Assembly: GCA_017429325.1 (NCBI GenBank)
Contig: JAFRPC010000028.1
Coordinates: 2,376 to 66,375 of the forward strand
From: Oscillospiraceae bacterium
GTDB taxonomy: Bacteria > Bacillota > Clostridia > Oscillospirales > Oscillospiraceae
Reading direction: 5' to 3'
Length of the DNA: 64,000 nucleotides
Part shown: positions 1 through 64,000 of the stretch, one piece after another
Layout: each line of letters begins with the position of its first letter
How positions within the stretch are numbered: position 1 is the stretch's first letter
Position numbers and translations under genes: made by a program
The notes under the pieces: model-generated
The model's input: the letters and a program-made list of their open reading frames with translations, nothing else
Database searches by the model: none
What the model was told of the DNA's origin: nothing

Positions 1-77
1 GGATCGATATGGATGCCCAGGTGCTTGTTCTTCTGCTCCATTTTGGTTCCTCCCAAATGTTCCCAAGGCGTGGGAAC

Positions 78-208
78 GTGGCGCACACTGTGCGCCGCTG
101 CGGGAAACGGCGGGCAGATTGCCCGCGCTACGGACGAGGGCCGATGTGGGCATCCGCCCCTACGGAGCTCTCCCCGGACCGGTTTTCTTTGTTTCCAGCG
201 GCGCAAAA
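78..208. repeat. Intergenic repeat element, short copy (A), upstream of the Fic module
   Basis: It starts with the palindrome GGCGCACACTGTGCGCC. It contains a 45-nt core (109-153, ggcgggcagattgcccgcgctacggacgagggccgatgtgggcat) identical to 1725-1769. Shared tail blocks are cccctacggagctctcccc and ttgttt(c/a)cagcggcgcaaaa. Confidence 0.8.
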
Positions 209-293
209 TTTTAGATCGTTTCTACAGGAGATCTTCGACCGTTTGATATAAGATCCACTGTCTTTATTTTACCTACATTATTTCAGTTTTATA

Positions 294-322
294 TTGTATT
301 TGTAGTTATCTTGTGGTATACT
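294..322 (+). promoter_or_regulatory. Sigma-70-like promoter (TTGTAT, 17 nt, TATACT) for the antitoxin-like/Fic operon
   Basis: The hexamers were read directly in an AT-rich patch. A GGAGG RBS lies at ~329-335 and the ATG at 342. Confidence 0.5.
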
Positions 323-341
323 GTTTGCAGGAGGTGAGTTT

Positions 342-878
342 ATGTCTGACGCATTGCTGAAGGAATACAGGACGCTTCAGAGCAAAAAAGCGAAGATGAC
401 TGCAGAGCTGGCTGTGCTGGCACGAGGAAGTATTTCCGTAAAAACCATCAAGGGAAACGAATACTGCTACCTTCAATGCAGGGACGGAGGGCGTGTTGTG
501 AGTCGGTATCTGAAGTCCGACGAAGTGACGCCGGTCAAGAAGGAGCTCGCCAAACGGAAACGATACGAAAAAGAGCTTGCCGGAATCAATGTCCGGTTGG
601 GCGAATTGGAATATGCCGGGCGCTTGATCGGTCACGGACTGGCGCAGCAGATGCTGCGGATCAAGCTGGCTAGCGGCATGGACAGTCTTTCTTCCGCGGA
701 AAGGGAGAAAGCCGTCTCCTTCGGCGTTGCTCTCAATGCTGTGGAAGGCGTCCCGGCAACGGAGCAGGCTGCTTCCGAGGTAGCTGCATGGTGCTCCGGT
801 GCGACCTCCTATCTGGCTGCCTTTGATACGATCCTGAAGCGCTATGGCTTCTCTACAGGAGGTGCTTCCCATGCGTGA
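342..878 (+). CDS. Fic-associated protein, probable VbhA-like antitoxin (inhibitory-helix protein)
   Basis: It has a strong RBS (gcaggaggtgag) and overlaps the Fic start by 8 nt (ATGCGTGA). The C-terminal segment ...VALNAVEGVPATEQAASEV... resembles the xxxE(G/N) inhibitory motif of class I Fic antitoxins, although the S/T position is L here. Confidence 0.5.
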   Translation: MSDALLKEYRTLQSKKAKMTAELAVLARGSISVKTIKGNEYCYLQCRDGGRVVSRYLKSDEVTPVKKELAKRKRYEKELAGINVRLGELEYAGRLIGHGLAQQMLRIKLASGMDSLSSAEREKAVSFGVALNAVEGVPATEQAASEVAAWCSGATSYLAAFDTILKRYGFSTGGASHA

Positions 879-1581
879 TCCTTATTTGTATGAGGACGTA
901 AACGTCCTCGTCAACCTGGCCGGAATCAAGGACCGGGAGCTGCTCCGGACAGCGGAGGCGGATATTACCAACATCGCTATGACTGGCGTCTACTGTCAGC
1001 GGTTTGAACGCTTTGACACGGAAACGCTCTGTGAAATCCACCGCATGATTTTCGGTCAGATCTATGCTTGGGCGGGAGAATTCCGCGCGATTCCCATGAT
1101 CAAGCGGGAAGAGATCCTCGGTGGAGACACGGTCCGCTATGCGCCTCCGGGAGAGATCAAGAAGCAGCTGAATACCGCCATGAAGGAGCTTGCCAAACTT
1201 CGGCGCAGCGGGAAGGACGATCAGGATCTGGTTTTCCGCCTGGTACGTATTCTCGCAGCAATCTGGCAGATCCACCCCTTCCGGGAAGGAAATACCAGAG
1301 CTGTGATCGCTTTTGCAGTACTGCTGGGGAATCATTTCGGCTTTGACGTGGACCACGACCTGTTTCGGGTTCATGCGCCTTATGTTCGGAACGCCCTGGT
1401 TTGGGCATCGCAGGGGATTTATTCCAAGTACGAGTACCTGGAAAGGATCTTCTTCGACGCCTTCCTCGGCGAGCAGCCGGAACCGGATGTTCCGCAGGCA
1501 GGAACGGGTTCCAAATATGAAAAGATCGGCGACTACGACGTGAAGGACTACAAGCCGCAGCCGCACGAATACAGAGAATAG
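871..1581 (+). CDS. Fic/DOC family protein (putative AMPylase toxin)
   Basis: The Fic active-site motif HPFREGNTRAVIAF is present (HxFx[DE]GNxRxxR type). An AGGAGG RBS lies 8 nt upstream of the ATG at 871. The track ORF 844..1581 has an earlier ATG without an RBS. Confidence 0.85.
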   Translation: MRDPYLYEDVNVLVNLAGIKDRELLRTAEADITNIAMTGVYCQRFERFDTETLCEIHRMIFGQIYAWAGEFRAIPMIKREEILGGDTVRYAPPGEIKKQLNTAMKELAKLRRSGKDDQDLVFRLVRILAAIWQIHPFREGNTRAVIAFAVLLGNHFGFDVDHDLFRVHAPYVRNALVWASQGIYSKYEYLERIFFDAFLGEQPEPDVPQAGTGSKYEKIGDYDVKDYKPQPHEYRE

Positions 1582-1603
1582 AGCTGCAAGACCTGGAAGC
1601 AAT

Positions 1604-1850
1604 GTGGCGCACACTGTAAGCGCGTTCAGCGCCAGCAGCCCGGTGGGCTGCTGCGGGTAGTCGCGTAGAGCTTTGCTCGAAGCGACATGCCATGCCCTTT
1701 GGCGGCATCGCCGCTACAGGGAAAGGCGGGCAGATTGCCCGCGCTACGGACGAGGGCCGATGTGGGCATACTTCGTGACTCTTCGAGTTCGGCCCCTACG
1801 GAGCTCTCCCCTGACCGATTTGCTTCCTCTTTGTTTACAGCGGCGCAAAA
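1604..1850. repeat. Intergenic repeat element, long copy (B), downstream of the Fic module, same orientation as copy A
   Basis: It has the same head (gtggcgcacactgt), the same 45-nt core (1725-1769) and the same tail blocks as 78-208. Extra sequence is inserted between the blocks. Confidence 0.8.
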
Positions 1851-2032
1851 ACAGACACAAACGGCACGGAATTGGAATCGTCTTTCCATTTCCGTGCCGT
1901 TTTGCGGTTGTAGGCTTTGGGGTTTGCCGGTTTTCGTGTGACCGGGTTGATGGTCCAGGTTCCGCGGCGGGCTGCGTTCAGCTCCCGCTGTTTCTTCTTT
2001 GAGAGCTTTTCATAGGGAATGAATTTTTCCAT
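1835..2032 (-). CDS. Small basic hypothetical protein (65 aa, MEKFIPYEKLSKKKQRELNAARRG...)
   Basis: An RBS (aaaggagccactatg on the minus strand) precedes the ATG. The protein is Lys/Arg rich. Its 3' end runs into repeat copy B, so the C-terminus is uncertain. Confidence 0.5.
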   Translation of the reverse strand: MEKFIPYEKLSKKKQRELNAARRGTWTINPVTRKPANPKAYNRKTARKWKDDSNSVPFVSVFAPL

Positions 2033-2182
2033 AGTGGCTCCTTTCTGCGTTTGCGTTGCCTGCTTGTTCGGAATTTATTATATCACAGTTGTCAAGGGGG
2101 ACGGGGGCCGCGGATTCTTCGCTTTACTCAGAATAATGGGAGGACGGCCTCGTGTGCGGGCACACAATGACCGCCCCAACAA

Positions 2183-2230
2183 GCAAAAACCACCGACGGC
2201 GGAGCCCCTTTGATACGGGGCCCCGCCGTC
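2183..2230 (-). terminator. Intrinsic terminator after the RtcB operon
   Basis: A 13-bp GC-rich stem with one mismatch spans 2195-2230. On the minus strand it is followed by TTTTTG (plus-strand aaaaa at 2185-2189). Confidence 0.7.
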
Positions 2231-2258
2231 AGCGGTACTCTTTGTTTCTGTGATGCAA

Positions 2259-2528
2259 TTACGGAGCGCTTTGGGTAAGGGATTCAGAAAAAGAATCTCG
2301 TTTTCGCACTTGCTCCATCAGAGCTTCCATCTTGGGCAACATTACGATATCGTCCAGCGCCGCCTCCATCAGCAGGACAGCGGCCTGCTTCAGCCAAACC
2401 AGCAGCTGCTCCGTGATGATCGCGCGGAAGGGGATGCGATGCGGGATCCCGTCGTAGACGAAATAGATACAGATCCGTCCGTCTCCCACGAGCCAGCGTC
2501 CGTAGGTCTGAAGGTCCTTCTGTTCCAA
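2259..2528 (-). CDS. Hypothetical 89-aa protein co-transcribed downstream of rtcB
   Basis: It lies 18 nt after the rtcB stop on the same strand and its composition matches the host. I recognise no motif. It is not archease-like in length or sequence. Confidence 0.55.
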   Translation of the reverse strand: MEQKDLQTYGRWLVGDGRICIYFVYDGIPHRIPFRAIITEQLLVWLKQAAVLLMEAALDDIVMLPKMEALMEQVRKRDSFSESLTQSAP

Positions 2529-2546
2529 CCCATATATTATTTCCGC

Positions 2547-3680
2547 TTATTTCTTCTTTTTGCTCGTAAACCGGTCGCTGGATTTGAAGTTGTAGATCGG
2601 GCGGATCTGCTTCTCGATGCGGACAGTGTCGCCGATGGCGGAGATAATGGTCTGCGGGTCCTTGTAGGCCATGGGGCACTCGTCGAGGGTGTCCTGGCTG
2701 ACGGTGGAGGTATAGATACCCTCCATGCTTTTCTTGAAGGCAGAGAGGGTGAAGCTGCTTTCCGCCTGGCTGCGGCTGAAGAGCCGGCCCGCGCCGTGGG
2801 GTGCGCTCTGGTTCCAGTCGTCGTTCCCCAGACCGACGCAGATCAGGGCGCCGTCCCGCATATTCAGCGGGATCAGCAGGCGCTCGCCTTCCCTTGCGGA
2901 GACCGAGCCCTTCCGCAAAATGCCGTGCTCCAGGTCGATGTAGTTGTGGACGGTGGTGAAGAAGTCCGCCTCGTGGAGCTTCAGACCGTCCAGGATGCAG
3001 TCCTTGATGACCTGCCGGTTGAGGGCCGCGTAGCGCTGCATGATCGCCATGTCGTGCAGATACTTTTCCCGCTCTTCGCCGCGCAGGTACGCCAGCTCGA
3101 AGGGGATCTCGCTCTGGGCTCTGCCGCCGACGCTTTCATAGGCCAGCTTCTGATAATGCTCCGCCACCTGCAGACCGAGGTTCCGGCTGCCGGTGTGGAT
3201 CACAAGATAGAGATTGCCCTCCTCGTCCCGGTCCACCTCAATGAAATGGTTCCCGCCGCCCAGGGTGCCGACGCTCTCCGCGGCCCGCCGGGTATCGATC
3301 TGCCCGAAGCATTCCAGCTCGGAAAGGTCGATCCGGCCGCTGTTGCGGTGGGGCTTCTCCCGCACGTCTCTGCCGTGGGGGATGCTTTTGCCGATGAACG
3401 AATCCAGGGCAGGCAGGTTGACGCGCTTTTCCTTCAGAAGGACCACGTCCATGCCGCAGCCGATGTCCACGCCCACCAGGTTCGGGACCACGTACTCGCC
3501 GACGGTCATGGTCGTGCCGATGGTGCAGCCCTTCCCCGTGTGGACGTCCGGCATGATGCGGATCTTGCTGCCTGCGGCAAAGGGCTGGTCGCAGAGCGCC
3601 TGGATCTGCCCGATGGCCGAAGCCTCGATCTCGTCCGAATAGACGATTGCGTTGGCGTAAACGCCGTTGATTTCTATCAT
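2547..3680 (-). CDS. rtcB: RNA-splicing ligase RtcB (3'-phosphate/5'-OH RNA ligase)
   Basis: Full-length RtcB hallmarks are present: PDVHTGKGCTIG, GGGNHFIE, HTGSRNLG, APHGAGR. Confidence 0.95.
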   Translation of the reverse strand: MIEINGVYANAIVYSDEIEASAIGQIQALCDQPFAAGSKIRIMPDVHTGKGCTIGTTMTVGEYVVPNLVGVDIGCGMDVVLLKEKRVNLPALDSFIGKSIPHGRDVREKPHRNSGRIDLSELECFGQIDTRRAAESVGTLGGGNHFIEVDRDEEGNLYLVIHTGSRNLGLQVAEHYQKLAYESVGGRAQSEIPFELAYLRGEEREKYLHDMAIMQRYAALNRQVIKDCILDGLKLHEADFFTTVHNYIDLEHGILRKGSVSAREGERLLIPLNMRDGALICVGLGNDDWNQSAPHGAGRLFSRSQAESSFTLSAFKKSMEGIYTSTVSQDTLDECPMAYKDPQTIISAIGDTVRIEKQIRPIYNFKSSDRFTSKKKK

Positions 3681-3794
3681 CAGATTATCACCATTGCTCG
3701 TTCCGCTTTACAGCTAAGCATATACTTCTGTCGTAAAGAAAAAATAGAATCCATCAGAAATAAGCAACTCAAGAAGCTTTACAAATTGATAGAC

Positions 3795-5030
3795 CTAGAA
3801 GGCCTTAAACGCAAGATAGAAAGCAACCAACAAATGTTTTTCTTCATCGCTGATACTCTCTCGGGAAGGATGCATAACTTTATTGCGTATATTATTCAGC
3901 TTTACAAACTTACTATTAAATTGACGTTTGCTTTCGAAAAGGGTCCTTATGCTTTTTAGTTTTTGATTAGACCAATTATGTGATAAGAATTTCCTATAAT
4001 GGCAAATATATGCGTTCTCCCAAGAAGGAACACCGTCTACTGTGATTTCAATTAGTACATCTTGTGGAACAATAAAATCTGAGGAGGTATCGACCAAGTG
4101 TTTTAAGTGCTTTTCGAGCGCAACCATCAGGGATTCTGGCGTAGCATAACGAAATAGTTCTTCAGATTTCTGAGTTCTAAATCGAAAAGAAAAACTTCCA
4201 AGCTTAATACTATCTCCATCAACAATAGATATTTCTCCGCTACTGGCATCAATTAGATTTTCGTTGACAGATATTTCTTTTGGACCGCGCCTATGTCCTT
4301 TCAAAGATCTTATCTTCCATGTTTCCTCCGGCAGTGCAGAATAAGAAAACTCAACATTCTTTGTGTATAGACCTTTAGGAACATCCCAAATCGCTAAAGA
4401 GATATCTGCTTTGCTGCCCACTGTAATCCTTGCGCTGTTGGAGAAAGGGATAAAACTGGGCTTTTTGAGAATCTTTTCAGATCCCACTTTTATGCACTCT
4501 AACCCAATTAGCAATTCTTCCTCCGATAAGGTTCTGGAATACCATTCTGGAACCGGGTAAGTATCTGAGCGATCGTTATGTTTTCTTTTGACAGCACCTT
4601 CTAAATCAATTAACGTCGTAAAATCATTATGATAACTGACCAATTGAGCACATGGCAATGCAGGAAGCACTAATCTAATTCCAGCTTTTTGTATTTCTGA
4701 ACCTATAGATAAAACTAGTTTGTCCCGAGAAATCAAATAAATAATAGCTTCACAATCTGAAGCAATGATTTCCTCAATAAATCTTCCAGCCCATACACCA
4801 CAAAGGATATCGGCCTGATTGGGAGATGAGCCTGCCTTAAGACAGACCACATCCATTTGTGGCTCAAGCGATAGGAAGAATTCTTTGAAAGACTTTAGAC
4901 TTCCTTCTTCTTTTGCTGCAATAACTGCTTTAGTCATTTCTCCGTTACAAAACATTTCTTTCAATCCAAAGAAATGAGCTCTTATGATGCCAGTTATTGA
5001 GTCTCCATCAATTATGAAAAACGATTTCAT
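3795..5030 (-). CDS. Multidomain protein with an N-terminal NYN/PIN-like domain, a central FHA-like beta-sandwich and a C-terminal HEPN domain (Rx4H); putative RNase
   Basis: The gene is markedly AT-rich inside GC-rich flanks. N-terminus: FFIIDGDSITG ... IIYLISRDKLV ... AGIRLVL, a NYN/LabA-like acidic pattern. Middle: ITVGSKADISL ... ISVNENLI ... IVDGDSIKLGSFSFRF, an FHA-like pattern that lacks the canonical R/S/H pThr residues. C-terminus: NNIRNKVMH, i.e. R-x4-H at 3870-3887. I chose the start at 5030 (MKSFF) because a GGAG lies upstream. Confidence 0.6.
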   Translation of the reverse strand: MKSFFIIDGDSITGIIRAHFFGLKEMFCNGEMTKAVIAAKEEGSLKSFKEFFLSLEPQMDVVCLKAGSSPNQADILCGVWAGRFIEEIIASDCEAIIYLISRDKLVLSIGSEIQKAGIRLVLPALPCAQLVSYHNDFTTLIDLEGAVKRKHNDRSDTYPVPEWYSRTLSEEELLIGLECIKVGSEKILKKPSFIPFSNSARITVGSKADISLAIWDVPKGLYTKNVEFSYSALPEETWKIRSLKGHRRGPKEISVNENLIDASSGEISIVDGDSIKLGSFSFRFRTQKSEELFRYATPESLMVALEKHLKHLVDTSSDFIVPQDVLIEITVDGVPSWENAYICHYRKFLSHNWSNQKLKSIRTLFESKRQFNSKFVKLNNIRNKVMHPSRESISDEEKHLLVAFYLAFKAF

Positions 5031-5133
5031 ATTATCACTCCAGATCACTTATTTGCCTTGGGGAATAGAATTGCGTATCGGCGCGAAATCCGATTTCAGG
5101 TGATAAGCAGCCCATGGCATCACTTTCCCGCAA

Positions 5134-5880
<747 letters not shown>

Positions 5881-6040
5881 ACGACTCTGCTTGCCTCCTA
5901 TAGTTTCTTTTTCAACACCAGTCTTTGATTGTTCATCATACGGAAGGACAACAACATGTTTCGCAATCATTCTCTACTACCCCACGAATACCGGTTTATC
6001 GACCTCATTATACCACAGCCAAGCGTGTTAAGCAATGAGA

Positions 6041-6079
6041 AAACCTCTTTTGCCTTGGCTGAACTGACAAAAGAGGTTT
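6041..6079 (-). terminator. Hairpin terminator downstream of the membrane-protein (pseudo)gene
   Basis: A 12-bp perfect stem (aaacctcttttg / caaaagaggttt) has U-rich sequence on both sides. Confidence 0.55.
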
Positions 6080-6140
6080 CTTTGATAGGAAAGAGCGCAC
6101 AAAAGGTACGCATTGCACAGCTCGATAAACCGGTGTCGGA

Positions 6141-6997
6141 TCAATCAAAGACGATTTTGAATAATTCCTCGTCGTCAAGCATTTTGTGTTCCGACCGAAA
6201 GCCGAGCTTTTCGTAGACATGTCTCCCTCTGGCGTTTTCGGGGTCAGTGTAGTCCTCCACGCCTTCCTCGTAGCGGATGGAAACGTCGCCGTATGCAGTG
6301 TCCGCCAGAGAGACCGTGTAAGAATCGTCAAACGGATGCTCCTCGTTATTGCCCATGATATCGGTGCTGTAGACCGGAGGATTCAGCAGGCACAGGGCCG
6401 TTAAAACAACAACGCAAACGGCGCCGATCACTGCGCCAGCGATTCGGATCTTCTTGTTTTCAAAGATGAAAACGGGATAGAGGATCATTCCCGCCGCGCA
6501 GAACAGGACGATCAGGACGTACCGCGGCATGGAAAACTGAAATTTGGAAAAATAGCCGAGGTAAGACTCGCCTGTCAGGGCAATCATCGGAAGCAGGATC
6601 AGATAGCCCCACCATTTATCCATCTTCATATAATAGCCGATGAAGCCCATTGGGAAGCAGAGCAGGGTCCAGATGAACCAGAACTTGTAATATCCGAACA
6701 ACCCCCACCCAAGCTCACTGAAGGCACCTGGATCAGATAAACCAGCGGCTGGCTGATCAGGAAGAACACGAAGCATTTGAGCGCGGCGTCCAGATTGCTC
6801 TTGCTGTTCATGATGATGAGGATCCCAAACAGGATCCAAACCTCGAAGGATACGGCGATCGTATGGAATGAGGTGTAGTGCAGCGCTGGGATGAGCGCCA
6901 TGACCGCGGTAAACACACCGGCAATGACAGCTGCGATGATCAGCCTCGGCCAGGTCAAATCGATCCCGCCGAATCGTTTTTTGATCGTCTTTATCAT
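6141..6997 (-). pseudogene. Frameshifted polytopic membrane protein with a GNAT-like C-terminal tail
   Basis: Two overlapping minus-strand ORFs (6626..6997 and 6141..7007) join into one TM-rich protein if 1 nt is restored near 6732-6738 (...QPLVYLIQVP / FSELGWGLFGYYKFW...). The last ~40 aa (YTDPENARGRHVYEKLGFRSE) look like the end of a GNAT domain. Confidence 0.6.
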
Positions 6998-7157
6998 ATT
7001 GTATCATTCCTCCCTGATTGAACGCTCATTGTATTTTATTCTGTTTTTGCTCAGCAGTCAATCAGTTTTCGACTGATTGCGGGGCAGTTTTTGAGACAGG
7101 CGGCGGATCGTGCATTGCCGTGATCGTCTGCAATACCCTTTTCCCTTTGGATAAGTC

Positions 7158-7186
7158 TTGCAAAGCGCTGAATTCAGCGATATAAT
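7158..7186 (+). promoter_or_regulatory. Sigma-70-like promoter (TTGCAA, 17 nt, TATAAT)
   Basis: The near-consensus hexamers were read directly. They lie upstream of the GNAT/amidohydrolase genes. Confidence 0.6.
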
Positions 7187-7301
7187 ACCAGCATGAGATC
7201 AAGGGTTTTTACCCTTTTGTGGAATCAAGCCGAGACGCCGAGCGTTTCGGGAAAGAAGGAGCGTGTTTTTATGACCATCGAGGAAATGAAGGAATTGCAC
7301 T

Positions 7302-7763
7302 ATGAAGGGAAGCCCTGCGAGGAGGAAGACGTCGAATACATTGGAAGGGAGCTTCCGCTTTGAGATCCGAAGCGGAAGCGAAGAGGACGCCGAATTTCTG
7401 GATCAGAAACTCAGAGAATACGACGACGCCTATATTACGAAACGACCATTTCTGGAGCTGAGCCGCAAGCTCACGGACGCCGAGGGCAAGCTGATCGCCG
7501 GGGTCCATGCCGAGATCGACGATATGGCAACAGTCCAGATCGTCGGCCTGTGGGTGGAGGAGTCCTGCCGCGGGCAGGGTCTTGGCGCGTATTTGCTCCG
7601 CAGTGTTGAGCAGGCGGCAAAAGAAGAAGGCGCTTTTCTTTCGACCATGAACGTGTATGACTGGAATGCGGACTATTTCCTTGCCCGCGGTTATGAAGCC
7701 TGCGTCACCGTGGAGAACTTCCCGAAGGGCCACCGCTGGCACGTCCTCCGCAAGCCGCTTTGA
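7302..7763 (+). CDS. GNAT family N-acetyltransferase
   Basis: The acetyl-CoA motif region is LWVEESCRGQGLGAYLLRSVEQAAKEEG. The start is uncertain: ATG 7302 or TTG 7341. A 30-codon ORF with a strong RBS (7271-7363) overlaps the 5' end. Confidence 0.75.
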   Translation: MKGSPARRKTSNTLEGSFRFEIRSGSEEDAEFLDQKLREYDDAYITKRPFLELSRKLTDAEGKLIAGVHAEIDDMATVQIVGLWVEESCRGQGLGAYLLRSVEQAAKEEGAFLSTMNVYDWNADYFLARGYEACVTVENFPKGHRWHVLRKPL

Positions 7764-7819
7764 TTGGAAAAACAGCTCAGAAAGGCATATGCACATCTTC
7801 GAAAAATGGAGAGATGAAA

Positions 7820-9391
7820 ATGAAGCTCTATCACGGAAGAATTCTGACGGTCAATAAAAATGACGACGTGAACAATTATCTTGTCGAGGACAAGGGGAGG
7901 ATCCTGTTTGTTGGGGATGCGGTCCCGGAGCAATATAAAAACGCTGAGCTTGTGGAGCTGGGAAGCAAGGCGCTGATCCCTTCCTTTGCAGACACTCATC
8001 AGCACCTGGCGTCCTTTTCTGCGTTTCATGCGGGATTGAACGTGATGGAGGCCGCCTCAAACGCGGAAATCCTGCGCATGATCGAAGCCTTTTCCCGCGG
8101 AGCGGAGAGCAAGGTCCTGATCGCCTTCGGCGCTTCCCCTTATTCCGTCGCAGAGGGCCGTTTGGTCAGCAGAGAAGAGCTTGACAATGTGAGCTTTGGC
8201 AAGCCGCTGTTTCTGGTCAAATACGACGGCCACGCCTGTGTCGTCAACACGGCGCTGCTCGAAAAGCTCCCCCCAAAAATCAAGCAGCTGCGCGGCTATC
8301 ACCCGGATACGGGAGAAATGAATCAAGAGGCCTTCTTTGCCGTCTCGGATCATATTACAAATTCCCTGTCGATCCCGGAGCTGATCGCAAATATGCAGAA
8401 GGCGGTAGATTATGAGGCCGGCCGCGGGATCGGTATGATCCACAGCGTCAGCGGCGTGGGGTTTGCGCTGAATCTGGACATCTCCATGGAAAGCTGGTTC
8501 GCGCGGAGCCTGCAAAGCGGCTTTCAGCTGCGGATTTTCCCGCAGTCCATGAAGCCGGGCGTCGCCCGCGCAAGGAATCTATCGCGGATCGGCGGCTGCT
8601 TTGCCTGCGCGCTGGACGGCTGCTTCGGTTCCCGGGACGCGGCGATGAACGAGCCCTACGCAAACGACCCATCCAACAGCGGCGTGCTGTATTACAGCGA
8701 TGAACAGGTCACGAAGTTCTGCATCGAGGCCAATCGCAGGGGGCTTCAGATCGAGATGCACGCCATCGGGGACAGAGCTTTCGATCAGGCGGCAAGAGCC
8801 CTGAAGGCGGCCCTTGACGATACGCCGCGGGAGGATCACCGGCACGGCATCATCCATGCCTGCCTGCCGACAGAGGAGGGAATGGAGATTTGCGAAAAGT
8901 ATCACATCCAGATCCCCATGCAGATCGCCTTTGACAACTGGCGTCAGGAACCGCCGTCCTATACCCGGGCGCTTTTGGGAGAGGAGCGAAACGCGAGGCT
9001 GAATCCCATCCGAAGCTTCCTGGAGCGGGGCTGCGTCGTGTCCTTCGGCAGCGACGCGCCGTGTACGGACCCCGATCCCGTAATGTGGATCGCAAAGGCG
9101 GTCAACCACTCCGATCCCGCCCAGTCCGTCAGCGTCAGAGACGCCCTGCGTATGGCGACGTACAACGGCTATTACGCGAGCTTTGATGAAAAAGAACGCG
9201 GCTCTCTGGAGGCAGGCAAGCTGGCCGATATGCTCATCCTGTCGGCTGACCCGTACACGACGCCCAAAAACGAGCTGGCCGATTTGAAGGTCGAGCAGCT
9301 GATCCTGAATGGCGAGGCGTACACGCCGCAGTCGCAAAGTGTGACTTCGGTGATTGCCAAAGGGATCCGCAGGCATGGAGTTCGTCTGTAA
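7820..9391 (+). CDS. Amidohydrolase family protein (Amidohydro_3 / YtcJ-like metal-dependent hydrolase)
   Basis: The N-terminal ...ALIPSFADTHQHL (HxH metal motif), ...EMHAIGDRA..., HGIIHAC and SFGSDAPC are typical of the family. The start at 7820 has GGAGAG 6 nt upstream. Confidence 0.85.
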   Translation: MKLYHGRILTVNKNDDVNNYLVEDKGRILFVGDAVPEQYKNAELVELGSKALIPSFADTHQHLASFSAFHAGLNVMEAASNAEILRMIEAFSRGAESKVLIAFGASPYSVAEGRLVSREELDNVSFGKPLFLVKYDGHACVVNTALLEKLPPKIKQLRGYHPDTGEMNQEAFFAVSDHITNSLSIPELIANMQKAVDYEAGRGIGMIHSVSGVGFALNLDISMESWFARSLQSGFQLRIFPQSMKPGVARARNLSRIGGCFACALDGCFGSRDAAMNEPYANDPSNSGVLYYSDEQVTKFCIEANRRGLQIEMHAIGDRAFDQAARALKAALDDTPREDHRHGIIHACLPTEEGMEICEKYHIQIPMQIAFDNWRQEPPSYTRALLGEERNARLNPIRSFLERGCVVSFGSDAPCTDPDPVMWIAKAVNHSDPAQSVSVRDALRMATYNGYYASFDEKERGSLEAGKLADMLILSADPYTTPKNELADLKVEQLILNGEAYTPQSQSVTSVIAKGIRRHGVRL

Positions 9392-9403
9392 GCCTGAAGG
9401 GTC

Positions 9404-9441
9404 CAATTGCCCGTGCATCGGTGAGGATGCACGGGCAATTG
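9404..9441. terminator. Bidirectional hairpin between convergent genes
   Basis: A 16-bp perfect stem (caattgcccgtgcatc / gatgcacgggcaattg) has a 6-nt loop. Confidence 0.7.
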
Positions 9442-9456
9442 TTGTCACTGTATGAT

Positions 9457-10320
9457 TCAAATCATTTTGTAGAGCTCGTAGCAGTTGTGTCCCTTTGGAA
9501 CGTCTTTGAGCTCGCCCCGGAGCAGATAGCCGTTCTTTTGGAAGAAGCCGACGTTCCAGTCGCCTGCGTTCGTGGTAATCACGGAAGCGCCGCTTTCCTT
9601 TGCAAATTCCTCCGCTTTCTTCAAAAGATACGTGCCCAACCCCTGACGCCGCAGCGGTTCTTCCACATACAGCGCGTCTATGCACCCGCTCTGCCCGACG
9701 TCCGCGTCCGCGATCACGCCTGCCGCAAATTTGCCGTCCCGGTCCACAAGCTTCTTGTCAAACTCTACGGTCTCGTATTCCTGCACGTAGGCTTCGCTGT
9801 AGGCGTCCAGGCCCTTCAGGACCCGCTCCGCGTCGTTCTCATTGCCGAAGGAAAGCCGGAAGCGGACGCCGCTGTTGTCGCTCGGCACGTATTCCGGCGT
9901 GTCCCTGTCCAGGTATTTGACCAGGGAATAGCTTATGTAGCCGTTTGGCCTTTTCAGCGTCGTAAAGACCGAGTAGCCGTGTTTTTCATAGAAGGGCCGT
10001 GCCATGAAGCTCGCGGTGCCGAGGGTCACGACGCGACAGCCCTTCTCCCTGGCGATGCGCTCGACTTCGCGCAGGAGCATGGAGCCGATCCCATGATGGC
10101 GATAGCGTTCATCCACCCAGAGGTCGTCCAGAAACATTCTCAACCAGTGATATTCGTAAGCTGTCGCGATACAACCGCCGATCATCTCGCCGGTCTCGTT
10201 CTCGATTTTGAGAATGAATTCTTCTTCCTCCGCGTCCACTTCCCGCGGCACGATCCCGTTGATCTGTTCGCCGATGTACCCGGCTTCTTCCTTTGTCAGA
10301 GCTTCGATTTTGTAGTCCAT
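9457..10320 (-). CDS. Tandem-GNAT acetyltransferase (two GNAT domains)
   Basis: There are two acetyl-CoA-binding motif regions, RYRHHGIGSMLLREVERIAREKG and PLRRQGLGTYLLKKAEEFAKESG. Confidence 0.8.
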   Translation of the reverse strand: MDYKIEALTKEEAGYIGEQINGIVPREVDAEEEEFILKIENETGEMIGGCIATAYEYHWLRMFLDDLWVDERYRHHGIGSMLLREVERIAREKGCRVVTLGTASFMARPFYEKHGYSVFTTLKRPNGYISYSLVKYLDRDTPEYVPSDNSGVRFRLSFGNENDAERVLKGLDAYSEAYVQEYETVEFDKKLVDRDGKFAAGVIADADVGQSGCIDALYVEEPLRRQGLGTYLLKKAEEFAKESGASVITTNAGDWNVGFFQKNGYLLRGELKDVPKGHNCYELYKMI

Positions 10321-10351
10321 TGGTTGCCTCCGTTAAAAAATCGGGTTCTTC

Positions 10352-10552
10352 TGTAGCGCGGGCAATCTGCCCGCATGATCCCATTGTAGCGCGGGCAATC
10401 TGCCCGCAAAATCCCGTCGTAGCGTCGGCAATCTGTCGGCATAATCCCGCGTTCGTACGAAATGGCCGACAGATTGTCGGCGCTACAGACAGACAAATCC
10501 CGAGTTGCCGGGTTCCACGGCGGGGAACGGCGGGCAGATCGCCCGCGCTGTA
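10352..10552. repeat. Array of REP-like GC-rich palindromic units (3 direct ~33-bp units plus 2 inverted units)
   Basis: The unit tgtagcgcgggcaatctgcccgcNNatccc occurs at 10352 and 10385, with a diverged copy at 10418. Inverted copies lie at ~10464-10486 and ~10528-10552. The unit core matches gcgggcagattgcccgcgcta in the 78-208 and 1604-1850 elements. Confidence 0.8.
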
Positions 10553-10794
10553 GTTATGCAGATCGGGATTTGTCGTGCCGCTGCGTCGGAGCAAGCGGAA
10601 CAGCGTATCCCCCTTGTCATTGCGAGGAGCCATAGGCGACGTGGCAATCCGCATCCCTCGTCTTTACGTCACAAGAATTGATCTCTACATTGCAGGGCAA
10701 ACAGTCTGATAATTTCATTGGTAATTGTTTCCAATCTTTCTATGGGAGCTTAGTATAACATTTTCCATCATCGGAGGTCAACTATGCAAGCAAC

Positions 10795-10875
10795 GTAAAT
10801 TTTCATACACTGCTGGTGGACGCTGATCCGCAAGGCAGCCTGGATGTCAGCCTGGGCGTTGATGTCCCTGATTGA
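10795..10875 (+). pseudogene. Fragment of a ParA/Soj-type partition ATPase gene
   Basis: It reads ...NVNFHTLLVDADPQGSLDVSLGVDVPD*, matching the conserved (V/L)LL(V/I)DxDPQG(N/S) block of ParA. The Walker A region and most of the gene are missing. Confidence 0.4.
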
Positions 10876-10930
10876 CCCCTGATTGATGCAGAAGGATCCG
10901 CAGGCATGGTGTTCGGCTCTAAATTTTCGT

Positions 10931-11581
10931 TCATGACCGAACAAAGGCGGCGATCTCCTGCTCTAAGAGGCGAAATACGTTTGCGATCAGATACCCGTCC
11001 GCGATGGCATGATTCAGGCGGACGCTCACAGGCATGACAAGTCTGCCGTTTTCTTCCCGGTATTTCCCCCAGTTGACGATTGGCGCAAAATACAGATACC
11101 CGTCGGGCAGCTCGATATGCAGGGCGTCATAGGAAAGCCACGGGATAAAGGAGGCGTCAAACCAGTTGGGATGGTTCGCCGGGTCCAGTCGGTATTCCCG
11201 GGTCTTCTTGGCCTCCTCCAGGTCCCGCAGAGCGTCGGCGTAGAAGGCCGCATAGTCCGCCTTGTATTCTGTATAGACCGGCGTGCAGGTCTCCGTATCC
11301 GCATGAAAGACATACTGGGTCGGATGGATCACATCATAACAAATCAGTTCGTCTGTCTGCCAGAGATACCCCATTCTGTAATCTTCGCGGGAATTCAGGA
11401 CCTTGGAGAGGAGATACAGAAAGTTGATGTAAAACTTTGTCCCCGTTTTCCTGGAAAAGGCGGCAAGCTCGGTCACGTCGATCCTCGCCGTCATGGAAGT
11501 CGAGCATTTGCAGTCCTCCGAAAAGTGACGAAACACGCCCTTCCGATAGTACGTCTCCCGGTCAATAATTTTGTAGTTCAT
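10931..11581 (-). CDS. Chloramphenicol O-acetyltransferase family protein (type A CAT-like)
   Basis: Length and layout match CAT. NHAIADGY sits at the position of the catalytic HHAVCDGFH motif and retains the catalytic His. FIPWLSY and FAPIVNWGKY blocks are also present. Confidence 0.8.
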   Translation of the reverse strand: MNYKIIDRETYYRKGVFRHFSEDCKCSTSMTARIDVTELAAFSRKTGTKFYINFLYLLSKVLNSREDYRMGYLWQTDELICYDVIHPTQYVFHADTETCTPVYTEYKADYAAFYADALRDLEEAKKTREYRLDPANHPNWFDASFIPWLSYDALHIELPDGYLYFAPIVNWGKYREENGRLVMPVSVRLNHAIADGYLIANVFRLLEQEIAAFVRS

Positions 11582-11593
11582 TTTCTCATCCTC

Positions 11594-11707
11594 TCAAGCA
11601 AGGGATTCTCCGTAAGCCTCGCGCATCTGTTCCAATTCTTCCTCGGGAATGACATCGTGAAACCTGTCCTCAATGACGAGAAGCTCGCCTTCTGCATAAG
11701 CAGTCAT
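11594..11707 (-). CDS. Possible 37-aa acidic small ORF between the flavodoxin and CAT genes
   Basis: It reads MTAYAEGELLVIEDRFHDVIPEEELEQMREAYGESLA. It starts 16 nt after the flavodoxin stop and ends 12 nt before the CAT start. The RBS is weak. Confidence 0.25.
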   Translation of the reverse strand: MTAYAEGELLVIEDRFHDVIPEEELEQMREAYGESLA

Positions 11708-11723
11708 GTCAGGCATTTATCCT

Positions 11724-12209
11724 TCATGGGAGATCTTTCAGAATGGCCGCGGCGAACTGCGCGAGCTTCGCGTCGTTCTCGCCGCTGTTCTTGTGCTTCC
11801 GGTCCAGCAGGGACGCGGTATGCTTCAGGTTCGGCAGCAGTCCGGCGATGGCATCCAGACCCTTCTGGGTCTCGCCGCCGCCGCTCAGGAAAAAGAGCGC
11901 TGTGACCTTTGCTGCCGCGTCGGTGTTTTGCAGGAAGGCGTTGACGGCGGGGACGGCCTTGCCGTTCCAGATGGGGGAGCCCAGAATGAGCTCGTCATAC
12001 GCGCCGACTTCTTTGGTCAGGGGCTTCAGCTTCGGGACGCGGCCAAGCAGGACCTGCCCGCCGCCCACGAAGAGCTGGGCCGCAAAGCGCTTCGGCATGG
12101 GCTTCACCGTTTCCAGCTTCAAAAGCTCCGCGCCCAACTTCTCCGCAAGCTTCCGCGCCGCATCCTCCGTGTTGCCGGAGAGGGAATAGTATACAAGCAG
12201 TCGTTTCAT
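11724..12209 (-). CDS. Flavodoxin family protein
   Basis: The N-terminal MKRLLVYYSLSGNTE FMN-phosphate loop is present, along with ILGSPIWNG. Confidence 0.8.
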   Translation of the reverse strand: MKRLLVYYSLSGNTEDAARKLAEKLGAELLKLETVKPMPKRFAAQLFVGGGQVLLGRVPKLKPLTKEVGAYDELILGSPIWNGKAVPAVNAFLQNTDAAAKVTALFFLSGGGETQKGLDAIAGLLPNLKHTASLLDRKHKNSGENDAKLAQFAAAILKDLP

Positions 12210-12274
12210 TTTGGTCCTCCTTGTGATTCAAAATCATTTTTCGGGTATGCGGGGCGGGCGCTCAATGAGCGCCC

Positions 12275-12850
12275 CTACGGCATATTCGCTTCCGGCTTCG
12301 GGAGCCGCTGCATCAGCAGTGGGCCGTTTTCCTTCAGCCATTTGTTCCATTTTCGGTAGTCCGGGAAGACCCGCAGGACCTCGGCGTAGAAGCGTTCGGA
12401 GTGGTTCATCTCCCGGCGGTGGCAGAGCTCGTGGACCACGATGCTGTCGAGGACCTCGGGGGGCGCCAGCATCAGCAGGCAGTTGAAGTTCAGGTTGCCC
12501 TGAGCGGAGCAGCTTCCCCATTTGGTGCGCTGGGCGCGGATAGTGATGCGCCCGTAAGTGACGCCGATTTTCGGCGCGTAATATCGCACCCGCTCCGGGA
12601 TGACCTGCAAGGCACGCTCCGCCAGGGCCCGCAGCTCCTCCACCGTCAGCGGCGCCAGAGCCTCGGCTGCCGCTCTTTGTGCCTCCGCCCTTTGCAGATG
12701 CTTTTCGATCCAGGCGCCGTGCTTTTCCAGCAGGGCCTCGATCTCCGCCTGGGTCGCCCGACGGGGCGCCCGGACCAGCAGCCTGCCGTCCCGGATCTCC
12801 AGAGCCAGGGTCCTGCGGCTGCTGCGGAGGATCTCATAAGTCCAGTTCAT
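12275..12850 (-). CDS. M48-family metallopeptidase, YgjP/DUF45-like
   Basis: TKWGSC and the HELCHRREMNH (HExxH...H) motifs are present. Confidence 0.85.
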   Translation of the reverse strand: MNWTYEILRSSRRTLALEIRDGRLLVRAPRRATQAEIEALLEKHGAWIEKHLQRAEAQRAAAEALAPLTVEELRALAERALQVIPERVRYYAPKIGVTYGRITIRAQRTKWGSCSAQGNLNFNCLLMLAPPEVLDSIVVHELCHRREMNHSERFYAEVLRVFPDYRKWNKWLKENGPLLMQRLPKPEANMP

Positions 12851-12853
12851 GCT

Positions 12854-14035
12854 TTACTCGTCCTCGAGGAGAGTGATGACGAACTCGGTGGTCAGCAGTT
12901 CCTCCGGGTCGCTCTCAAAATAATAAGTCATCGTGAGGAAGGGCAAAATGTCCGCATAGCCGAAATAGACGCTGAAGCTGTCGGCCCGGAGCCCCCGGAT
13001 CACAACGGTGTCGTTCTCCACGTTGGAGCAGAGATAGGAAATGAGCTCCGGCACGTCGTCTGCGTCGGGCATCCGCACGGTCCCGTCGGGGACGGCCTGC
13101 GCCCGGGTGATATAGTTGTTCCCCCGCACCACAGTCCCGTCTGGCCAGACCGTCACGGTGAAGCAGTGGCCGCTCAGATCGTCGAGGGTGCTGTCGCCGC
13201 AGAGGACCGGCGCCGAAAGGCCCTCCTGGAGCTCCAGCAGGAGGCGGCTGTGTTCCGCGGAGCGGAAGGTGTAGACCACGGCGGGCACATGGACGTCCTG
13301 AAATCCGCTGCTGCGCTCGTCGTGATAGTCCTGCGTTTCGTCTGCGGCCTTGACCAGCTCCAGCGCTCCGGTAATGCCGGAAAAGCGGCTGACAAAGTCC
13401 CGCGCCGCCTGCTCCATGGCCGCCCGGTCGGTTATGGGTTGCTCCGTCATCTCCAAAATCCGGTCAAAGCCCGGATAGAGGTCGAAGGTAAAGCGCCCCG
13501 TGATGGAGGAACCGGAAACCGACGCACGGCCCACCGGGGCCTCCATAAACCAGTTGGCGTAGCCGTCGTGGGGCGAATCCTCCTCGACACTCAGCGCGTC
13601 CCCGCAGTCCAGAGCCACCCGCACGTAGTCCGCCAGCAGCTCCACGTAGGTCTCGGCCTCCCGGAACTGCTCGTAACGGTATTTGTTCAGGCTGCCGGTC
13701 TGTTGGATGGCGCCGTCAGAGAGCCGATAGTTCTCCACCGGGTACTCCGGCGGCCACGCCTCCTCCCAGCCCTCCGGCTCGCCGCCGGAGGCCGTTTCAG
13801 TGGTCGCGGGAGTGGATTCGGCAGCGGAGGTGGTTTCAATGTCCCCCGGCGTCGCTTCGACGGTTGCTGGCGTTGTTTCGAGGTTTTCCGGCGTCGCTTC
13901 GGCGGCAGCAGGTGCGGTCGGCGCAGGGGTCTCCCCGTTCACCTGCCGGGTCTCCGTCTGCCCCGCCCCGGACGCACAGCCCGCCAGCAGGCAGAGGGCC
14001 GCCAGCGGGGCAAAAAGTCTAATGGTGGTTTTCAT
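12854..14035 (-). CDS. Lipoprotein, function unknown
   Basis: A signal peptide with a lipobox (LLAGC) is followed by a low-complexity T/A/E/P linker. Confidence 0.6.
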   Translation of the reverse strand: MKTTIRLFAPLAALCLLAGCASGAGQTETRQVNGETPAPTAPAAAEATPENLETTPATVEATPGDIETTSAAESTPATTETASGGEPEGWEEAWPPEYPVENYRLSDGAIQQTGSLNKYRYEQFREAETYVELLADYVRVALDCGDALSVEEDSPHDGYANWFMEAPVGRASVSGSSITGRFTFDLYPGFDRILEMTEQPITDRAAMEQAARDFVSRFSGITGALELVKAADETQDYHDERSSGFQDVHVPAVVYTFRSAEHSRLLLELQEGLSAPVLCGDSTLDDLSGHCFTVTVWPDGTVVRGNNYITRAQAVPDGTVRMPDADDVPELISYLCSNVENDTVVIRGLRADSFSVYFGYADILPFLTMTYYFESDPEELLTTEFVITLLEDE

Positions 14036-14105
14036 GGTATTCCCTCTTCTCTGTTCAAATAGGATGTTTGTACCCTTCCATTTCTCTTTGGGAAGGGGGA
14101 CGATC

Positions 14106-14531
14106 TCACAGTTCAGAAGCTTGCCCCTCCGTCTTTGTGGTATCGCGGAGTTCTTTTTTCAGCAGCTCGATGATCGTCCGGTCCGCCGGGAGCCAGGCCA
14201 CGGCGTCCAGCTCGTCCCTGGACAGCCAGCGGGCGGCCTCGTGCTCCTTGAGGGTCAGCTCGCCCCCCGTGACGCGGCACAGATAGCAGCCCATGTGCAG
14301 GTGGAAGGCCGGATAGTCATAATCTATCGTGGTCAGATAGGATTCCACTGCGATTTGTGCGCCTAATTCCTCCCGGATCTCCCGGACCAAAGCCTCCTCC
14401 GGCCCTTCCCCCGGCTCGATTTTCCCGCCGGGGAACTCCCAGAGATCCTTCCAGTCTCCGTATCCGCGCTGGGTCGCAAAGACGCGCTCCCCTTTGCGGA
14501 GGATGGCCGCGACAACTTCAATCGTTTTCAT
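14106..14531 (-). CDS. NUDIX hydrolase (MutT/8-oxo-dGTPase-like)
   Basis: The Nudix box GGKIEPGEGPEEALVREIREELG is present. I chose the start at 14531 (MKTIEV) so it does not overlap the upstream gene end. Confidence 0.85.
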   Translation of the reverse strand: MKTIEVVAAILRKGERVFATQRGYGDWKDLWEFPGGKIEPGEGPEEALVREIREELGAQIAVESYLTTIDYDYPAFHLHMGCYLCRVTGGELTLKEHEAARWLSRDELDAVAWLPADRTIIELLKKELRDTTKTEGQASEL

Positions 14532-14584
14532 GGTTCCAACCTCGCCGTCAGATTCCGCGATTTGATGAGAATGCGCAAAGGGTA

Positions 14585-15022
14585 TCACGCATGAAGCTGC
14601 TGATACTTCTCGAGATCTGAATTCAGTTTTTTTGCTTCCGCAGAGTCCTTCAGCCACAGGAAGAGATTCGCCAGGACAAAGATGACCAGGACGCTTCCCG
14701 CGACCACAAGGACGACCTCTGCGCGGTCCGAGTCAATGCTGGGGCTGGTGAACGCGATTCCCAGCATCACCGCCTCGATGAGGACGAGCATCAGCGCCTT
14801 GCGGAAGAGCAGCGCTTTTGGGGAGAGCTCCCGCTTGGACCAGGTAACAAAGGTGGGCAGCATACACAGCAAGGCGTATTTGAGCGGCAGCAGCATGGTT
14901 TTGTAGCCGAAGCGTGCGCCGTCGTCAAAGGAGGAGCCGACCAGGGCGACTGCCACAGTGATCAGCGTTGACAGGGTAAAGAACAGGATTAGCTTATTGA
15001 CAAGAAAGCGTTTGAATTCCAT
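14585..15022 (-). CDS. Small 4-TM membrane protein (DUF3021-like partner of LytTR regulators)
   Basis: It has four hydrophobic helices and lies 4 nt after the LytTR gene. This pairing is common in Firmicutes. Confidence 0.55.
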   Translation of the reverse strand: MEFKRFLVNKLILFFTLSTLITVAVALVGSSFDDGARFGYKTMLLPLKYALLCMLPTFVTWSKRELSPKALLFRKALMLVLIEAVMLGIAFTSPSIDSDRAEVVLVVAGSVLVIFVLANLFLWLKDSAEAKKLNSDLEKYQQLHA

Positions 15023-15026
15023 GATA

Positions 15027-15464
15027 TTATCCTTTCAGCGCGTCTTTCAGCGCTTTTACGTAGTTCCTCGAAATAATGACCTTTTCCCCGGAGCGGAGGA
15101 GGGCCAGGAAACGCCCGTTGAAAGCGGGCTGGAGGGATTGGATCTTCATCAGGTTGACCAGCATGGGCTTTGAAATTCGGAGAAACTGCTTGGACCTCAG
15201 GAGCTCCTCCAGCTCGTAGAGCCGGTAGGCGGTCTCGTAGACCCGGTCATTCGTGTAGAGGAAGGTCTTGCCGTCCACAGACTCAATATAGCAGATATCC
15301 GTCACGGCAATCTCATACTGTCTGGCCTCCGAGACGCAGGAAAGGCTGCCCTGTCTGGATTTGACAAAGGCCTCGATTTCCCGGACCTCCTCCGTAATCT
15401 CGCGGCAGCGGATCAGAACCAGCTCTTCGCCCGTTGTTCCGATTTGTTCGATACGCACGTCCAT
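15027..15464 (-). CDS. LytTR-family DNA-binding protein
   Basis: The sequence ICYIESVDGKTFLYT...FLRISKPMLVNL...ISRNY is typical of LytTR domains. Confidence 0.8.
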   Translation of the reverse strand: MDVRIEQIGTTGEELVLIRCREITEEVREIEAFVKSRQGSLSCVSEARQYEIAVTDICYIESVDGKTFLYTNDRVYETAYRLYELEELLRSKQFLRISKPMLVNLMKIQSLQPAFNGRFLALLRSGEKVIISRNYVKALKDALKG

Positions 15465-15480
15465 GCTGTTATTCGGGCAA

Positions 15481-16542
15481 TCAATAGATAGGCTCTACCG
15501 TAAAGACGCCCTCACCTTTCAGATAGCAATTCAGGAATTCCAGCGCCAGCGAATTGACGATCTGCAAGGCCTCCGCAGTGTCCCGCTCCCCCTTCCCAAG
15601 CTTTTTCCCCAAAAAGGGAGAGAACAGGGGCAAATCGGTAAAGTCCATATGCTTTGTGCCGCGGAGCGTTGTGGAGAAGCCGGCAGCGGCGCGGCGGATC
15701 AGCACGTCGTTGGGATAGCACTCGCCCTGCGCAAGGAATTCCAGGACCTTATTATACTGATCCCAGCCGCAAAATTCAAGTACCGGAACCGGAAAAGGGT
15801 CCTCTCGGAAAGTGAGTTTTCCGTTTTCCGCGCCGGTGTACTCTCCCAGCATGGTCCCGTCGAGGTCGATAACGGCGGAGACGTCCCTGCGCTGTCTTCC
15901 GATTTCCACCGCGGCGGCGCCGCCCAGGGAGTGCCCCATGACCCCGATCCTGGAAGCGTCCAGCAGCTGCGGCACAGAGCGGGCGGCTTCGCCCTCCGGC
16001 TCGGAGACGAACCAGCAGCTGTCCGTCTCGCCGCTCTGCGCGGCGGCCTTCAGCGCGTCGATGACAAAGCTCACGTCAGACGTCCGAAGGGCGACCCAGC
16101 CGGAATAGAGCTCGTATTCCTTCTGCGCGTCGAGCTCGCCTCCCCGCCCGGTCGCAGCCCGGAAAAAGGCCTTGTCAACGAACACGCGCTTGCCCCGGGT
16201 GTTTTTTGTGAAAAACGCATGATGGGGATGGTCCAGGGCGGCAACGACATAGCCGTTGCTCGCAAGCTCCGCGTAGGTGGAGTAGTTGCTCTTGTAGAAG
16301 CCGAATGCGCCGTGAGAGAAGACGACGAGCGGGAAGCGCTCCGGGTCCTTTTCGTCCGGTTCCGGATAGTAGAAATGCACGGGCACCTCGCGGAAACCGC
16401 CCGCCTTCTCAAAGGGGTCGGGCCTTGCGTGGTCGATCAGGATGGCAGAGGCCTCTTTCACTGCATGTTTGCCGCTGACCGGCAGACCGTCATAGTCGGT
16501 GAACAGGAGGGGCTTGAGCAGCTTGTTGTAAAGAAATCCCAT
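15481..16542 (-). CDS. Alpha/beta hydrolase (PAF-acetylhydrolase / dienelactone-hydrolase-like)
   Basis: The GHSLGG nucleophile elbow is present, with PLVVFSHG upstream. Confidence 0.75.
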   Translation of the reverse strand: MGFLYNKLLKPLLFTDYDGLPVSGKHAVKEASAILIDHARPDPFEKAGGFREVPVHFYYPEPDEKDPERFPLVVFSHGAFGFYKSNYSTYAELASNGYVVAALDHPHHAFFTKNTRGKRVFVDKAFFRAATGRGGELDAQKEYELYSGWVALRTSDVSFVIDALKAAAQSGETDSCWFVSEPEGEAARSVPQLLDASRIGVMGHSLGGAAAVEIGRQRRDVSAVIDLDGTMLGEYTGAENGKLTFREDPFPVPVLEFCGWDQYNKVLEFLAQGECYPNDVLIRRAAAGFSTTLRGTKHMDFTDLPLFSPFLGKKLGKGERDTAEALQIVNSLALEFLNCYLKGEGVFTVEPIY

Positions 16543-16572
16543 GATAGATTGTCTCCTTTCGATTATGAATCC

Positions 16573-17319
16573 TTATTTGTGGTCCGATTCTGCTGTGTCG
16601 GCTTTTTCCGGACCGGCGAAGGCGGGGGGCAGCTTCCGGAGCCAGAGGCTGTAGGCCAGGCCAATCACGATGACGGCGCCGATATTGGCCGTGGTGCCCC
16701 AGGCGGTCTCCCTGGACAGCATGGAGAGGACATCGACGACAGCGTGGGCGATGATGCAGGGAAACAGGCTGCCGCTTTTGTAGTAGACCATGGTGAAGAC
16801 AAAGCCCCAGGCGATGGCAAAGACGACCATAATCAGGTTTTCCGCCAGGTCCATCCCGGCCAGGATGTTCACGATATGGCCGATGCCGAAGGTCACGGCG
16901 GAGACGATGACGGCGACCTTAGGGCCGTCCTTTTTCAGCAGAGCGCGAAACAGGAACCCACGGAAGATCATCTCCTCCACGAAGCCGACCAGGGCCATGG
17001 AACCGAGGGCGTACCACAGGGAGGCGCCGGAGTAGTGCGGCAGAAAGCCGTCCCAGAGATTGCCGGTGGTCAGGAGCCACATGGGGAGGAAGTACAGACA
17101 CAGGCGGAGGTTCTGCGGGCGAGCTGCGACGCCAAGCTTTTTCCACAGGGGAATGGCAGAGCTGACGACAACGAGGGCAAGGGCGACAGCGGCCAAACCC
17201 ACCAGGGACCAGAGACTTCCGTCACCAAATTGTCCGCGAATCGGGATGGTTACGGCGCAGTACAGCGCAATCCACAGCACGGCAAACAGGACGGGCTTTT
17301 TCTCAAACAGTTTTTTCAT
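16573..17319 (-). CDS. CPBP family intramembrane glutamic endopeptidase (CAAX protease / Abi-like)
   Basis: Motifs EEMIFRGFLF, FGIGH and HAVVD sit in a polytopic membrane protein. Confidence 0.85.
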   Translation of the reverse strand: MKKLFEKKPVLFAVLWIALYCAVTIPIRGQFGDGSLWSLVGLAAVALALVVVSSAIPLWKKLGVAARPQNLRLCLYFLPMWLLTTGNLWDGFLPHYSGASLWYALGSMALVGFVEEMIFRGFLFRALLKKDGPKVAVIVSAVTFGIGHIVNILAGMDLAENLIMVVFAIAWGFVFTMVYYKSGSLFPCIIAHAVVDVLSMLSRETAWGTTANIGAVIVIGLAYSLWLRKLPPAFAGPEKADTAESDHK

Positions 17320-17594
17320 TGGGGCATCTCCTTTGTTTTGATTCTGTCTGCATCATACCAGCCCCTTTTCGCTTTTTCAAGCCCTGGGAGGGTAAGATGC
17401 AGAATTGCGCGACAAGATGCACAAAACCCGTCCTTCCCGAGACGCGGCGGGACGAAAAACTGTTGCGCAATGCGCAGGCGCGTGATATATTGGATAATGT
17501 AACCTGTTCAGCGTCAGAAACCGGCCTCCGGCCTGCCCGGACGCGGTGGGACTGACGGAACAAAAACGGAATGCAGGACAAAGGAGAAAAAACT

Positions 17595-17990
17595 ATGCTG
17601 CAAGCTGGAATCAAGGGAAAAATCGAACTGATTGTCACCAAGGACAAATGTGCCGGGGCGCTGGGGAGCGGGGAGCTGGATGTGTTTGCCACGCCGGCTA
17701 TGGTCGCGCTGATGGAGGAGACCGCGTGGAAGAGCGTCGTGTCCGAGCTCCAGCCCGGAGAGGGGACCGTAGGCACCGCCCTGAATGTCCGCCATCTGGC
17801 GGCCACGCCGGTGGGTCTGCGCGTCACCTGTGAGACTGAGCTGACGCTGGTGGACCGCAGACGCCTTGTGTTCGACGTCAAGGTGTACGACCCCTTCGGC
17901 CTCGTGGGCGAAGGCACCCATGAGCGGTTCGTCATTCAGTATGAGAAGTTCATGAAGAAGGTCGATGAAAAACGGGCGAATCCCGCATAA
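17595..17990 (+). CDS. Hotdog-fold thioesterase family protein
   Basis: Size and pattern (GSGELDVFATPAMVALME..., GTHERFV) fit small acyl-CoA thioesterases. An AAAGGAG RBS precedes the ATG at 17595. Confidence 0.65.
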   Translation: MLQAGIKGKIELIVTKDKCAGALGSGELDVFATPAMVALMEETAWKSVVSELQPGEGTVGTALNVRHLAATPVGLRVTCETELTLVDRRRLVFDVKVYDPFGLVGEGTHERFVIQYEKFMKKVDEKRANPA

Positions 17991-17995
17991 ATTTG

Positions 17996-18024
17996 TTGAA
18001 CTCCGGTGTTCCGGATGCTATACT
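17996..18024 (+). promoter_or_regulatory. Sigma-70-like promoter (TTGAAC, 17 nt, TATACT) dedicated to the SIR2-STAND gene
   Basis: The hexamers and spacing were read directly. The site lies 36 nt upstream of the ATG at 18060. Confidence 0.55.
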
Positions 18025-18059
18025 GTCTACAGAACAGATAGAAGGGCAGGTGCGGCGGC

Positions 18060-21000
18060 ATGGGCGGGCTCACATTTGATGAGGTCATGAATTTCTATCC
18101 CGGCCACAATTTCGACACCTATCGGGATATTTTGAAGGACAAAAAAAGCGGCGGGCTGCTTCCCTTTGTGGGGGCCGGGCTGTCGGTTTTCTGCGGGTAC
18201 AAGCTCTGGGGCGGCGTCCTTTGGGAACTGGCGGAATATATTTATGACACCAAGCAAAAGCAAGAGGTTTTTGACAAGATCAAGGCGGGCGCTTATGGAG
18301 AGGCCGCGCAGCTTCTGCTGGAGTACTATCCCCCGATGCTGGACCGGCTGCCCCGCCTGATCTCCCCGGACAAGCTCGAAGCCTGCCCGCCGGAAAAGCG
18401 GGTGTTCAGCGCGGCCTATACCCTGCCGCTGCTGTTTCAAACGGGGCTGGTCATCACCACGAACTTTGACCGCGTGCTGGAGGACCTCTACCTGCGCCGG
18501 AGCAAGAAGCCCATTGAGGTCGTGACGCCGAAGCAGCAGGACCGCCTGACGCAGTTCCGCCAAAACGGCGCCCAGTGCCTGTTCAAACTCCACGGCGACA
18601 TCGGAAAAGACGCCGTGGCGCTGGACGACCTGGTGTTTACCGGGGAGCAGTACGACGACAAATACAGGGACGGCGGCCCCCTGGTGCAGGAGCTGACCCG
18701 GTGCTTCGAGAACCGCAGGCTGCTGTTTTTGGGCTGCAGCCTCAACGCCGACCGGACCATGGAGGTTTTGCAGCGGGTCTGCAAGGCGCAGCCGGGCATC
18801 CGGCACTACGCCGTCTTAGGCTGCAAACGGGATGAGGTCCCCAAGCGGCTTGCGGAATTGTATCAGCAGGGGATAGAACCGATCTTCTACGACGACAGCA
18901 ACCACGACGCGGTCCGCGTGATTTTGGAGCGCCTGCTGGAGGACACGGACCCGGCTGCCTACCGGCAGCTCCGCCGAGAGGCCGCAGCCGCGGCTCCGGT
19001 GCCGAGGGAGGAGCGGCGCCTCCTCTTCGACGCGGAATACTTTGCCTTCACGGGCCGGGAGGCGGAGCTGGAAGCCCTGCGCGGCTTCTGCGACGCCCCG
19101 GACTGCGCGAGCTGGTGGGCTGTGACCGGTCCCGGCGGCATGGGCAAGAGCCGCCTGGTCTACGAATTCTCTAAGGAACTGCGGGAGAAGGGCTGGCAGG
19201 TGGAGCGCTTCGAGGCCCGCCCCTCCAAGGACAGCGCCGCCAGCGACCTTGACAATCTGGAGACCTGGGCGCCGGGCTCTGGCCCCACCCTTGTGGTCCT
19301 GGACGACGTGCAGGCCCACATGGAGCTGGTTCTGCGTCGGCTCTCCCTGCTGCTGCGGCAGCCCCGCAGCGAAAAGCTGCGCTTCCTGCTGCTGGAGCGG
19401 GAGGGGGAGGACCGGCGTTCCGCCCCCTGGCTGGGACCCTCCGGGGGCGAGGTGCCGGAGGACTGGCTCTATCAGGAGCGCTTTCTCTGTCTGAAATCCC
19501 TGGGCGACCCGGAGCTGAAGCAGATCATGGACGACTACGCCGCCGCCGCGGGCAAGAAGCTGAACGCGGAACTCCTGCTGGGGACCCTGGAGCGGGTGGA
19601 CCCGAAGCTGAAGCGTCCCCTCTATGCCATCGCCATTGCCGACGCCCGCTGCCAGGGCAAGGACCCCACCAACTGGGACCCGAAGACCGTTCTGGACACC
19701 CTTTTGGCCCGGGAGCTGGCCTTTCATCTGAATCGCTTCCGGGGCATGACCGGAAAGGGCGCTAACAAAACCCAGGAAAAGGAGCTGAAAACCCTGCTGG
19801 CGCGGTCCTGCATCGAAGCCCCCCTCTGGTTGGAGACGCTGGACGCTGAGGCCTGCCCCAAGCTCTGGAAGAAGCTGGAGGACCTGGATATGGACCCGGA
19901 GGAGTTTTTCGGCGGTTTGGGGGTCCTCCGCAGCGTTCAATTGTATCGTGATGAAGTGGATGAAACCGGAAAGATTACCGGCGAGCCGACCCCGAAGCGG
20001 CAGCAGGCCGTCGCCCTCTCCTGCCCGGACCTGCTCAAGGAATATCTGGTCCTGGACCTGGTCTTAGAGCAGATCCGGCAAAAGGCCGAGCCGACGCTGC
20101 TGTTCCCGGAGGGCTGGGAGCAGGACCCCCGCCGCCTGCTGTTCCTGCGGTCGCTGCTGCGGGACCACAGCGACCGGCTCAAGGGCAACACCGTGTTTTG
20201 GGGCAAGGTCCTTCAGGCGGAACCGGGCAACCCCTTCGCGGCCATACTTTACGGACGCCTGTTATGGGGATATGGCGCTGCTTATCCCGACGCCAGAAAG
20301 GCAGCCACAGAACGGCTTGCGCGGCTGTACGAGGCCCAAAATCACGACGCAGACATTGCGCTGTCCTACGCCAGCGCTCTGTTTAACCTGACTATTGAAC
20401 AGAAAGACGAACGCTGCGCCGAACCTGTCTCCCGCCTGGAGGCGCTGTATCAGAAGCATACCGACGTGTCGGAGATTGCAGGAGCGTATGCAAGCGGTCT
20501 GTGCAACCTGACTGCGGTACAGGACGAAGCGGGCCGCGGTGAAATGGTCTCCCGCCTGGAGGCGCTGTATCATAAGCACGCCGACGCACCGGAGATTGCG
20601 GAAGCATATGCAAAGGGCCTGTGCAACCTGACTGCGGTACAGGACGAAGCGGGCCGCGGTGAAACGGTCTCCCGCCTGGAAGCGCTGTACCAGAAGCACG
20701 CCGACGTGCCGGAGATCGCGGAAGCGTATGCAAAGGGCCTGTACAATCTGACTGCGGTACAGGACGAAGCGGGCAGCGATGAAACCGTCTCCCACATGGA
20801 AGCGTTGTACCAGAAGCACGCCGACGTGCCTGGGATTGCGGAAGCGTATGCAATGGGTCTGTGGAAACTGACTGCTGTACAGGACGAAGCGGGCCGCGCC
20901 GAACCTGTCTCCCGCCTGGAAGCGCTGTACCAGAAGCACACCAACGTTCCGGAGATTGCGGAAGCGTATGCAAACGGCCTGGTCTGCCTGGCTGCGGCGC

Positions 21001-21518
21001 AGGACGAGGCGGACTGCGCCAAAACCGTCTCCCGCCTGGAGACCCTGCAGCAAGCCCACGCCGACGCACCGGAGCCGGCGGGCAGGCTTGCGGCAGGCCT
21101 GGTCTGCCTTTCCGCAAAGCAGGCCCTGGAAGCCCGGGCCGGGACCGAGGCGCGGCTGGAGCGGCTGCTGGAGACCCACGCGAAGCAGCCCGCCTTTGCG
21201 GAGGCATACGCCAATGCTCTTATCTCGTGTGCCCTTCATCAGACGAAGGAGACTGAGATTCGTCAGACCCTCTTCCGGTCCCGGCAAATGCTGACCCTGC
21301 ATCCGGAGGATCAGGAGATCCAATTATATCACGCGATGACCTGGTTCAATCTGACCCTGCGGCAGGCAGAGGATGCGATCCCCGCCACGCTCCGGGAGCT
21401 GGCCGCGTACCTGCGGCAGCACGCCGCGGTCATTCCGGAATTCCGGAAGCAATTGGATATTTACTTGTCCGAACATCCGGAACAGCGGGAGCGTTATCAG
21501 CCGCTTTTCGAGCTTTGA
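18060..21518 (+). CDS. SIR2-like (SIR2_2-type) domain, P-loop STAND NTPase and C-terminal 40-aa helical repeat array; candidate Avs/AVAST-like defence protein
   Basis: SIR2_2 blocks: LPFVGAGLS, ITTNFDRVLE, FKLHGDI, LFLGCSLNAD. Walker A is AVTGPGGMGKSRL (~19128-19151) and Walker B is LVVLDDV. About 8 consecutive 40-aa repeats follow (VSRLEALYQKHADVPEIAEAYAKGLCNLTAVQDEAGRGE). Confidence 0.8.
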   Translation: MGGLTFDEVMNFYPGHNFDTYRDILKDKKSGGLLPFVGAGLSVFCGYKLWGGVLWELAEYIYDTKQKQEVFDKIKAGAYGEAAQLLLEYYPPMLDRLPRLISPDKLEACPPEKRVFSAAYTLPLLFQTGLVITTNFDRVLEDLYLRRSKKPIEVVTPKQQDRLTQFRQNGAQCLFKLHGDIGKDAVALDDLVFTGEQYDDKYRDGGPLVQELTRCFENRRLLFLGCSLNADRTMEVLQRVCKAQPGIRHYAVLGCKRDEVPKRLAELYQQGIEPIFYDDSNHDAVRVILERLLEDTDPAAYRQLRREAAAAAPVPREERRLLFDAEYFAFTGREAELEALRGFCDAPDCASWWAVTGPGGMGKSRLVYEFSKELREKGWQVERFEARPSKDSAASDLDNLETWAPGSGPTLVVLDDVQAHMELVLRRLSLLLRQPRSEKLRFLLLEREGEDRRSAPWLGPSGGEVPEDWLYQERFLCLKSLGDPELKQIMDDYAAAAGKKLNAELLLGTLERVDPKLKRPLYAIAIADARCQGKDPTNWDPKTVLDTLLARELAFHLNRFRGMTGKGANKTQEKELKTLLARSCIEAPLWLETLDAEACPKLWKKLEDLDMDPEEFFGGLGVLRSVQLYRDEVDETGKITGEPTPKRQQAVALSCPDLLKEYLVLDLVLEQIRQKAEPTLLFPEGWEQDPRRLLFLRSLLRDHSDRLKGNTVFWGKVLQAEPGNPFAAILYGRLLWGYGAAYPDARKAATERLARLYEAQNHDADIALSYASALFNLTIEQKDERCAEPVSRLEALYQKHTDVSEIAGAYASGLCNLTAVQDEAGRGEMVSRLEALYHKHADAPEIAEAYAKGLCNLTAVQDEAGRGETVSRLEALYQKHADVPEIAEAYAKGLYNLTAVQDEAGSDETVSHMEALYQKHADVPGIAEAYAMGLWKLTAVQDEAGRAEPVSRLEALYQKHTNVPEIAEAYANGLVCLAAAQDEADCAKTVSRLETLQQAHADAPEPAGRLAAGLVCLSAKQALEARAGTEARLERLLETHAKQPAFAEAYANALISCALHQTKETEIRQTLFRSRQMLTLHPEDQEIQLYHAMTWFNLTLRQAEDAIPATLRELAAYLRQHAAVIPEFRKQLDIYLSEHPEQRERYQPLFEL
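20301..21260 (+). repeat. 120-bp tandem coding repeats (about 8 copies; the 5 central copies at 20401-21000 are near-identical)
   Basis: The period is exactly 120 nt. The block aggacgaagcgggc...g(a/g)a..gtctccc(g/a)c(c/a)tgga recurs at 20521, 20641, 20761, 20881 and 21001. I counted about 10 mismatches in 120 nt between the copies starting at 20521 and 20641. Confidence 0.9.
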
Positions 21519-21532
21519 TGGCACATAACACA

Positions 21533-21566
21533 AAAACGGCAGTCGCACGGGGCGATTGCCGTTTTT
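21533..21566. terminator. Bidirectional intrinsic terminator
   Basis: The stem is aaaacggcagtcgc / gcgattgccgtttt, with an A-tract before and a T-tract after. It lies between convergent genes. Confidence 0.75.
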
Positions 21567-21595
21567 GCGTTCGGGGAGCAGAGGAGGATTCCGGT

Positions 21596-22444
21596 TCAGC
21601 AGTTCCCGGTATAGACGAAGCGCAGGGCTTCCCGTGCGACCTCCGCCAGGCGGTAGACGGTTTTCACGTCGGTGGCCTGTCGGTCCTGCATTTGATACCG
21701 CGGGAAGAATCGGGAAATGTGGAGGGGAATTTCTTCCCCGTCGGCGCTTTCCAACCGGCTGACCCACTGAGACAGCTCCCGCATTTCCGCTTCGCTGTCG
21801 TTTTCCCCCGGGACCACCAAGGTCGTCAGCTCCACGTGACAGCTTCTGGCCGCAGCCTGGATGAAGGCCAGAACCTGGCTTCGGCTGCCGCCGAGGACCT
21901 GGCTGTAGTATCGGTCGGTAAAGCCCTTCAGGTCGATGTTCATCGCGTCGATATACGGGGCCAGCGCGTCCAGGACAGACAGCTCCGCAGTTCCGTTTGT
22001 CACCAGGACCGTCTTCAGCCCCTTGGCTTTGGCGAGCCGGGCCGTGTCCCGCACAAACTCATATCCGATGAGCGGTTCATTGTAGGTGAAGGCGATGCCG
22101 AGATTCCCCCTTTGGCGCGTCGCCAGGGCGAGCTCCGCCAGCGCCTCGGGGCGGATCGTATCCGCCGTCTGCGCAGAGCGTCTGGCCTGCTCCGACCAGG
22201 AAATCTCGTTATTCTGGCAGAAGGGGCAGCGGAGATTGCAGCCAAAACTGCCGACAGACAGAATCATGCTGCCGGGGAAAAACCGCGCCAGAGGCTTTTT
22301 CTCGATGGGGTCCAGGGCGAGAGCGGTGATCCGTCCATAGTTCAGCGCCTCCACGCGGCCATTTTTTGCAATACGACCGCCGCAAAAGCCGATCTGCCCC
22401 TCCGCGAGCTTACAATGTCTGAAGCAAACGCCGCATTCTGCCAT
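21596..22444 (-). CDS. AmmeMemoRadiSam system radical SAM enzyme
   Basis: The CNLRCPFCQN (CxxxCxxC) cluster is present. The N-terminal CFRHCKL..GFCG motif is typical of this family. An AGGAGGGAG RBS precedes the ATG at 22444. Confidence 0.85.
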   Translation of the reverse strand: MAECGVCFRHCKLAEGQIGFCGGRIAKNGRVEALNYGRITALALDPIEKKPLARFFPGSMILSVGSFGCNLRCPFCQNNEISWSEQARRSAQTADTIRPEALAELALATRQRGNLGIAFTYNEPLIGYEFVRDTARLAKAKGLKTVLVTNGTAELSVLDALAPYIDAMNIDLKGFTDRYYSQVLGGSRSQVLAFIQAAARSCHVELTTLVVPGENDSEAEMRELSQWVSRLESADGEEIPLHISRFFPRYQMQDRQATDVKTVYRLAEVAREALRFVYTGNC

Positions 22445-22475
22445 AGCGCTCCCTCCTGTTCTATCCGGTTTCCTG

Positions 22476-23861
22476 TCAGAAATGCCGCACGACCTCAAAG
22501 CGTTCCAGGCGGTACGGGTCGTTCTCCTGAATGCCGCCTTTCTGACGGGCGATCCGAACCTGTTCCTCCACGGTATCCACGCCCTCCAGATTCGGAAGCA
22601 GCAGACCTCGTTTCATGCCGTGGCTGACCACGACGCCGTACCGTTTCACGTCCAGCTCGCGCAGGGAGGCGACGGGCTCCAGCTCTCCCAGCACGTCTAC
22701 GCTGATCTCCAGGCTGCTCAGCTCCGCCTCTGTTACCGACGAGAAGCGGGGGTCCTGGGAGCAGGCGCCGACCGCGTTTTGCAGGATCTCCTCGGCAACG
22801 CTCCTTCGGGTCGCCGCGATGGTGCCGATGCAGCCGCGCAGCCTCCCGTTCCGGTGGAGGGAGACAAAGGTCCCCGCACGCCGCGTCAGCATTTCGTCCG
22901 GAAGGCCCGCCGGAACGGAAAGGCGTTCGTGCCGCCGGACCCAGGCTTCTACGGAGGCCCTCGCCAGCCTGACATAGGCGTCGCTCTTCTCCGCTTTTTC
23001 CCGGCACTCCCGTTCCGTCGTTTCCTGATAGGCTTTCAGAAAATGCCGCTCCGCGTCCGTGCCCTTCGGGTAGAAGGTGCAGATCCCGTATCCCACCCCC
23101 GTCACATCCTGGTGCGACAACACCGCAGCCTTCACGCCAAGGCCGTCCAAAGCGCCGGCCATCATCACAAAGGACCGATGCCCGCATTCCGCCGCCTTTT
23201 CGCAGAAGTTCTCGTCAAACGCAAAGAGTTCGCCGAAGGCTGCCCGCCCGCAGACATCCATGAGCCTGCGGTCATATTCCGGCCCCTCCGGGGCGAATCC
23301 GTAGGGTCCGTATGCCTGGAGCTTGTGAGAAAGGTCTCCGCTGGCGACCAGGACCGCCCGCCTTCCGGTGTCCTCCACGGCGCGGGCAAGGATCTGGCCC
23401 AGGCGGTAGTGTTCGGACAAGGGCAGACCGGACAGACCGATGCGCACAAGTTTTCCCCCAGCATAGCGGTTCCGAATGAACCAAAGGGGGACCATGGTTC
23501 CGTGGTCGAGGGCTGCGTCCCGTTCCCCCAGGGTCCCCGCGGGAAGGTTTTCCGCCTCCGCCAGAGCACAGATTTGCTCTACAAGCTCTGTGTCATAGCG
23601 CTCCGAAAACCGAACGCCGGACGCGCCGAATCGGCGGAAGGAGCCTTCTGCCCCGCTGCCGGGCGAAATGTGAAAGTAGTCCGCATACAGGACGGAATGC
23701 GGGCTGGTGATGAGCAGAGTGTCCGGCTTCAGGGCGGCGATTTCGTCGGCGACCTGTTCATAGGCACGAATCGTTTCACGGATCTGCTCTTCGCTTCCCC
23801 GCCCGACTTCCGGGATGATCATGGGCGGGTGCGGTACCATAAACGCGGCAAGGACAGACAT
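22476..23861 (-). CDS. Fusion of a LigB/Memo-like (class III extradiol dioxygenase fold) domain with an AMMECR1 domain (AmmeMemoRadiSam proteins B/A)
   Basis: The N-terminus is MVPHPPMIIPE...SPH...SGDLSH. The C-terminal AMMECR1 signature is LRGCIGTI...DPRF...ISVDVL. Confidence 0.8.
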   Translation of the reverse strand: MSVLAAFMVPHPPMIIPEVGRGSEEQIRETIRAYEQVADEIAALKPDTLLITSPHSVLYADYFHISPGSGAEGSFRRFGASGVRFSERYDTELVEQICALAEAENLPAGTLGERDAALDHGTMVPLWFIRNRYAGGKLVRIGLSGLPLSEHYRLGQILARAVEDTGRRAVLVASGDLSHKLQAYGPYGFAPEGPEYDRRLMDVCGRAAFGELFAFDENFCEKAAECGHRSFVMMAGALDGLGVKAAVLSHQDVTGVGYGICTFYPKGTDAERHFLKAYQETTERECREKAEKSDAYVRLARASVEAWVRRHERLSVPAGLPDEMLTRRAGTFVSLHRNGRLRGCIGTIAATRRSVAEEILQNAVGACSQDPRFSSVTEAELSSLEISVDVLGELEPVASLRELDVKRYGVVVSHGMKRGLLLPNLEGVDTVEEQVRIARQKGGIQENDPYRLERFEVVRHF

Positions 23862-23977
23862 CTTTTCTCCTCCTCAAAAGCTTGCAGGCGCTTGTGCCTG
23901 CTGAGCCCCCCATAGATAGCTTTCCACGGCGCTCTTGCGGCACTGCCTCTGATTTTTTCAATTGGCTGGCCGATTCG

Positions 23978-24631
23978 CTACCGGACGACCGAGGAATTCC
24001 GATAGATGTAGAACTCCTCCTGGCTGGGCATCCATTTCTTCTCCCTGGGCGGGAAGCCCGCGTCGAAGGCCTCCACCGCGGCTGCATCCTCGCAGCAGTC
24101 GGCGGCGGTGCTGGGGAGGAACATCCACCTCCTGCCGTCCAGGGCGCCGGGGACCAGCTCGCAGACCAGCAGAGCCGTGGGATAGTTACCCCAGGCAAAG
24201 CAGCAGACATTCTTCTTTTTGCAGCTCACAAAGCCGCGGCTGACGTAGTTGCCCGGATTGCCGAAATTGATGTTGACGTCATAGCCCATTTTGCGGGCGG
24301 CCTCGAAGGAGTGCTCGATCAGGAGCTTGCCGAGCTTTTGCCGCTGGAACTCCGGCGCCACGCAGAGGGGGCCGAAGGAGAGGATCTCCTTTCGGGCTCC
24401 GTTCTCGTCCTCCAGCCAGGCCCTGGTGTACATGATATTGCCGATGAGCCTGCCGTCCAGCTCCAGGACAAAGGCGAGCTCCGGCAGGAAATCGGGGTGC
24501 TTCCGCATCTGATGGACGTAATAATGCTCGTCCGCGCCGGGCTTGTAGACGTTCCAAAAGGCCTCCCGGGTCAGCTCCTCCACGGCGCGATAGTCGTTTT
24601 CCGTCTCCAGACGGATCTTCAGATTCTTCAT
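23978..24631 (-). CDS. GNAT family N-acetyltransferase (last gene of the 8-gene operon)
   Basis: The motif region is CVAPEFQRQKLGKLLIEHSFEAARKMG. The start at 24631 follows a GGAGG RBS. Confidence 0.8.
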   Translation of the reverse strand: MKNLKIRLETENDYRAVEELTREAFWNVYKPGADEHYYVHQMRKHPDFLPELAFVLELDGRLIGNIMYTRAWLEDENGARKEILSFGPLCVAPEFQRQKLGKLLIEHSFEAARKMGYDVNINFGNPGNYVSRGFVSCKKKNVCCFAWGNYPTALLVCELVPGALDGRRWMFLPSTAADCCEDAAAVEAFDAGFPPREKKWMPSQEEFYIYRNSSVVR

Positions 24632-24703
24632 GGTGATGCCTCCGCAGCGTTTTCTTTGTGCGCTGGGAATGGGCGAAACGTCGCCCATTCTCTTTTCTCA
24701 ATA

Positions 24704-26071
24704 TTACAGCTTCTTGTAGAGCTCGTCGAAGCAGCGCAGGCCCTCGGCGCTGAGGCTGAGGGTGAAGTCGAACTTCTTGATGCCGAACTCGTCGCCGCCC
24801 AGGGGGTAGAGCCGCCAGAGGAAGCCCTCGCCGTGGCCGCGCATCCATTTGACGTACAGCTCCCCGTCCCGGAGGAAGACCTCCTCCGGGTAGAAGTTGT
24901 CGTCCTCCTCATGGGCGAATCTGCCGCAGAAGCTCGCCCAGGCGGACTTATCGGGGGTTTGGACCATGCGCTCCTCCAGGGTGCGGACGGGATCGGGCTC
25001 CCGGCCTCTCATGATCTCCCGCATCCCCTGGAAGAAGGCCTCAAAGGCGGGCGTATCCTCGGGGTCGCGGCAGAGCAGGAGGATCAGGACCCGGTCCGCG
25101 TCGAGGAAGCGCTCGTACCGGGTGTGGGCGCCCTTGTGCCAGCCGCCGTGCTCCACAATGCGCCCCTGGTCCGGTTCCTTCGGGATGGCCCAGCCGAAGC
25201 CGTAGCCCTCCCCCTCCTCGTCCACGTACTCCTCGCCATTATTGAGCGTCACGGGGGTGTACATGAGCTGCTGCGTTTCCGCGGTGAGCAGGCTCCCTTC
25301 CCGCAGGACCCGGTCCCACCGGAACAGGTCGAGGATGTTGGAATACACGTTGCCCTCGCCGCTGGTCCCGTCCTCCGGGATCACGTCGCGGTCGTTTTTC
25401 GAGAAGTCCGGGAGGAGATAGCGCCCGTCCTCCAGCACCATGGCCCGGGCGAAGTTGTCGGAGGGCCAGCCGTCCCGGCGGACGTGGCAGACCGCGGTGG
25501 AATGCAGGCCGGCGGGCTCGAAGACCCGCTGCTTCATGAAATCCTCGAAGGGCAGGCCGGAGACCTGCTCCACGATGAGCGCCAGAAGGCAGTAGTCGCT
25601 GTTGGAATAGCAGGAGTCCTCGCCGGGAGCAAAGTAGGCCTCCGCCCCGCTCTCACAGAGGAAGCGGAGAACGTCATTGTTGTCCGGGATCCGGTTCTCT
25701 TTTTCCCAGATCCCGATCAGCCAGTTGATGTCGTCAAAGTAATCGACCACGCCGCCGGTGTGGGTCAACAGATGGCGGACCGTCACGCCGGGGTACGGGA
25801 GCCCGGGGAAGAACTTCGTAATCTCGTCCTCCAGGTCCAGCAGACCTTCCTGGACCAGCAGCATGATGGCCGCGGCGGTGAACTGCTTGCTGACGGAGGC
25901 CAGATCGAAGACGCTGTCCTCCCGCAGGGGGAGCTTGTCTTCCGTGTCGCGCCAGCCGAGGGCGCCCTTGGAAACGATCTCGCCGTGTTCGGCGTAGAGC
26001 CAGGTCCCGTTGAAAAGCCCCTTCTCGTGGGCCTCGCGGACCATTTTTTCAATCGTTGTTTTCTTATCCAT
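24704..26071 (-). CDS. Beta-lactamase-fold serine hydrolase (S12 / class C-like) with a C-terminal beta-rich domain
   Basis: The SxxK motif SVSKQF and the YxN motif YSNSDY are present. It is a paralogue of 30689..32065. Confidence 0.85.
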   Translation of the reverse strand: MDKKTTIEKMVREAHEKGLFNGTWLYAEHGEIVSKGALGWRDTEDKLPLREDSVFDLASVSKQFTAAAIMLLVQEGLLDLEDEITKFFPGLPYPGVTVRHLLTHTGGVVDYFDDINWLIGIWEKENRIPDNNDVLRFLCESGAEAYFAPGEDSCYSNSDYCLLALIVEQVSGLPFEDFMKQRVFEPAGLHSTAVCHVRRDGWPSDNFARAMVLEDGRYLLPDFSKNDRDVIPEDGTSGEGNVYSNILDLFRWDRVLREGSLLTAETQQLMYTPVTLNNGEEYVDEEGEGYGFGWAIPKEPDQGRIVEHGGWHKGAHTRYERFLDADRVLILLLCRDPEDTPAFEAFFQGMREIMRGREPDPVRTLEERMVQTPDKSAWASFCGRFAHEEDDNFYPEEVFLRDGELYVKWMRGHGEGFLWRLYPLGGDEFGIKKFDFTLSLSAEGLRCFDELYKKL

Positions 26072-26155
26072 ACATACCTCCTGATTATTCTGTACGATCC
26101 CGTTTTCGACGAAACGGGTTTTGGAGCGGGAGGCCTCGCTGTCGCCGCGGGGCGT

Positions 26156-27463
26156 TTACTTACCGGACACCGTCACGCCGTCGAAGGCGATGAAGGGCAG
26201 GCTGCAGGTGCCGTCCCGCAGGACCTCGCTGCTGATGGCACGGACGGTTTTCAGCATGTCCGCGATGCAGCCGCTGATCATGGTCTCGGTCAGCGCGGTC
26301 ACAAGCTTGCCGTTTTCAATGAGGAAGCTGTTCTTGGCCACGCCGGAGAATTCTCCGCTGGGCGACGGCTCGCCGCCGGAGAAGCGCATGACCAGCACGC
26401 CCCGCTCGATCCCGGAAATGATCTCGTCCAGAGACTTGCCCCCGGCGGGAACGTGGGGATAGGGGCACCAGCCGGTGCAGCCGCCCCGGACGCCGCCGGT
26501 CTTGTTGGCGCCGTACTGTGTCAGGGCGAAGCCTGTCAGTCTGCCGTCCCGGATAATATCGTAGTCCTCGGCGCGGTAGCCCTCGTCGGTGAAGCGCTCC
26601 CCTGCCACCACGTCGGCAGCCCGGGGGGCGAAGCGCAGGCTCAGTTGCTCATCGGCGACCTGCTGGCCCAGCTTGTCCTTCCAGATGCTGGTCCCGTCGA
26701 TGAGGGCGTTCTCCCCCACGAAGTTCCAGTTGACCGTGCTGAGCACTAACTCGAACAGGGCCCCGGGAGCCAGGAGCACGGTGCCGGTGAACTTCCCCTC
26801 CAGAGGCTTGCTGTCCACCTGGCGCTCCACGGAGCTGAGTTCCCATTCGATCAGGGCGCAGTCGATGAAGGGCTTGTCCAGATCGGCAAGCTTCGTTTCG
26901 CCGTAGTAGAAGCTGCTCGCCTTCTCCCCCTCGTGGGCGGAATAGGTCAGGGTGAAGTTGTAGCCGCCCTCCGCGGTGCGGCAGCTGACGCCGGCGCTGT
27001 TTTTCAGGACGGTGCGGGTCGCCTTGTGCTCCGTGTACAGTTCCTCGATGATGATCCTGGGATGGCGGGCGGCGATGTCCTCCGCCAGCTCCCGGGTCCG
27101 GGCGAAGAGGCCCTCGGCGTCGCAGACCAGGGGACCTTCCGTGAAGCTCTCGTCTCTGGGCTCGCTGTCGAACTCCCAGGCGTCGTCCGGCTCCGCGCTC
27201 TCGGCGGAGGCGATGCAGTCGGCCACGGCCTTGCGAAGGGCCTCGTCCTCAAAGCTGTTGACGGAGATTGTGCCCTTGCGCCGGTCCTTCAGCACGGAGA
27301 GCTCCACGCTGCGGTCAAACAGCGTCCGCATCAGGGAGAACTCGTTGCCGAGCATATTGAACTCGTGGGTCTCGGTCTCTTTCACAACACATTGGGCGAA
27401 CTGGGCACCGGATTCCTTCGCCGCGTCCAGCACGCGCTGTGCAAGCTGTTCCAGTTTTTCCAT
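26156..27463 (-). CDS. pmbA: PmbA/TldE-like metallopeptidase subunit
   Basis: It has the family layout and lacks HExxxH. The ATG at 27463 has a GGAGGAAG RBS and lies 1 nt after the tldD stop. The track's TTG start at 27478 is less likely. Confidence 0.8.
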   Translation of the reverse strand: MEKLEQLAQRVLDAAKESGAQFAQCVVKETETHEFNMLGNEFSLMRTLFDRSVELSVLKDRRKGTISVNSFEDEALRKAVADCIASAESAEPDDAWEFDSEPRDESFTEGPLVCDAEGLFARTRELAEDIAARHPRIIIEELYTEHKATRTVLKNSAGVSCRTAEGGYNFTLTYSAHEGEKASSFYYGETKLADLDKPFIDCALIEWELSSVERQVDSKPLEGKFTGTVLLAPGALFELVLSTVNWNFVGENALIDGTSIWKDKLGQQVADEQLSLRFAPRAADVVAGERFTDEGYRAEDYDIIRDGRLTGFALTQYGANKTGGVRGGCTGWCPYPHVPAGGKSLDEIISGIERGVLVMRFSGGEPSPSGEFSGVAKNSFLIENGKLVTALTETMISGCIADMLKTVRAISSEVLRDGTCSLPFIAFDGVTVSGK

Positions 27464-27464
27464 C

Positions 27465-28847
27465 TTATCTTCCTCCAATCATGACCTTGCAGCGAAGGGC
27501 GGGACCGCCAAGTCCCACCGGCATCGGCTGCTTTTTGCCGCAGAAGCCGGAGCTCTCCCACTCGACCTGGTCGCTGACCATATCGACGGTCTTGAGCATT
27601 TCAAAGGCGACGCCGGAGATGGTAGTGTCCAGCAGTGCGCGGCCCAGCTTTCCGTTTTTGATCTCATAACCCATGGTAATGCCGAACATGAACTCGCCGG
27701 TGGTGTCCGCCTGTCCGTTGTTGGTGGAGATCAGGTAATAGCCCTCGTCCACGGAGGCGATCATGTCTTCTAACTTGTCCTTGCCGGGGTGGATGGCGGT
27801 GTTGCGCATCCGGATCAGCGGCTCGTCGGAGAAGAGCCAGGCCCGGGCGTTGCCGCAGGGCTCCATGCCAAAGCGCTGGGCGCTCTCGCGGCTGTGCATA
27901 TAGCCGGTCAGAATACCGTTTTCAATGATCTTCGCGTCCCGGGCCAGGGTGCCCTCGTCGTCCACGAAAACGGGCAGGGGGCAGCGCTTCCCGAAGGCGG
28001 TGTGGGCGAAGTCGGTCAGCGACACCAGCTCGCTGGCGACAGGCTTGCCCAGACAGCGGCCCGCCACGCTTCCGCCCAGGACCAGGTCGGCTTCCACGGT
28101 GTGGCCCACGGCCTCGTGGGACAGTATACCGGTCAGCTCCCCGCCCAGGATCACGGTCCGCAGACCCGCGTCGGCGTACACGCCTTCGCGCTTCTGCATG
28201 AGCCGTTCATAGAGCCGGTCGATATCCTGGAAATAAGCCGCCGGGTCGGTGAAATTGAGGTCGAAGGTCCGCTCGCCGCCGAAGGCATGGTACAGCTCCA
28301 CCGGCGTCCCCGCGTCGGTCTCGGCGGTCATATACACGTAGACGTAGGAGCGGGGCAGGACGGTGTGGGCGTCCGTGCCGTCGGAGACGACCAAAAGCTT
28401 CTCCATGGAGTCCTCCGTCGCGTAGATGCGGCGGCTGACCAGCTTGGGGCAGTGCTCCGCGATGTAGTTGTCCAGGGCTCGCGCAAAGTCCGTGTAGACG
28501 CGCTGGGCCGGGTCGTGGATGGCCTCGCAGACGACGCGGCCGGCGGGCAGGGACGGCAGAGCCGGTTTCCTGCCGGGGGCGTGGGCGTTCATAAAGGCAG
28601 CGTTTTCCGCCGCAGCCCGGAGCACCCGCTCCGCGGCCTCGGCGCTGCACTCCGCCATGGAGGAGAAGCCGTAGCGTCCGCCGCGGTAGACCCGGGCGCT
28701 GACGCCCGCGATGTCCGAGCGATTGTTTTCTACAATATCCCCCGCCAGCAGCATGACGTTCCGCTTGCGGTTCCGCTGCATCCGCAGCTCGGTATGCGCG
28801 CCGGGTTCAAACAGGGCTTTCTTTGCAGAGATAAGGTCTTGTAACAT
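27465..28847 (-). CDS. tldD: TldD-like metallopeptidase
   Basis: The HEAVGH (HExxxH) motif is present. The C-terminal GxC...GGP region is typical of TldD. Confidence 0.85.
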   Translation of the reverse strand: MLQDLISAKKALFEPGAHTELRMQRNRKRNVMLLAGDIVENNRSDIAGVSARVYRGGRYGFSSMAECSAEAAERVLRAAAENAAFMNAHAPGRKPALPSLPAGRVVCEAIHDPAQRVYTDFARALDNYIAEHCPKLVSRRIYATEDSMEKLLVVSDGTDAHTVLPRSYVYVYMTAETDAGTPVELYHAFGGERTFDLNFTDPAAYFQDIDRLYERLMQKREGVYADAGLRTVILGGELTGILSHEAVGHTVEADLVLGGSVAGRCLGKPVASELVSLTDFAHTAFGKRCPLPVFVDDEGTLARDAKIIENGILTGYMHSRESAQRFGMEPCGNARAWLFSDEPLIRMRNTAIHPGKDKLEDMIASVDEGYYLISTNNGQADTTGEFMFGITMGYEIKNGKLGRALLDTTISGVAFEMLKTVDMVSDQVEWESSGFCGKKQPMPVGLGGPALRCKVMIGGR

Positions 28848-28887
28848 GGTGATCCTCCTTACGTACAGTACATACAGTTGTATGGTG

Positions 28888-29379
28888 TCAATTTCTGTGG
28901 AGCTCGAAATAGAGGTTCGTCTCCGGGTCCTCGCCCTGGGCGATCACGTGGGCGGGCATTTCCTTTTGGGTGAAGCCGAGCCTGCGATACAGGGCGATGG
29001 CCCTGGCGTTCTCCGGGGCGGGATCCACCCAGACGGTCTCGGCGCCGTTTCGGAAGGCCTCGCGGATGGCGTGGGTCAGGCCTTTGGTCGCGATGTCCCG
29101 GCCCCGGGCTGCGGCGAAGAGCTTGACGTCCAGGGAGGCGCTGCGGGTCTGTTCGTCGATGCTGTAGTTGGTCTCGCCGCAGTAGACGCCGTCCTCGTAG
29201 ATGGACCAGTGATTTGCCCTCGGCCGCACAGCGGACAGCTCTTCGATCCAGGCCCGCAGCGCCTCTTCCGGCTCGTGCAGTCCCTCGGGGAAACCGACGA
29301 AGCGCATCACGTCGCCGTCGGCCCAGAGGCGTTGGATGTTTTTCAGATCCGCAAGGGTCGTTTCTTTGATTTCCAGCAT
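28888..29379 (-). CDS. GNAT family N-acetyltransferase (RimJ/RimL-like)
   Basis: Motifs ARGRDIATKGLTHAIREAF and PENARAIALYRRLGF are present. The start at 29379 follows GGAGG. Confidence 0.8.
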   Translation of the reverse strand: MLEIKETTLADLKNIQRLWADGDVMRFVGFPEGLHEPEEALRAWIEELSAVRPRANHWSIYEDGVYCGETNYSIDEQTRSASLDVKLFAAARGRDIATKGLTHAIREAFRNGAETVWVDPAPENARAIALYRRLGFTQKEMPAHVIAQGEDPETNLYFELHRN

Positions 29380-29398
29380 TTGTGGACCTCCGATCCGG

Positions 29399-30676
29399 TT
29401 ACTCCATCCCGTAGCAGACGTATTCATGGCTGAATTCGTAGCCGAGCTTCTCCGCCAGCCGGACCGAAAGCATGTTGGCCGCGTCCCAGCTGGGATACAG
29501 GCCCTCGTCCAGGCAGGAGAGGATCAGCTTTGCGGCCACGGCGGAGCCCAGGCCCTTGTGGCGCTCTTCCTTGGCGACGTCGATCTCGATCTCGATGCCG
29601 TCCCGGTACCGGGAGTAGGAAGACGCGGCGCCGACGAGCTTGCCTGCCTTCAGTACGGCCCAGCCCCGGCCCAGCTCGAGGAACTGTTCCTTGGTCTCAA
29701 AGATGGAAACACAGTCCTCGTAGTTCTCGTCCTTCCGGCAAAGCTCGTAGAGCTCGCTGTCGATCTTTCGCAGCTCATAGCCCTCGGGAAGGGCGTTGAC
29801 CATGGCCTGCAGCTTCTGCCGGTCAAATTTCGTATCCTTTTTGATGGCATAGCGGATCCGTTTGTAGACGGGGAAGTTCTCCTCCATCAGGGTCGCCCAG
29901 GCCTCGTTCTGCGGCACCACGATCATCCAGCGCTCCGGCTTGCCCCGCAGGAGCTCCGGATCCGGCTCTCCCGCCACGAAGGCGAAATCGCCGATGACGG
30001 CCATGGCGGATCTGGGCTGCTCCGGGTTGGTGACAAGGAGTTTGCCCATCACCCCGTCCAGACAGGAGCGGATGCCGGTGTCGGGATCCACCCATTGGGC
30101 AAAGATGGGTGCGGCTTTTGCCGGATCGTCCAGCTCGAAGACTTTACGATCCTCGTTTTCTGCCTGTTCGGCGTCGGCGGCTTCGTCCCGGAGCTTCAGC
30201 ACGGCGACGATCTCGTCCTCGTCCATCTCCCCGTTCTCCTCGAAACCGAAGGAGGCGTAGAGCTTTTTTGCCACCTCGTTTTCGGGATTGTAGGAGGTGA
30301 CACAGGCCTCCGCCTCTCCGCGGGGCCGGGTCTTGATGAATTCCAGGGCCAGACGCACGGCCTCCCGACCAAAGCCCTGCTTTTGATACCGCTTGTCGAT
30401 CATCAGCCGCCAGAGGCTGTAGTTGTCTTTCAGCGCCTTGGGGGCGTCGGGTCCTTCGAGGGCGGCCTCGTTGTAGCCGATCATCAGGAAACCCACCAGG
30501 GTCTCGTCGTCATAGATGGCGAAGGGCCAGGCGTAAGCCTCCCCCGACATGACGGCCAGATAGGCCTCCGCCAGACTCTCCGTGTTGTTGGCCACGAAGG
30601 GATACTGGGACTCAAAGATATTCAGTTCGATCAGTTCTTCAAAGTTTTCGCCGGTAACTTTTTCCAGACGTACCAT
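29399..30676 (-). CDS. Two-domain GNAT acetyltransferase
   Basis: The N-terminal GNAT has MIDKRYQKQGFGREAVRLALEFI and the C-terminal GNAT has VAKEERHKGLGSAVAAKLILSC. Confidence 0.8.
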   Translation of the reverse strand: MVRLEKVTGENFEELIELNIFESQYPFVANNTESLAEAYLAVMSGEAYAWPFAIYDDETLVGFLMIGYNEAALEGPDAPKALKDNYSLWRLMIDKRYQKQGFGREAVRLALEFIKTRPRGEAEACVTSYNPENEVAKKLYASFGFEENGEMDEDEIVAVLKLRDEAADAEQAENEDRKVFELDDPAKAAPIFAQWVDPDTGIRSCLDGVMGKLLVTNPEQPRSAMAVIGDFAFVAGEPDPELLRGKPERWMIVVPQNEAWATLMEENFPVYKRIRYAIKKDTKFDRQKLQAMVNALPEGYELRKIDSELYELCRKDENYEDCVSIFETKEQFLELGRGWAVLKAGKLVGAASSYSRYRDGIEIEIDVAKEERHKGLGSAVAAKLILSCLDEGLYPSWDAANMLSVRLAEKLGYEFSHEYVCYGME

Positions 30677-30688
30677 TTTTATCTTCCT

Positions 30689-32065
30689 TTACAGCTTTTT
30701 GCAGGGCTGTCCGCCGTTGACGGTCACGCAGCCGTCGCCGAAGGCGATTTTGACCATGCCGAGCTTCCGGCCAAATTCGTTCTCACCGAGGGGATAGAGC
30801 CGGAACTTCAGCTCGTCGCCGTCGTCGTCGAGGGCTTTCGCATAGAGCTCGCCGTCCTGCATCCAAACCTCGTCAATGAGGAAATCGGCGTCCTCGGGAT
30901 GCTCGTATTTGCCGCAGAAGCTTTCCCATTGGGACTTGTCGGGATTCTGGATGGCGAGCTCCTCAATGCTGCGAACGGGCGCGGGTTCCTTGTCCGCGGC
31001 CACGGCCTGCAGGCCGTCCCAATAGCCCTCGAAGGCCCTGTAATCCATGGGATTGCGGCTGTCCAGGATGATCAGGACCCGGTCCGCGTCGATCCAGCGC
31101 TGGAACCAGGTGGCAACGCCGGGCATCCCGCCGCTGTGACAGACTGTAAGGCCAAGCTTTTCGCTGCGGCCAGCGGCCCAGCCGAAGCCGTAGGCCAGGC
31201 CCTCCTCCTCGTCGTAGAAGGCGGGCTCGCCGCTGTTGAGGGTCGCGGGGGTGTACATGAGCTTCTGCTCCTCGAGGGTCAGCACCTTGCCCGCCCGCAG
31301 GGCCCGGTCCCACTTTAGCATGTCGAAGATGGTGGAGTAGACGTAGTCGTCGCCGTTCAGACCGTCGAAGGCCACCACGTCGCCGTCCTCCTCGGAGTCG
31401 ATATCGGCGACGTATTTGCCGTCCTCGAGGACCGACGCCCGGGCGTACTTTTCAAAGGGGACGCCGTCCCGGCGGATGTGGCAGCAGCGGGTGTTGGACA
31501 TCCCGGCGGGCTCGAAGATGTTCTTTTGCAGGAAGTCCTCGAAGGGGACGCCGGTGCGCCGCTCCACCAGCAGGGCCAGCAGATTGTAGCCGGTGTTGGA
31601 GTATTCAAACTTCTCCCCTGGGACGCCGTAGGGCTTTGCCTCGGTCTCACGGAGGAAGCGCAGGATCTCGTCGTTGCCGGGGACCCGTTTCTCTTCCTTC
31701 CAGCGCTGGATGAACCAGTCGGCGTCGTCAAAGTAGTCGGGTACGCCGCCGGTGTGGGACAGCAGATGACGGACGGTCACGCCGGGATAGGGGATCTCGG
31801 GAAAGTATTTCGTGATCTCGTCGTCCAGGCCCAGAAGGCCCTGCCGGACCGTCAGCATGACCGCAGCGGCGGTGAACTGCTTGGTCACGGAGGCCAGCTG
31901 GAAGATCGTGTCCTCCGTGAGAGGCTGGGTGTTTTCCGGGTCCAGGAAGCCCAGGGCGCCCTTGGAGACGATCTCGCCGCCCTCTGCATAGAGCCAGGCG
32001 CCATTGAGACTGCCGCGTTCATAGGCTGCACGGGCCAGGTTTTCTATTAACATTTTCTTATCCAT
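30689..32065 (-). CDS. Beta-lactamase-fold serine hydrolase (S12 / class C-like), paralogue of 24704..26071
   Basis: SVTKQF (SxxK) and YSNTGY (YxN) are present. It is alignable end to end with the paralogue, for example GVTVRHLL(S/T)HTGGV and LYPLG..EFG.K. Confidence 0.85.
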   Translation of the reverse strand: MDKKMLIENLARAAYERGSLNGAWLYAEGGEIVSKGALGFLDPENTQPLTEDTIFQLASVTKQFTAAAVMLTVRQGLLGLDDEITKYFPEIPYPGVTVRHLLSHTGGVPDYFDDADWFIQRWKEEKRVPGNDEILRFLRETEAKPYGVPGEKFEYSNTGYNLLALLVERRTGVPFEDFLQKNIFEPAGMSNTRCCHIRRDGVPFEKYARASVLEDGKYVADIDSEEDGDVVAFDGLNGDDYVYSTIFDMLKWDRALRAGKVLTLEEQKLMYTPATLNSGEPAFYDEEEGLAYGFGWAAGRSEKLGLTVCHSGGMPGVATWFQRWIDADRVLIILDSRNPMDYRAFEGYWDGLQAVAADKEPAPVRSIEELAIQNPDKSQWESFCGKYEHPEDADFLIDEVWMQDGELYAKALDDDGDELKFRLYPLGENEFGRKLGMVKIAFGDGCVTVNGGQPCKKL

Positions 32066-32077
32066 TTTTCTATCTCC

Positions 32078-34054
32078 TTAATCGTCTTTCAATTCCTTTT
32101 CGAGGATCTTGTCTACAAAACCGAAGAGCTTGTCTTCGACCTTGTATGCGAGGGGATTGGAGCCGTTGAACATCGCGGCGGCGCAGAGCTCCTCCTTCAA
32201 AGACAGGATCCAGTAGGCGAGAAAGCATTCGTTTCCGCCGGTGTGGCCCACAATTTCGGGATTCTTGTCGTCCATGCCGATGCACAGACCGTAGCCGTTC
32301 CGCATCGGCGTCACCATGCGCCGGGCTGTCTCCTGCTTCAGCAGGCCGCCCTCGCGGTAACTCTTGGACAGGGCGGCGCCCAGCTTGACCAGCTCCGTGG
32401 GCGTGGTCCAGAGGCCCGCGGCGGCGTGCTCCGGATAGTAGTGCCAGCCGTGGGCGGGGTCCTCCTTCTGTGCGAGTCTGCCGCCGAAGGCCGCGTTCTC
32501 CACAAGGGCTTCGTCCAGGGGCTGGAAGAAGCCGGTCCGGGTCAGGCCGAGAGGCTCTGCGATCTCGGTTTGGAAGGCCTCGCGCAGGGTCGTGCCGGTG
32601 ATACGCTCAAAAGCCAGTTGGGCCAGGATGATGCCGCCGCCGGAGTACATGTGCTGTTTGCCATAGGGCTTGATCCGGCGGATGCGCGGCGTGTTGCCCT
32701 TGCCGCTCAGCACATCCTCCAGGCTGAGAGGCGCGTGGTCCGCCCGGTAGCCAGGGAAGCCGTGGACGTTGAAGCCCGCCGTGTGGCTGAGCAGGGCGGC
32801 GAAGGTCACGGGGCCCTTGACAAACTCCGGCACGACGCCGGAGATGTCCGCGTCCAGGTCGATGAGGCCCTTGTCCACATAGCGCAGCAGGGTCATGGCG
32901 AACATGGGCTTGCTGATGGAGGCCGCCTGGAAGAGGGTTTCCGGGTCCACCGGGCAGTCCTCCCCGAAGCGCCTGCTGCCGGAACAGTAGGTGTCCGCAC
33001 CTTCTCCGTCGCCGATGGCGATGCTGACGCCGTAGCCCCGCCTGCCCCGGAGCCGCAGCATGTTGTCCAGGTCTTCGCCGTAGAAGGTTTTGACGGTCTT
33101 GTTCGGGCCCTTGAGCATCCGCATCAGCACGGCTTCGTCGCCGCAGATGGCTCCGGTCTTCCGGAAGCCGGCTTTCTGATAGACGTGCAGGCCGCACTCG
33201 TTCTCCGGCTCGGTGGACAGATAGAGCCGGTCCGCACCGTTGTCTTTGAAATATTGGATGATCTCCCGCAAGGCGGCCTGGCCGAAGCCCTTGCCCTGCT
33301 CGTTCTGGTCGATCATGAAGCGCCAGAGCCAGTAGCGCTCCGACAGGTCCTTCTCCTCCGGGTCAAAGGAGAACATGCAGAAGCCCACGAGCCGGTCGCC
33401 GCTGTAGATGGCGAAGGGCCGCGCATAGCCCGGATGCTCCGCGTTGGCCTCGTCGGCCTGCCGCAGAGAGACGTCATTGGGGGCGACAAAGGGCTGGTCC
33501 TCCCGGACGGAGAGACGGAGCACCGCCTCGCGGTTGCTCTCGTCGATGGGCCGGAGCTCCACCAGGGGCGTGACCTTCTCCTCGTCTCCGCTGAGATCGA
33601 CGCGGAGGGCCTGGGCCGTGGTGAAGCCCAGCCTGTCATAGATGCGCTTGGCCTTTTTGTTCCATTCCACTACGCTGAGGGTGATGGGCTCGTCATTCTG
33701 TTCCCGGATCCGCTCCATGCCCCAGAGCATGAGCTTCGTGCCGAAGCCCTGATTCCGATACTCCTTTGCGACCACTAAGTTGTCCAGCTCGTTGCCGTAG
33801 ACGCCGACTGAGCCGATGAGCTTCCCGTCCCGGACAAGCAGGTATACGCAGGGGACCTCTTCCTCCTGGAGCGCCTCTAAGCCTTCCATGCAGTCCCAGG
33901 GCTCGACTCGGATGGCCTTCCGCAGGGGGCGATAGCCCTCGTTCATGATGCGCCGGTATTCGGAAAAATACGTTCCGTCGTAGGGGATGCACGCGATGCC
34001 GCTCTTCTCAAAGCCGCTCCCCCTGTATTCCATTTCAAAAACAGTGAATGACAT
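32078..34054 (-). CDS. Tri-domain fusion: GNAT, GNAT and beta-lactamase-fold serine hydrolase (first gene of the operon)
   Basis: GNAT 1 has VAKEYRNQGFGTKLMLWGMERI and GNAT 2 has MIDQNEQGKGFGQAALREIIQYF. The hydrolase domain has ASISKPMF (SxxK), YSGGG and HTGG. Confidence 0.85.
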   Translation of the reverse strand: MSFTVFEMEYRGSGFEKSGIACIPYDGTYFSEYRRIMNEGYRPLRKAIRVEPWDCMEGLEALQEEEVPCVYLLVRDGKLIGSVGVYGNELDNLVVAKEYRNQGFGTKLMLWGMERIREQNDEPITLSVVEWNKKAKRIYDRLGFTTAQALRVDLSGDEEKVTPLVELRPIDESNREAVLRLSVREDQPFVAPNDVSLRQADEANAEHPGYARPFAIYSGDRLVGFCMFSFDPEEKDLSERYWLWRFMIDQNEQGKGFGQAALREIIQYFKDNGADRLYLSTEPENECGLHVYQKAGFRKTGAICGDEAVLMRMLKGPNKTVKTFYGEDLDNMLRLRGRRGYGVSIAIGDGEGADTYCSGSRRFGEDCPVDPETLFQAASISKPMFAMTLLRYVDKGLIDLDADISGVVPEFVKGPVTFAALLSHTAGFNVHGFPGYRADHAPLSLEDVLSGKGNTPRIRRIKPYGKQHMYSGGGIILAQLAFERITGTTLREAFQTEIAEPLGLTRTGFFQPLDEALVENAAFGGRLAQKEDPAHGWHYYPEHAAAGLWTTPTELVKLGAALSKSYREGGLLKQETARRMVTPMRNGYGLCIGMDDKNPEIVGHTGGNECFLAYWILSLKEELCAAAMFNGSNPLAYKVEDKLFGFVDKILEKELKDD

Positions 34055-34096
34055 TGTTAGATTCCTCCAAATTATAATGATAATAAAGCAAATAAC

Positions 34097-34127
34097 AAAA
34101 AGAGCCGTGACAGTCAGTCACGGCTCC
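34097..34127 (-). terminator. Leader terminator 2 (strong hairpin plus U-tract) upstream of the 32078..34054 start
   Basis: On the minus strand the 10-bp stem is gagccgtgac-tgact-gtcacggctc, followed by TTTTTG. Confidence 0.7.
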
Positions 34128-34156
34128 GGAAACAGACAGTTTGCCTCCCAAAAAGA

Positions 34157-34186
34157 CAAAAGAAAACCGTGACAATGATGCCACGG
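34157..34186 (-). terminator. Leader terminator 1 (hairpin plus U-tract)
   Basis: On the minus strand the 8-bp stem is ccgtggca-tcat-tgtcacgg (one G-U pair), followed by TTTTCTTTTG. Confidence 0.65.
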
Positions 34187-34239
34187 CGCAAAAAGCAGAC
34201 AGATATTCTGTCAATTGAAATCAGCGAACCCCGAGGGCA

Positions 34240-34278
34240 TCATGCAATATTCAGTTTCTCCGTCTTTTCGTTACGCAT
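34240..34278 (-). CDS. Candidate 12-codon leader peptide (MRNEKTEKLNIA)
   Basis: An ATG follows a GAGGA RBS 8 nt upstream. The ORF lies between the promoter and the two leader terminators, and its stop codon sits inside an 8-nt segment complementary to terminator 1. Confidence 0.35.
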   Translation of the reverse strand: MRNEKTEKLNIA

Positions 34279-34314
34279 GGGAATATCCTCGCAATTCCAA
34301 GTTTTTCTGAATAG

Positions 34315-34343
34315 ACTATATCAGATAAACTGCGAATTGTCAA
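34315..34343 (-). promoter_or_regulatory. Consensus sigma-70 promoter (TTGACA, 17 nt, TATAGT) driving the leader and the 8-gene operon
   Basis: On the plus strand tgtcaa lies at 34338-34343 and actata at 34315-34320, with an exact 17-nt spacer. The patch is AT-rich. Confidence 0.7.
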
Positions 34344-34475
34344 CGTCCATTTTTATAATTTTCAAACGAAATCCAATCAGGCGCTTTGGGATTCCAAAGG
34401 AGAAACGCCAAAAATCTGTTGCGTTTCCTCCTCCGGCATGGTACAATAGCATTTGAAACGGAGGCGGAGCTGGAT

Positions 34476-34940
34476 ATGACGGTAGAAACTGCGCGGCTGC
34501 GGCTGGTCCCCATCTCCAACAGGGAGCTGGAAGCGCTGATCGCCCGGGAAGAGGACCCGGAGCTGAAGCAGGCCTATTCAGAAATGCTCCAGGGCTGCCT
34601 GCGGGAGCCGGAAGCCCGCCTCTGGCACACGGTCTGGTATCTGGAGCGGAAGACCGCGCCGGGGACTGTCGTGGGGGACCTCAGCTTCAAGGGCCTGAAC
34701 CCCGACGGCTCGGCAGAGCTGGGCTACGGGCTCCGGGCGGGCTGCTGCGGCTGCGGCTACATGACCGAAGCCGTCCGGGCCGTCTGTACCTGGGCCTTTG
34801 CCCAGGGCGCGGTCCGGGTGGAGGCCGAGACCGCCCCGGAGAACACGGCCTCTCAGCGGGTCCTGGCCCGGGCGGGCTTCCTGCCCACCGGCGCCGTCGG
34901 CGAGGAGGGGCCCCGCTTCGCTCTCTTTCCGCCCCGCTGA
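34476..34940 (+). CDS. GNAT family N-acetyltransferase (RimJ/RimL-like), divergent from the operon
   Basis: RLRLVPIS..., GYGLRAGCCGCGYMTEAVRAV and PENTASQRVLARAGF are present. The start at 34476 follows GGAGGCGGAG. Confidence 0.8.
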   Translation: MTVETARLRLVPISNRELEALIAREEDPELKQAYSEMLQGCLREPEARLWHTVWYLERKTAPGTVVGDLSFKGLNPDGSAELGYGLRAGCCGCGYMTEAVRAVCTWAFAQGAVRVEAETAPENTASQRVLARAGFLPTGAVGEEGPRFALFPPR

Positions 34941-35062
34941 CCCGGCGCAGGCCGAGCCCCTGCGGCTCCCAGCTGGATTCATTTGGCATCGCCGTCATCT
35001 CGCCAAGATGACGTATTCTCCGGGCACAAGGCCCCGGAATTCTACAGAAAGGAATTTCAAAG

Positions 35063-36496
35063 ATGAAAGCACCCTTTTCTCCCTATCTGGACGCCCTCGC
35101 ACCCGGAATGAAGGCGCTGGCGGACATCCTGGGCAGGTCCTTTGACTATGTGAGCATCCTGTCCACCGATTCTGTCGGCTTCACCGTCTCCATCTCCCAG
35201 CGGAGCAAGCGCGTCACCGGAACCAACATGACCACCGAGCGCGGCAACGTCGTCCGCGTCTGGCGGAACGGTCAGTACAGCGAATACGCCTTCAACGAAG
35301 TGTCGGGAAGCATCGAGGAACTGGCCGAGACCATCCGCAAGGAGCTGGACCGCCAGTTCGCGGTCCTGGCGCTGACCGGCACGAAGGCCTTCGACACCCC
35401 CATCCTTGCGGACGAACCCCTGGAGCTCTTTGTGGAAAAAGAGACTGAACGCCTGCCCGAGCAGGAGGATATGGCGGCTCTGGTGGAGCGCTTCACCGGC
35501 CTGTCCGCCCGCGGGATGGAGACCATTCCCCGGGCTCTGGACTGCCTTCTGAACGCCTCCTCCACCCACATCTGCAAGATGTTCCTCACCAAAAACCGCT
35601 TCCTGCGCCAGAGCTACGTCTACACGGAAGGCAGCTGCGCGGCATACGCGCCGAACGACGCCGGGGAGATCAAGTTCGCATACAACGGGGTCTCCGGCTG
35701 CTGCGGTCCCGAGGTGCTGGAGGGCCTGAAGAAGGTCGTCGAGGAGCTGCCGAAGACCATGGAGGAGATGCTCGCCTCCGAGAAGATCGTCCCCGGTGAG
35801 TACGAGATCATCACCGACCCCGGCATCAGCGGCCTGATCGCCCACGAGGCCTTCGGCCACGGCGTCGAGATGGATATGTTTGTGAAGAAGCGCGCCTTGG
35901 GCGCCGAATACATCGGCAAGCGCGTGGGCTCCGACCTGTGCACCATGCACGAGGGCGCCCTCTGCGAGGAGAGCGTCACCGCCTACGCCTTCGACGACGA
36001 GGGCACCCTGGCCGGCGACGTGACCGAGATTGACCACGGCATCCTGAAGACCGGCATCTGCGACGCCCTGGCCGCCCTGCGGCTGGGCACGGTGCCCACC
36101 GGCAACGGCAAGCGGGAGAACTTCGCCCACAAGGCATACACCCGCATGACCAACACCATTTTCGACTCCGGCGACAGTACCTTTGAGGAAATGGTCGCCT
36201 CTGTCAAGCACGGGTATCTGCTGCGGGGCACCGAGAGCGGCATGGAGGACCCCAAGCACTGGGGCATCCAGTGCATCATCGCCCGGGGCTACGAGATCAA
36301 GGACGGCGCCTTCACCGGCAAGGTGGTCTCCCCCGTGGTCATGACCGGCTACGTGCCGGATCTGCTGGGCGGCATCTGCATGGCCTCCCGGGACCGCAAG
36401 GTGGACGGCAACGGCGGCTGCGGCAAGGGCCACAAGGAATGGGTCAAGGTGGCCGACGGCGGCCCCTATCTGAAAACGAAAGCGAGGCTGGGATAA
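35063..36496 (+). CDS. tldD: TldD-like metallopeptidase (second copy)
   Basis: The HEAFGH (HExxxH) motif is present, and the C-terminal GGCGKG region is typical. Confidence 0.85.
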   Translation: MKAPFSPYLDALAPGMKALADILGRSFDYVSILSTDSVGFTVSISQRSKRVTGTNMTTERGNVVRVWRNGQYSEYAFNEVSGSIEELAETIRKELDRQFAVLALTGTKAFDTPILADEPLELFVEKETERLPEQEDMAALVERFTGLSARGMETIPRALDCLLNASSTHICKMFLTKNRFLRQSYVYTEGSCAAYAPNDAGEIKFAYNGVSGCCGPEVLEGLKKVVEELPKTMEEMLASEKIVPGEYEIITDPGISGLIAHEAFGHGVEMDMFVKKRALGAEYIGKRVGSDLCTMHEGALCEESVTAYAFDDEGTLAGDVTEIDHGILKTGICDALAALRLGTVPTGNGKRENFAHKAYTRMTNTIFDSGDSTFEEMVASVKHGYLLRGTESGMEDPKHWGIQCIIARGYEIKDGAFTGKVVSPVVMTGYVPDLLGGICMASRDRKVDGNGGCGKGHKEWVKVADGGPYLKTKARLG

Positions 36497-37770
36497 TGCT
36501 GAATCGGATCCTGGAACAAATCAAGGCTCTCGGCTGTACGATCTGGGAGCTGAAGGAAACCACCACCCGCAGCTGGGAATTCTACTTCATCCGGCACGAG
36601 CTGGATCAGAACCGCGTGACCGAGGTCAAGACCTTCGGCGTGACCCTCTACCGTCCGCTGGAGGGCGGCCTGCTGGGCTCCGCCTCCGGGGAGCTCTCTC
36701 CCACTGCCTCCGAGGCTGAAATCAAAAAGACCCTGTCCGACATCTATTTCCAGGCCTCCCTGGTGAAGAATCCCGCCTACCGGCTGAACGACAAGCCTGT
36801 GGCCTCTCCGGAGCTGAAGGACGTGGACGTTGCCGCCATCGCAAAGGAGTTCATCACCGCCATGTCGCAGGTGCATGAGACCGAGACCGAGGACATCAAC
36901 TCCTATGAGATCTTCGTCAAGGAGATCACCCGCCATTACCGCAACTCCAACGGCGTGGAATCTACGGTCCGCTATCCCAGCTCCATGATTGAGGTCATTC
37001 TCAACGCCCGCAGCGGCGAGCATGAGATCGAGCTTTACCGCTGCTTCCGCTCCGGCACCTGCGACGCGGAAAAGCTCTGCCGCGACACAGAAAAGGCCCT
37101 CCGCTACGCCAAGGACCGGCTGGTCACGGAGCCCACGCCGAAGCTGAATACCTTCGACGTGCTCTTCTCCACGAGCGACGCGGTCCAAATCTATGAATAC
37201 TTCTCCGACAAGATGAGCGCCGATATGATCTTCCGCAAGCTCTCCGACTGGGAGCCCGGCAAGGCCATTGCCGAAAACATGACCGGAGACCGGATCACCA
37301 TGAAGGCCGTTTCCGCGCTGGAGAACTCCTCCTCCGACTATCCCATCGACGAGGAGGGCGCCGCCATCCGGGACCGCGTCCTGATCCGCAGCGGCGTGGC
37401 TGAGAACATCTGGGGACATCGGCAGTTCTGCCAGTACCTGGGCGCGGAGGACAGCTCCATTGTCCGCAACCTCGTGGTCGAGGGCGGCGCCCGCTCCGAG
37501 GAGGAGATCCGCCGGGGGGATTATCTGGAGGTCGTGGAGTATTCCTCCTTCCAGGTGGACGCCATGGGCGGCGACATCGCCGGAGAAATTCGCCTGGGTT
37601 ATCTGCACCAGAACGGCCAGGTCCGCATCGTCTGCGGCGGCTCCGTCACCGGCCAGATGGCCGAGGTCATCCCCACCATGGAGTTCTCCGCCGAGACGGA
37701 GCAGTACAACAACTTCGTGATCCCCCGCGTGACCCGGCTGAAGAACCTCAAAATCACCGGAATTGCATAA
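36496..37770 (+). CDS. PmbA/TldE-like metallopeptidase subunit (second copy, divergent)
   Basis: It is translationally coupled to the upstream gene (TAATG overlap at 36494-36498). It has the family layout without HExxxH. Confidence 0.7.
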   Translation: MLNRILEQIKALGCTIWELKETTTRSWEFYFIRHELDQNRVTEVKTFGVTLYRPLEGGLLGSASGELSPTASEAEIKKTLSDIYFQASLVKNPAYRLNDKPVASPELKDVDVAAIAKEFITAMSQVHETETEDINSYEIFVKEITRHYRNSNGVESTVRYPSSMIEVILNARSGEHEIELYRCFRSGTCDAEKLCRDTEKALRYAKDRLVTEPTPKLNTFDVLFSTSDAVQIYEYFSDKMSADMIFRKLSDWEPGKAIAENMTGDRITMKAVSALENSSSDYPIDEEGAAIRDRVLIRSGVAENIWGHRQFCQYLGAEDSSIVRNLVVEGGARSEEEIRRGDYLEVVEYSSFQVDAMGGDIAGEIRLGYLHQNGQVRIVCGGSVTGQMAEVIPTMEFSAETEQYNNFVIPRVTRLKNLKITGIA

Positions 37771-37782
37771 TAATTTGTGTTA

Positions 37783-37838
37783 CCTGTACAGGGGGGAGAA
37801 AAAAGTTCTTGACATTTCCCCCCTGTACAGGCTATAAT
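37783..37838 (+). promoter_or_regulatory. rpmH promoter (TTGACA, 18 nt, TATAAT) embedded in a 15-bp perfect inverted repeat
   Basis: The -35 lies at 37809-37814 and the -10 at 37833-37838. The inverted-repeat arms cctgtacagggggga (37783-37797) and tcccccctgtacagg (37817-37831) flank the -35. Confidence 0.6.
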
Positions 37839-37926
37839 ATTCGCCGACGAGCCTTCGGGCTCTTGATTCACTCGCTGCGGCTGTATGACAGCTGTTGAGC
37901 ATAATCTACCATAGGAGGTGTACACC

Positions 37927-38061
37927 ATGCTGCGTACCTATCAGCCCAGAAAGCGCCACAGAGCCAAAGTCCACGGCTTCAGAAAGAGAATGGCTACCGC
38001 CAACGGTCGGAAGGTCCTGGCCCGCCGCCGTGCAAAGGGCAGAGCCGTTATCTCCGCCTAA
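37927..38061 (+). CDS. rpmH: 50S ribosomal protein L34
   Basis: The translation is [44 protein letters not shown]. The ORF is below the track's length cut-off and I found it by reading the sequence. Confidence 0.95.
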
Positions 38062-38182
38062 GCAGCTTGGAAAACGGTCAGGCAGTCCGTTGAATTGCCT
38101 TTGAACGGTTCGGGGTGAACGGATGAACCATCTGTTCGCCCCGAAGCCATATCATCCGGCAACGGGGAACAGACAACAGGAG

Positions 38183-38542
38183 ATGTGTTCTGTGGAGTAT
38201 ACGACGCCGCTGAAGCAGAACCACGTGTTCCGCAGGCTCTATGCCAAGGGCGAAAGCGCCGTTGGCAGTTTTGTCGTTGTCTACACCCGGCGCAACGGGA
38301 CCCAGACGAACCGGCTCGGCATCACCACCGGCGTCAAGCTGGGCCATGCCGTGGACCGCAATCGGGCCCGCCGCCGTCTTCGGGAGACCTACCGCCTGCA
38401 CGAGACCCGGCTGAAGCGGGGCTACGACATCGTCCTGGTGGCCCGGTCCGCCGCCATTGACGGGGATTTCACCGCCATGGGCAGAAGCTTCCTGCGCCAG
38501 TGCCGGAAGCTGGGCCTGCTGAGAGAGGAGGCGCCGGAATGA
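38183..38542 (+). CDS. rnpA: Ribonuclease P protein component
   Basis: It follows rpmH and carries the RNR-like basic motif [13 protein letters not shown]. The start is uncertain: ATG 38183 or GTG 38192. Confidence 0.85.
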
Positions 38543-38751
38543 AACGCCTGATGCTGATGCTGATCCGCTTCTATCAGCGCTGGATCTCCCCCGCCTATCC
38601 CCGGCGATGCCGATTTGAGCCCACCTGCAGCGAATACGCCGCCCAGGCCATCGGCAAGTACGGCGCTCTGAAGGGCGGGGCTCTGGCCGCCCGACGGCTC
38701 TGCCGCTGCCATCCGTATTCCAAGCGCGACTACTTTGATCCTGTGCCGTGA
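38539..38751 (+). CDS. yidD: Membrane protein insertion efficiency factor YidD
   Basis: The sequence is [11 protein letters not shown]...[11 protein letters not shown]...CHP. It overlaps the rnpA stop (ATGA). Confidence 0.9.
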
Positions 38752-38837
38752 TCCGGCGCACCCATGCTCCCCAAAGCGAGACATTTCCCACGACCGGCAA
38801 GCCCGGTCACACACAAACTGTCTATTGGAGAACACAC

Positions 38838-40340
38838 ATGAAAAAACGAATGTTTACCCGCGGTCTCAGCCTTGCGCTCCTGGCCCTGATCTTTATCGGG
38901 CTCCTGGGGCTTTCCGGCTGTGTGGCCGCAAACAACACCCCGATGATCTGGGTCAAGGCCGAGACCGGCGAGCAGGTGTCTGCGGACCTCGTAAAGACCG
39001 ACGCCGCGGACAGCGACCGGCATTACGTGGTCAACGAGGATGAATCCGAGACCGAAGTCTATCAGCTTGTGGACCTCAGCAGCTATTCCACCGAGAAGAA
39101 ATTAGGCGCTTTTGACTACATCAAGCTCCCCTTCTCCTATCTGCTGCGCTGGCTCTACGACCTGACCAACAGCTACGGCTGGGCCCTCATCCTCTTCGCC
39201 ATCATCGTCAAGGTCATCATCTTCCCCGCCTCCGCCAAGAGCAAGAAGAGCATGATGAAGATGTCCCGCCTCACCCCCAGAGTCAAGGCCCTGGAGGCGA
39301 AGTTCGGCGACGACAGGCAGGGCTATCAGCAGGCGGTCAATCAGCTCTACAAGGAAGAGGGCGCCGGCGGCTGCGGCGGCTGCCTGTGGTCTCTGCTTCC
39401 CATGCTGCTGCTGATCCCCCTGTACTATATCATCCGCGAGCCCATCACCTGGCTGATGTTCCACGGCGACGTGGACGCCAAGACCATCGGCGAGATCCAG
39501 AACATCTTCCTGGCCGCCAAGCAGGCCGCCGCCAAGGGAACGGCCCTGCACGAGCTCAATGCCACCGGCTTCTACTGGCAGATGGAGGCCCTGCCCTTCA
39601 TCAACGATGTCAAGGCGCAGCTGACTGCCATCTCCCCCGAGATCGTGTCCATGAACACCCGCTTCTTCGGGGTGGAGCTGGCGACGGTGCCCCACCTGAT
39701 GTTCTGGCAGTACTTTGACATCCACGGCGTCTGGAACTCCATCGGCCAATTCCTGCTGCCCATGCTCTCCGGCGGCATCAACATGCTGTCCATGTGGATG
39801 AGCCAGAAGATGAACAACACCGTCATCGTCAACGAAAAGGGCGAGCAGGACAGCGATATGGCCAAGAGCTCCCCGCAGAACAACAAGGCCATGACCCTGC
39901 TCATGCCCCTGTTTTCCGTCTATATCGGCTTCATCGCGCCTGCTGGCCTGTCCCTGTACTGGTTCCTGCAAGGCCTGTTCAGCATGATCCAGGACTATTT
40001 CCTCACCAAGCACTACAAGCAGGTTTATGACGCCGAGGACGCGGTCAAGCAGGCCAAGGCCGCCGAGGAGGCCGCGCTGGAGGCTGAGCGCGAGCGTCTG
40101 CGGGCCCAGCGCCGGGCTGAGAACCCCGACGGCATGTTGGGCAGCGCCAGCAAGAAAAAGCTCCAGCAGCGCGAGAAGAACGAGCAGGCCGCCAAGGAGG
40201 CCGCCTACCAGGCCGCCCAGGCAGCGCTGGAGGGCCGCCAGACCGACGCGGAATCCGAATCCGGACAGCTTGACGGGGACCGCCCCTTCCGCAAGGGCCG
40301 GAACTATGACCCCAACCGCTACAAGAACAACAAGGAGTAA
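38838..40340 (+). CDS. yidC: YidC/Oxa1-family membrane insertase (lipoprotein type) with a long charged C-terminal tail
   Basis: A lipobox signal (LLGLSGC) is present. Conserved blocks are GWALILFAIIVK and PLYYIIR. It holds the conserved position after yidD. Confidence 0.9.
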   Translation: MKKRMFTRGLSLALLALIFIGLLGLSGCVAANNTPMIWVKAETGEQVSADLVKTDAADSDRHYVVNEDESETEVYQLVDLSSYSTEKKLGAFDYIKLPFSYLLRWLYDLTNSYGWALILFAIIVKVIIFPASAKSKKSMMKMSRLTPRVKALEAKFGDDRQGYQQAVNQLYKEEGAGGCGGCLWSLLPMLLLIPLYYIIREPITWLMFHGDVDAKTIGEIQNIFLAAKQAAAKGTALHELNATGFYWQMEALPFINDVKAQLTAISPEIVSMNTRFFGVELATVPHLMFWQYFDIHGVWNSIGQFLLPMLSGGINMLSMWMSQKMNNTVIVNEKGEQDSDMAKSSPQNNKAMTLLMPLFSVYIGFIAPAGLSLYWFLQGLFSMIQDYFLTKHYKQVYDAEDAVKQAKAAEEAALEAERERLRAQRRAENPDGMLGSASKKKLQQREKNEQAAKEAAYQAAQAALEGRQTDAESESGQLDGDRPFRKGRNYDPNRYKNNKE

Positions 40341-40342
40341 GT

Positions 40343-41296
40343 ATGGAGAAATATATCATCACCACCGGCAAGAGCATAGAGCTGGCCATCAACGCCGCCC
40401 TTGCCGAGCTGAAGCTGGACCGCGACGCCGTTTCGGTGGAGGTCCTGGAAAATGCGAGGTCCGGCTTCCTGGGCATCGGCGCCAGCCCCGCCAAGGTCAA
40501 AGTGACCTACGAGGTCCCGGACCCCAAGCCCGCGGAGCCCGCTCCGGCCCTGTCCGCCGCCTCCCGCAAGCCCAAGAAGCAGGCGCCCAAGCTGGAAAAG
40601 CCGCTGGAAATGCCCAAGCCCCCCGTCCTGCCCAAGATGCCCGAGGCTCCCAAGCCCGAGGCCAAGCGCCAGGAGGCTCCGAAGCTCGTAAAGCCCGTAC
40701 AGCCGGAAAAGTCCCCCAAGGCTGAGCAGCCGAAGAAGGTCGAGCAGTCCAAAAAGAACGAGCAGCCCAAGAAGCAGGCCCCCCGCAAGGAGGCTCCCAA
40801 GGCGCCCGCCGCAGCCAAGGAATACGCGCCCGCTGCCCCCGGCTCCCAGGAGGAGCGGGTCGAGACCTTCCTGAAGGGTCTGCTGGAGCGCATGGAATCC
40901 ACCGCTGTCCCCCACGCCTTCCGCAAGGACGACGAGACCATCGGCGTGGAGCTGGTGGGCGACGACTTAGGCGCGATGATCGGTCGTCGGGGCGAGACCC
41001 TGGACGCCATTCAGCATTTGGCGAACTACGCGCTGAACAACAACGCCTCCAAGCGCACCCGCGTCACGGTGGACGCCGAAAACTACCGCGGCAAGCGCGA
41101 GGAGTCTCTGCGCCACCTGGCCCGGAAAATGGCCGCCAAGGTGGTCAAATACCGCAAGAACATGACCTTGGAGCCCATGAACGCCTATGAGCGCCACGTC
41201 ATCCACGCGACCTTGCAGGACGTTCCCAACGTCACGACCTACTCCGTGGGCACCGAGCCCAACCGCCGCGTTGTGGTGGCCTACGAGAAGGACTAA
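40343..41296 (+). CDS. jag: Jag/KhpB (EloR) RNA-binding protein with Jag_N, KH and R3H domains and a P/K/E-rich linker
   Basis: The Jag_N region is IELAINAALAELKL. KH is marked by GAMIGRRGETLDAIQ and R3H by MNAYERHVIHATL. Confidence 0.9.
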   Translation: MEKYIITTGKSIELAINAALAELKLDRDAVSVEVLENARSGFLGIGASPAKVKVTYEVPDPKPAEPAPALSAASRKPKKQAPKLEKPLEMPKPPVLPKMPEAPKPEAKRQEAPKLVKPVQPEKSPKAEQPKKVEQSKKNEQPKKQAPRKEAPKAPAAAKEYAPAAPGSQEERVETFLKGLLERMESTAVPHAFRKDDETIGVELVGDDLGAMIGRRGETLDAIQHLANYALNNNASKRTRVTVDAENYRGKREESLRHLARKMAAKVVKYRKNMTLEPMNAYERHVIHATLQDVPNVTTYSVGTEPNRRVVVAYEKD

Positions 41297-41319
41297 TTCT
41301 ATCGCGGAGGTAACGCTCT

Positions 41320-43716
<2,397 letters not shown>

Positions 43717-43724
43717 ATCAGAAA

Positions 43725-43758
43725 AACAGGGGCGAATCTTGTGTTCGTCCCTGTTTTT
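43725..43758 (+). terminator. Intrinsic terminator after glgP
   Basis: The stem is aacaggggcgaa / ttcgtccctgtt (one G-U pair), followed by a T-tract. Confidence 0.65.
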
Positions 43759-43772
43759 CCAAGGAGCATCCT

Positions 43773-45614
43773 ATGCGAATCCTATACGACAGTCGTGATG
43801 AGCAATACAAGACTCCCTTTGGTACGCTGACGGTCGAGCAGAATTGTACACTTCACGTCAGGATCCCGAAGGAGATTGAGACAAAATTCGTTCAGCTCGT
43901 TCTTGAAAAGGCGGACGCCGACGCCGCCCTGGAGTTCCCCTTCTCCTGGGCTGACAGCGAGGGAGATTACGACGTGTTCCGCTGTGAGTTCTCCATCGAC
44001 GCCCGGGGCCTGTATTTCTACTGGTTCCGCATCACCGCCAGGAGCGGGACCTTCCGCCTCTTCCGGCAGGGCCGGGACACCAACATGGAGGCGGGGGAGC
44101 GCTGGCAGCTCAGCGTCATCCCCGCGGACTTCACCGTGCCGAAGGCCTTTCAGGGCCGTGTCATGTATCAGATCTTCCCGGACCGCTTCGCCCGGGAGGG
44201 CGAGACCGAGCTGCGAGACAAGCTGCGGCCCTTCGTCCTCCGGGAGGACTGGGGCGGGACGCCGGAGTACCGGCCCGACCCTGCGGCGGGGGAGATCCTC
44301 TGCAACGACTTTTTCGGCGGCAATTTCCGGGGCATTCAGTCCCGCCTGCCCTATCTGCACAGCCTCGGCGTGGGGGTCCTCTATCTGAACCCCATCTCCA
44401 TGGCCTTCTCCAACCACCGCTACGACACGGCGGACTACAAGCGCCCCGACCCCATGCTGGGGACGGAGGCGGAGTTCCGCGCCCTCTGCGAGGCGGCGCA
44501 CCGGCTGGATATGAAGGTGATCCTGGACGGCGTCTATTCCCACACGGGGGCAAACTCCGTCTATTTCGACCGGTACGGCGTCTTCGGCACCGGCGCTTAC
44601 TCCAGAGGCGAGGCCTCGCCCTACTACAAGTGGTACAGCTTCCGCCGCTATCCCGACGACTACGAGTGCTGGTGGAACTTCGTGACCCTCCCCAACGTCA
44701 ACGAGCTGGAAGAGAGCTACCTGGACTATATCATCCGGGACGAGGACAGCGTGGTGGCCCACTGGCTGGCGCTGGGGGCCGACGGCTTCCGCCTGGACGT
44801 GGCTGATGAGCTGCCCGACGCCTTCATCGCCTGCTTCAAGGCCCGGCTGCGGCAGCTGGACCCCGAGGCCCTGCTGATGGGCGAGGTCTGGGAGGACGCT
44901 TCCAACAAATCCGCCTACTCGGTCCGCCGCCGCTACTTCGTGGACGGCGAGCTGGACAGCGTGATGAACTATCCCTGGCGCACGGCCATCCTGGACTTCC
45001 TGCGGGACCAGGACGACGGGAGCGCCCTGGGAGAAGCCATCATGACCATCGCGGAGAACTACCCGCCCCAGGTGCTCCAGGCCCTGATGAACGCCCTGAG
45101 CACCCACGACACCCCCCGCATCCTCACCGCTCTGGCGGGGGACTTCGAGGGAAGCCGGGAGGAACAGGCCCGGGTCCGGCTGAGCCCTGAGGCGCGGGAG
45201 CAGGCCCTGGAGCGGCTGCGTTTCGCCGCTTTCCTCCAGTTCACCCTGCCGGGCTGTCCCTGCATCTACTACGGCGACGAGGCGGGCATGGAGGGCTGCA
45301 AGGACCCCTTCAACCGGGGCTGCTACCCCTGGGGCCGGGAGGACGGGCACTTTTTGGAGCTCTATCGCAGCCTGAGCGCCCTGCGGAACGACGCTCCTGC
45401 CCTGCAAAGGGGCACGGTCCGCGTCACCGAGGCCGGAGGCGGCAGGCTCACCTTCCTGCGGCGCTGCGAGACCCAGCGGGTCCTCTGCTGCGTCAACCGC
45501 TCCGACGCCCCCCTGCGGGTGGAGGCCCGGCGCTGTCTGCTGTCCCGGAACGCCGAAGCGGAGGGCAGCGGCTTTACGGTCCGTCCCAACGGCTTCGGCT
45601 GCTTTGAATTATGA
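43773..45614 (+). CDS. GH13 alpha-amylase-family enzyme (neopullulanase/cyclomaltodextrinase-like)
   Basis: GH13 regions are I DGVYSH, II GFRLDVADE, III GEVWED and IV LSTHDTPR. The start at 43773 follows AAGGAG. Confidence 0.9.
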   Translation: MRILYDSRDEQYKTPFGTLTVEQNCTLHVRIPKEIETKFVQLVLEKADADAALEFPFSWADSEGDYDVFRCEFSIDARGLYFYWFRITARSGTFRLFRQGRDTNMEAGERWQLSVIPADFTVPKAFQGRVMYQIFPDRFAREGETELRDKLRPFVLREDWGGTPEYRPDPAAGEILCNDFFGGNFRGIQSRLPYLHSLGVGVLYLNPISMAFSNHRYDTADYKRPDPMLGTEAEFRALCEAAHRLDMKVILDGVYSHTGANSVYFDRYGVFGTGAYSRGEASPYYKWYSFRRYPDDYECWWNFVTLPNVNELEESYLDYIIRDEDSVVAHWLALGADGFRLDVADELPDAFIACFKARLRQLDPEALLMGEVWEDASNKSAYSVRRRYFVDGELDSVMNYPWRTAILDFLRDQDDGSALGEAIMTIAENYPPQVLQALMNALSTHDTPRILTALAGDFEGSREEQARVRLSPEAREQALERLRFAAFLQFTLPGCPCIYYGDEAGMEGCKDPFNRGCYPWGREDGHFLELYRSLSALRNDAPALQRGTVRVTEAGGGRLTFLRRCETQRVLCCVNRSDAPLRVEARRCLLSRNAEAEGSGFTVRPNGFGCFEL

Positions 45615-45714
45615 CATTATAAGGCCTTCCCCCTCGGGGGAAGGTGCCCCAGTGCGCACACTGGGGCGGATGAGGGGCGTGTGATTCTGCTGACGCCCGG
45701 AAAGGAGACCCCCC

Positions 45715-46485
45715 ATGCGCAAAGTCGGCCTCTCCACCTTGATCTCGGGCGTTATCTTAACAGTGGCCCTGTTCTTCCTACGTCGGACCGACTGGTTCGC
45801 GGCGGAGCAGGCCAGGGGCATGTCCGATTTCGCCGAGCTGGCGGAATCCGCCTTCTACGCGGCCCTGGCCACCGCCGGGCTGGGCCTGCTCTTCCTGCTG
45901 CTGAGTCTGCGCCGGGGGAGCCAGACCCCGGAGAACGAGGCCCCCGCGCCTCTGGAGCGGCCCTGGATCTGCCCGGCCTGCGGGGCGCAGAATCCGGAGG
46001 CGGAGCAGCGCTGCACCGTCTGCGGAAATCCCCAGTACAACGCCCCGACGCCCACCTGGCGCTGCCCCTTCTGCGGCTCGGACGTGGCGGAGCCCCTGGC
46101 TGTCTGCCCCGTCTGCCAGTCGCCGAAAAACCGCCCCCTGCTGACCTGGATCTGCGAGGGCTGCGGCCATGAGAACCCGGAGACCGAGACCCGCTGTACC
46201 GCCTGCCAGCGCAGACGCCATCCCGCCGCGCCTACCTGGACCTGTCCCGCCTGCGGGATCGCTAACGACGAGGACGCCCGCTTCTGCCGTCTCTGCGGCA
46301 GGCCCCGGCAGCAGAGCTGGACCTGCTCCTACTGCGGGCGGGAGAACGCCCTGGGGCGGAGCGTGTGCGCCAAGTGCGGCAAGCCCAGGGACGAGGCGCG
46401 CCGCTCCTGGCTCTGCCCCGTCTGCGGCACCCAGAACCGCGCCGAACGCGGCGTCTGCGTGGGCTGCGGCCAGCCGCGCCCGTGA
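45715..46485 (+). CDS. Membrane-anchored protein with six tandem RanBP2-type zinc-finger/zinc-ribbon repeats
   Basis: Two N-terminal TM helices are followed by six copies of W-x-C-x2-C-G-x-x-N-x6-C-x2-C-G-x-P(R/K), for example WICPACGAQNPEAEQRCTVCG. Confidence 0.75.
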   Translation: MRKVGLSTLISGVILTVALFFLRRTDWFAAEQARGMSDFAELAESAFYAALATAGLGLLFLLLSLRRGSQTPENEAPAPLERPWICPACGAQNPEAEQRCTVCGNPQYNAPTPTWRCPFCGSDVAEPLAVCPVCQSPKNRPLLTWICEGCGHENPETETRCTACQRRRHPAAPTWTCPACGIANDEDARFCRLCGRPRQQSWTCSYCGRENALGRSVCAKCGKPRDEARRSWLCPVCGTQNRAERGVCVGCGQPRP

Positions 46486-46515
46486 TACAATAGAGATAGG
46501 AGAGATTTGAATCTT

Positions 46516-47556
46516 ATGAAAAAACTGGCGCTTCTTCTGACCCTGCTCCTGCTGGTCAGCCTCTTCGCCGCCTGTACCGGCGGCACGCCCACGACTGCCG
46601 CCCCGACGACTGCCGCTTCTGCTGCCGATGCGCCTGTCACCGACGCCCCTGCCGTCGAAGCGCCGACGACAGCCGCTCCGACTGTGCCGCAGGTGGAGGA
46701 GGCGGACGTACATCCCCTGCTCTACCATGTCACCGGCCCCGACGGGCAGGAGGGCTGGCTCTTCGGCACCATCCACGTGGGGGACGAGCGCATCCAGACA
46801 GCGCTGGAAAAGCTGACGCCCATCCTGGACGGCTGCGACGCCCTGGCCGTGGAGTTCGACGTTGTGGCCTACGAGCAGGACTACGCCGCCCAGATGCAGG
46901 CCATGAGCAAGTTTATCCTCACCGACGGCACCAAGGCCTCGGACCACATGAGCCCGGAGACCTTTGAGAAGGCCTCCGCTCTGCTGGGAGAGGCCGGGCT
47001 CCGCCCCAGCCTGATGCAAGCCTACAATCTGGCGATGTGGGCGCAGCTGGTGGAGCAGGCCGCCCTGATGACCCGCACTTCCTACAGCACGGAGATCGGC
47101 ATGGACCGCTCCCTGATCCGGTACTGCTACGACCACAAGATCGAGGTCCGGGACGTGGAGAGTGCCGAGCTGCAATATAAGCTGCTGGCGGGCTTTTCCG
47201 ACGAGCTGAACCTGCTGCTGATCGAGGAAGCCCTGGAGGACCTGGACAGCTTTGCCGCCGACACCGACAAGCTGTACAACACCTGGCTCAAGGGCAATCC
47301 CGTGGACCTGCTTCTCCTGGTGGCAGCTGAAGAAGGGGGAGACTACACCGAAACAGAACAGGCCCTGCTGAAGGATTACTACGACAAAATGCTGACCCAG
47401 CGAAATATAGGGATGCGGGACCGGGCCTTAGAGTGGCTGAAGGCCGGGGACAAGGTCTTCTTTGCCGTCGGTGCGGCGCATCTGCTCGGCATGGGCGGGC
47501 TGGCGGCTCTGCTGCAGGCTGAGGGCTTCACCGTAGAACTTTATGAATACAATTAA
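46516..47556 (+). CDS. TraB/GumN family lipoprotein
   Basis: A lipobox (LFAAC) is present. LLYHVTGPDGQEGWLFGTIHVGD and FFAVGAAHL are family hallmarks. Confidence 0.8.
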   Translation: MKKLALLLTLLLLVSLFAACTGGTPTTAAPTTAASAADAPVTDAPAVEAPTTAAPTVPQVEEADVHPLLYHVTGPDGQEGWLFGTIHVGDERIQTALEKLTPILDGCDALAVEFDVVAYEQDYAAQMQAMSKFILTDGTKASDHMSPETFEKASALLGEAGLRPSLMQAYNLAMWAQLVEQAALMTRTSYSTEIGMDRSLIRYCYDHKIEVRDVESAELQYKLLAGFSDELNLLLIEEALEDLDSFAADTDKLYNTWLKGNPVDLLLLVAAEEGGDYTETEQALLKDYYDKMLTQRNIGMRDRALEWLKAGDKVFFAVGAAHLLGMGGLAALLQAEGFTVELYEYN

Positions 47557-47572
47557 CGGAAAAGTGAAAAAA

Positions 47573-47607
47573 AGCAATGGATTTTCAAAAATCCATTGCT
47601 TTTTCTC
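47573..47607. terminator. Bidirectional intrinsic terminator
   Basis: The 12-bp stem agcaatggattt / aaatccattgct has an A-tract before and TTTTCTC after. Confidence 0.75.
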
Positions 47608-47678
47608 TGCTGATATGGTATAAGAGTAACCAGGACGGCAAACTGCTGCCTGAAATAACGAAAAGGAGACTATATATT

Positions 47679-48077
47679 ATGAAGCGCATCGTATCCATTG
47701 CCCTCGTGGTTCTCATGGTGGCTGCCCTGTTCGTGGGCTGCTCCTCCAACTCTGTGGACGGCGTCTACAGGATCAAGACTGTCAACGGCAAAGAGCTGAA
47801 GACCTACCTCACCGAGGAACTCGGCGGCACCGAAGACCAGATCGAGGCCCTTCTGAAGATGGCCGGCATTGACAGCCTCGAGGACTACATGACCATCACC
47901 CTGAATCAGGACGGCACCGTCAAGGCTGCCATGATGGGCGAAGAAAGCGAAGGCACCTGGAAGCTGGACGGCGAGAAGCTGACCATTACCGTTGACGGCG
48001 AAGCCACCGAGTGCACCTACAAGGACGGCAAGATCACCGTTGATATGGACGGCGAGACCATGGTCCTGGGCAAGTAA
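47679..48077 (+). CDS. Small lipoprotein, function unknown
   Basis: It has an AAAGGAG RBS and a lipobox (FVGC). The mature part is beta-rich. Confidence 0.65.
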   Translation: MKRIVSIALVVLMVAALFVGCSSNSVDGVYRIKTVNGKELKTYLTEELGGTEDQIEALLKMAGIDSLEDYMTITLNQDGTVKAAMMGEESEGTWKLDGEKLTITVDGEATECTYKDGKITVDMDGETMVLGK

Positions 48078-48095
48078 TTCTCTGACTGAAAAAAA

Positions 48096-48128
48096 TCCGC
48101 TTCCCGAATTCGGGGAGCGGAATTTTTT
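48096..48128. terminator. Bidirectional intrinsic terminator between convergent genes
   Basis: The stem is tccgcttcccg / cggggagcgga, with AAAAAA before and TTTTTTG after. Confidence 0.75.
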
Positions 48129-48137
48129 GTGCTTTGC

Positions 48138-48458
48138 TTACTCGTTGGGCAGCTCCACGTCGGCGTAGTCCTTGAACTCTTCGACAATGGCCTCTGCCTT
48201 CTCCTTGGCGTCCTCGACGGCCTCTTCGACAGCTTCCTTGACCTCTTCGGCCTTGTCCTTGGCCTCTTCAGCCTTGTCCTTGACAGCCTCGGCGGCCTCT
48301 TCCACGAAGTCCTCCACAGTCTCGGGCTTGTCGCACTCGCATTCCTTCTTGCCGCACTTGCAGCAGACGCCGAACTTCTTTTTCAGAACGAGCAGGATCG
48401 CGCACAGCGTTGCCACAGCGCCAATCACGGCAAGAATCGTCTTGATGGTCTTATCCAT
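48138..48458 (-). CDS. Small single-pass membrane protein with a Cys-rich juxtamembrane segment and an acidic coiled-coil tail
   Basis: It has an AAAGGAGGG RBS and a TM helix, followed by CCKCGKKECEC and then E/K/A heptad-like repeats. Confidence 0.6.
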   Translation of the reverse strand: MDKTIKTILAVIGAVATLCAILLVLKKKFGVCCKCGKKECECDKPETVEDFVEEAAEAVKDKAEEAKDKAEEVKEAVEEAVEDAKEKAEAIVEEFKDYADVELPNE

Positions 48459-48612
48459 AACAGGTCCCTCCTTTTGTTATGATTTGTTACAATTCAGTAT
48501 AGCACATATTTTGCCCGGAGGCAAGGGGTTTTATCAGCATTTTTCCGGAGATTTTTCAGAGTTTTTTCAGAAGGATTTTTCGGAGGGCGTTCAGCATGTT
48601 TCCGGTGTCGTG

Positions 48613-49593
48613 TCAAATTCCGTCGGGGACATAGCCATAGAGGCCCCGGACGGAGACCTCGCCGGAGCGGACGCGCTCTACGCCTGCGGCGGTTCGTACC
48701 ACCAGGGCGGCTTCCTCGTCTACGTCCAGCGCCAGCCCCTGCCGGGGCGGCTGTCCGGGGGCCAAGAGCTGGACCTCCCTGCTTAAATTCACGCAGGCGG
48801 CCCGATACTCTTCCCGCCAATCCGGCATGGGCAGGGCCGAGAGCCGGCGGATCAGGGCGGCGGACAGGGCGTTCCGGTCCACCCGGCGGCCCGTCTGGCT
48901 CAGGAGGGAGCCCGCAACGTCCCGGAGCTCCGGCGGGAAGCTGTCGGCGCCGCGGTTGCAGTTGACCCCCACGCCCACCACGGCGTAGGACACCAGGCCG
49001 CTCTCCGCCTCGATGGAGAGCTCCGTCAGAATGCCGCAGATCTTTCGCCCGTTCAGCAGCAGGTCGTTGACCCACTTGATGTCGGGCTCCGCGCCGCAGC
49101 TCTCCCGGAGGGCCTGCCGCACCGCCACGGCGGCCTGGGCGGTGAGGCTCATCAGCGCCTCGGGGGGACAGGCGGGACGCAGCAGGACCGAGAGGTAGAC
49201 GCCGCCCCCCGGCGCGGAGTCAAAGTGCCTTCCCAGGCGGCCCCGGCCCGCAGTCTGTGCCTCGGCCAGCACCGCGGTCCCCGCGGGTGCGCCTGCGGCG
49301 GCCAGGGCCTTGAGGTGGGTATTGGTGGAGTCCACGCTGGGCAGGACCAGGAGCTCTCCGGCCCGGGGGAGCTCCCCCAGGGCGGCCAGGATGGCGCTCT
49401 TCCGCAGCAGGTCGGGCTCCGACAGCAGCCGATGGCCCCGGCGGGGCACGGATTCAATGCCGTAGCCCTCCCGCTTCAGCCCGGCCACGGCCTTGGAGAC
49501 CGCCGCCCGGGTGACGCCCAGCCGCCGCCCCAGCTCCGCGCCGGAGACGTATCGCTCCTCCCGCAGCAGGGCCAGCAGCGCTTCCATATCCAT
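48613..49593 (-). CDS. birA: Bifunctional biotin-[acetyl-CoA-carboxylase] ligase / repressor BirA
   Basis: An N-terminal wHTH (VSGAELGRRLGVTRAAVSKAV) and the GRGRLGRHF biotin-ligase motif are present. Confidence 0.9.
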   Translation of the reverse strand: MDMEALLALLREERYVSGAELGRRLGVTRAAVSKAVAGLKREGYGIESVPRRGHRLLSEPDLLRKSAILAALGELPRAGELLVLPSVDSTNTHLKALAAAGAPAGTAVLAEAQTAGRGRLGRHFDSAPGGGVYLSVLLRPACPPEALMSLTAQAAVAVRQALRESCGAEPDIKWVNDLLLNGRKICGILTELSIEAESGLVSYAVVGVGVNCNRGADSFPPELRDVAGSLLSQTGRRVDRNALSAALIRRLSALPMPDWREEYRAACVNLSREVQLLAPGQPPRQGLALDVDEEAALVVRTAAGVERVRSGEVSVRGLYGYVPDGI

Positions 49594-49746
49594 ACGCTCA
49601 CCGTCCTTGTCTCAGATGCTCCTATCTTGACACAGAAAGCCGGAAAAGTCAATGGGACGCCGGTGTTTTTTTGTCGATGCCCTGTTGCGCCAAAGGCGCT
49701 GACATGGTATAATAGTCCCATCAATGCAGAGAAAGAAGGTATTCCT

Positions 49747-51210
49747 ATGCCCTGTACCACTGTTTTGGTGGGCAAAAACGCCTCCAATGACCGTTCCACC
49801 ATGATCGCCCGCACCGACGACGGGCATTTTGACGAAAAGAAGCTCATTGTCGTCACCCCGAAGCAGCAGAAGCGGAAGTATCGCAGCGTCCTCTCCCACG
49901 TGACGGTGGAGCTGCCCGAGGAGCCCCTGGCCTACACGGCCTGTCCCAGCGTGGACCCGGCCATGGGCGTCTGGGCCGCCACGGGCATCAACGCTGCCGG
50001 GGTGGGCATGACCGCCACCGAGACCATCACCACCAATCCCCGGGTCCTGGCGGCGGACCCCCTGGTGGAGCTGAAAAAGGCCAAGACCCGGAAGGAGAAG
50101 GAGGTCCCCGGCGGCATCGGCGAGGAGGACATCGTCGTGCTGGTGCTGCCCTACATCCGCAGCGCCCGGGAGGGCGTGCTGCGGCTGGCAAAGCTGCTGG
50201 AGCAGTACGGCACCTATGAGTCCAACGGCATCGCCTTCAACGACGAGAACGAGGTCTGGTGGATGGAGACCATCGGCGGCCACCACTGGATGGCGAAGCG
50301 GGTCCCCGACGACCGGGTGGTGGTCATGCCCAACCAGTTCGGCATGGACGGCTTCGACTTAGAGGACGCCTTCGGTGCGAAAAAGGACCATCTCTGCTCC
50401 GCCGACCTGCGGGAGTTCATCGCGGAGAACCGGCTGGACCTGAACCAGGACGGCGTCTTCAACCCCCGGAATATCTTCGGCTCCCGCTCCGACCACGACC
50501 ACATCTACAACACGCCCCGGGCCTGGTTCATGGGCCGGTATCTTTGCCCCCGACGCTGGCGCTGGGACGGCCCCGACGCCGATTTCACCCCAGAGAGCGA
50601 CGACATCCCCTGGTCCTTCGTGCCGGAACGGAAGGTGGCCGTGGAGGACGTGAAGTATCTGCTCTCCGGCAACTATCAAGGCACGCCCTACGACCCCTAT
50701 CTGAACCGGGACACCGGCCTGCGGGGCAAGTACCGCTCCATCGGCATCAACCGCACCGGCGTCACCTCCGTCTGCCAGATCCGGGACAATATGCCCGTGG
50801 CCCTGCGGGGCGTGGAGTGGATCTGCTTCGCCTCCACCACCTTTGACGCCCTGCTGCCGGTCTATACCTGCGTGGACAAAATGCCCGACTACCTCTCCAA
50901 GGTAACAATGGACTGCTCCACCGAGAATTTCTACTGGGCCAGCGCGGTGCTGGCGGCCTTGGCGGACCACAGCTACAACCAGAGCAATCAGCACATCGTC
51001 CGCTACCAGGACGCCGTCATCACCAAGGGCCGTCAGCTCCTGGCGGAGTACGACAAAAAGATGCTGGCAAGCGGCGACTGCTCTCTGGCCGCCGAGGCCA
51101 ACGAGGCCCTGGCGAAGATGGCGAAGGAGCAGACCTTCAAGGCCCTGTACAAGGTCCTGCGGGCCGCCTCCGAGACCATGAAGAACGGCTACAACCGGGC
51201 AGACCACTGA
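49747..51210 (+). CDS. C69 family dipeptidase
   Basis: The N-terminal MPCTTVLVGK carries the Ntn-type Cys nucleophile. Family blocks GINAAGVGMTATE and WWMETIGGHHW are present. Confidence 0.85.
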   Translation: MPCTTVLVGKNASNDRSTMIARTDDGHFDEKKLIVVTPKQQKRKYRSVLSHVTVELPEEPLAYTACPSVDPAMGVWAATGINAAGVGMTATETITTNPRVLAADPLVELKKAKTRKEKEVPGGIGEEDIVVLVLPYIRSAREGVLRLAKLLEQYGTYESNGIAFNDENEVWWMETIGGHHWMAKRVPDDRVVVMPNQFGMDGFDLEDAFGAKKDHLCSADLREFIAENRLDLNQDGVFNPRNIFGSRSDHDHIYNTPRAWFMGRYLCPRRWRWDGPDADFTPESDDIPWSFVPERKVAVEDVKYLLSGNYQGTPYDPYLNRDTGLRGKYRSIGINRTGVTSVCQIRDNMPVALRGVEWICFASTTFDALLPVYTCVDKMPDYLSKVTMDCSTENFYWASAVLAALADHSYNQSNQHIVRYQDAVITKGRQLLAEYDKKMLASGDCSLAAEANEALAKMAKEQTFKALYKVLRAASETMKNGYNRADH

Positions 51211-51241
51211 CAGGCCGCGGCGGTACGAGAGCGAAAAACAG

Positions 51242-51937
51242 ATGAATATCCAAATTTTGCAGCTTTTGGAAGGCGCGAAGCGGGCTGAGGGCCTCACCGT
51301 CGTCATCGACGTGCTGCGGGCCTTCTCCCTGGAGTGTTATCTGGCCCACCGGGGCGCGGCAGAGCTCCGTCCCGTCGCCACCTTAGAGGAGGCCTTCGCT
51401 TGGCGAGACCGGGACCCAGAGGTCCTGTTGGTGGGCGAGCGGGGCGGGGCGAAATGCGAGGGCTTTGACTTCGGCAACTCCCCCTCCTCCATCCCGACGG
51501 AGGCCGTAAAGGGCCGCCGCATCATCCACACCACCAGTGCCGGGACCCAGGGCCTCACCCAGGCGGTCCGCGCCGACGAGCGCATCACCGGCAGTCTGGT
51601 GAACGCCGCCGCCGTCGCGGCTTACATCCGGCGGCGGGATCCGGAGACTGTCTCCCTGGTCTGCATGGGGAACGCCGGAGTCCGGGAGGCCCCGGAGGAC
51701 CTGCTCTGCGCCGAGTACATCCGCAGCCTGGTCCTGGGGGAGCCTCTGCCCGACCTGGAGGATAGGATCCGAGCTCTGCAGTGGCACGGCGGCGCACATT
51801 TCTTCAATCCCGATACCCAGCACGTCTATCCCGAGCCGGACTTCTGGCTCTGTGTCAAGCGGGACCTCTTCCCCTTCGTCCTGCGGGCGGAGCGGGACGA
51901 GCTGGGCTTGCGGATGGAAAAGGTGGACATTCTATGA
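51242..51937 (+). CDS. comB: 2-phosphosulfolactate phosphatase (ComB) family protein
   Basis: Motifs VVIDVLRAFS, GERGG...GFDFGNSP and TTSAGT are present. Confidence 0.8.
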   Translation: MNIQILQLLEGAKRAEGLTVVIDVLRAFSLECYLAHRGAAELRPVATLEEAFAWRDRDPEVLLVGERGGAKCEGFDFGNSPSSIPTEAVKGRRIIHTTSAGTQGLTQAVRADERITGSLVNAAAVAAYIRRRDPETVSLVCMGNAGVREAPEDLLCAEYIRSLVLGEPLPDLEDRIRALQWHGGAHFFNPDTQHVYPEPDFWLCVKRDLFPFVLRAERDELGLRMEKVDIL

Positions 51938-52410
51938 AAAAACAGGAAAAAACCAACGTCATGCGGCTGCTGGAGCAGCACGGAGTTCCCTACACCGCCC
52001 ACGATTACAGCGACAGCGGCGTGGTCAGTGGGGCCGAGGTGGCCGCGGTCTTAGGGCAGGACCCGGCGCGGGTCTTCAAGACCCTCGTCACCGTGGGCCG
52101 CTCCGGGCAGCACTACGTTTTCGTGATCCCCGTGCTGCGGGAGCTGAATCTGAAGCTGGCCGCCGCAGCCGCCGGAGAGAAAAGCGTCGAGATGGTGAAG
52201 TCCAGGGAGCTGCTGCCCCTGACGGGCTACATCCACGGCGGCTGCTCCCCCATCGGCATGAAAAAGCTCTTCCCCACATTCTTAGAGGAGAGCGCGGTCC
52301 TGTACGATACCATCCTGTTCAGCGCCGGGAAGATCGGCTGGCAGGTGGAGACCGCGCCGGATGCCCTGGCGCAGCTCGTTCCCTATCAATATGCGGAGCT
52401 CTGCGATTGA
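51934..52410 (+). CDS. ybaK: Cys-tRNA(Pro)/Cys-tRNA(Cys) deacylase YbaK
   Basis: The sequence is TNVMRLLE...VFKTLV...GYIHGGCSPIGMKK. It overlaps the upstream gene's stop (ATGA). Confidence 0.85.
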   Translation: MKKQEKTNVMRLLEQHGVPYTAHDYSDSGVVSGAEVAAVLGQDPARVFKTLVTVGRSGQHYVFVIPVLRELNLKLAAAAAGEKSVEMVKSRELLPLTGYIHGGCSPIGMKKLFPTFLEESAVLYDTILFSAGKIGWQVETAPDALAQLVPYQYAELCD

Positions 52411-52424
52411 ACGGGAGGAAGAAG

Positions 52425-53015
52425 ATGGACCCACAAAAACAACGGATCCGGGCGTTCTTTGACCGGCTCGCCCCCGAATGGGACGCGGGTACGGTCCGCC
52501 CCGAGGCCGTCATCGCCCGGATCCTGGACAACGGCGGCGTCCGTCCCGGCGTCTCCGTCCTGGACGTGGGCTGCGGCACCGGCGTGCTGATCGGGGACTA
52601 TCTGGCCCGAGGCGCGGCCTCGGTGACGGGCGTAGACCTCTCCCCGGAGATGCTTCGCCGGGCGGAAGCCGCCTATCCCCAGCCCCAGGTCCGCTTCCTG
52701 CTGGCGGACGCAGAGACAGACCCTCTGGGCGGTCCCTACGACTGCGTGATGGTCTACAACGCCTTTCCCCACTTCCCGCACCCGGCGCTGCTGTTGGCCC
52801 GGCTGGGCGCCGCAGTAAAACCCGGCGGCATACTCAGCGTCGCCCACGGCATGAGCCGGGCCACCCTGGCCGCCCACCACGCCAATGTCCCGGCGGGCGT
52901 CTCCCTGGAGCTGCCGGAGGCCGAAGCTCTGGCCACCCTTTTCCCCGCGGATTTTACCGTCACCACCCTGATCTCCGACGAGGAGATGTATCAGGTGGCC
53001 GCAAGGCGCACTTGA
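52425..53015 (+). CDS. Class I SAM-dependent methyltransferase
   Basis: Motif I VLDVGCGTG is present, with D at the end of beta-2 (GVDLS). Confidence 0.8.
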   Translation: MDPQKQRIRAFFDRLAPEWDAGTVRPEAVIARILDNGGVRPGVSVLDVGCGTGVLIGDYLARGAASVTGVDLSPEMLRRAEAAYPQPQVRFLLADAETDPLGGPYDCVMVYNAFPHFPHPALLLARLGAAVKPGGILSVAHGMSRATLAAHHANVPAGVSLELPEAEALATLFPADFTVTTLISDEEMYQVAARRT

Positions 53016-53073
53016 CAAATTGAAAAAAATGAGTATAATGGGGCAAAGTATTTTCAAAAGGAGGAAATACACA

Positions 53074-54963
53074 ATGCCAAAGAAAAAAATCGAAACCGTC
53101 ACGGACGATATCATAAAGGAAGCGGCCCCCAAGGCTGAAAAGAAGACCCCTGCCAAAAAGACGGCAGGCAGCACGGCAAAGAAAACGACCGCCGCGAAGG
53201 ACACTGCTCCCAAGGCTCCTGCTGCGAAGAAAGCGCCTGCGAAGAAAAAGGCCGCCCCCGCGGTGGAGACCGCTCCCGTTGTGGAGGCTGCTCCCGCTGT
53301 AGAGCCCATTCCCGCTGCGGAACCCGCCCCCGTTGTGGAGGCTGCTCCCGTTGTGGAACCTGCCCCCGTGGCCGAACCCGCCCCCGTTGAGGAGGCCGCC
53401 CCCGTTGTGGAACCTGCCCCCGTGGCCGAACCCGCCCCCGTTGAGGAGGCCGCCCCCGTTGTGGAACCTGCCCCCGTGGCCGAACCCGCTCCCGTTGTGG
53501 AGCTGCCCCAGCCCCGCCGCAGCGTGGCCTTCATCGGCTCCGAGTGCTATCCCTTCGTGAAGACCGGCGGCCTGGGCGACGTGATGTACGCCCTGCCCCG
53601 CGCCCTGGCGAAGCTCAACTGCGACGTGAAGGTCATTCTCCCCAGATATAGCTGCATTCCCCAGAAATGGCAGGACAAGATGATCTATCGCGGCTCCTTC
53701 ATGATGGACCTCTGCTCCGATGGCCGCTCCTTCTACGTGGGCATCATGGAGTATGTCTGGGACGGTGTGGTCTACGACTTTATCGACAACCAGGAGTTCT
53801 TCTCCTACGGCAAGCCCTACACCAACTTAGTGGACGACATCCCCCGCTACTGCTACTTCGGCAAGGCCGCCCTGGCCGCGCTGAACTATATGGACTGGAT
53901 CCCCGACGTGATCCACTGCCACGACTGGCAGGCGGGCCTGGTCCCCATCTTCCTGCGGACCCACTTCAGCACGACGCCGCTGGCAAGCGCCAAGACCGTG
54001 CTGACCATCCACAATCTCCGGTTCCAGGGCATCTACAACATCCCCACCATCCAGTACTGGACCAACCTGCCGGACTATGTGTTCAACAAGGATGCCCTGA
54101 CCCAGAACTGGGTGGATGCCAACATGCTCAAGGGCGGCCTGACCTACTGCGACATGATCACCACCGTCAGCGGCACCTACGCCTGGGAGATCCAGACCCC
54201 CTTCTTCGGCGAGGGCCTGGACGCCCACCTGCGGTATCACGCGGGCAAGCTCCGGGGCATCGTCAACGGCATCGACGTGGAGCAGTGGGACAGCCGCCGC
54301 GACAAGCTGCTGCCCGTCCCCTACGGCGCGGACAACTTCCTGGAGCTGAAGAAGGCCAACAAGCTGGCCCTCCAGGAGCAGCTGGGCCTGGAGCAAAACG
54401 CCGATAAGATGGTGCTGGGCCTGATCTCCCGGCTGACCGATCAGAAGGGCCTGGATCTGGTGAATTCCATCCTTCCCGCCCTGCTGGACGGCAACACCCA
54501 GGTGGTGGTCCTGGGCACCGGCGACGCCCGCTACGAGGAGAGCTTCCGCTGGTTTGAGAACAACAACAAGGGCAGCGTCTGCGCCTATATCGCCTACGAC
54601 GAAGCCCTGGCCCACAGGATCTACGCCGGCGCCGACGCCCTGCTGGTGCCCTCCCTCTTCGAGCCCTGCGGCCTGACCCAGCTCATCGCCATGCGCTACG
54701 GCACCGTGCCCATCGTCCGGGAGACCGGCGGCCTCAAGGACACCGTGGAGCCCTACAACCAGTTCACCAACGGCGGCAACGGCTTCACCTTTGACCGCTA
54801 CGACGCCGGCCTGCTGCTGGACGCCGTCAACCGGGCCAAGACCCTCTACTTCACCGGCCGCTGGCGCTGGGACGAGATGGTCCGCCGGGATATGGAAAAG
54901 GACGTCTCCTGGGAGAACTCCGCCCGGCACTACCGGGACCTGTATCTGGAACTGAAGCCATAA
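53074..54963 (+). CDS. glgA: Glycogen synthase GlgA (GT5) with a ~150-aa N-terminal Lys-rich and Pro/Ala/Val/Glu repeat extension
   Basis: The catalytic core begins SVAFIGSECYPFVKTGGLGDV. The start at 53074 follows AAAGGAGG. The extension has AKKTPAKK-type basic repeats followed by PVVEPAPVAEPAPVEEAA repeats. Confidence 0.9.
   Translation: MPKKKIETVTDDIIKEAAPKAEKKTPAKKTAGSTAKKTTAAKDTAPKAPAAKKAPAKKKAAPAVETAPVVEAAPAVEPIPAAEPAPVVEAAPVVEPAPVAEPAPVEEAAPVVEPAPVAEPAPVEEAAPVVEPAPVAEPAPVVELPQPRRSVAFIGSECYPFVKTGGLGDVMYALPRALAKLNCDVKVILPRYSCIPQKWQDKMIYRGSFMMDLCSDGRSFYVGIMEYVWDGVVYDFIDNQEFFSYGKPYTNLVDDIPRYCYFGKAALAALNYMDWIPDVIHCHDWQAGLVPIFLRTHFSTTPLASAKTVLTIHNLRFQGIYNIPTIQYWTNLPDYVFNKDALTQNWVDANMLKGGLTYCDMITTVSGTYAWEIQTPFFGEGLDAHLRYHAGKLRGIVNGIDVEQWDSRRDKLLPVPYGADNFLELKKANKLALQEQLGLEQNADKMVLGLISRLTDQKGLDLVNSILPALLDGNTQVVVLGTGDARYEESFRWFENNNKGSVCAYIAYDEALAHRIYAGADALLVPSLFEPCGLTQLIAMRYGTVPIVRETGGLKDTVEPYNQFTNGGNGFTFDRYDAGLLLDAVNRAKTLYFTGRWRWDEMVRRDMEKDVSWENSARHYRDLYLELKP
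53347..53500 (+). repeat. 54-bp perfect tandem coding repeat (about 2.8 copies) in the glgA 5' extension
   Basis: The unit cccgttgtggaacctgcccccgtggccgaacccgcccccgttgaggaggccgcc repeats at 53347, 53401 and 53455 (the last copy is partial). Confidence 0.9.
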
Positions 54964-54974
54964 CCACAATCAAG

Positions 54975-55014
54975 AAATCACCATGCCGGTGCGCTGCCGA
55001 CATGGTGATTTTTC
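54975..55014 (+). terminator. Intrinsic terminator after glgA
   Basis: The 11-bp stem aaatcaccatg / catggtgattt is followed by TTTCTG. Confidence 0.7.
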
Positions 55015-55019
55015 TGATA

Positions 55020-55367
55020 TTATTGATAAAATGCAAAGCAGGATCGAAAAAGACTGTCCGCCTGGGCGTTCAGTTCCTCGCAGAAGCGGTCATAGGCCTC
55101 CAGGAACTGACGGGCCTCGGGGGTGAGGGTCGCGCCACCGCCGTTTTTGCCGCCGGTGGAGGAGTGCAGAAGCCGGAAGCCCAGAGCTTCCTCGGCGGTC
55201 CTGACGATGCGCCAGGCCTTGGAGTAGGCCATCTCCATCGCGCCCGCCGCCGCCCGCAGGGAGTGCTCCGTCTCTACCCGGTGCAGGAGCTCCGCCACGC
55301 CGGGGCCAAAGCATTTCTGATCTGTGAACAGGCGGATGGTCAGGCCGGGGTGCAGGTCGTTTTTCAT
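55020..55367 (-). CDS. ModE-N-like winged-helix (LysR-type HTH) regulator
   Basis: The sequence is GPGVAELLHRVETEHSLRAAAGAMEMAYSKAWRIV. The start at 55367 follows AAGGAG. Confidence 0.7.
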   Translation of the reverse strand: MKNDLHPGLTIRLFTDQKCFGPGVAELLHRVETEHSLRAAAGAMEMAYSKAWRIVRTAEEALGFRLLHSSTGGKNGGGATLTPEARQFLEAYDRFCEELNAQADSLFRSCFAFYQ

Positions 55368-55413
55368 AGGCATCTCCTTCCACAAGGTATACCGTGGCGC
55401 ACGCTGTGCGCCG

Positions 55414-56457
55414 CTACGTAAGAAAGATCCGCTTGCCGCCCCGGTAGGCTTCCGCGGTCCCGATCCGCTGGGCGGCGGGGACGGACCCCTCCAGCTCTGC
55501 CAGCAGGGTCTCCGCGTCTGCGGGGTCCACGGCCATCAGCAGGCCGCCGGAGGTCTGGGGGTCGTAGAGCAGGTCCTGGACCTCCAGGGGGACTGCCCCG
55601 GGCTCCACGTGGGGCTCGGCAAAGCTGCGGTTCCGGTACATGCCCTCGGGCAGCAGCCCCATCCGGGCGAATTCCAGGGCCTCGGGGATCAGCTGGAGCC
55701 CCGCCGTGTCGATGTGGAGCTCCACGCCGCTGCCCTGGGCCAGTTCCGTACCGTGGCCCAGCAGGCCGAAGCCCGTCACGTCGGTGCAGGCGTGGACCCG
55801 GTACTTCACCATTGCGTCCCGGGCGGCCTTGTTCAGGGTTGTCATGAGCCGGTTGGCATAGGCCAGAGTCTCCGACTCCAGGAGCCCCGCCTTGTTGGCC
55901 GTAGTCAGGACCCCGATGCCCAGGGGCTTGGTCAGCAGCAGCACGTCGCCGGGCCGGGCCCCACTGTTGGTCAGCACCTTTTGGGGGTGGACGAAGCCCG
56001 TTACCGCCAGCCCGTACTTGGGCTCCGGGTCCAAGATGCTGTGGCCGCCGGTGATCAGGACCCCGGCCTCATAGCACTTCTCGTAGCCGCCCCGCAAGAG
56101 CTCGTGGACCGCCTCGGGAGGCAGGTCCCTGGGTACCGCCATGACGTTCAGCGCAAGCTTCGGCTCGCCGCCCATCGCATAGACGTCCGAAAGGGCGTTG
56201 GTCGCCGCAATGGCCCCAAAGGTATAGGGGTCGTCGGCGATGGGGGGAAAAAAGTCCACCGTCTGCACCAGGGCCAGGTCCTCGGAGACCCGGTAGACGC
56301 TGGCGTCGTCGCTCTTGTCGAAGCCCACCAGCAGATTCGGGTCCCGGAGGACCCGCAGATCTCCCAGGAGCTGGGCCAGCACCCCGGCGCCCACCTTGGC
56401 GCCGCACCCGGCGCAGGAGGCCAGCTTGGTCAATTTGATATTGCTTTCATTTTCCAT
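55414..56457 (-). CDS. selD: Selenide, water dikinase (selenophosphate synthetase), Cys-type
   Basis: The N-terminal LASCAGCGAKVG glycine-rich loop carries Cys rather than Sec. DDASVY and DFFPP blocks are present. Confidence 0.9.
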   Translation of the reverse strand: MENESNIKLTKLASCAGCGAKVGAGVLAQLLGDLRVLRDPNLLVGFDKSDDASVYRVSEDLALVQTVDFFPPIADDPYTFGAIAATNALSDVYAMGGEPKLALNVMAVPRDLPPEAVHELLRGGYEKCYEAGVLITGGHSILDPEPKYGLAVTGFVHPQKVLTNSGARPGDVLLLTKPLGIGVLTTANKAGLLESETLAYANRLMTTLNKAARDAMVKYRVHACTDVTGFGLLGHGTELAQGSGVELHIDTAGLQLIPEALEFARMGLLPEGMYRNRSFAEPHVEPGAVPLEVQDLLYDPQTSGGLLMAVDPADAETLLAELEGSVPAAQRIGTAEAYRGGKRIFLT

Positions 56458-56461
56458 TGTG

Positions 56462-57265
56462 TCATGTCCTTTGAAAATGTAAGATCGCTTCCAGTACGCC
56501 GCCGCCGATGGCAAGGGCCTTGTCGGAGGCGGTTTCGCAGTAGTCCGGCTCGTTCCGGGGGTCCACGTCTCCGGCCTTCATGCCCTTGCGGACGGGAACG
56601 CCCGAGGCCAGCAGGCCCCGCAGCACCCCGTCCAGGGTGCAGACCATGGGCGCGTCGCCCACCCAGCCTGCTACGTCTCCGGCCTTGACCCGGTCGCCGA
56701 TGCGCAGGGCCTCCCGGAACACCCCGTCGGCGGGGGCCCGCAGCACCCGCTCCCCGGCGAAGCCGCCGATCAGCCCCGGTACATTGGTGTTGGGCAGAGG
56801 GGAGCCCTCGTAGAGGACCCGGCCCAGGCTGTGGCCCCGCATGGTCTCCACCGCCGCGTGGCAGTCCACGCCCGCGGTGAAGCCGGGCCCGACGCCGATG
56901 ACGATGGGCGCGTCGGCGATGGCCGTGCCGAGGTTCCGCTTCGCTAAAATCGCGTCCACCAGGACCTCGGGCCGCAGGGCCTCCCGGCAGCGGCAGTCCG
57001 GGTCCGCCAGCACGGGGAGGAAACCTCGACCCAACAGGTCCAGGGCCTCCTTCGGCCCAGCGGCCAGCCGCGCCTCCACGTCCTCCACCCGTGTCTCCCC
57101 GTCTGCGACGGCCTGAGAAAAGGCCACGGTGCGCCGGATGGTGGTGGGCTGGGGCAGCTCTGTCATGACCACCGGAAATCCGGCCCGCCAGAGCCGCAGG
57201 GCAACGCCGGAGGCCAGGTCTCCGGCGCCTTTTATCAAAACAAGCGGTCGTTTTTTCATAGTCAT
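56462..57265 (-). CDS. yqeB: Selenium-dependent molybdenum hydroxylase system protein, YqeB family
   Basis: The N-terminal LIKGAGDLASGVALRL Rossmann-like motif is present. It holds the conserved position between yqeC and selD. Confidence 0.75.
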   Translation of the reverse strand: MTMKKRPLVLIKGAGDLASGVALRLWRAGFPVVMTELPQPTTIRRTVAFSQAVADGETRVEDVEARLAAGPKEALDLLGRGFLPVLADPDCRCREALRPEVLVDAILAKRNLGTAIADAPIVIGVGPGFTAGVDCHAAVETMRGHSLGRVLYEGSPLPNTNVPGLIGGFAGERVLRAPADGVFREALRIGDRVKAGDVAGWVGDAPMVCTLDGVLRGLLASGVPVRKGMKAGDVDPRNEPDYCETASDKALAIGGGVLEAILHFQRT

Positions 57266-57283
57266 TGCATTCCGTTTCTGGTA

Positions 57284-57964
57284 TTATCGCCCATTGCTGA
57301 GCTTCTGAAAGCAGCCCGTGTGCAGGCTGCCCGCGGCGAGGGGCAGGGAAACAAGCGCGGCCAGCGCCGCGGCGTTCCGCCAGTCGCCTTCCGCCTCGCA
57401 CTTGTTTACATAAATTATATTCCCGTAACCCTCCGCGGCAATGACCCTGGCCCAGAGCGCGGGGGTCAGCAAGGCGTTGGGCTCCGTCCCCGCCAGGGCG
57501 GCGAAGCGCTTCGGCCGGTGGCAGACCTCGGAGATGGGGCGGTCAAAGGCGTCGGCCCCCAGCACCAGGATGACCCGCTCCGCCTGGGACGGGATCACCG
57601 GCTCGTGGGCCGCGTGGGCCTTGGCGGGCAGGCCTCTGGCCCCGTCGGCCTCCGCCAGCACGTAGTCCGCGGCCCCCAGCAGGACCTCGAAGGGCAGGCT
57701 CGGGGCGGCCAGCTTGCCGCCGGGCCAGGGGCTGCCCAGGCAGAGGGGGGAGGCGGCCCCCAGGGCGGCGGCCAGGGCCTCGGGCGAAGCCGGGTCTGCG
57801 ACGGGCAGCTGCTCCGGGGCAAGAATTTTCGTGGTGGTGGTGACGATGACGCGGCCACCGTCCTTCAATTCCTCCACCAGGGTGTAGAGCAGACCGGTCT
57901 TCCCGCCGCCGCCGATGAGGGCGGTCAGCCCCGGACGGACGCCCAGCAGGGCGGCGAGGCTCAC
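57284..57964 (-). CDS. yqeC: Putative selenium-dependent hydroxylase accessory protein YqeC
   Basis: The P-loop-like ALIGGGGKTG motif is present. The GTG start overlaps the upstream gene's stop (GTGA at 57961-57964). Confidence 0.7.
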   Translation of the reverse strand: MSLAALLGVRPGLTALIGGGGKTGLLYTLVEELKDGGRVIVTTTTKILAPEQLPVADPASPEALAAALGAASPLCLGSPWPGGKLAAPSLPFEVLLGAADYVLAEADGARGLPAKAHAAHEPVIPSQAERVILVLGADAFDRPISEVCHRPKRFAALAGTEPNALLTPALWARVIAAEGYGNIIYVNKCEAEGDWRNAAALAALVSLPLAAGSLHTGCFQKLSNGR

Positions 57965-58875
57965 AGCCTCTCCTCCGCCGCGGCCCGCAGGTTCTCCAGG
58001 ATCACCTGGGAGAGCCTTGCGCCGTTGCCGGGGCCCACAAAGCTGTTGTGAGGCGTCAGAATGACGTTTTCCATGGACCAGAGGGGACTGTCCGCGGGCA
58101 GGGGTTCTGTCTCGAACACGTCCAGCACGGCCCCCGCCAGCCTGCCCGCCTCCAGCGCCCGGAGCAGGGCCGCCTCTGCGACGACGGGCCCTCGGGCGAT
58201 GTTCACCAGGACGGCTCCGGCGGGCAGGCGGGCCAGCCGGGCCGCGTCCACCAGGCCCCGGGTCTCCGGCGTCAGGGGCAGGGTCAGCAGCAGGATGTCC
58301 GTCTCGGGCAGCAGGGCGTCCAGCTCCGCCAGGGGCCGGACTTCCGAGAAGGCCGGGTCCTGCCGGGGGAAAAGGTCCACCCCGAACACCCGACAGCCAA
58401 AGGCGGCGAAGCGCCGGGCACACTCCGTCCCCACGCTGCCGCAGCCCAGGATGGTGACGGTCCTGCCTCCCAGCTCCAGCAGGCCCCGGTGCTTTACCCA
58501 GCGCCGTTCCCGCTGCCGGTCCGTGAAGAACCGGAGCTGCTTGTACAGGGCCAGCACCCCCGCCAGGGCAAACTCCGCCATGGGGGCGCTGTAGACGCCC
58601 CGGGCGTTGTGTACCCGCACGCCTCGCCGCCGCAGCTCCGGCAGGTCCACCCGGTCAAAGCCCGCGCTGGTGAGCTGGACGTACCGCAGGGCGGTAAAAT
58701 CCCCCAGGGGATGGTGCAGAAACAGACCGTTGCAAATCACGCCCTCAGGCCAGTCCGGCGGGCAGGGCAGAGGGTCCGCCTCCTGGGGCAGCAGGACGCA
58801 CCGGTGGCCCAAAGCCTCCAATTCTGCAAGATGGGCCTGGGCATCCGCCCAGGCCCCGGTTATCAACAGTTTCAT
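57961..58875 (-). CDS. D-isomer-specific 2-hydroxyacid dehydrogenase family protein
   Basis: The NAD motif is ILGCGSVGTECARR. The catalytic region is NIARG...TPH. Confidence 0.85.
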   Translation of the reverse strand: MKLLITGAWADAQAHLAELEALGHRCVLLPQEADPLPCPPDWPEGVICNGLFLHHPLGDFTALRYVQLTSAGFDRVDLPELRRRGVRVHNARGVYSAPMAEFALAGVLALYKQLRFFTDRQRERRWVKHRGLLELGGRTVTILGCGSVGTECARRFAAFGCRVFGVDLFPRQDPAFSEVRPLAELDALLPETDILLLTLPLTPETRGLVDAARLARLPAGAVLVNIARGPVVAEAALLRALEAGRLAGAVLDVFETEPLPADSPLWSMENVILTPHNSFVGPGNGARLSQVILENLRAAAEERL

Positions 58876-58902
58876 CGGGGTTCCTCCCGTTTCTGTCAAG
58901 TA

Positions 58903-59739
58903 TTATTCCTCCACCTGACGGCAGATGGCCGCCACGCGGGCTTGGACCTCCGCCTGGTTGTCCCAGAAGAACCGGGCGTGCTTCTCACACTTGGCTTCCA
59001 GCTCCCGGATCTCCCGCACGCCCCGGAGGAAGGTGGCGTTGATAATGCCGATGTGCTTGATCTTGGTCACATCGCAGAAGCTCCGGGAGAGGATGACACA
59101 GCGGGAACCCAGCCGGTAGTGCTCCTTGATGACGTATTCAGAGGGCAGCATTCCGTTGCCCAGGGAGGCGATGCCGCCGAAGCCGTAGAAGATGCCCTTC
59201 TGCCGCAGCTTGAAGCAGAGCTGCTCCACGGTGCCGTCGGCCAGCAGCTCAAACATGAATTTTTTGCCGTAGCCCAGACTCAGGTCGTTGAGGCCGATAT
59301 AGACCTCGTCGATGCCGGGCAGCTGGATGATCTCGTCGATGTGCTCCACGGCCTCCGGGGTCTCCACCAGCAGCATGGTTTTGCTGCGCCCGCCCACCAG
59401 CCGCAGGAAGGTCTCAACCTCCCCAACGGTTTTGAAATAGGGCAGCATGATGATGTCGGCCCCGGCTGCCACGGTGGCGTCGATCTCCTCCTTGGAGGAC
59501 ATATAATTCGGCAGGGCGTCATGGATGGGGTTGACGCGCACCAGGACCTCTGCGGACACGACGGCGGCCTTGATGGCGGCCACATCCCCTAAGGTGTGGT
59601 GGGATTTCACCGTGTCCAGTCCCTTTTGTCGCTCGTCCTTGCCGAGAAATTCCATATCCACGAAAATGCGGTCCGCACCGGCGGTCTCAGCGATCTGCGC
59701 GATCTCAGGCCGGTTCGTGATATACATCAGCTTCAACAT
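58903..59739 (-). CDS. HpcH/HpaI aldolase / citrate-lyase-beta-like family protein
   Basis: The TIM-barrel pattern is FVDMEF...VRVNP...IMLPY...VETPEAV...IGLNDL. Confidence 0.7.
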   Translation of the reverse strand: MLKLMYITNRPEIAQIAETAGADRIFVDMEFLGKDERQKGLDTVKSHHTLGDVAAIKAAVVSAEVLVRVNPIHDALPNYMSSKEEIDATVAAGADIIMLPYFKTVGEVETFLRLVGGRSKTMLLVETPEAVEHIDEIIQLPGIDEVYIGLNDLSLGYGKKFMFELLADGTVEQLCFKLRQKGIFYGFGGIASLGNGMLPSEYVIKEHYRLGSRCVILSRSFCDVTKIKHIGIINATFLRGVREIRELEAKCEKHARFFWDNQAEVQARVAAICRQVEE

Positions 59740-59763
59740 GAAAGTCGCCTCCTTTGCGGATGA

Positions 59764-60462
59764 TCAGCGATTCTCGGATTGCTCCTGCTTCAGCGTTTCG
59801 CCCTTGTTGGCGTTGTCGGCGTTGGTGAAAACCTTGAAAAACGTCAGGAAGAAAATTTTAAGGTCCAGCGGGAAGGAGACGTGCTCCACGTACCAGACGT
59901 TGAGCTCGATGCGGCGGTGCCACTCCACGTCCTTTCGCCCGTGGGTCTGGGCCCAGCCGGTGATGCCGGGCCGCACGTCAAACATGTGCCGCTGGAATTC
60001 GGAGTATTCCTCGATGGGCCAGGGGTGGTAGGTCAGAGGCGGCCTGGGACCGATGAGGGCCATGTCGCCCTTGAGGATGTTGACGAGCTGGGGCAGCTCG
60101 TCGATGGAGGTGGCCCGGAGGATGCGGCCCACCCTTGTGACTCGGGGGTCTCCCTTGCCGCTGTAGACGCCGGAGCCGGTCTTCTCGGCGTTGACCACCA
60201 TGGAGCGGAATTTGTAGAAGTCGAACTCCTTCCCGTTCCGGCCTAAGCGCTTCTGCCGGAAAATCACAGGCCCTTTGGAGCTGAGTTTCACAGCCAGGGC
60301 CGCGCCCAGCAGCAGGGGGGATAAGAGGAGAAGGCCCAAAAGCGCCATTGTCAGGTCCAGCACCCGCTTGACGATTCGGTTGTAGATGCCTCCCGCTGCC
60401 TTGCAGGAGACCGCAGAACTCTCTTCCGTGGGAACCGCCTCCTTAAAAGATAAAGAAATCAT
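59764..60462 (-). CDS. Polyprenyl-phosphate sugar phosphotransferase (bacterial sugar transferase family, WbaP/EpsL-like)
   Basis: An N-terminal TM helix is followed by KFRSM...DPRVTRVGRILRATSIDELPQL...GDMALIGPRP. Confidence 0.9.
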   Translation of the reverse strand: MISLSFKEAVPTEESSAVSCKAAGGIYNRIVKRVLDLTMALLGLLLLSPLLLGAALAVKLSSKGPVIFRQKRLGRNGKEFDFYKFRSMVVNAEKTGSGVYSGKGDPRVTRVGRILRATSIDELPQLVNILKGDMALIGPRPPLTYHPWPIEEYSEFQRHMFDVRPGITGWAQTHGRKDVEWHRRIELNVWYVEHVSFPLDLKIFFLTFFKVFTNADNANKGETLKQEQSENR

Positions 60463-60559
60463 AAGATTTATCTTAACCCATTTTAATTATATAATAAGGC
60501 TGCCGGAATTGCAATAGGGATTTGTAATTTAAGAATCGGCCCAAAGAAAGAGGACCTTG

Positions 60560-61144
60560 TCAGACAAGGCCCTCCAGGAAGATCTTAAAGCCAATGGCGA
60601 TCAGGATGATGCCGCCCAGAATGGAGGCGTGGCGGGAGAGCTTGGTCCCGGCCTTTTTGCCTAAGGCCAGCCCAGCCAGACAGATGACCAGGGTCACGCC
60701 GCCGATGATCAGCGAAGCCCAATTTGCCATTGTGAAGTCGTACTGCTCAATGGTGAAGCCCACGGAGAGAGCGTCGATGGAGGTGGCGATGCCCTGGCCC
60801 AGCAGGGTCTTCCAAGTCAGCGGCTTCCGCTCCGTCGGCGTCTCCTGCTTCCGCTCCCGCAAGCCCTCCAGCAGCATTTTCCCGCCGATCCAGCCTAAGA
60901 GCAGGAAGGCGATCCAGGGGATGAGCTTTTCCAGGGAAGAAAACAGTTCCACAGCGGTGTGGACGAAGAACCAGCCCAGCAGGGGCATCAGGTATTGGAA
61001 GAGGGCATACACCCCGGCGATGACCAGCATTCTGCGGCTCCGCATCCGGGGCTCCCGTAGGCCGTTGGCCAGGGAGACCGAGAAAGCGTCCATTGCCAGC
61101 CCGACCCCCAGCAGCGCACTTTCCAGAAAAAAGGAAGCGGTCAC
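60560..61144 (-). CDS. mntP: Manganese efflux pump MntP
   Basis: Duplicated DAFSVS and DALSVG motifs sit in a 6-TM protein. The start codon is GTG. Confidence 0.85.
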   Translation of the reverse strand: MTASFFLESALLGVGLAMDAFSVSLANGLREPRMRSRRMLVIAGVYALFQYLMPLLGWFFVHTAVELFSSLEKLIPWIAFLLLGWIGGKMLLEGLRERKQETPTERKPLTWKTLLGQGIATSIDALSVGFTIEQYDFTMANWASLIIGGVTLVICLAGLALGKKAGTKLSRHASILGGIILIAIGFKIFLEGLV

Positions 61145-61299
61145 GTGAAACCATGCCTTTCTATTTGCAGTTCGAGGATGCTGAATTCAATTGCTGACAG
61201 CTCCGTGGGTTTTCCATTTTGGAGCCGCTGTCTGCAATCGAAATGCCGCACAGGCGGCGAAGCGCCGTTCTGCTTGGCCGGACCGGGCGAGCTGCCCGG

Positions 61300-62178
61300 T
61301 CATCGCCTCCACTCCGGGTGCTCGAAGCTTTCGCCGATCTCTTTGCAGACGATGCGGGTCCTGCCGGGGTCAATGCAGTCCTTCTCCATAATCAGCTCCC
61401 CGATGGCGGGGGCGGTGATGGTCCCGGCGCTGGGGTTCAGCACGCTGTCGATTTTCGAGCTGATGTCGGCTTCCACGGTGGAATACTCAAAGGCAAGGGT
61501 GGTGTGGATCAGCTTGCAGTTCACCATCTTCAGATTCTCGATGTAGCACATGCCCTGGAGGCTCTCGACGGTGCAGTTCACCAGGGTCAGGTTTTTGGCG
61601 TTCCAGCCCAGGTACTCGCCGGAGATAAAGGAGTCATAGACCGTGACGTTCTCGGTGTTCCAGAAGGCGTCCTTGGTCAGCAGACGGGAGTTGCGAATCA
61701 CCACGTTTTTCGCCCCGTCGAAGGAATAGTTGCCGTCCAGGGTCAGGCCGTCGATCTCCAGGTCCTCGCTGTTCATGCAGAAGTAGGGGGCTCCGGCGGC
61801 GCTGACGTTCTTCATCTTGACGTTTTTGCAGGACCAGACGGTCTCCTGGGCGTTGGTAAAGGCCACGTCCTCCAGGCTCAGGCCGTCACAGCGGCGGAAG
61901 TTCTTGGGGGCCTGGATGACGGCGTTTTTGATGCGGATGTTGTCGGTGTACCAGACTCCGGCCCGGGCCATTTCAAACCAGGTGCAGCCCTCCACGTCCA
62001 CGTTCTTGCAGTACCACAGGGGGTACTTCCAGCGGAAGAGGTCGCCCCGCAGCTCCAAATCGCGGCACTCCTTCAGGGGGGATTCCCCCGCGTCGAACAC
62101 GGAATCCACCACGCGCAGCTCCCGCTCTCCAAACAGAGCCCGTTCGCCGGAAAAATAGCCTTGTTTCAATTCTTTCAT
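61300..62178 (-). CDS. DUF3737-like right-handed beta-helix protein
   Basis: The N-terminal FSGERALFGER...GESPLKE is followed by repetitive (N/D)-x-V turns typical of beta-helix proteins. Confidence 0.6.
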   Translation of the reverse strand: MKELKQGYFSGERALFGERELRVVDSVFDAGESPLKECRDLELRGDLFRWKYPLWYCKNVDVEGCTWFEMARAGVWYTDNIRIKNAVIQAPKNFRRCDGLSLEDVAFTNAQETVWSCKNVKMKNVSAAGAPYFCMNSEDLEIDGLTLDGNYSFDGAKNVVIRNSRLLTKDAFWNTENVTVYDSFISGEYLGWNAKNLTLVNCTVESLQGMCYIENLKMVNCKLIHTTLAFEYSTVEADISSKIDSVLNPSAGTITAPAIGELIMEKDCIDPGRTRIVCKEIGESFEHPEWRR

Positions 62179-62217
62179 GTTTTCGTCTCCTTGTCGGCAG
62201 ATAGAATGGGGATCGTT

Positions 62218-63354
62218 TTATTCTTCGTCGCGCTTCTTCTCGAAGCGGGCGGCGATCTGCTCCAGATAGTCCCGGATGGGCAGGCTCTGGGGGCAGCTCA
62301 TTTCACAGGCGCCGCAGCCGATGCAGTCCGAGGCCTTGCCGTGGTCCACGGTGAGGACCTTGCGGTAGTAGCGGTCCTGGTTCCAGTCGTGGCGCTCGCT
62401 GCGGAAGTCCAGAGCCTGGAACATATCGGGGATCAGGATGCCCATGGGGCAGCCGTCCACGCAGTAGCGGCAGCCGGTACAGCCGATGAGCTTCAGGCTC
62501 CGCAGATGGTCCCGGATCTTGTTTACCGCCGCGGCCTCCGCCTCGCTGAGGGGCAGGGCGTCGGCCATAAAGCCCACGTTCTCCCGCATCTGGTCCAGGC
62601 TGCTCATGCCGGACAGGACCATGAAGACCTGCTCCGGCGCGGCGGCGTAGCGCAGGGCCAGCTCCGCCGGGGACTTGCCCAGCTCGCGGCAGAAGGCCAT
62701 AGCCTCCTCGGGCAGGTTCGTCAGGGTGCCGCCCTTGATGGGCTCCATGATGATGACGGGCTTGCCGTGCTTCGCGCAGACCTCGTAGACCCGGCGGGAG
62801 TCCACGGCAATGTCGCCGTCGTCCAGATAGTTGAACTGGATCTGCACGCATTCGATCTCAGGATAGGTCTCCAGGATGGTCTCCAAATTTTCCGCGGTGT
62901 CGTGGAAGGAGATGCCCACGTGGCGGATCTTGCCCTCGGCCTTCAGGGCGAAGGCGGTCTCATAGGCCCGGCAGGCCTTGAAGTGCTGGAAGTTTCGGAT
63001 GTTCTGGGCGTGCATCAGATAGAAGTCGAAGTACTCCACCCCGCAGGCCTCCAGCTGGGCGGCGAAGAGGGGGCGGATGTCCGCCTCGGACTGGAAATAC
63101 TCGTCGGTGAGCTTGTCCGTCAGCAGGTAGCGCTCCCGGGGATAGCGGGAGCTCAGGCAGGCCTTCAGCGTGGTCTCGCTGAGGCCGCTGTGATAGCCGT
63201 GGGCGGTGTCGAAGTAGTTGAAGCCCGCCTCCAAAAAGGCGTCCACCATCTGACAGACCTGGGCCTGGTCGATTTCCTCTCCGAGTTTGGGGAAGCGCAT
63301 ACAGCCGAAGCCGAATTTGCCGTGGATCTCGGGGAAAAAGCGGTTGGGGTTCAT
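62218..63354 (-). CDS. Aldo/keto reductase fused to a C-terminal 2x[4Fe-4S] ferredoxin-type domain
   Basis: The AKR region is FGCMRF...FDTAHGY...DFYLMH. CTGCRYCVDGCP and CIGCGACEMSCP are ferredoxin-type motifs. Its own AAAGGAGG RBS lies 8 nt before the ATG at 63354. Confidence 0.85.
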   Translation of the reverse strand: MNPNRFFPEIHGKFGFGCMRFPKLGEEIDQAQVCQMVDAFLEAGFNYFDTAHGYHSGLSETTLKACLSSRYPRERYLLTDKLTDEYFQSEADIRPLFAAQLEACGVEYFDFYLMHAQNIRNFQHFKACRAYETAFALKAEGKIRHVGISFHDTAENLETILETYPEIECVQIQFNYLDDGDIAVDSRRVYEVCAKHGKPVIIMEPIKGGTLTNLPEEAMAFCRELGKSPAELALRYAAAPEQVFMVLSGMSSLDQMRENVGFMADALPLSEAEAAAVNKIRDHLRSLKLIGCTGCRYCVDGCPMGILIPDMFQALDFRSERHDWNQDRYYRKVLTVDHGKASDCIGCGACEMSCPQSLPIRDYLEQIAARFEKKRDEE

Positions 63355-64000
63355 AGTCTTTTCCTCCTTTATTTTTTGGGTGAAGAAGGCCTGCGCCTGC
63401 TGTTGATTGCGAAAAATCTCTTCCTTCAGGGCCTCCAGGGAGGGGAACTTCTGTTCCTCCCGGAGGAAGCGGTGGAATTCCACCGTCAACTCCCTGCCGT
63501 AGAGGTCCCCGTCGAAGTCCGCCAGCCAGGTCTCCACCGTGCGGCGGCGGCCCGCCACGGTGGGGTTGGTGCCGACGTTGCATACGCCAATGCAGCGAAT
63601 GTAGCGGCGCACAGTGTGCGCCACGGTTTTGCCAGTCGCCTCAACGACCGTCGCCCGCACCGCGTAGACCCCGTCCCGGGGCAGCAGCAGCTCCGGCGGG
63701 GGCAGGAGATTCGCCGTGGGGAAGCCCAGGGTGCGCCCCAGGCCCCGCCCGGCCTGCACCGTACCGCTGAGCAGGTGGGGGTGGCCGTAATAGCGGGCGG
63801 CGGTCTCCACGTCTCCGGCCTCCAACAAGGTCTTCAGGAAGGTGGCGGAGACGGTGATGCCGTCCAGGGTCAGCCGGGGGATCACGTCACAGCCCAGGCC
63901 GTGCGCTGCACACCAGGCTTGCAGCAGCTCCGGGTTTCCCTCGCCCCGGCAGCCGAAGCGGTAGTCCCAGCCGCAGACCAGATGGGCGGCCCCGAATTCC
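63355..64000 (-). CDS. ribF: Bifunctional riboflavin kinase / FMN adenylyltransferase RibF, C-terminal part (5' end outside the window; no in-frame stop before the AKR gene)
   Basis: The sequence is FGAAHLVCGWDYRFG...GRGLGRTLGFPTANL...NVGTNPTV...ETWLADFDGDLYG. The reading frame runs straight into the AKR ORF. Confidence 0.8.

Follow-up and report, generated by a model that had tools for sequence, protein, structure and literature searches.

Background

The stretch of DNA analyzed here (64 kb, called the window throughout) comes from a rumen Oscillospiraceae genome and contains an AT-rich gene located directly upstream of, and co-oriented with, the gene of the RNA ligase RtcB. HEPN RNases leave breaks with 2′,3′-cyclic-phosphate and 5′-OH ends, which are the substrates of RtcB. 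The first-pass annotation, made from the sequence alone, recognized NYN/PIN-like, FHA-like and HEPN domains in the product of the AT-rich gene and proposed that this gene, rtcB and a following gene of 89 codons form a three-gene damage-and-repair module. The question raised by the locus is whether the predicted nuclease belongs to such a module or is an effector in its own right, placed next to rtcB by recombination.

Proteins of related organization have been described in several systems. DS-11 is an anti-phage system made of a single protein with CBS and HEPN domains (DefensePredictor, Science 2026, PMC13092281). HepS of the Gifsy-1 prophage is a HEPN-solo anticodon nuclease of abortive infection (Nature 2026, PMC13043305, PDB 9oij), a HEPN-only protein of 212 amino acids that forms a tetramer and stays inactive until a trigger protein binds (PMC13043305). 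Eukaryotic Swt1 comprises a classical PIN domain and two inactive HEPN domains (Anantharaman et al. 2013, PMC3710099); the fusions described for the bacterial Swt1 clade involve AAA+, TPR, TM and HTH, and none involves FHA or NYN (PMC3710099).

Results

Foreign composition of the gene and its boundaries

The organization of the locus is given in Table 1. In 300-nt windows GC content was 0.35-0.41 over 3601-5100, 0.60-0.65 in rtcB (2551-3600) and 0.63-0.68 in yjeF_N (5101-5850), which corresponds to 35-40% in the AT-rich gene and ~63% in both neighbours, with composition breaks near 3690 and 5050-5100. The bin 4001-5000 (GC 0.387) is the sole 1-kb bin below 0.50 in the window. What had been read directly from the sequence in the first-pass annotation, i.e. 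the AT-rich gene, the shifts near 3690 and 5050, the gaps of 114 and 18 nt and the terminator, was reproduced in full by recomputation; the motifs RNKVMH (3870-3887), FFIIDGDS and LISRDKLV are all present in the translation, and the identities of rtcB and yjeF_N were confirmed by Pfam. The suggestion that the gene has been acquired horizontally is supported by its GC content, far below that of both flanks.

Table 1 Features of the rtcB locus in the window
Feature	Coordinates	Strand	Remarks
Strong intrinsic terminator	2189..2236	-	20-bp stem and T-run; ends the co-oriented gene run
89-aa ORF	2259..2528	-	3′ remnant of an Xre-family HTH regulator gene; ~aa 91-176 of a 176-aa protein
rtcB	2547..3680	-	Intact RNA ligase gene; Pfam RtcB PF01139 7.6e-63, PHROG match
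Spacer between the NYN-FHA-HEPN gene and rtcB	3681..3794	-	AT-rich, 114 nt
NYN-FHA-HEPN gene	3795..5030	-	AT-rich; 411 aa; GenBank MBQ6160046.1, annotated "hypothetical protein", Oscillospiraceae MAG
C-terminal Swt1/Abi2-clade HEPN domain	3798..4169	-	aa 288-411; E306, R382-N383-x3-H387
Rx4H predicted catalytic motif	3870..3887	-	R-N-K-V-M-H; from sequence and residue tally
Divergent FHA-like beta-sandwich	4170..4535	-	~aa 166-287; conserved G205, W215, Y222, R241-S242, G245, R247-R248
Low-confidence linker	4536..4655	-	~aa 126-165; pLDDT <50 at residues 126-158; poorly conserved
N-terminal NYN (PIN-like) domain	4656..5030	-	aa 1-125; acidic D8, D10, D74, D103
yjeF_N, NAD(P)H-hydrate epimerase-like	5134..5970	-	GC-rich upstream neighbour, outside the proposed module; Pfam yjeF_N 1.7e-31

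The open reading frame is intact and starts with ATG preceded by GGAG 9 nt upstream; GTG at 5048 is an unlikely start codon because the homologs begin at the same MKxxxIID. No fewer than 22 contigs, taken from several samples, carry the ORF in identical form. The search for target-site duplications and inverted repeats around the gene revealed only short repeats of chance size, and no tRNA gene, Rfam match, integrase or flanking repeats marking an element were found there.

Domain composition of the 411-aa protein

The complete protein matched no model at threshold in Pfam, PADLOC (PADLOC-DB v2), NCBIfam or PHROGs, phmmer against PDB gave nothing significant, and the matches to xylanase and WDR5 were due to chance. 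The PADLOC scan returned 0 families, in agreement with the earlier opinion that this fusion is not a named defence system.

The family alignment was compared by hhalign with nine bacterial proteins positive for PF18731 (Pfam HEPN_Swt1), with a result of 99.5% (E 1.6e-22). P0043 scored 27.6 bits with PF18731 (gathering score 27.5), and the window protein taken alone had no match to Pfam HEPN. In the family and related proteins E306 is found in 66/66, R382 in 65/65, N383 in 60/65 and H387 in 63/64 sequences. The modelled domain is all-helical (pLDDT 94.9); its best Foldseek match in PDB was not significant (E 2.4), and the candidates included the HEPN protein 4nqf, Csm6 (TMq 0.50-0.55) and HepS.

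The N-terminal region was assigned by hhalign of the family alignment (columns 3-132) to proteins passing the threshold of Pfam NYN (PF01936), at 98.9% and E 4e-17, the window protein alone having no direct Pfam match. The family profile matched P0064 and P0067, the latter with 32 bits in Pfam NYN (gathering score 24.2). Acidic residues are kept throughout the family, with D8 in 35/35, D or E at position 10 in 30/35, D74 in 32/36 and D103 in 33/37 members, and S101 is conserved in 34/37. Position 11, part of the D-x-x-N site, is occupied by N in 20/35 and by S in the subclade of the window protein; in the classical SGDSDF motif the family has K for the second Asp. In the model of this region beta and alpha elements alternate (pLDDT about 80-89), and its matches in BFVD, to a protein with an NYN domain and to a LabA-like one, had a probability of 1.0, yet with E about 1e-2 and TMt of 0.37-0.57. 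Foldseek also returned generic Rossmann-like matches, among them the CARF domain of Cdn1 and SLOG domains. The idea of a cyclic-oligonucleotide sensor, which arose from the matches to the Cdn1 CARF domain and Csm6, was rejected as a generic Rossmann-like resemblance since the profile comparison speaks far more strongly for NYN.

The central beta-sandwich was matched by Foldseek to the FHA domains of OdhI, GarA, DgcB and KIF1A (E 6e-5 to 1e-3, TMt 0.71-0.76). Among them were OdhI 8p5x_G (E 5.9e-5, TMt 0.73), GarA 7rj3 (TMt 0.71) and DgcB FHA 6hc1 (TMt 0.76), and the family member P0036 has a weak precomputed match to Pfam FHA (PF00498). The domain shares with these pThr readers the fold and the terminal 'GD.I.lG.f.F.F' strands, but the Arg of the Gly-Arg pair, the His of SxxH and the 'StNG' loop are not kept in the window protein. 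In the family G205 is present in 53/54 sequences and is followed by Arg in only 9/54 (by Ser in the window protein); position 225, at the SxxH site, is H in 36/55 and Asn in the window protein; and in place of the Asn-Gly loop stands the conserved R241-S242-x-x-G245-x-R247-R248 (RS..G.RR signature), which together with W215 and Y222 makes up a new surface of strong conservation. With S at the NYN DxxN site and N replacing the family H225, the window protein may be degenerate in parts. In other proteins this FHA-like domain is combined with HEPN alone (P0003, P0010, P0018, P0024, P0060 and others), with TIR (P0056) or with PIN7 (P0055); such reuse with different effectors appears to be the modularity typical of defence proteins. 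The three domain guesses of the first-pass annotation gained support, the NYN/PIN-like domain and the Rx4H HEPN domain (Swt1 clade) from profile and residue data, and the FHA domain without the canonical pThr residues from its fold.

Distribution of the family and its genomic contexts

The NYN-FHA-HEPN family comprised 75 matches in an exhaustive HMM search of 1.84 billion representatives, with identities of 21-50%. A word search gave 4 matches among 5.8 billion sequences, and one further protein came from searching the word index with the family alignment. No relatives were detected in 185,579 GTDB species genomes or in IMG/VR, nor by tblastn against phages and plasmids. NYN, a divergent FHA-like domain and HEPN in one protein is a very rare three-domain architecture.

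Contexts were compared for ten other loci, where most contigs are short and the contexts incomplete. As in the window, the gene is poorer in GC than the DNA on either side of it in 8 of 9 other loci. In one locus (L106) it is overlapped by 4 nt by the gene of a type IIG restriction-modification enzyme and accompanied by a Schlafen/AlbA_2 gene. The PDDEXK_4 neighbour in L011 matches PDC-S26 (3e-19), the NOV_C neighbour in L100 matches PD-T4-1 and PDC-S36, a CoiA-like nuclease adjoins one family member, an MqsA-like HTH protein and a weak AbiGi-like ORF adjoin one member, and the family gene of L108 is surrounded by transposases. The window locus holds a Fic gene with its antitoxin (PDC-S04, 1.6e-48), and RnlA/RnlB with a second Fic lie just past the window edge. 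Several contexts consist of ordinary genes (LysR, hydrolase, YitT). The small ORFs upstream of family members are mutually unrelated, and no conserved partner or antitoxin was found among them. The recurrent adjacency to defence, toxin-antitoxin or mobile genes suggests residence in defence islands, an association with moderate support. The expectation that homologs would neighbour rtcB or defence genes was borne out in its second half, defence-type neighbours being frequent, whereas rtcB was found in 0/10 of these loci.

The rtcB gene and its upstream slot

The RtcB motifs DIGCG, GNHF, HTGSR and HGAGR align to P. horikoshii RtcB, with the catalytic Cys/His residues kept, including the GMP-accepting His. 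DNA homology of rtcB to its closest relatives is confined to the ORF and stops at its borders. In relatives rtcB has recurring partners, namely a WYL/WCX regulator, a small basic protein and a DUF2779/Cas4-like gene. No member of the NYN-FHA-HEPN family occurs in any of 160 rtcB loci; these were also examined for an empty site (yjeF_N followed directly by rtcB or by an intact HTH gene), and none shares the flanks of the window locus.

In the closest rtcB clade a foreign low-GC gene lies directly upstream of rtcB in 7/11 loci, as it does in the window, compared with ~12% of background windows. The genes found in this slot encode an APH kinase, an alpha/beta-hydrolase, an HSDR_N nuclease, a Cas3-HD remnant and two unknown families, and in one relative a LigT-type 2H phosphoesterase, which is RNA-repair related. 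The two unknown low-GC families had no match in Pfam, PADLOC or NCBIfam and were ruled out as relatives of the NYN-FHA-HEPN proteins, being unrelated to them. Since the slot genes are heterogeneous and mostly not RNases, a recombination hot spot fits better than repair pairing, and rtcB itself is an intact cassette that swaps neighbourhoods. The nuclease gene and rtcB are more than 20 GC points apart, which implies separate histories. We regard rtcB as a neighbour of the nuclease gene and not a demonstrated partner, a local functional tie being possible.

The 89-aa ORF, separated from rtcB by 18 nt, is 84-95% identical to full-length relatives and corresponds to the C-terminal half of an Xre-type regulator of 176 aa; with the HTH half gone it is a gene remnant and not the functional component that it had been taken for. 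The analysis gave no support to the proposed three-gene module: one of its genes is a remnant, rtcB has partners of its own, and it is absent from the ten other family loci compared.

Discussion

We propose, with a probability of about 0.6, that the AT-rich gene came in by horizontal transfer and encodes an effector of the abortive-infection or toxin type that is complete in a single protein, a putative dual RNase. Its position beside rtcB seems to be a chance product of a hot spot of gene shuffling, and not the sign of a dedicated damage-and-repair module. The FHA-like domain would be the sensor and gate, for which a phage protein, a phospho-ligand or a nucleic-acid end are candidate triggers. 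Binding of the trigger would free or dimerise the HEPN domains to create a composite Rx4H site, which would cut host or phage RNA (tRNA, rRNA, mRNA) and leave 2′,3′-cyclic-phosphate and 5′-OH ends. The NYN domain may contribute a second activity, either metal-dependent RNase or RNA binding. Translation would halt upon RNA cleavage and phage replication would be aborted. The gene presumably arrived at the hot spot directly upstream of the mobile rtcB cassette, where a toxin-antitoxin island has its edge. At this locus the nuclease gene probably shares a transcript with rtcB, but the family overall probably has no need for RtcB.

The proposed effector resembles DS-11 in that one polypeptide carries a domain for binding a ligand or signal ahead of a HEPN RNase at its C-terminus, and there is a weak HEPN similarity between them (NCBIfam DS11_antiphage, 17.9 bits, aa 343-404 of the window protein against 244-301 of the 305 model positions), a score far under the cut-off of 260 set for that family. 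DS-11 has CBS as its sensor, whereas the window protein has the FHA-like sandwich and an additional predicted NYN nuclease domain. Like HepS it would be a stand-alone HEPN effector, with a similar catalytic helix LNxIRNKxxH, although the similarity is not significant (E 0.46 and E 4.6); HepS is prophage-encoded and HEPN only, in contrast to a HEPN fused to FHA-like and NYN domains without relatives in phage collections.

The nuclease and RtcB might instead form a lineage-restricted pair, a narrower form of the first-pass model in which HEPN breaks RNA and co-transcribed RtcB reseals the 2′,3′-cyclic-phosphate/5′-OH ends, providing either immunity by repair, with RtcB as antidote to the toxin, or a reversible dormancy that follows abortive infection; we consider this possible and distinctly less probable. 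Its chemistry is complementary, the RtcB catalytic motifs are intact, and the two genes are co-oriented, the minus strand of the spacer being free of terminator-like sites and one strong terminator following the run. The slot is repeatedly filled by foreign low-GC genes, one of them LigT-type, and in Salmonella tRNA halves with cyclic-phosphate ends induce rtcBA (PMC7790460, PMC9879122). Such an arrangement would recall the Rtc system (RtcR-RtcA-RtcB) and phage T4 Pnkp/Rnl1 acting against PrrC, in that a ligase for these breaks adjoins a predicted RNase, but RtcA and RtcR are absent at the window locus, and only in the window lineage is rtcB linked to the nuclease gene. The pairing is opposed by the reciprocal absences (0/10 and 0/160 loci), the heterogeneity of the slot genes, the loss of the proposed third component and the GC gap. 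It is somewhat more doubtful still that RtcB in these Clostridia serves as a constant "repair anchor" beside a hypervariable slot gathering RNA-damaging effectors, the NYN-FHA-HEPN protein among them, whose cleavage would become reversible through co-expression with RtcB in an infected or stressed cell, and that the divergent FHA-like domain, known also from a fusion with TIR, represents a new class of trigger sensor in the immunity of prokaryotes.

An unlikely reading takes the gene for a selfish element that works by addiction or as a toxin, or for a functionless passenger in decay that some mobile element left behind, as the foreign GC, the truncated regulator gene nearby, the toxin-antitoxin region and the transposases of L108 might suggest. 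Against it, the ORF is intact and identical on many contigs, catalytic and signature residues are strongly conserved at the low identities within the family, and flanking repeats, tRNA gene, integrase and a conserved antitoxin-like partner were not found. A cellular enzyme of RNA processing or quality control, a bacterial analogue of Swt1 that would join RtcB in everyday RNA metabolism and have no part in conflict, is very improbable: the PIN-like domain N-terminal to a Swt1-clade HEPN does resemble Swt1 (PMC3710099) and an RNA ligase gene adjoins, but the family is sparse, patchy and missing from species representatives, its composition is foreign at almost every locus and its contexts include islands and transposons, and a single HEPN with intact E...Rx4H, an NYN-type domain and an inserted FHA-like domain are found here versus the inactive HEPN dyad of Swt1 (PMC3710099).

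Significance

A large class of anti-phage effectors is taking shape in the single-protein "sensor plus HEPN" nucleases, of which HepS, DS-11 and ApeA are examples; for each of them the recognition of infection is the standing question. To this class the self-contained effector proposed here would bring a sensor type undescribed in that context, an FHA fold with an Arg-rich signature in place of the pThr-binding residues, and the reuse of the FHA-like domain with HEPN, NYN plus HEPN, and TIR makes the question of the trigger directly testable. Annotation pipelines are blind to the family because it is missing from Pfam, PADLOC, NCBIfam and the species-representative genomes. The mobile rtcB cassette of rumen and gut Clostridia, at a hot spot gathering foreign low-GC genes, bears on the distribution of RNA-repair genes and on whether these genes interact with RNA-targeting conflict systems. 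If RtcB were indeed the anchor of such a slot, translation arrest followed by later resuscitation through ligation would amount to abortive infection with a built-in undo.

Composition and position of the AT-rich gene

The nuclease gene is marked by its base composition: in 300-nt windows GC is 0.60-0.65 in rtcB, 0.35-0.41 over 3601-5100 and 0.63-0.68 in yjeF_N, and the bin 4001-5000 (0.387) is the only 1-kb bin below 0.50 in the 64-kb window. The low-GC tract comprises the nuclease gene and its 3′ spacer and reaches the rtcB start codon. A second, smaller dip (0.43), mostly non-coding, separates yjeF_N from the membrane-protein genes. Homologues also begin with MKxxxIID, which makes the GTG at 5048 an unlikely start for the 411-aa ORF, whose product has been deposited as a "hypothetical protein" (MBQ6160046.1, Oscillospiraceae MAG). 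The AT-rich gene, the RNKVMH motif, both intergenic gaps and the terminator, all described in the first-pass annotation, were confirmed.

Coordinates of the features described (window positions unless a compared locus, L, is named; L012 lies in the same genome as the window)
Feature	Position	Strand	Remarks
Nuclease gene ORF	3795-5030	minus	411 aa from ATG, GGAG upstream
RNKVMH motif of the 411-aa protein	3870-3887	minus	
rtcB ORF	2547-3680		
Gaps flanking rtcB in the co-oriented run			114 nt and 18 nt
Strong terminator	2236-2189	minus	
Small basic protein	1835-2032	minus	65 aa, very basic, MEKFIPYEKLSKKKQREL...NPVTRK
Small basic protein elsewhere	L022 7390-7524; L064 7206-7343; L090 7206-7382; L140 7808-7954; others		
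Fic toxin/antitoxin pair	342-1581		
Direct repeats flanking the Fic pair	93-189 and 1709-1825	plus	about 100 nt
Smaller GC dip	5851-6150		
RnlA-like toxin	L012 15366-17153		463 aa
LigT-type 2H phosphoesterase	L110 412-966		
Low-GC family of ~240 aa	L022 5277-6008; L113 1681-2415; L115 7300-8004 (and 6541-6999); L120 2358-3194		SYGQAQKWVNMT.KY ... HVP.D ... W..W
Second unknown low-GC family	L023 4941-5756; L021 265-609; L114 6829-8013		PIYD.YA ... DRALWVYGH
Operon-like layout, upstream of rtcB	L020, L022, L023, L113, L115		
Operon-like layout, downstream of rtcB	L114, L115, L119, L032		

Domain architecture and conserved residues

Scans of the 411-aa protein against Pfam and PADLOC gave no match, and those against NCBIfam and PHROGs gave sub-threshold matches only. 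When 1.84 billion representative proteins were searched exhaustively with the profile, 75 matched, about 40 of them full-length, and the result tied both termini to named families: proteins aligning only to N-terminal residues 5-150 belong to Pfam NYN (32 bits for one of them, P0067, with a gathering score of 24.2), and those aligning only to residues 320-405 belong to Pfam HEPN_Swt1, several of them exceeding the gathering score. Profile-profile comparison gave 98.9% (E 4e-17) for the NYN region and 99.5% (E 1.6e-22) for the HEPN region. In the AlphaFold2 model (pLDDT 76.5 overall, domains mostly 80-93) the central region resembles the FHA domains of OdhI, GarA, DgcB and KIF1A (E 6e-5 to 1e-3, TM 0.71-0.76). 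A separate model of the HEPN domain (pLDDT 94.9) had no significant match in Foldseek, its best geometric matches being the HEPN proteins Csm6, 4nqf and HepS; the HEPN call therefore rests on profile and motif evidence.

Across the family the HEPN residues E306 (66/66), R382 (65/65), N383 (60/65) and H387 (63/64) are retained, and to judge from this conservation the domain looks catalytically competent. The NYN residues are D8 (35/35), D/E10 (30/35), D74 (32/36), S101 (34/37) and D103 (33/37); the resulting consensus, D-x-(D/E)-N ... A-D ... S-x-D-K, fits the NYN pattern save for the last Asp, and its N is replaced by S in the subclade of the window. In the FHA region G205 is nearly invariant and only 9 of 54 sequences have the pThr-binding Arg expected next, which bears out the earlier remark that the central domain "lacks the canonical pThr-binding Arg/Ser/His"; W215, Y222, R241, S242, G245, R247 and R248 are kept instead. 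This pattern of a mostly absent Arg and other conserved residues points to an FHA fold with new ligand-binding chemistry.

The FHA-like module moves among different effectors. Carrying the family signature, it is joined to HEPN without NYN in several proteins (e.g. P0003, P0010, P0018, P0024 and P0060, the last of 229 aa with the FHA-like domain N-terminal to HEPN), to a PIN7-like domain in P0055, and to a TIR domain in P0056 (465 aa, signature RS.KG.R). Sensor-effector immune proteins typically consist of one common domain and exchangeable effector domains. The FHA-like domain is read as the sensor or gate because it is common to architectures whose effectors are interchangeable.

Genomic context of the family

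At one family locus the gene overlaps by 4 nt that of a type IIG restriction-modification enzyme and is accompanied by a Schlafen/AlbA_2 gene. Other family-locus neighbours comprise a PDDEXK_4 protein matching the PADLOC candidate PDC-S26 (3e-19), a NOV_C nuclease matching PD-T4-1 and PDC-S36, a CoiA-like nuclease, an MqsA-like HTH protein with a weakly AbiGi-like ORF, and transposases (IS66, rve, DDE). In eight of nine loci the flanks are richer in GC than the family gene. A conserved small partner ORF was sought at the family loci and none was found, and relatives were absent from GTDB species representatives, IMG/VR and the phage and plasmid collections.

In the window a Fic toxin and antitoxin (PDC-S04, 1.6e-48) follow the terminator, and beyond the window edge, about 3 kb past its left end, come an RnlA-like toxin, RnlB and a second, longer Fic; at least three toxin-type modules thus form a cluster with the AT-rich gene at its edge. 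The RnlA-like toxin combines RNase_H, RnlA_toxin and HEPN_RnaseLS domains; its N-terminal Cauli_VI/RNase H extension is unusual. The direct repeats flanking the first Fic pair share 61 nt at 93% and 37 nt at 89% identity with an identical 45-nt core, occur in two copies only in the window and fold somewhat better than shuffles (z = -2.3); they could be the edges of a mobile TA cassette or a repeated regulatory/terminator element.

The rtcB gene and its upstream slot

RtcB is intact, its Cys and His motifs aligning with those of P. horikoshii RtcB. At loci with 91-94% identical RtcB, DNA homology to the window is confined to the rtcB ORF, and the nuclease gene, yjeF_N, the HTH gene and Fic are all absent; the history of rtcB is separate from that of the nuclease gene. 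The clade at or above 80% identity keeps a GC of about 0.59-0.62 despite a local background of 0.48-0.54 (L020, L022, L115 and other loci), which together with homology ending at the ORF borders suggests that rtcB is horizontally mobile among these Clostridia. The 89-aa ORF, previously taken as the third component of a module, is the 3′ part of a 176-aa Xre-family HTH regulator: it falls into one cluster with these regulators (identity at least 90%) and matches their residues 91-176, the HTH half is gone, and the break is no more than about 30 nt from the rtcB stop codon. It is a remnant from the joining of the rtcB segment at this site, not a third component.

Among the 11 loci with RtcB at least 80% identical, the 900 bp upstream of rtcB fall at least 0.16 below rtcB in GC in seven, as in the window (background: 57 of 490 windows reach a drop of at least 0.12). 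The occupants of this slot are mutually unrelated: a LigT-type 2H phosphoesterase, an HSDR_N nuclease, a Cas3-HD remnant fused to the tail of another gene, an APH kinase, an alpha/beta-hydrolase and two unknown families. Because of this heterogeneity, a recombination or insertion hot spot fits better than a specific pairing of nuclease and repair enzyme.

Several of these occupants deserve description. The LigT-type protein (2′-5′ RNA ligase superfamily, 2.9e-13), just upstream of an rtcB whose product is 91% identical to that of the window, forms with it a more conventional RNA-repair pairing. The unannotated ~240-aa family, with no Pfam, PADLOC or NCBIfam match, adjoins rtcB in four lineages, with two tandem copies in one of them. 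The second unknown family lies directly upstream of rtcB. In L114 a Cas3 HD/helicase N-terminal fragment is fused in frame to the C-terminal 93 residues of this family (99% identical to L021); the junction is a scar of recombination or else a chimeric assembly.

In the set of 160 rtcB loci these neighbours recur: a WYL/WCX regulator (13 + 9 loci), a DUF2779/Cas4-like gene and a small basic protein (12 + 11 loci). The last of these immediately adjoins rtcB in 23 of the 160, in diverse Clostridia; it has no Pfam or NCBIfam match and may be an RtcB-associated factor not yet recognised. In rumen and human-gut Clostridia an operon-like order recurs: WYL/WCX regulator, variable low-GC gene(s), rtcB and a DUF2779/Cas4-like protein of 500 aa. 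The WYL regulator may control RNA repair in these Clostridia in place of RtcR.

The first-pass annotation had proposed a damage-and-repair module of the nuclease with RtcB. As a general rule the evidence is mostly against it, given the separate history of rtcB and its absence from all 10 loci of other family members examined. A real functional tie limited to this locus is unlikely, and keeps some weight because the two genes may plausibly be co-transcribed and their chemistries complement each other.

Proposed mode of action

The domain architecture, conserved catalytic residues, mobility and island-type contexts are established computationally. The NYN-FHA-HEPN protein is probably (about 0.6) a stand-alone, sensor-gated RNase; the probability left beside this and the RtcB tie is divided between a housekeeping function in RNA processing and a selfish or decaying element. 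HEPN effectors that consist of one protein with a sensor domain are of an already known kind. The NYN-FHA-HEPN fusion, with a re-tooled FHA fold as the common module, had no description in the literature searched and does not figure in current defence-gene models.

HEPN RNases are usually dimeric, pairing two Rx4-6H motifs, and are inactive until triggered. The anti-phage protein HepS, a solo HEPN protein, opens when a phage tail-tip protein binds (PMC13043305), and in DS-11 the CBS domain and the catalytic residues of the HEPN domain are both required for defence (PMC13092281). By analogy, binding of a trigger by the FHA-like domain would license HEPN to cleave tRNA, rRNA or mRNA, and the NYN domain may supply a second, metal-dependent RNase activity or RNA binding.

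What the first reader, a model, noticed from the sequence alone, without database searches (positions are those of the whole stretch)
18060..21518. Stand-alone SIR2, STAND NTPase and repeat-sensor protein with its own promoter and terminator: candidate NAD-depleting antiviral STAND
Seen in sequence: the N-terminus carries SIR2_2-type blocks (VGAGLS, TTNFD with the catalytic Asn, KLHGD with the catalytic His, FLGCSL.D). A P-loop NTPase follows (GPGGMGKS, then LVVLDD). About 320 aa of 40-residue helical repeats come last. The gene has a dedicated TTGAAC-17-TATACT promoter and a bidirectional terminator. It is wedged between unrelated housekeeping-type genes (a thioesterase and the AmmeMemoRadiSam genes).

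Established knowledge: SIR2-like NADase effectors fused to STAND NTPases with TPR-like sensors are the architecture reported for one AVAST/Avs class (SIR2-STAND). SIR2 effectors also act in Thoeris, DSR and pAgo systems.

Inference: this is a single-gene abortive-infection sensor. I cannot tell from sequence whether it belongs to the described Avs clade or to a distinct lineage. The unusual repeat sensor argues for a closer look.
Basis: partly seen in the sequence, partly recalled or inferred. Interest (0 to 1): 0.75.

Follow-up and report, generated by a model that had tools for sequence, protein, structure and literature searches.

The report
SIR2-STAND immune sensor, shuffling repeats
This gene from a gut/rumen Oscillospiraceae bacterium most likely encodes a one-protein antiviral alarm that destroys the cell's NAD+ when its repeat "antenna" binds an invader; the architecture is known (Avs5-like), but the ATPase lineage differs and the antenna varies between strains in a way best known from fungal immune receptors.

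Summary
ORF 18060-21518 (+) encodes 1152 aa. It has a significant SIR2_2 domain whose N135 and H178 align to the catalytic N112/H152 of ThsA. A P-loop NTPase follows, with invariant Walker A and B motifs and a confidently modelled NBD-HD-WHD fold. The C-terminus holds about 11 helical-hairpin repeats of 40 aa, so about 440 aa rather than 320. A strong bidirectional terminator follows the stop codon. The promoter match is no better than chance.

The protein is not an Avs5 orthologue. It scores 25.6 bits against a cutoff of 1000 on the NCBIfam Avs5 model, and its NTPase belongs to nSTAND5, whereas characterised Avs5 proteins carry nSTAND3. It works like Avs5; the best structural matches are the Avs5 filament, SAMD9 and DSR2. 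The family has at least 480 members. Full-length members among species-representative genomes are all Clostridia, and databases call them only "SIR2 family protein". There is no conserved partner gene. Effectors and sensors are swapped within the NTPase clade.

The most interesting result concerns strains of one species. Their flanks are 99-100% identical, yet the sensor is only 85% identical. Variation falls on 12 fixed positions per repeat, and alleles of 1112, 1152 and 1392 aa differ by whole repeat units.

No experiment supports any function. Verdict: a new variant of a known kind, of moderate interest.

The parts
17996..18024 (+). Promoter-like site TTGAAC-17 nt-TATACT with TG upstream of the -10 element, 35 nt before the ATG
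   Evidence: One search found one site where 0.8 is expected by chance. One search shows the sequence. Function is not shown.
18041..18052 (+). Purine-rich putative ribosome-binding region (AGAAGGGCAGGTG) upstream of the ATG
   Evidence: Read directly from the sequence. This is inference.
18060..21518 (+). Complete CDS of 1152 aa, identical to GenBank MBQ6160063.1 'SIR2 family protein [Oscillospiraceae bacterium]'
   Evidence: The exact protein occurs on 22 metagenomic contigs in the same synteny.
18060..18959 (+). SIR2_2 NADase-type effector domain (aa 1-300). It contains the Rossmann GAGxS motif (aa 38-42), catalytic N135 (nt 18462-18464) and catalytic H178 (nt 18591-18593). No CxxC zinc-ribbon motif is present.
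   Evidence: Pfam gives E=2e-24. PADLOC matches LmuA-type SIR2 and ThsA. Alignment to BcThsA pairs N135 with N112 and H178 with H152. The residues are invariant in the family. The model has pLDDT of about 85-94.
19047..19469 (+). P-loop nucleotide-binding domain of the STAND module (aa about 330-470). It contains Walker A GPGGMGKS (aa 357-364, nt 19128-19151), Walker B LVVLDD (aa 411-416, nt 19290-19307) and invariant E446-R447 after strand 4, a sensor-1-like position.
19470..20192 (+). Helical domain plus winged-helix domain of the NOD module (aa about 471-711). It has an invariant R519-P520-x-Y522-A523 motif, which resembles the GxP/'GLPLA' motif, and an invariant P656-D657 after the wing hairpin.
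   Evidence: The AF2 NTPase-module model has pLDDT 89.3 and pTM 0.82. Foldseek matches NRC3, ORC1/Cdc6, SAMD9 and MalT. The motif equivalences are inferred.
20193..21515 (+). C-terminal alpha-solenoid sensor (aa 712-1152), made of about 11 helical-hairpin units of 40 aa
   Evidence: helix pairs throughout, pLDDT about 90. No canonical TPR/Sel1/PPR Pfam profile matches at E<=1.
20416..21040 (+). Core array of near-identical 120-bp (40-aa) units. Hypervariable unit positions are 10, 17, 18, 21, 24, 25, 28, 29 and 35-38. Copy number differs between alleles.
   Evidence: TRF reports 5.2 copies at 85% match. Alleles are compared. A 46-nt exact repeat at 20499/20619 is the site of the one-unit deletion.
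21531..21567 (.). Bidirectional intrinsic terminator hairpin (16-bp stem, 5-nt loop, flanked by an A-run and a T-run), shared with the convergent radical-SAM gene
   Evidence: dG -29.7 kcal/mol, z -6.2; 0 of 200 shuffles fold as well.

Best explanation
The gene encodes a stand-alone, NLR-like antiviral (or anti-mobile-element) STAND receptor with a SIR2 NADase effector. The proposed mechanism has five steps.

(1) At rest the protein is autoinhibited. The nSTAND5-type NOD module (NBD-HD-WHD) holds a nucleotide through Walker A K363/S364 and Walker B D415/D416.

(2) A foreign protein, most likely a phage protein, binds the C-terminal solenoid of 40-aa helical hairpins. Binding is on the solvent-exposed stripe formed by the hypervariable repeat positions 17/18/21/24/25/28/29 and 35-38.

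(3) Binding releases the NOD module for oligomerisation into a tetramer or filament, as in Avs5, ThsA and FAM118B. This brings SIR2 domains into an active arrangement.

(4) SIR2, using N135 and H178, hydrolyses NAD+. The cell's NAD+ is depleted and the infection aborts.

(5) Recognition specificity evolves quickly through unequal recombination between the 120-bp units and through substitutions at the hypervariable positions.

What is shown here: the domain identities, the conservation and alignment of the catalytic and nucleotide-binding residues, the fold, single-gene mobility between contexts, module swapping within the clade, and the allelic repeat polymorphism. What is inferred: the ligand, the oligomeric state, NAD+ hydrolysis and the defence phenotype.
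For: SIR2 effector:
- SIR2_2 matches at E=2e-24.
- N135 and H178 align to BcThsA N112 and H152 and are invariant in the family.
- Sequence and structure matches are to immune SIR2 NADases: ThsA, DSR2, KomC, Avs5 and FAM118B.
- The closest SIR2 domains outside the family are stand-alone genes inserted between hsdS and hsdR of Type I R-M operons.

STAND module:
- Walker A and B motifs are invariant.
- 41 of 49 sampled clade relatives match nSTAND5.
- The NBD-HD-WHD model has pLDDT 89 and pTM 0.82, with top hits to NRC3/NRC2/NRC4, ORC/Cdc6, SAMD9 and MalT.

Whole architecture:
- The best PDB match of the full model is the Avs5 filament 9nc9 (E=4e-12), followed by SAMD9.
- Avs5 is an experimentally shown NADase activated by phage proteins and filamentation (PMC11897194; bioRxiv 10.1101/2025.07.08.663546).

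Conflict-system signature:
- The same NTPase plus sensor occurs with Metallophos or unknown N-termini. SIR2 plus this NTPase occurs with LRR or 42-aa TPR sensors.
- Homologues sit in unrelated contexts without a conserved partner. One Lachnospiraceae lineage lies beside a methyltransferase plus a PLD/helicase gene.

Rapidly evolving sensor:
- Flanks are 99-100% identical while the gene is 87-98% identical.
- The sensor is 85% identical at the protein level against 96% for aa 1-710.
- pN/pS is 0.92 at 12 hypervariable repeat positions and 0.16 elsewhere.
- Alleles of 1112, 1152 and 1392 aa occupy the same locus.
Against: - There is no experimental evidence for NADase activity or phage defence for any member of this family.
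- At this locus the gene is not in a defence island.
- It was present in every contig of the species that spans the site, so it does not behave like a typical accessory gene.
- The Pfam nSTAND5 hit is below the gathering threshold in this protein.
- pN/pS at the variable positions does not exceed 1, so diversifying selection is not demonstrated.
- The 1112-aa and 1392-aa alleles are each seen on a single short-read contig.
- No relative was found in phage genomes, and no trigger can be proposed.
Confidence: 0.7

Rival explanations
1. It is simply an Avs5 (AVAST type 5) orthologue, that is, a member of the already characterised family.
For: It has the same three-part layout of SIR2, STAND NTPase and helical repeats. 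The Avs5 filament 9nc9 is the best Foldseek match of the full-length model. Weak Avs5 HMM hits exist.
Against: The NCBIfam Avs5 equivalog scores 25.6 bits against a cutoff of 1000 and covers only aa 169-287. The PADLOC Avs5 hit (E=2.9e-6) covers only aa 169-242, inside SIR2. Characterised Avs5 proteins carry nSTAND3, PF20720. This protein and its listed homologues carry nSTAND5 and never nSTAND3. With the NTPase module alone, Avs5 is not among the top 50 structural matches. Avs5 is reported mainly from Gram-negative phyla, whereas full-length relatives of this family among species-representative genomes are all Clostridia.
Confidence: 0.07
2. It is a non-immune regulatory STAND protein. In this reading the SIR2-like domain acts as a protein deacylase or ADP-ribosyltransferase, or binds NAD-derived metabolites, under control of an endogenous ligand, as part of the core physiology of the bacterium.
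For: The gene lies among metabolic and housekeeping genes. It was present in every sampled contig of the species that spans the site. Non-defence STAND clades are interspersed with defence clades (PMC13581612). Homologue P0009 sits between bacA and mreB/maf/mraZ.
Against: The SIR2 domain belongs to the SIR2_2 family, and its nearest relatives are ThsA, DSR2, KomC, Avs5 and R-M-embedded SIR2 genes. It lacks the CxxC zinc-ribbon motifs of deacetylase sirtuins, as read directly from the sequence. No neighbour is conserved across lineages. Effector and sensor swapping and a sensor that diverges about 10 times faster than its flanks are hard to reconcile with recognition of a constant endogenous ligand.
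Confidence: 0.1
3. It is a self/non-self or inter-strain conflict receptor. It would sense proteins delivered by competing bacteria or carried by plasmids and conjugative elements rather than phages, by analogy with fungal high-internal-conservation NLRs that mediate allorecognition.
For: The evolutionary regime matches fungal het-type NLRs: near-identical repeats, repeat-number polymorphism and hypervariable surface positions. Several distinct alleles are maintained at one locus within a species.
Against: All experimentally characterised bacterial SIR2-STAND, DSR and ThsA systems respond to phage infection. There is no secretion-system or mobile-element context at this locus. No evidence for such recognition exists in unicellular Clostridia.
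Confidence: 0.1

Closest known systems
Avs5 / AVAST type 5 (EfAvs5, EcAvs5, PaAvs5-1/2/3; PDB 9JAP, 9nah/9nc9)
   Same: It is a single polypeptide with an N-terminal SIR2_2 NADase-type domain, a central STAND NOD and a C-terminal alpha-helical repeat sensor. It is the best structural match of the full-length model. The expected logic is the same: ligand binding, then oligomerisation, then NAD+ depletion.
   Different: The NTPase lineage differs: nSTAND5 here, nSTAND3 in Avs5. Avs5 profiles match only the SIR2 core and fall far below threshold. The protein is larger (1152 aa against about 770-850). The sensor is a regular 40-aa array with high internal conservation rather than degenerate TPR/Sel1/PPR repeats. 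The host range is Clostridia rather than mostly Gram-negative phyla.
Human SAMD9/SAMD9L and bacterial Avs9-type analogues
   Same: They share the order SIR2-like domain, then P-loop NTPase, then TPR-like repeats. Foldseek gives E=2e-10 for the full model and 3e-6 for the NTPase module alone.
   Different: This protein has no SAM, AlbA_2 nuclease or OB-fold domains. SAMD9 acts through the AlbA_2 site, whereas here SIR2 is the only candidate effector.
DSR2, ThsA and KomC (stand-alone or differently regulated SIR2 NADases of anti-phage systems)
   Same: The SIR2_2 catalytic core is homologous and has the same Asn/His pair. DSR2 also uses a C-terminal alpha-solenoid to bind a phage protein.
   Different: None of these has a STAND NTPase. 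ThsA is activated by a small-molecule signal through a SLOG domain, and DSR2 by direct binding of the tail-tube protein without an NTPase switch.
Fungal NLRs with high-internal-conservation TPR/ANK/WD repeats (for example Podospora NB-ARC/TPR and NACHT/WD genes; PMC4986451)
   Same: A STAND NTPase is joined to repeat units (42 aa in fungi, 40 aa here) that are about 80-90% identical to each other. Both show repeat-number polymorphism between alleles and variability concentrated at a few positions on one helix face.
   Different: This is a bacterial protein with a SIR2 effector and an nSTAND5 rather than NB-ARC/NACHT NTPase. Positive selection is not statistically shown here. For bacterial NLRs this regime had only been suggested, and NLR-like architectures were reported as rare or absent in Firmicutes.
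nSTAND5 clade (Pfam PF25199) of prokaryotic conflict-system NTPases
   Same: The NTPase module belongs to this clade. 41 of 49 sampled relatives match the profile, and some homologues reach the gathering score, for example P0247 at 35.0 bits.
   Different: The clade is heterogeneous: sensors include LRR, TPR and PPR repeats, and N-termini include kinase, Metallophos, SIR2 or unknown domains. The SIR2 plus 40-aa-repeat subfamily is one branch found in Clostridia. I found no dedicated model or name for it in PADLOC 2.0 or NCBIfam 20.

Membership tests
Avs5 (AVAST type 5) | Full-length match to the curated Avs5 model (NCBIfam NF041814 equivalog, cutoff 1000 bits; PADLOC Avs5 HMM) | tested here: not met
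   NCBIfam gives 25.6 bits over aa 169-287 only. PADLOC Avs5 gives E=2.9e-6 over aa 169-242 only.
Avs5 (AVAST type 5) | NTPase of the nSTAND3 type (PF20720), as reported for PaAvs5-1/2/3 | tested here: not met
   No nSTAND3 hit appears at E<=1, and nSTAND5 matches instead. None of the 120 listed homologues carries PF20720.
Avs5 (AVAST type 5) | N-terminal SIR2 effector and C-terminal helical-repeat sensor in one polypeptide | tested here: met
Avs5 (AVAST type 5) | Phage-triggered NAD+ hydrolysis and filament formation | not testable with these tools
   This requires biochemistry and cryo-EM. It is known for EfAvs5 and PaAvs5.
STAND NTPase superfamily (NLR-like) | P-loop NTPase with Walker A GxxxxGK[ST] and Walker B hhhhDD | tested here: met
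   GPGGMGKS at aa 357-364 and LVVLDD at aa 411-416. The key residues G357, G359-G360, G362-K363-S364 and D415 are invariant, and D416 is >=90% conserved.
STAND NTPase superfamily (NLR-like) | NBD-helical domain-winged helix (NOD) architecture | tested here: met
   The AF2 model of aa 316-711 has pLDDT 89.3 and pTM 0.82. Foldseek top hits are NRC3 (3.5e-8), ORC1/Cdc6, SAMD9, NRC2/4 and MalT. TM-scores are only 0.35-0.44 because subdomain orientations differ.
STAND NTPase superfamily (NLR-like) | Profile membership in a named STAND clade above the curated threshold (nSTAND_NTPase5, GA 34 bits) | tested here: inconclusive
   The window protein scores 30.1 bits, below 34. Relatives reach the threshold, for example P0247 at 35.0 bits. 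Hits at E<=1e-5 are recorded for P0108 and P0102. 41 of 49 clade members match at E<=1e-3.
STAND NTPase superfamily (NLR-like) | Combinatorial exchange of N-terminal effectors and C-terminal superstructure-forming repeats within the clade | tested here: met
   N-termini seen are SIR2, Metallophos, kinase or unknown. Sensors seen are the 40-aa repeats, LRR_5, TPR_12/TPR_10 and PPR.
Defence-type SIR2 NADases (Pfam SIR2_2; ThsA, DSR, Avs5, SIR2-HerA effectors) | PF13289 match above the gathering score | tested here: met
   86.7 bits against 24.5, E=2e-24.
Defence-type SIR2 NADases (Pfam SIR2_2; ThsA, DSR, Avs5, SIR2-HerA effectors) | Catalytic Asn and His at the positions of BcThsA N112 and H152 | tested here: met
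   The phmmer alignment to 6lhx_A pairs N135 with N112 and H178 with H152. Both residues are invariant in the family. That N112 and H152 are the catalytic residues is from my knowledge of the ThsA literature. The PDB entry names 'DSR2 H171A' and 'KomC(H146N)' show that the His of this motif is targeted in catalytic mutants.
Defence-type SIR2 NADases (Pfam SIR2_2; ThsA, DSR, Avs5, SIR2-HerA effectors) | NAD+ hydrolase activity | not testable with these tools
   An enzyme assay is required.
High-internal-conservation (HIC) repeat NLRs, fungal type | Repeat units about 80-90% identical to one another | tested here: met
   TRF reports 85% matches at the DNA level over 5.2 units. The maximum adjacent-unit protein identity is 0.88. 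41 of 121 family members reach >=0.70.
High-internal-conservation (HIC) repeat NLRs, fungal type | Repeat-number polymorphism between alleles of one locus | tested here: met
   Alleles of 1112, 1152 and 1392 aa lie between the same flanking genes. The one-unit deletion maps onto a 46-nt exact repeat. Caveat: the 1112-aa and 1392-aa alleles are each seen on a single contig.
High-internal-conservation (HIC) repeat NLRs, fungal type | Positive (diversifying) selection at surface positions of the repeat | tested here: inconclusive
   pN/pS is 0.92 at the 12 hypervariable positions and 0.16 at the other 28. The ratio is elevated but not above 1, and only four alleles (22 unique units) were available.

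The most novel reading that the evidence does not exclude
This family may be a bacterial NLR-like receptor whose specificity is diversified by repeat shuffling. A cassette-like array of near-identical 40-aa units carries a hypervariable binding stripe. Unequal recombination reshuffles, expands and contracts the array within a single species. The result would be allele-specific recognition of variable invader proteins, as in fungal and plant NLRs. This contrasts with the conserved-fold 'pattern recognition' described for Avs1-21. It occurs in unicellular gut/rumen Clostridia, where NLR-type architectures were thought to be rare.
Probability: 0.35. Interest if true: 0.7.

Novelty: new variant of a known kind. 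Interest (0 to 1): 0.5.

Why it matters
SIR2-STAND immunity is experimentally understood only for Avs5, which has an nSTAND3 NTPase and comes mostly from Proteobacteria. This locus shows the same effector logic built on a different NTPase lineage (nSTAND5), in anaerobic gut and rumen Clostridia. No current defence-annotation model names this family, so it is missed in microbiome defence-system censuses.

The more interesting point is population-level. The sensor is a cassette array that differs between strains in unit number and at a fixed set of exposed positions, while the surrounding chromosome is 99-100% identical. If confirmed, that gives a tractable bacterial system for testing how repeat shuffling re-tunes immune-receptor specificity. 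The idea is established for fungal NLRs and has only been hypothesised for bacterial ones. The regular 40-aa units with defined variable positions would also be attractive as a designable binding scaffold.

Tried and rejected
(1) Avs5 membership was tested with NCBIfam, PADLOC and Pfam nSTAND3 and rejected.

(2) I searched for an 'empty site', meaning strains lacking the gene between the thioesterase and radical-SAM genes. I used look-ups of the thioesterase, a beta-lactamase variant, an AMMECR1 variant and the radical-SAM protein. None was found. P0292 led to a different genomic arrangement (no AMMECR1/radical-SAM neighbours) that was uninformative.

(3) A sensor-only search of the 5.8-billion-protein set (aa 712-1152) returned no scored hit, probably because repetitive words swamped candidate selection. 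I replaced it with a local phmmer search against the proteins already fetched.

(4) tblastn against phage genomes found no match. Against plasmids it found only partial SIR2-only or NTPase-only matches.

(5) I tried to check whether MBQ6160063.1 or its clade appears in the supplementary tables of the 589-clade STAND survey. The supplements are not held, and the main text does not mention SIR2 or Clostridia.

(6) The QRB Discovery paper on repeat-protein discovery does not mention STAND, SIR2 or TPR.

(7) Rfam and tRNA scans of the window gave nothing.

(8) I considered assembly collapse as the source of the copy-number variants. It is judged unlikely for the 1112-aa allele, because the longest exact internal repeat is 46 nt, well below k=141, and the deletion junction lies exactly on it. 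It cannot be excluded for the singleton contigs.

(9) The long antisense ORFs across the gene (for example 18816-19940 and 20262-21323 on the minus strand) are dismissed as GC-rich frame artefacts.

Full report
**Observation.** The window contains an ORF at 18060-21518 (+) of 1152 aa. Pfam gives a clear SIR2_2 match (aa 130-275, E=2e-24, 86.7 bits against a cutoff of 24.5). It also gives a near-threshold match to nSTAND_NTPase5 (aa 344-457, 30.1 bits against 34) and weak generic AAA hits on the P-loop. Tandem Repeats Finder reports a 120-bp period with 5.2 copies at 85% match over 20416-21040. Laid out in a 40-aa register, the repeats run from aa 712 to the C-terminus. That is about 11 units: 5-6 near-identical core units flanked by degenerate ones, so about 440 aa rather than 320. 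The TTGAAC-17-TATACT site at 17996-18024 exists and has a TG before the -10 element, but one site was found in the scanned region where 0.8 is expected by chance. The thioesterase gene upstream lies on the same strand only 69 nt away, and no terminator-like site was found between them. An own promoter is therefore plausible but unproven. The hairpin after the stop codon (21531-21567) is a strong bidirectional terminator, with a 16-bp stem, dG -29.7 kcal/mol and z -6.2. The neighbours are a FlK-type thioesterase, an Rce1-like protease, a PAF-AH-like hydrolase, a LytTR regulator and, convergently, the AmmeMemoRadiSam radical-SAM and AMMECR1/LigB genes. The rest of the 64-kb window encodes metabolic and housekeeping functions. 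It has no tRNA, no Rfam RNA and no clearly recognisable second defence system; a single unmapped PADLOC 'mad2' hit was not followed up.

**Identity and source.** The protein is identical to GenBank MBQ6160063.1, 'SIR2 family protein [Oscillospiraceae bacterium]', from a MAG. The exact sequence occurs on 22 metagenomic contigs with the same synteny. One allele comes from a cow-rumen metagenome.

**SIR2 domain.** In a phmmer alignment to BcThsA (6lhx), N135 pairs with N112 and H178 pairs with H152. To my knowledge these are the catalytic residues of ThsA. The PDB entry names 'DSR2 H171A' and 'KomC(H146N)' show that the equivalent His is the residue mutated to inactivate related NADases. G38-A39-G40, N135, D137 and H178 are invariant or nearly invariant in 60-121 homologues. 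There is no CxxC pair of the kind that forms the zinc ribbon of deacetylase sirtuins, as read directly from the sequence. PADLOC ranks the domain closest to SIR2-type LmuA (1e-14) and ThsA (4.5e-13). PDB sequence hits are FAM118B, ThsA, a 769-aa 'SIR2 family protein' (9nah, same sequence as the AVAST5 filament entry 9nc9), DSR2 and KomC. Outside the family, the closest SIR2 domains (30-35% identity) are stand-alone proteins of about 340 aa inserted between hsdS and hsdR of Type I restriction-modification operons in Onishia and Paenibacillus. This is independent guilt-by-association evidence that this SIR2 subfamily works in defence.

**NTPase module.** Walker A (G357-S364), Walker B (D415/D416), E446-R447 after strand 4, an R519-P520-x-Y522-A523 motif and P656-D657 are invariant across the family. 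An AlphaFold2 model of aa 316-711, built with the family alignment, is confident (pLDDT 89.3, pTM 0.82). It shows a five-stranded P-loop domain, a helical domain and a winged helix with a beta-hairpin wing. Its best PDB matches are tomato NRC3 (3.5e-8), ORC1/Cdc6, RuvB, RFC, SAMD9, NRC2/NRC4 and MalT. This is a STAND/AAA+ NOD module. Avs5 is not among the top 50 matches for this module alone. An exhaustive HMMER search with aa 317-706 finds 1,896 representative clusters at E<=1e-3 and 419 at E<=1e-10. Of 49 sampled relatives with different N-termini, 41 match nSTAND_NTPase5, and only 5 match nSTAND3, weakly (best E=2.6e-4).

**Whole protein.** The full-length model is confident (pLDDT 87.2, pTM 0.60). 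It shows the SIR2 domain, a short disordered linker (aa 313-316), the NOD module and an uninterrupted array of helix pairs. Foldseek against the PDB ranks the AVAST5 filament 9nc9 first (4e-12), then human SAMD9 (2e-10), DSR2, ThsA and KomC. Global TM-scores are low (about 0.2), as expected for flexible multidomain proteins. These hits support a shared architecture rather than a rigid superposition.

**Relation to Avs5.** Characterised Avs5 proteins combine SIR2 (PF13289), nSTAND3 (PF20720) and TPR/Sel1/PPR repeats. They hydrolyse NAD+ when activated by a phage protein: JADA of jumbo phages or gp1.7 of T7. EfAvs5 is activated by filamentation. The present protein fails the sequence-based membership tests. 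It scores 25.6 bits against 1000 for the NCBIfam equivalog, and the PADLOC Avs5 HMM matches only inside SIR2. It has no nSTAND3 match, and nSTAND5 is recorded in most of the 120 listed homologues. It therefore works like Avs5 but is not a member. It represents a parallel assembly of a SIR2 effector on another STAND lineage.

**Family and modularity.** At least 480 relatives were found, mostly unnamed proteins from metagenomes. Among species-representative genomes, full-length relatives occur only in Clostridia: Lachnospiraceae, Oscillospiraceae, Christensenellaceae, Roseburia and Oscillibacter. There are 27-28% identical SIR2-plus-NTPase relatives in Anaerolineae. Homologues lie in unrelated neighbourhoods, for example bacA/mreB/mraZ. 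One Lachnospiraceae lineage sits next to Fic, AIM24, an HTH gene and a methyltransferase plus a PLD/ResIII helicase gene. No partner gene is conserved. This fits a single-gene system. Within the NTPase clade, the same NTPase and 40-aa sensor are joined to a calcineurin-like phosphoesterase (P0247), to unknown N-termini of 160-220 aa (P0209, P0234, P0192) or to none (P0150). SIR2 plus this NTPase is joined to BspA-type LRRs (P0155), to 42-aa TPR_10/12 repeats (P0249) or to unrecognised sensors. Such combinatorial exchange is the hallmark of immune STANDs (PMC13581612). No relative was found in 50,697 phage records, and only partial matches were found on plasmids.

**The sensor and its population genetics.** A second allele, P0001, occupies the same locus in other samples. 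It appears on L085 and L086, with identical sensors on L101 and L102, so on four contigs in all. Across 17 kb the flanks are 99-100% identical, but identity inside the gene falls to 87-93% over 20100-21600. Gene-wide dS is 0.11, rising from 0.06-0.07 in the SIR2 and NTPase parts to 0.18 in the repeats. dN/dS is 0.32 for SIR2, 0.08 for the NTPase, 0.42 for the helical/WH region and 0.46 for the repeats. Protein identity is 96% over aa 1-710 and 85% over the sensor. Two further alleles at the same locus are 1112 aa (L092) and 1392 aa (L093). L092 is identical to the window allele apart from the loss of exactly one unit. L093 has 12 core units where the window allele has 6. The one-unit deletion junction lies on the longest exact internal repeat, 46 nt at 20499/20619. 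That is far shorter than the k=141 used for these assemblies, so unequal recombination is more likely than assembly collapse. Both length variants are nevertheless singletons.

Among the 22 unique core units, variability is confined to positions 10, 17, 18, 21, 24, 25, 28, 29 and 35-38 of the unit, in the register R1-L2-E3-A4-L5-Y6. pN/pS is 0.92 at these positions and 0.16 at the other 28. Positions 17/18/21/24/25/28/29 follow an i, i+1, i+4, i+7, i+8, i+11, i+12 spacing within the second helix of each hairpin. They should therefore form one exposed stripe; this is inferred, because I could not inspect the model coordinates. The 40-aa period is found in 106 of 121 homologues. Adjacent-unit identity of at least 70% is found in 41 of 121, even though orthologues are only 40-57% identical. 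Units are more similar within a protein (0.57-0.70) than between proteins (0.36-0.66), which indicates concerted evolution or repeated re-expansion. Other 90% clusters also contain length variants, several differing by 40 aa or a multiple of it. This regime is the one described for fungal NLRs: repeats with high internal conservation, repeat-number polymorphism and hypervariable surface sites (PMC4986451). For bacterial NLRs it had been noted and hypothesised, while NLR architectures were described as rare or absent in Firmicutes (bioRxiv 10.1101/2020.01.06.895854).

**Mechanism (best explanation, confidence about 0.7).** The protein is a resting, nucleotide-bound STAND receptor. An invader protein binds the variable stripe of the solenoid. 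NOD-driven oligomerisation follows and activates SIR2, which depletes NAD+ and aborts the infection. The domain identities, key residues, fold, modularity and sensor polymorphism are shown here. The ligand, the oligomeric state, the NADase activity and the phenotype are inferred from Avs5, DSR2 and ThsA.

**Rivals.** Three alternatives were considered: a true Avs5 orthologue (about 0.07, since the membership tests fail), a non-immune regulatory STAND-sirtuin (about 0.1) and an inter-strain or anti-plasmid recognition receptor (about 0.1). The non-immune reading is suggested by the housekeeping context and by the gene's presence in all sampled contigs spanning the site. It is contradicted by the defence-type SIR2, the module swapping and the fast-evolving sensor.

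**Novelty and verdict.** The architecture and its logic are known, and the large 2026 STAND survey may already contain this clade in tables I could not read. The protein is not a member of Avs5. It has no dedicated model in PADLOC 2.0 or NCBIfam 20. It combines a different NTPase lineage with a cassette-like, intraspecifically polymorphic sensor. I rate it a new variant of a known kind, with interest 0.5. The most novel reading not excluded is allele-specific recognition generated by repeat shuffling in a bacterial NLR-like protein (probability about 0.35, interest about 0.7 if true).

Noticed in passing
L021 9815-10846 (Onishia niordana) and L031 9803-10822 (Paenibacillus sp. FA6): Stand-alone SIR2_2 genes of about 340 aa, the closest SIR2 relatives of the window protein outside its family, sit between the hsdS and hsdR genes of Type I restriction-modification operons. 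This looks like an R-M-embedded NADase module, comparable to other defence genes nested in hsd loci.
   Followed up: partly
L088 13217-16293 and L090 13409-16464 (Lachnospiraceae homologue loci): Directly downstream of the SIR2-STAND homologues P0108 and P0102 lies a small methyltransferase gene overlapping a gene of about 835 aa with PLDc_2, ResIII and Helicase_C domains. Fic, AIM24 and HTH_26 genes lie upstream. This may be a small defence islet in that lineage.
   Followed up: no
L101 10344-12443 and L102 9400-11469: Two independent contigs end inside the SIR2-STAND gene, after about 690-700 C-terminal residues, within the NTPase region. This may be an assembly-graph break caused by coexisting alleles in the sample.
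   Followed up: partly
window 14585-15464 (-): A LytTR-domain regulator of 145 aa (15027-15464) is followed by a 145-aa multi-pass membrane protein (14585-15022) that has no Pfam family on record. The pair is conserved in all strains, and its function was not examined.
   Followed up: no
window 26156-28847 (-) and 35063-37770 (+): There are two separate PmbA/TldD metallopeptidase gene pairs within 10 kb of each other. Several GNAT acetyltransferases and beta-lactamase-fold (serine hydrolase) genes lie around them, including a GNAT-GNAT-beta-lactamase fusion at 32078-34054.
   Followed up: no
window, one of the 32 ORFs scanned (not mapped to an ORF): A single PADLOC hit to 'mad2' (E=5.6e-23) was found among the other window ORFs. 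I did not determine which ORF it is or whether it reflects only a generic domain.
   Followed up: no
window 18816-19940 (-) and 20262-21323 (-): Long antisense ORFs of 374 and 353 aa run across the SIR2-STAND gene, and the second is itself repetitive. They are typical of GC-rich coding regions and are probably not genes.
   Followed up: no
window 12854-14035 (-): A 393-aa ORF has a lipoprotein-like N-terminus (LAGC) and a Thr/Glu/Ala/Pro-rich low-complexity region. It has no Pfam family on record and lies in the most GC-rich part of the region (0.64-0.66).
   Followed up: no

Follow-up and report, generated by a model that had tools for sequence, protein, structure and literature searches.

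A conserved uORF/terminator leader heads a GNAT, S12 hydrolase and TldD/PmbA gene battery in an uncultured rumen Clostridia bacterium

The window analysed here, a stretch of 64,000 nucleotides from an uncultured rumen Clostridia bacterium (Oscillospiraceae), contains at positions 23978-34054 eight tightly packed minus-strand genes whose products show only GNAT, S12 (PF00144) and TldD/PmbA domains (Pfam). These genes lie behind a conserved RNA leader with a short upstream open reading frame (uORF) and two terminator-like hairpins. The set is tentatively read as a cytoplasmic battery induced by translation stress, which would hydrolyze and then N-acetylate its substrate, probably peptide antibiotics. 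The literature searched contains no description of such a GNAT/S12/TldD-PmbA system, in agreement with the first-pass annotation of this DNA, to which none was known.

All eight open reading frames of that annotation are found again with the expected domain families (Table 1), and independent metagenome contigs (L001 to L004) show the same layout, covered in whole or in part. The gaps from g1 to g8 measure 12, 12, -29 (19 with the gene-caller start), 40, -14 (or 1), 84, and 15 (or 72) nt. Given this tight spacing, one strong promoter and the lack of terminator-like sites between the genes on the minus strand, the eight genes probably form a single transcription unit. The annotated end of the locus at 34054 proves too narrow, as it leaves out the promoter and leader (34055-34343) as well as a divergent trio of genes (34476-37770), which belong to the locus. 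The eight-gene operon would be inducible and paired with this sister operon, d1 to d3, whose TldD-type subunit is 31% identical to g5. Subunits of the d2/d3 type are also linked to GNAT/S12 clusters in L127, L138, L150, and L148, the last with d3 only on a contig that is cut. Eleven successive genes from three superfamilies cannot plausibly be due to chance, by a rough estimate that assumes the superfamilies to make up ∼2% of genes. No protein of the locus shows a hydrophobic stretch that could serve as signal peptide or transmembrane helix, and the products of the operon are all predicted to be soluble and cytoplasmic.

Table 1. Positions of the genes and leader elements, in coordinates of the window
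Feature	Position	Strand	Description
g8	23978-24688	-	236 aa; GNAT, Acetyltransf_1 (Pfam); probable start 24631 (217 aa)
g7	24704-26071	-	455 aa; PF00144 (Pfam 3e-51); second free S12 hydrolase
g6	26156-27478	-	440 aa; PmbA/TldE-type partner subunit (Pfam); no HExxxH
g5	27465-28847	-	460 aa; TldD-type metalloprotease subunit; three PmbA_TldD domains (Pfam); C-terminal GFC
g4	28888-29427	-	179 aa; small GNAT, Acetyltransf_3 type (Pfam); probable start 29379 (163 aa; gene-caller start in L001)
g3	29399-30676	-	425 aa; GNAT + PF12746 tandem-GNAT module (Pfam 9e-76, 255 bits)
g2	30689-32065	-	458 aa; PF00144 (Pfam 1e-57); S12 hydrolase, C-terminal beta domain
g1	32078-34054	-	658 aa; two GNAT domains + PF00144 (Pfam 1.4e-41)
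Transcribed leader	34055-34314	-	∼260 nt; SD, uORF, conserved block, two tandem terminator hairpins
Terminator-like hairpin 2	34101-34127	-	11-bp stem, 7 GC pairs, T-run; then UUUUUG
Terminator-like hairpin 1	34166-34187	-	9-bp stem, 5 GC pairs, T-run; then UUUCUUUUG
uORF	34240-34278	-	12 codons, MRNEKTEKLNIA
Conserved leader block	34256-34248	-	AACUGAAUA; sequence reading
Leader SD	34292-34286	-	Sequence reading
Sigma-70-type promoter	34315-34343	-	TTGACA-17-TG-TATAGT; 11/12 consensus matches + extended -10 TG
d1	34476-34940	+	Divergent GNAT, Acetyltransf_3 type (Pfam 1.1e-20); 154 aa gene call in L001
d2	35063-36496	+	Second TldD-type subunit (Pfam); HEAFGH motif
d3	36496-37770	+	Second PmbA-type subunit, 424 aa (Pfam; gene call in L001); no HExxxH

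The catalytic motifs of the locus enzymes are intact. The S12 domains carry SISK, YSG and HTG in g1, SVTK, YSN and HSG in g2, and SVSK, YSN and HGG in g7; the acetyl-CoA loops of g1 read RNQGFG and QGKGFG, and the C-terminal half of g3 contains the P-loop RHKGLG. The HEAVGH motif reported for the TldD subunit occupies residues 244 to 249 of g5 and is absent from g6. The free hydrolases g2 and g7 are paralogues, as had been noted, with 55% identity across 434 aa (E 3e-174). The paralogy between g1 and g3 also holds, with 36% identity across 163 aa (E 5e-26) between the second GNAT of the former and the first of the latter, which bears out the proposed growth of the set by duplication and fusion. 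The description of g3 as two GNATs stands for its first domain; the supposed second GNAT is instead the PF12746 tandem-GNAT module, with residues 190 to 422 matching PF12746 and the structures 3G3S (3.9e-60) and 7B3A (PamZ; 2.6e-13). By sequence, this C-terminal module is a member of the PamZ/ZmaR antibiotic-acetyltransferase family. PamZ and ZmaR N-acetylate paenilamicin and zwittermicin and thereby inactivate them, acting next to a peptidase specific for D-Asn (PMC9054821). For most GNATs of the locus the characterized relatives are only remote; g4, for example, has only distant relatives in the PDB (PaiA and RimI).

The nearest solved relatives of g2 by sequence act on D-residues and include D-amino-acid amidase, Pab87 and alkaline D-peptidase; a structural search with a g2 model of moderate confidence (pLDDT 68) adds the Lip3 DL-peptidase, SurE and DAP. 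The free S12 enzymes resemble D-stereospecific peptidases. In the proposed sequence of reactions, the two TldD/PmbA metalloproteases, together with S12 hydrolases of this D-stereospecific peptidase/amidase type, would hydrolyze amide bonds of peptide-like molecules that are small or unfolded and so expose free amino groups, which the numerous GNATs, one of them fused to S12 and one of the PamZ/ZmaR type, would then acetylate with acetyl-CoA. The likeliest purpose would be the inactivation of imported peptide or peptide-polyketide antibiotics bearing D-residues and free amines. The earlier proposal of a cleave-then-N-acetylate pathway for detoxification or salvage gains from the g3 module, the D-stereospecific-type fold of g2 and the uORF/terminator leader; the choice between immunity and salvage is still inferred. 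Since the S12 relatives also include DD-peptidases and D-aminopeptidases and the proteins appear cytoplasmic, the same enzymes might serve in cell-wall peptide recycling, with S12 and the other peptidases degrading muropeptide stems (D-Ala, D-Glu, diamino acids), whether imported or from turnover, and the GNATs re-acetylating or capping amines. This is very improbable, as NagZ, AmiE, MurQ, LdcA and a muropeptide transporter are all missing among the recurrent neighbors, and a ribosome-stalling leader is no obvious sensor of cell-wall turnover.

Gene neighborhoods were compared around two anchors, TldD (80 species) and the GNAT-S12 fusion (80 metagenome loci). The first-pass annotation had asked whether the GNAT/S12/TldD-PmbA linkage is conserved beyond this lineage, and held that a lack of conservation in relatives would speak against its reading. 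For TldD/PmbA this lack is what most relatives show, because only 4 of the 80 species loci, whose g5 homologues are 63 to 82% identical, contain any GNAT and only 3 any S12, all among the closest relatives. PmbA adjoins TldD in 77 of these 80 species with the closest TldD, and the g5/g6-type pair stands alone in most of them. The GNAT-S12 part of the linkage holds: the two-domain fusion of ∼496 aa is widespread, the tri-domain form of g1 being rare, and free S12 paralogues and additional GNATs usually accompany it. Fusion-anchored loci contain a variable battery: 35 of the 80 have free S12 paralogues, and further GNATs and peptidases of the M3, M29 and TldD/PmbA types also recur; the free S12 gene follows the fusion directly in 25 of the 61 loci with room for it. 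Like M3 and M29, TldD/PmbA is an accessory that the battery may include or lack. In this lineage it is co-regulated, because a leader of the window's type stands immediately ahead of TldD-PmbA-S12 in L005, and in L095 the canonical leader precedes a series of fusion, g2, g3, g4 and TldD-PmbA.

The stand-alone TldD-PmbA of nearly all relatives, together with the gene order and content that vary between close relatives, would also suit an accumulation, peculiar to this lineage, of duplicated housekeeping genes for GNATs and hydrolases beside a conserved TldD-PmbA, sharing merely a promoter and no pathway. Such an accumulation is improbable: one small set of families turns up around the fusion again and again in many contexts that are unrelated, the fusion in a single polypeptide is conserved at 70 to 89% identity, and the cluster has its own dedicated, conserved leader no matter which gene stands first.

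The absence of a transporter and of a protein regulator, as annotated, is confirmed, but a cis-acting RNA leader had been missed. It is probably a previously undescribed sensor of stalled ribosomes; an Rfam search gave no family match even at an E value of ≤10. Homologous leaders precede g1 homologues in L092 and L091 and TldD in L005, with uORFs reading MRNNTTEELNID in L092 and MWNKTVKVQLNIME in L005. Hairpin 1 is conserved in all three loci and hairpin 2 in L092 and L005, and the promoter blocks, like the SD, are conserved in the homologous leaders of other organisms. The window leader is related to a canonical leader, modeled as R1, which matches 51 of 81 sources (the 80 metagenome loci and L094) with 92 to 218 bits, all 51 among the 80 loci, as well as all three S12-anchored loci. 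Every match has the orientation of the genes and precedes the first of them, even where an unfused GNAT and S12 pair stands behind the leader (L176), and 1.47 Mb of other loci gave one marginal match (L092, 15.6 bits, E 0.6). Among 40 distinct canonical leaders, a short uORF keeps the same position in at least 37; its stop lies at most 2 nt from the conserved block, and in the subset of leaders where distances were counted by eye, these differ in 3-nt steps. ANN codons make up 56% of these uORFs, compared to 24% in the downstream genes. Helix H1 shows compensatory changes at three of five pairs; the terminator region of the canonical leader is nearly invariant and therefore offers no covariation. 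An antiterminator pairing both conserved and thermodynamically convincing was sought in the leaders and not found.

From this architecture we infer that transcription from the strong promoter would stop by default at the two tandem terminators while the short uORF is translated. Ribosomes stalling on the uORF would cause the RNA to refold and RNA polymerase to read through; the stall could stem from a translation inhibitor or from too little charged tRNA, above all for Ile and Asn. Attenuators of the uORF type are known to sense antibiotics as well as amino-acid starvation (PMC12121999, PMC10274678), and the leader described here is of the same kind as the controls of stress-inducible and resistance genes.

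The main rival to an antibiotic target is starvation-induced scavenging, in which the uORF would sense uncharged tRNA and the peptidases, S12 and TldD/PmbA (also M3 and M29 in relatives), would free amino acids from imported peptides, among them D-residue peptides beyond the reach of ordinary peptidases. The GNATs would acetylate the D-amino acids set free, or other amines of no use to the cell. The uORFs consist of 25.5% Ile and 16.5% Asn, and in whiB7 the uORF composition decides which amino-acid starvation is sensed (PMC10274678). All proteins are predicted to be cytoplasmic, and there are no resistance-type transporters; neither an efflux pump nor a biosynthetic cluster or plasmid copy was found, which also counts against an antibiotic target. 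In the sister species, M3 and M29 peptidases replace the GNATs g4 and g8, an M29 aminopeptidase taking the g8 slot, and both families recur at other loci. They count for the peptide theme of the battery; as general peptidases they fit nutrition no less than detoxification, a point against the antibiotic reading. Scavenging is nevertheless rather unlikely. Nutrition would hardly call for at least seven acetyltransferase domains, and every characterized relative of the g3 module is an antibiotic acetyltransferase. Firmicutes usually sense tRNA charging by T-boxes, and none is present here. The fast turnover of gene content between close relatives is more typical of defense than of core metabolism.

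The eight minus-strand open reading frames g1 to g8, numbered from the first transcribed gene, are real genes of an uncultured Oscillospiraceae MAG, and Pfam confirms the contents that the first-pass annotation had assigned to them. The minus strand shows no terminator-like site between the eight genes. No operon protein contains a signal peptide or a TM-like segment, and all products are therefore cytoplasmic. The locus is larger than the operon first described: a promoter, a leader and a divergent GNAT-TldD-PmbA set (d1 to d3) belong to it as well. The proposed growth of the set by duplication and fusion holds, because the free hydrolases g2 and g7 are 55% identical and the second GNAT of g1 (g1b) is 36% identical to the first GNAT of g3 (g3a) (E 5e-26). 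The AcCoA loop is found in all four successive GNAT parts of these two proteins (g1a, g1b, g3a, and g3b). ENA metagenome contigs L001 to L004, which cover the whole or part of the locus, show the identical layout. No named NCBIfam equivalog can be assigned to the operon proteins, with all scores far under the cut-offs. Although every part is of a known kind, there is no description of their combination, of the GNAT-S12 fusion family or of the leader. Searches of the literature for such a set of genes gave no relevant result, in agreement with the earlier statement that no system of this composition has been described.

Features of the operon, its leader and the divergent genes (window positions)
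Feature	Position	Strand	Content
g1	32078-34054	-	GNAT-GNAT-PF00144 (Pfam)
g2	30689-32065	-	PF00144 (Pfam)
g3	29399-30676	-	GNAT + PF12746 (Pfam)
g4	28888-29427	-	GNAT (Pfam)
g5	27465-28847	-	TldD (Pfam)
g6	26156-27478	-	PmbA (Pfam)
g7	24704-26071	-	PF00144 (Pfam)
g8	23978-24688	-	GNAT (Pfam)
Near-consensus promoter	34343-34315	-	between g1 and the divergent GNAT
Leader	34055-34343	-	range includes the promoter; ~260 nt after the promoter; SD, uORF, two tandem terminator-like hairpins
uORF	34278-34240	-	window leader; 12 codons, MRNEKTEKLNIA
Terminator-like hairpin 1	34187-34166	-	window leader
Terminator-like hairpin 2	34127-34101	-	window leader
d1	34476-34940	+	GNAT; divergent from g1
d2	35063-36496	+	second TldD, HEAFGH; divergent from g1
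d3	36496-37770	+	second PmbA; divergent from g1

The conservation of the linkage depends on the gene chosen as the anchor. The TldD-anchored set comprises 80 species loci from GTDB genomes, fetched by alignment of TldD homologues (63 to 82% identity); the labels of the source MAGs include Oscillospiraceae, Lachnospiraceae, and Christensenella, and Flexilinea is represented too. PmbA adjoins TldD in 77 of these 80 loci; within ~7 kb of TldD, any GNAT occurs in only 4 and any S12 hydrolase in only 3, and the set shows no other conserved neighbor of TldD-PmbA. Part of the window arrangement is found only in the two closest species, as TldD-PmbA-S12 (L005) and TldD-PmbA-GNAT-S12 (L006), and farther relatives have unrelated neighbors. 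A sister species with a 90% identical TldD contains S12, GNAT+PF12746, Peptidase_M3, TldD, PmbA, S12, and Peptidase_M29, so that general peptidases occupy the slots of g4 and g8. This 80-species neighborhood analysis rules out that the system is built around TldD/PmbA as its conserved core. Four MAGs of the set labelled Flexilinea/Chloroflexi (L008, L009, L010, and L016) contain TldD-PmbA 74% identical to the Clostridia proteins, which suggests either that the genes moved horizontally in the rumen or that the MAGs were misbinned.

The ~496-aa GNAT-S12 protein, a two-domain homologue of g1, is widespread, with 1923 matches, the best 120 of which show 70 to 89% identity; the tri-domain GNAT-GNAT-S12 form is rare. 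A free S12 hydrolase of the g2/g7 type is present in 35 of 80 metagenome loci anchored on this fusion, and among the 61 loci that offer enough space, 25 have it directly 3' of the fusion. The same 80 loci contain a g3a-type GNAT in 10 cases, a PF12746 GNAT in 5, an M3 peptidase in 6, an M29 peptidase in 1, TldD/PmbA of the d2/d3 type in 3 to 4, and TldD/PmbA of the g5/g6 type in a single locus, L095, from the same lineage as the window. A protein family of ~293 aa occurs in 11 of the 80, and two Q-G-L-G motifs read by eye suggest that it is a tandem GNAT. No recurrent transporter or regulator surrounds the fusion in these loci. Three S12-anchored look-ups show the orders fusion-S12-M3, GNAT-S12, and fusion-S12. 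Based on the neighbor counts with fusion, S12 and TldD anchors, the conserved core is GNAT(-S12) plus S12, with the peptidases, including TldD/PmbA, as optional additions. The linkage of GNAT, S12 and TldD-PmbA genes originally proposed thus stands for the GNAT-S12 core when the fusion is the anchor and falls for most relatives when TldD is, given its few GNAT or S12 neighbors. A mobile or plasmid-borne resistance gene is ruled out by the absence of a full-length fusion from 72,556 plasmids and of a GC anomaly at the locus.

Some fusion and TldD loci show further neighbors. In L177:1-7252, the GNAT-S12 fusion and its leader directly adjoin a prophage-like block ending in a large serine recombinase. 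A LytTR regulator and a DUF3021 membrane protein form a pair that precedes TldD-PmbA in one lineage (L087/L088:6813-7744) and the leader with its GNAT-S12 fusion in a second one (L094:8759-9648; four loci).

The free hydrolases contain the S12 motifs SVTK/YSN/HSG (g2) and SVSK/YSN/HGG (g7), and the S12 domain of g1 reads SISK/YSG/HTG, departing from YxN in the second motif. A phmmer search of the PDB with g2 finds 2dns, 2qmi, 4y7p, 9s7k, and 1ei5; the best solved relatives by sequence include D-amino-acid amidase, Pab87, alkaline D-peptidase, DD-carboxypeptidase, and D-aminopeptidase. Foldseek with the AlphaFold model of g2 (pLDDT 68, with 85 to 90 in the C-terminal beta domain) finds 9sn1, 2qmi, 6ksu, 8fek, and 1ei5, the model matching Lip3 DL-peptidase, Pab87, SurE, Ulm16, and DAP over its full length, followed by D-stereospecific hydrolases. 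By motifs, closest relatives and the modelled C-terminal beta domain, g2 and g7 resemble the D-stereospecific peptidase/amidase branch of PF00144. The known D-stereospecific S12 enzymes, namely, DAP and DaaA from Ochrobactrum, alkaline D-peptidase from Bacillus, Pab87, the Lip3/Lip7 DL-peptidases, and the gramicidin-hydrolysing peptidases, share the PF00144 fold and the SxxK/YxN/HxG motifs and are the top PDB matches by both sequence and structure; the C-terminal beta domain is common to DAP, Pab87, SurE, and g2. However, their identity to g2 is just 18 to 26%, the NCBIfam D-aminopeptidase equivalog scores 76.6 bits, far from its cut-off of 443, and the g1 domain has YSG in place of YxN. Enzymes of this D-stereospecific S12 type are reported to be able to degrade NRP antibiotics containing D-residues (PMC9541196, PMC12903863).

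Residues 190 to 422 of g3 form a PF12746 module (255 bits versus a gathering cut-off of 26), which matches 3G3S (3.9e-60) and PamZ, 7B3A (2.6e-13), in the PDB. PamZ is the paenilamicin-inactivating acetyltransferase, with ZmaR acting likewise on zwittermicin, and its P-loop (R/Q-x-x-G-x-A/G) is located only in the C-terminal half (PMC9054821); g3 shows the same pattern, with a single RHKGLG AcCoA P-loop in the C-terminal half of its module. Both enzymes belong to dual resistance systems with a D-Asn-specific peptidase as the second arm (PMC9054821). The pairing of an amine-acetylating GNAT with a D-residue peptidase in the Firmicutes systems of dual self-resistance to aminopolyol or NRPS-PKS peptide antibiotics, namely, paenilamicin (PamZ+PamJ), zwittermicin (ZmaR), edeine, and amicoumacin (PMC9054821), resembles the window locus, whose g3 C-terminal module falls into the same Pfam family, PF12746, 3G3S being the molecular-replacement template of PamZ. 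In contrast to these systems, the window locus lies apart from any biosynthetic cluster, its S12 hydrolases are soluble and cytoplasmic, unlike the known D-Asn peptidases, which are found in the membrane or linked to ABC transporters and convert a prodrug into its active form on export, and it contains many more GNATs as well as TldD/PmbA. Membership of g3 in the PamZ/ZmaR family holds by sequence; a self-resistance role fails because the window and the related loci contain no NRPS/PKS genes. PDB searches with g4, g8, and d1 give only remote, uninformative relatives, and the characterized relatives of the GNATs other than the g3 module are remote.

An analogy to microcin C immunity, with its GNAT MccE and serine peptidase MccF, had also been drawn. 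The logic of a peptidase plus a RimL-type GNAT detoxifying a peptide-borne antimetabolite is retained, with RimJ/RimL-type Acetyltransf_3 domains present in g1, g3, g4, and d1. The closer correspondence is lost: MccF belongs to family S66 and not S12, mcc genes are absent, and the GNATs show weak NCBIfam matches to many GNAT families with no specific similarity to MccE. A GNAT toxin-antitoxin system of the AtaT/TacT/ItaT type, acetylating aminoacyl-tRNA, was considered with regard to the Ile-rich uORF; it is ruled out by the lack of an antitoxin-like small ORF between the genes and by the fusion or linkage of the GNATs to hydrolases. PADLOC gives only a marginal match for g1 (PDC-M11A, E 1e-4) and none for the other proteins scanned (d1 and d3 excepted), ruling out a known anti-phage defence system for the proteins scanned.

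The locus contains two adjacent paralogous PmbA_TldD-domain gene pairs, g5/g6 and d2/d3. The members of the first pair are 26% identical (E 1e-15), and HExxxH is restricted to the TldD-type subunits (HEAVGH in g5 and HEAFGH in d2), being absent from g6 and d3. The NCBIfam equivalogs give g5 240 bits against a cut-off of 635 (NF040952) and 149.8 against 513 (PRK10735), and g6 70.3 bits against 438; by these cut-offs, g5/g6 are assigned to a distinct subfamily, not orthologous to the E. coli or archaeal TldD. TldD/TldE is known to act on peptides that are unfolded, among them CcdA and the precursor of microcin B17. The window pairs share with E. coli TldD/TldE (PmbA) the adjacent paralogous genes, HExxxH in the TldD-type subunit only and a C-terminal GxC. 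They differ in the score of g5 below the equivalog cut-off, in the presence of two divergent pairs in one locus and in their linkage to GNAT/S12 genes and a uORF leader, a linkage without a described counterpart in E. coli tldD/tldE. Subunits of the d2/d3 type also accompany GNAT/S12 clusters in L127, L138, L148, and L150, four loci outside the window.

Upstream of the g1 homologues, the sequences can be aligned over the whole stretch between promoter and terminator, both included. R1, a covariance model of the common, canonical leader, matches in 51 of 81 sources with 92 to 218 bits and in 3 of 3 S12-anchored loci; all matches have the same orientation as the genes and precede the first of them, which in some loci is a small GNAT and not the fusion. 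In 1.47 Mb of TldD-anchored loci plus the window, there is a single marginal match (L092, 15.6 bits). Of 40 distinct leaders, 37 or more keep the SD and a uORF of 6 to 12 codons with the consensus M-I-N-N-A-I-V-G. In canonical leaders (for example, L094:9742-9928), no more than 2 nt separate the stop of the uORF from a conserved block, AACUGAAUA, and the distances from the uORF start to this block vary by 3-nt steps in a subset of leaders counted by eye. Ile accounts for 25.5% and Asn for 16.5% of the uORF residues, 56% of the codons begin with A (24% in the downstream genes), and ANN or GNN codons make up 87%. In the hairpin H1 following the uORF, 3 of the 5 pairs have undergone compensatory changes, and ~60 nt of the 3' region, terminator included, are nearly invariant. 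The leader exists in two sequence types, with a divergent variant in the window, L092, L091, and L005 that keeps the promoter, SD, uORF, and AACUGAAUA block, places the block inside the uORF and differs in its 3' half. The window, L092, and L005 contain tandem terminators, and L091 shows only one. In L005, the window-type leader stands immediately upstream of TldD-PmbA-S12, and in L095, the canonical leader is followed by the fusion, g2, g3, g4, and TldD-PmbA; because of these arrangements, the proteases are predicted to be under the same leader control in this lineage.

Rfam shows no match to the leader at the gathering score in the window and five loci and none of relevance at E<=10 for the window or canonical leader, ruling out a known riboswitch or T-box. 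The T-box model, with Stem I, specifier loop and antiterminator, does not match the window or canonical leader even at E<=10, and the resemblance of the leader block GUGGGAACCGCAG to T-box sequence is only superficial. A pure RNA element acting without translation is ruled out because the uORF varies in length, apparently by 3-nt steps, yet keeps its start codon, its distance from the SD and its stop position. Inspection by eye shows that pairing of the SD with GUAACUUUC as an anti-SD does not hold in leaders of the GGUG type. The layout of promoter, SD plus short conserved ORF, and intrinsic terminator ahead of the first gene agrees with that of a ribosome-dependent (uORF) transcription attenuator. 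Folds with ribosome masking and truncation before the terminator 3' arm give no conserved alternative antiterminator in the canonical leader; among leaders of the window type, only those of the window and L092 show that the region around the uORF start might pair with the 5' arm of terminator 1.

The leaders of whiB7, toiL-topAI-yjhQ, bmrB-bmrCD, and the erm/cat genes likewise place a short translated uORF before a terminator or an occluded RBS, and stalling caused by antibiotics or amino-acid starvation turns expression on (PMC12121999, PMC10274678, PMC4191407). The uORF of whiB7 is also enriched in one amino acid, as is the present one in Ile. Differences from these attenuators are the lack of relationship to any Rfam family in sequence or structure, the near invariance of the ~60-nt 3' region and the GNAT/S12/peptidase genes controlled. 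By analogy with toiL, whiB7, and bmrCD, ribosome stalling on the uORF would relieve termination; the hydrolases would then expose an amine, which the GNATs would acetylate, on substrates that are probably peptide-like molecules with D-residues. Paenilamicin targets the ribosome, and the window leader should sense stalled ribosomes; stalling by this drug depends on the A-site tRNA, UNN codons being refractory and CNN codons weakly affected (PMC11581978). The 87% share of ANN/GNN codons is compatible with a drug-sensor role.

The operon has one promoter, a translated-looking uORF, terminators ahead of the first gene and intact catalytic motifs, and the coupling of acetyltransferase and amide hydrolase, both physical and genetic, is conserved. 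We class it as an attenuator-controlled detoxification or catabolic operon. The first-pass annotation had left a detoxification/immunity battery and a salvage pathway side by side. Inactivation of an antibiotic or antimetabolite is a serious possibility, although at somewhat less than even confidence; it is favored over starvation-driven peptide scavenging because the GNATs are numerous, one module is of the PamZ family and the genes turn over fast. Scavenging is rather unlikely but stays in play through the peptidases M3 and M29 and through a uORF rich in Ile and Asn. Within the inactivation reading, it is doubtful that a widespread, hitherto unrecognized inducible resistance module exists in Clostridia of the rumen and gut whose ANN-rich (Ile, Asn) leader peptide senses ribosome-targeting peptide or peptide-polyketide antibiotics and switches on a variable cytoplasmic battery. 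Equally doubtful is that D-stereospecific S12 enzymes, TldD/PmbA, M3, M29, and PamZ-like and other GNATs of this battery cut and then N-acetylate the drug. If true, antibiotic-sensing attenuators would gain a new class in the leader, and resistance enzymes a new bifunctional member in the GNAT-S12 fusion.

An inactivation role would mean a common enzymatic resistance or detoxification module with a built-in sensor in livestock gut bacteria. The bifunctional hydrolase-acetyltransferase would join the known resistance enzymes, TldD/PmbA would gain a defined physiological context in Firmicutes, and the leader-peptide attenuator would be available for study and biosensor use. Rfam contains no match for the leader, no NCBIfam equivalog name applies to the proteins, and PADLOC lacks a model for the proteins scanned. 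The nutritional alternative would show how anaerobes handle peptides containing D-residues. Because the leader is conserved, the question is open to direct test, and the inducing signal would point to the substrate.

The locus adjoins rpmH-rnpA-yidD-yidC-jag. Synteny with contig L003 indicates that rpmH-rnpA-yidD should lie at ~37.8-41.3 kb, ahead of yidC and jag, which probably places the locus near the replication origin. In the gap just downstream of d3, at 37809-37838 (+), there is a promoter with a perfect 12/12 match to the sigma-70 consensus. On the other side, an AmmeMemoRadiSam set of a Memo/LigB-AMMECR1 fusion and its radical SAM partner (21596-23861, -) follows directly downstream of g8, with no terminator detected in between. 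Homologues of this set adjoin the GNAT-S12 fusion in another order in L120:192-2418; a functional link is ruled out by their absence from the sister species and most loci. A 1152-aa SIR2-STAND NTPase (18060-21518, +), convergent with the operon and matching LmuA, ThsA, and Avs5-type models in PADLOC, is a probable anti-phage defence gene. The window also encodes a classical chloramphenicol acetyltransferase (10931-11581, -; PF00302, E 1.9e-44), ~12 kb from the operon, and a Fic/DOC-family protein (844-1581, +). Between 4001 and 8000, the GC content falls to 0.49-0.51, compared to ~0.62 elsewhere, and this stretch may be foreign DNA.
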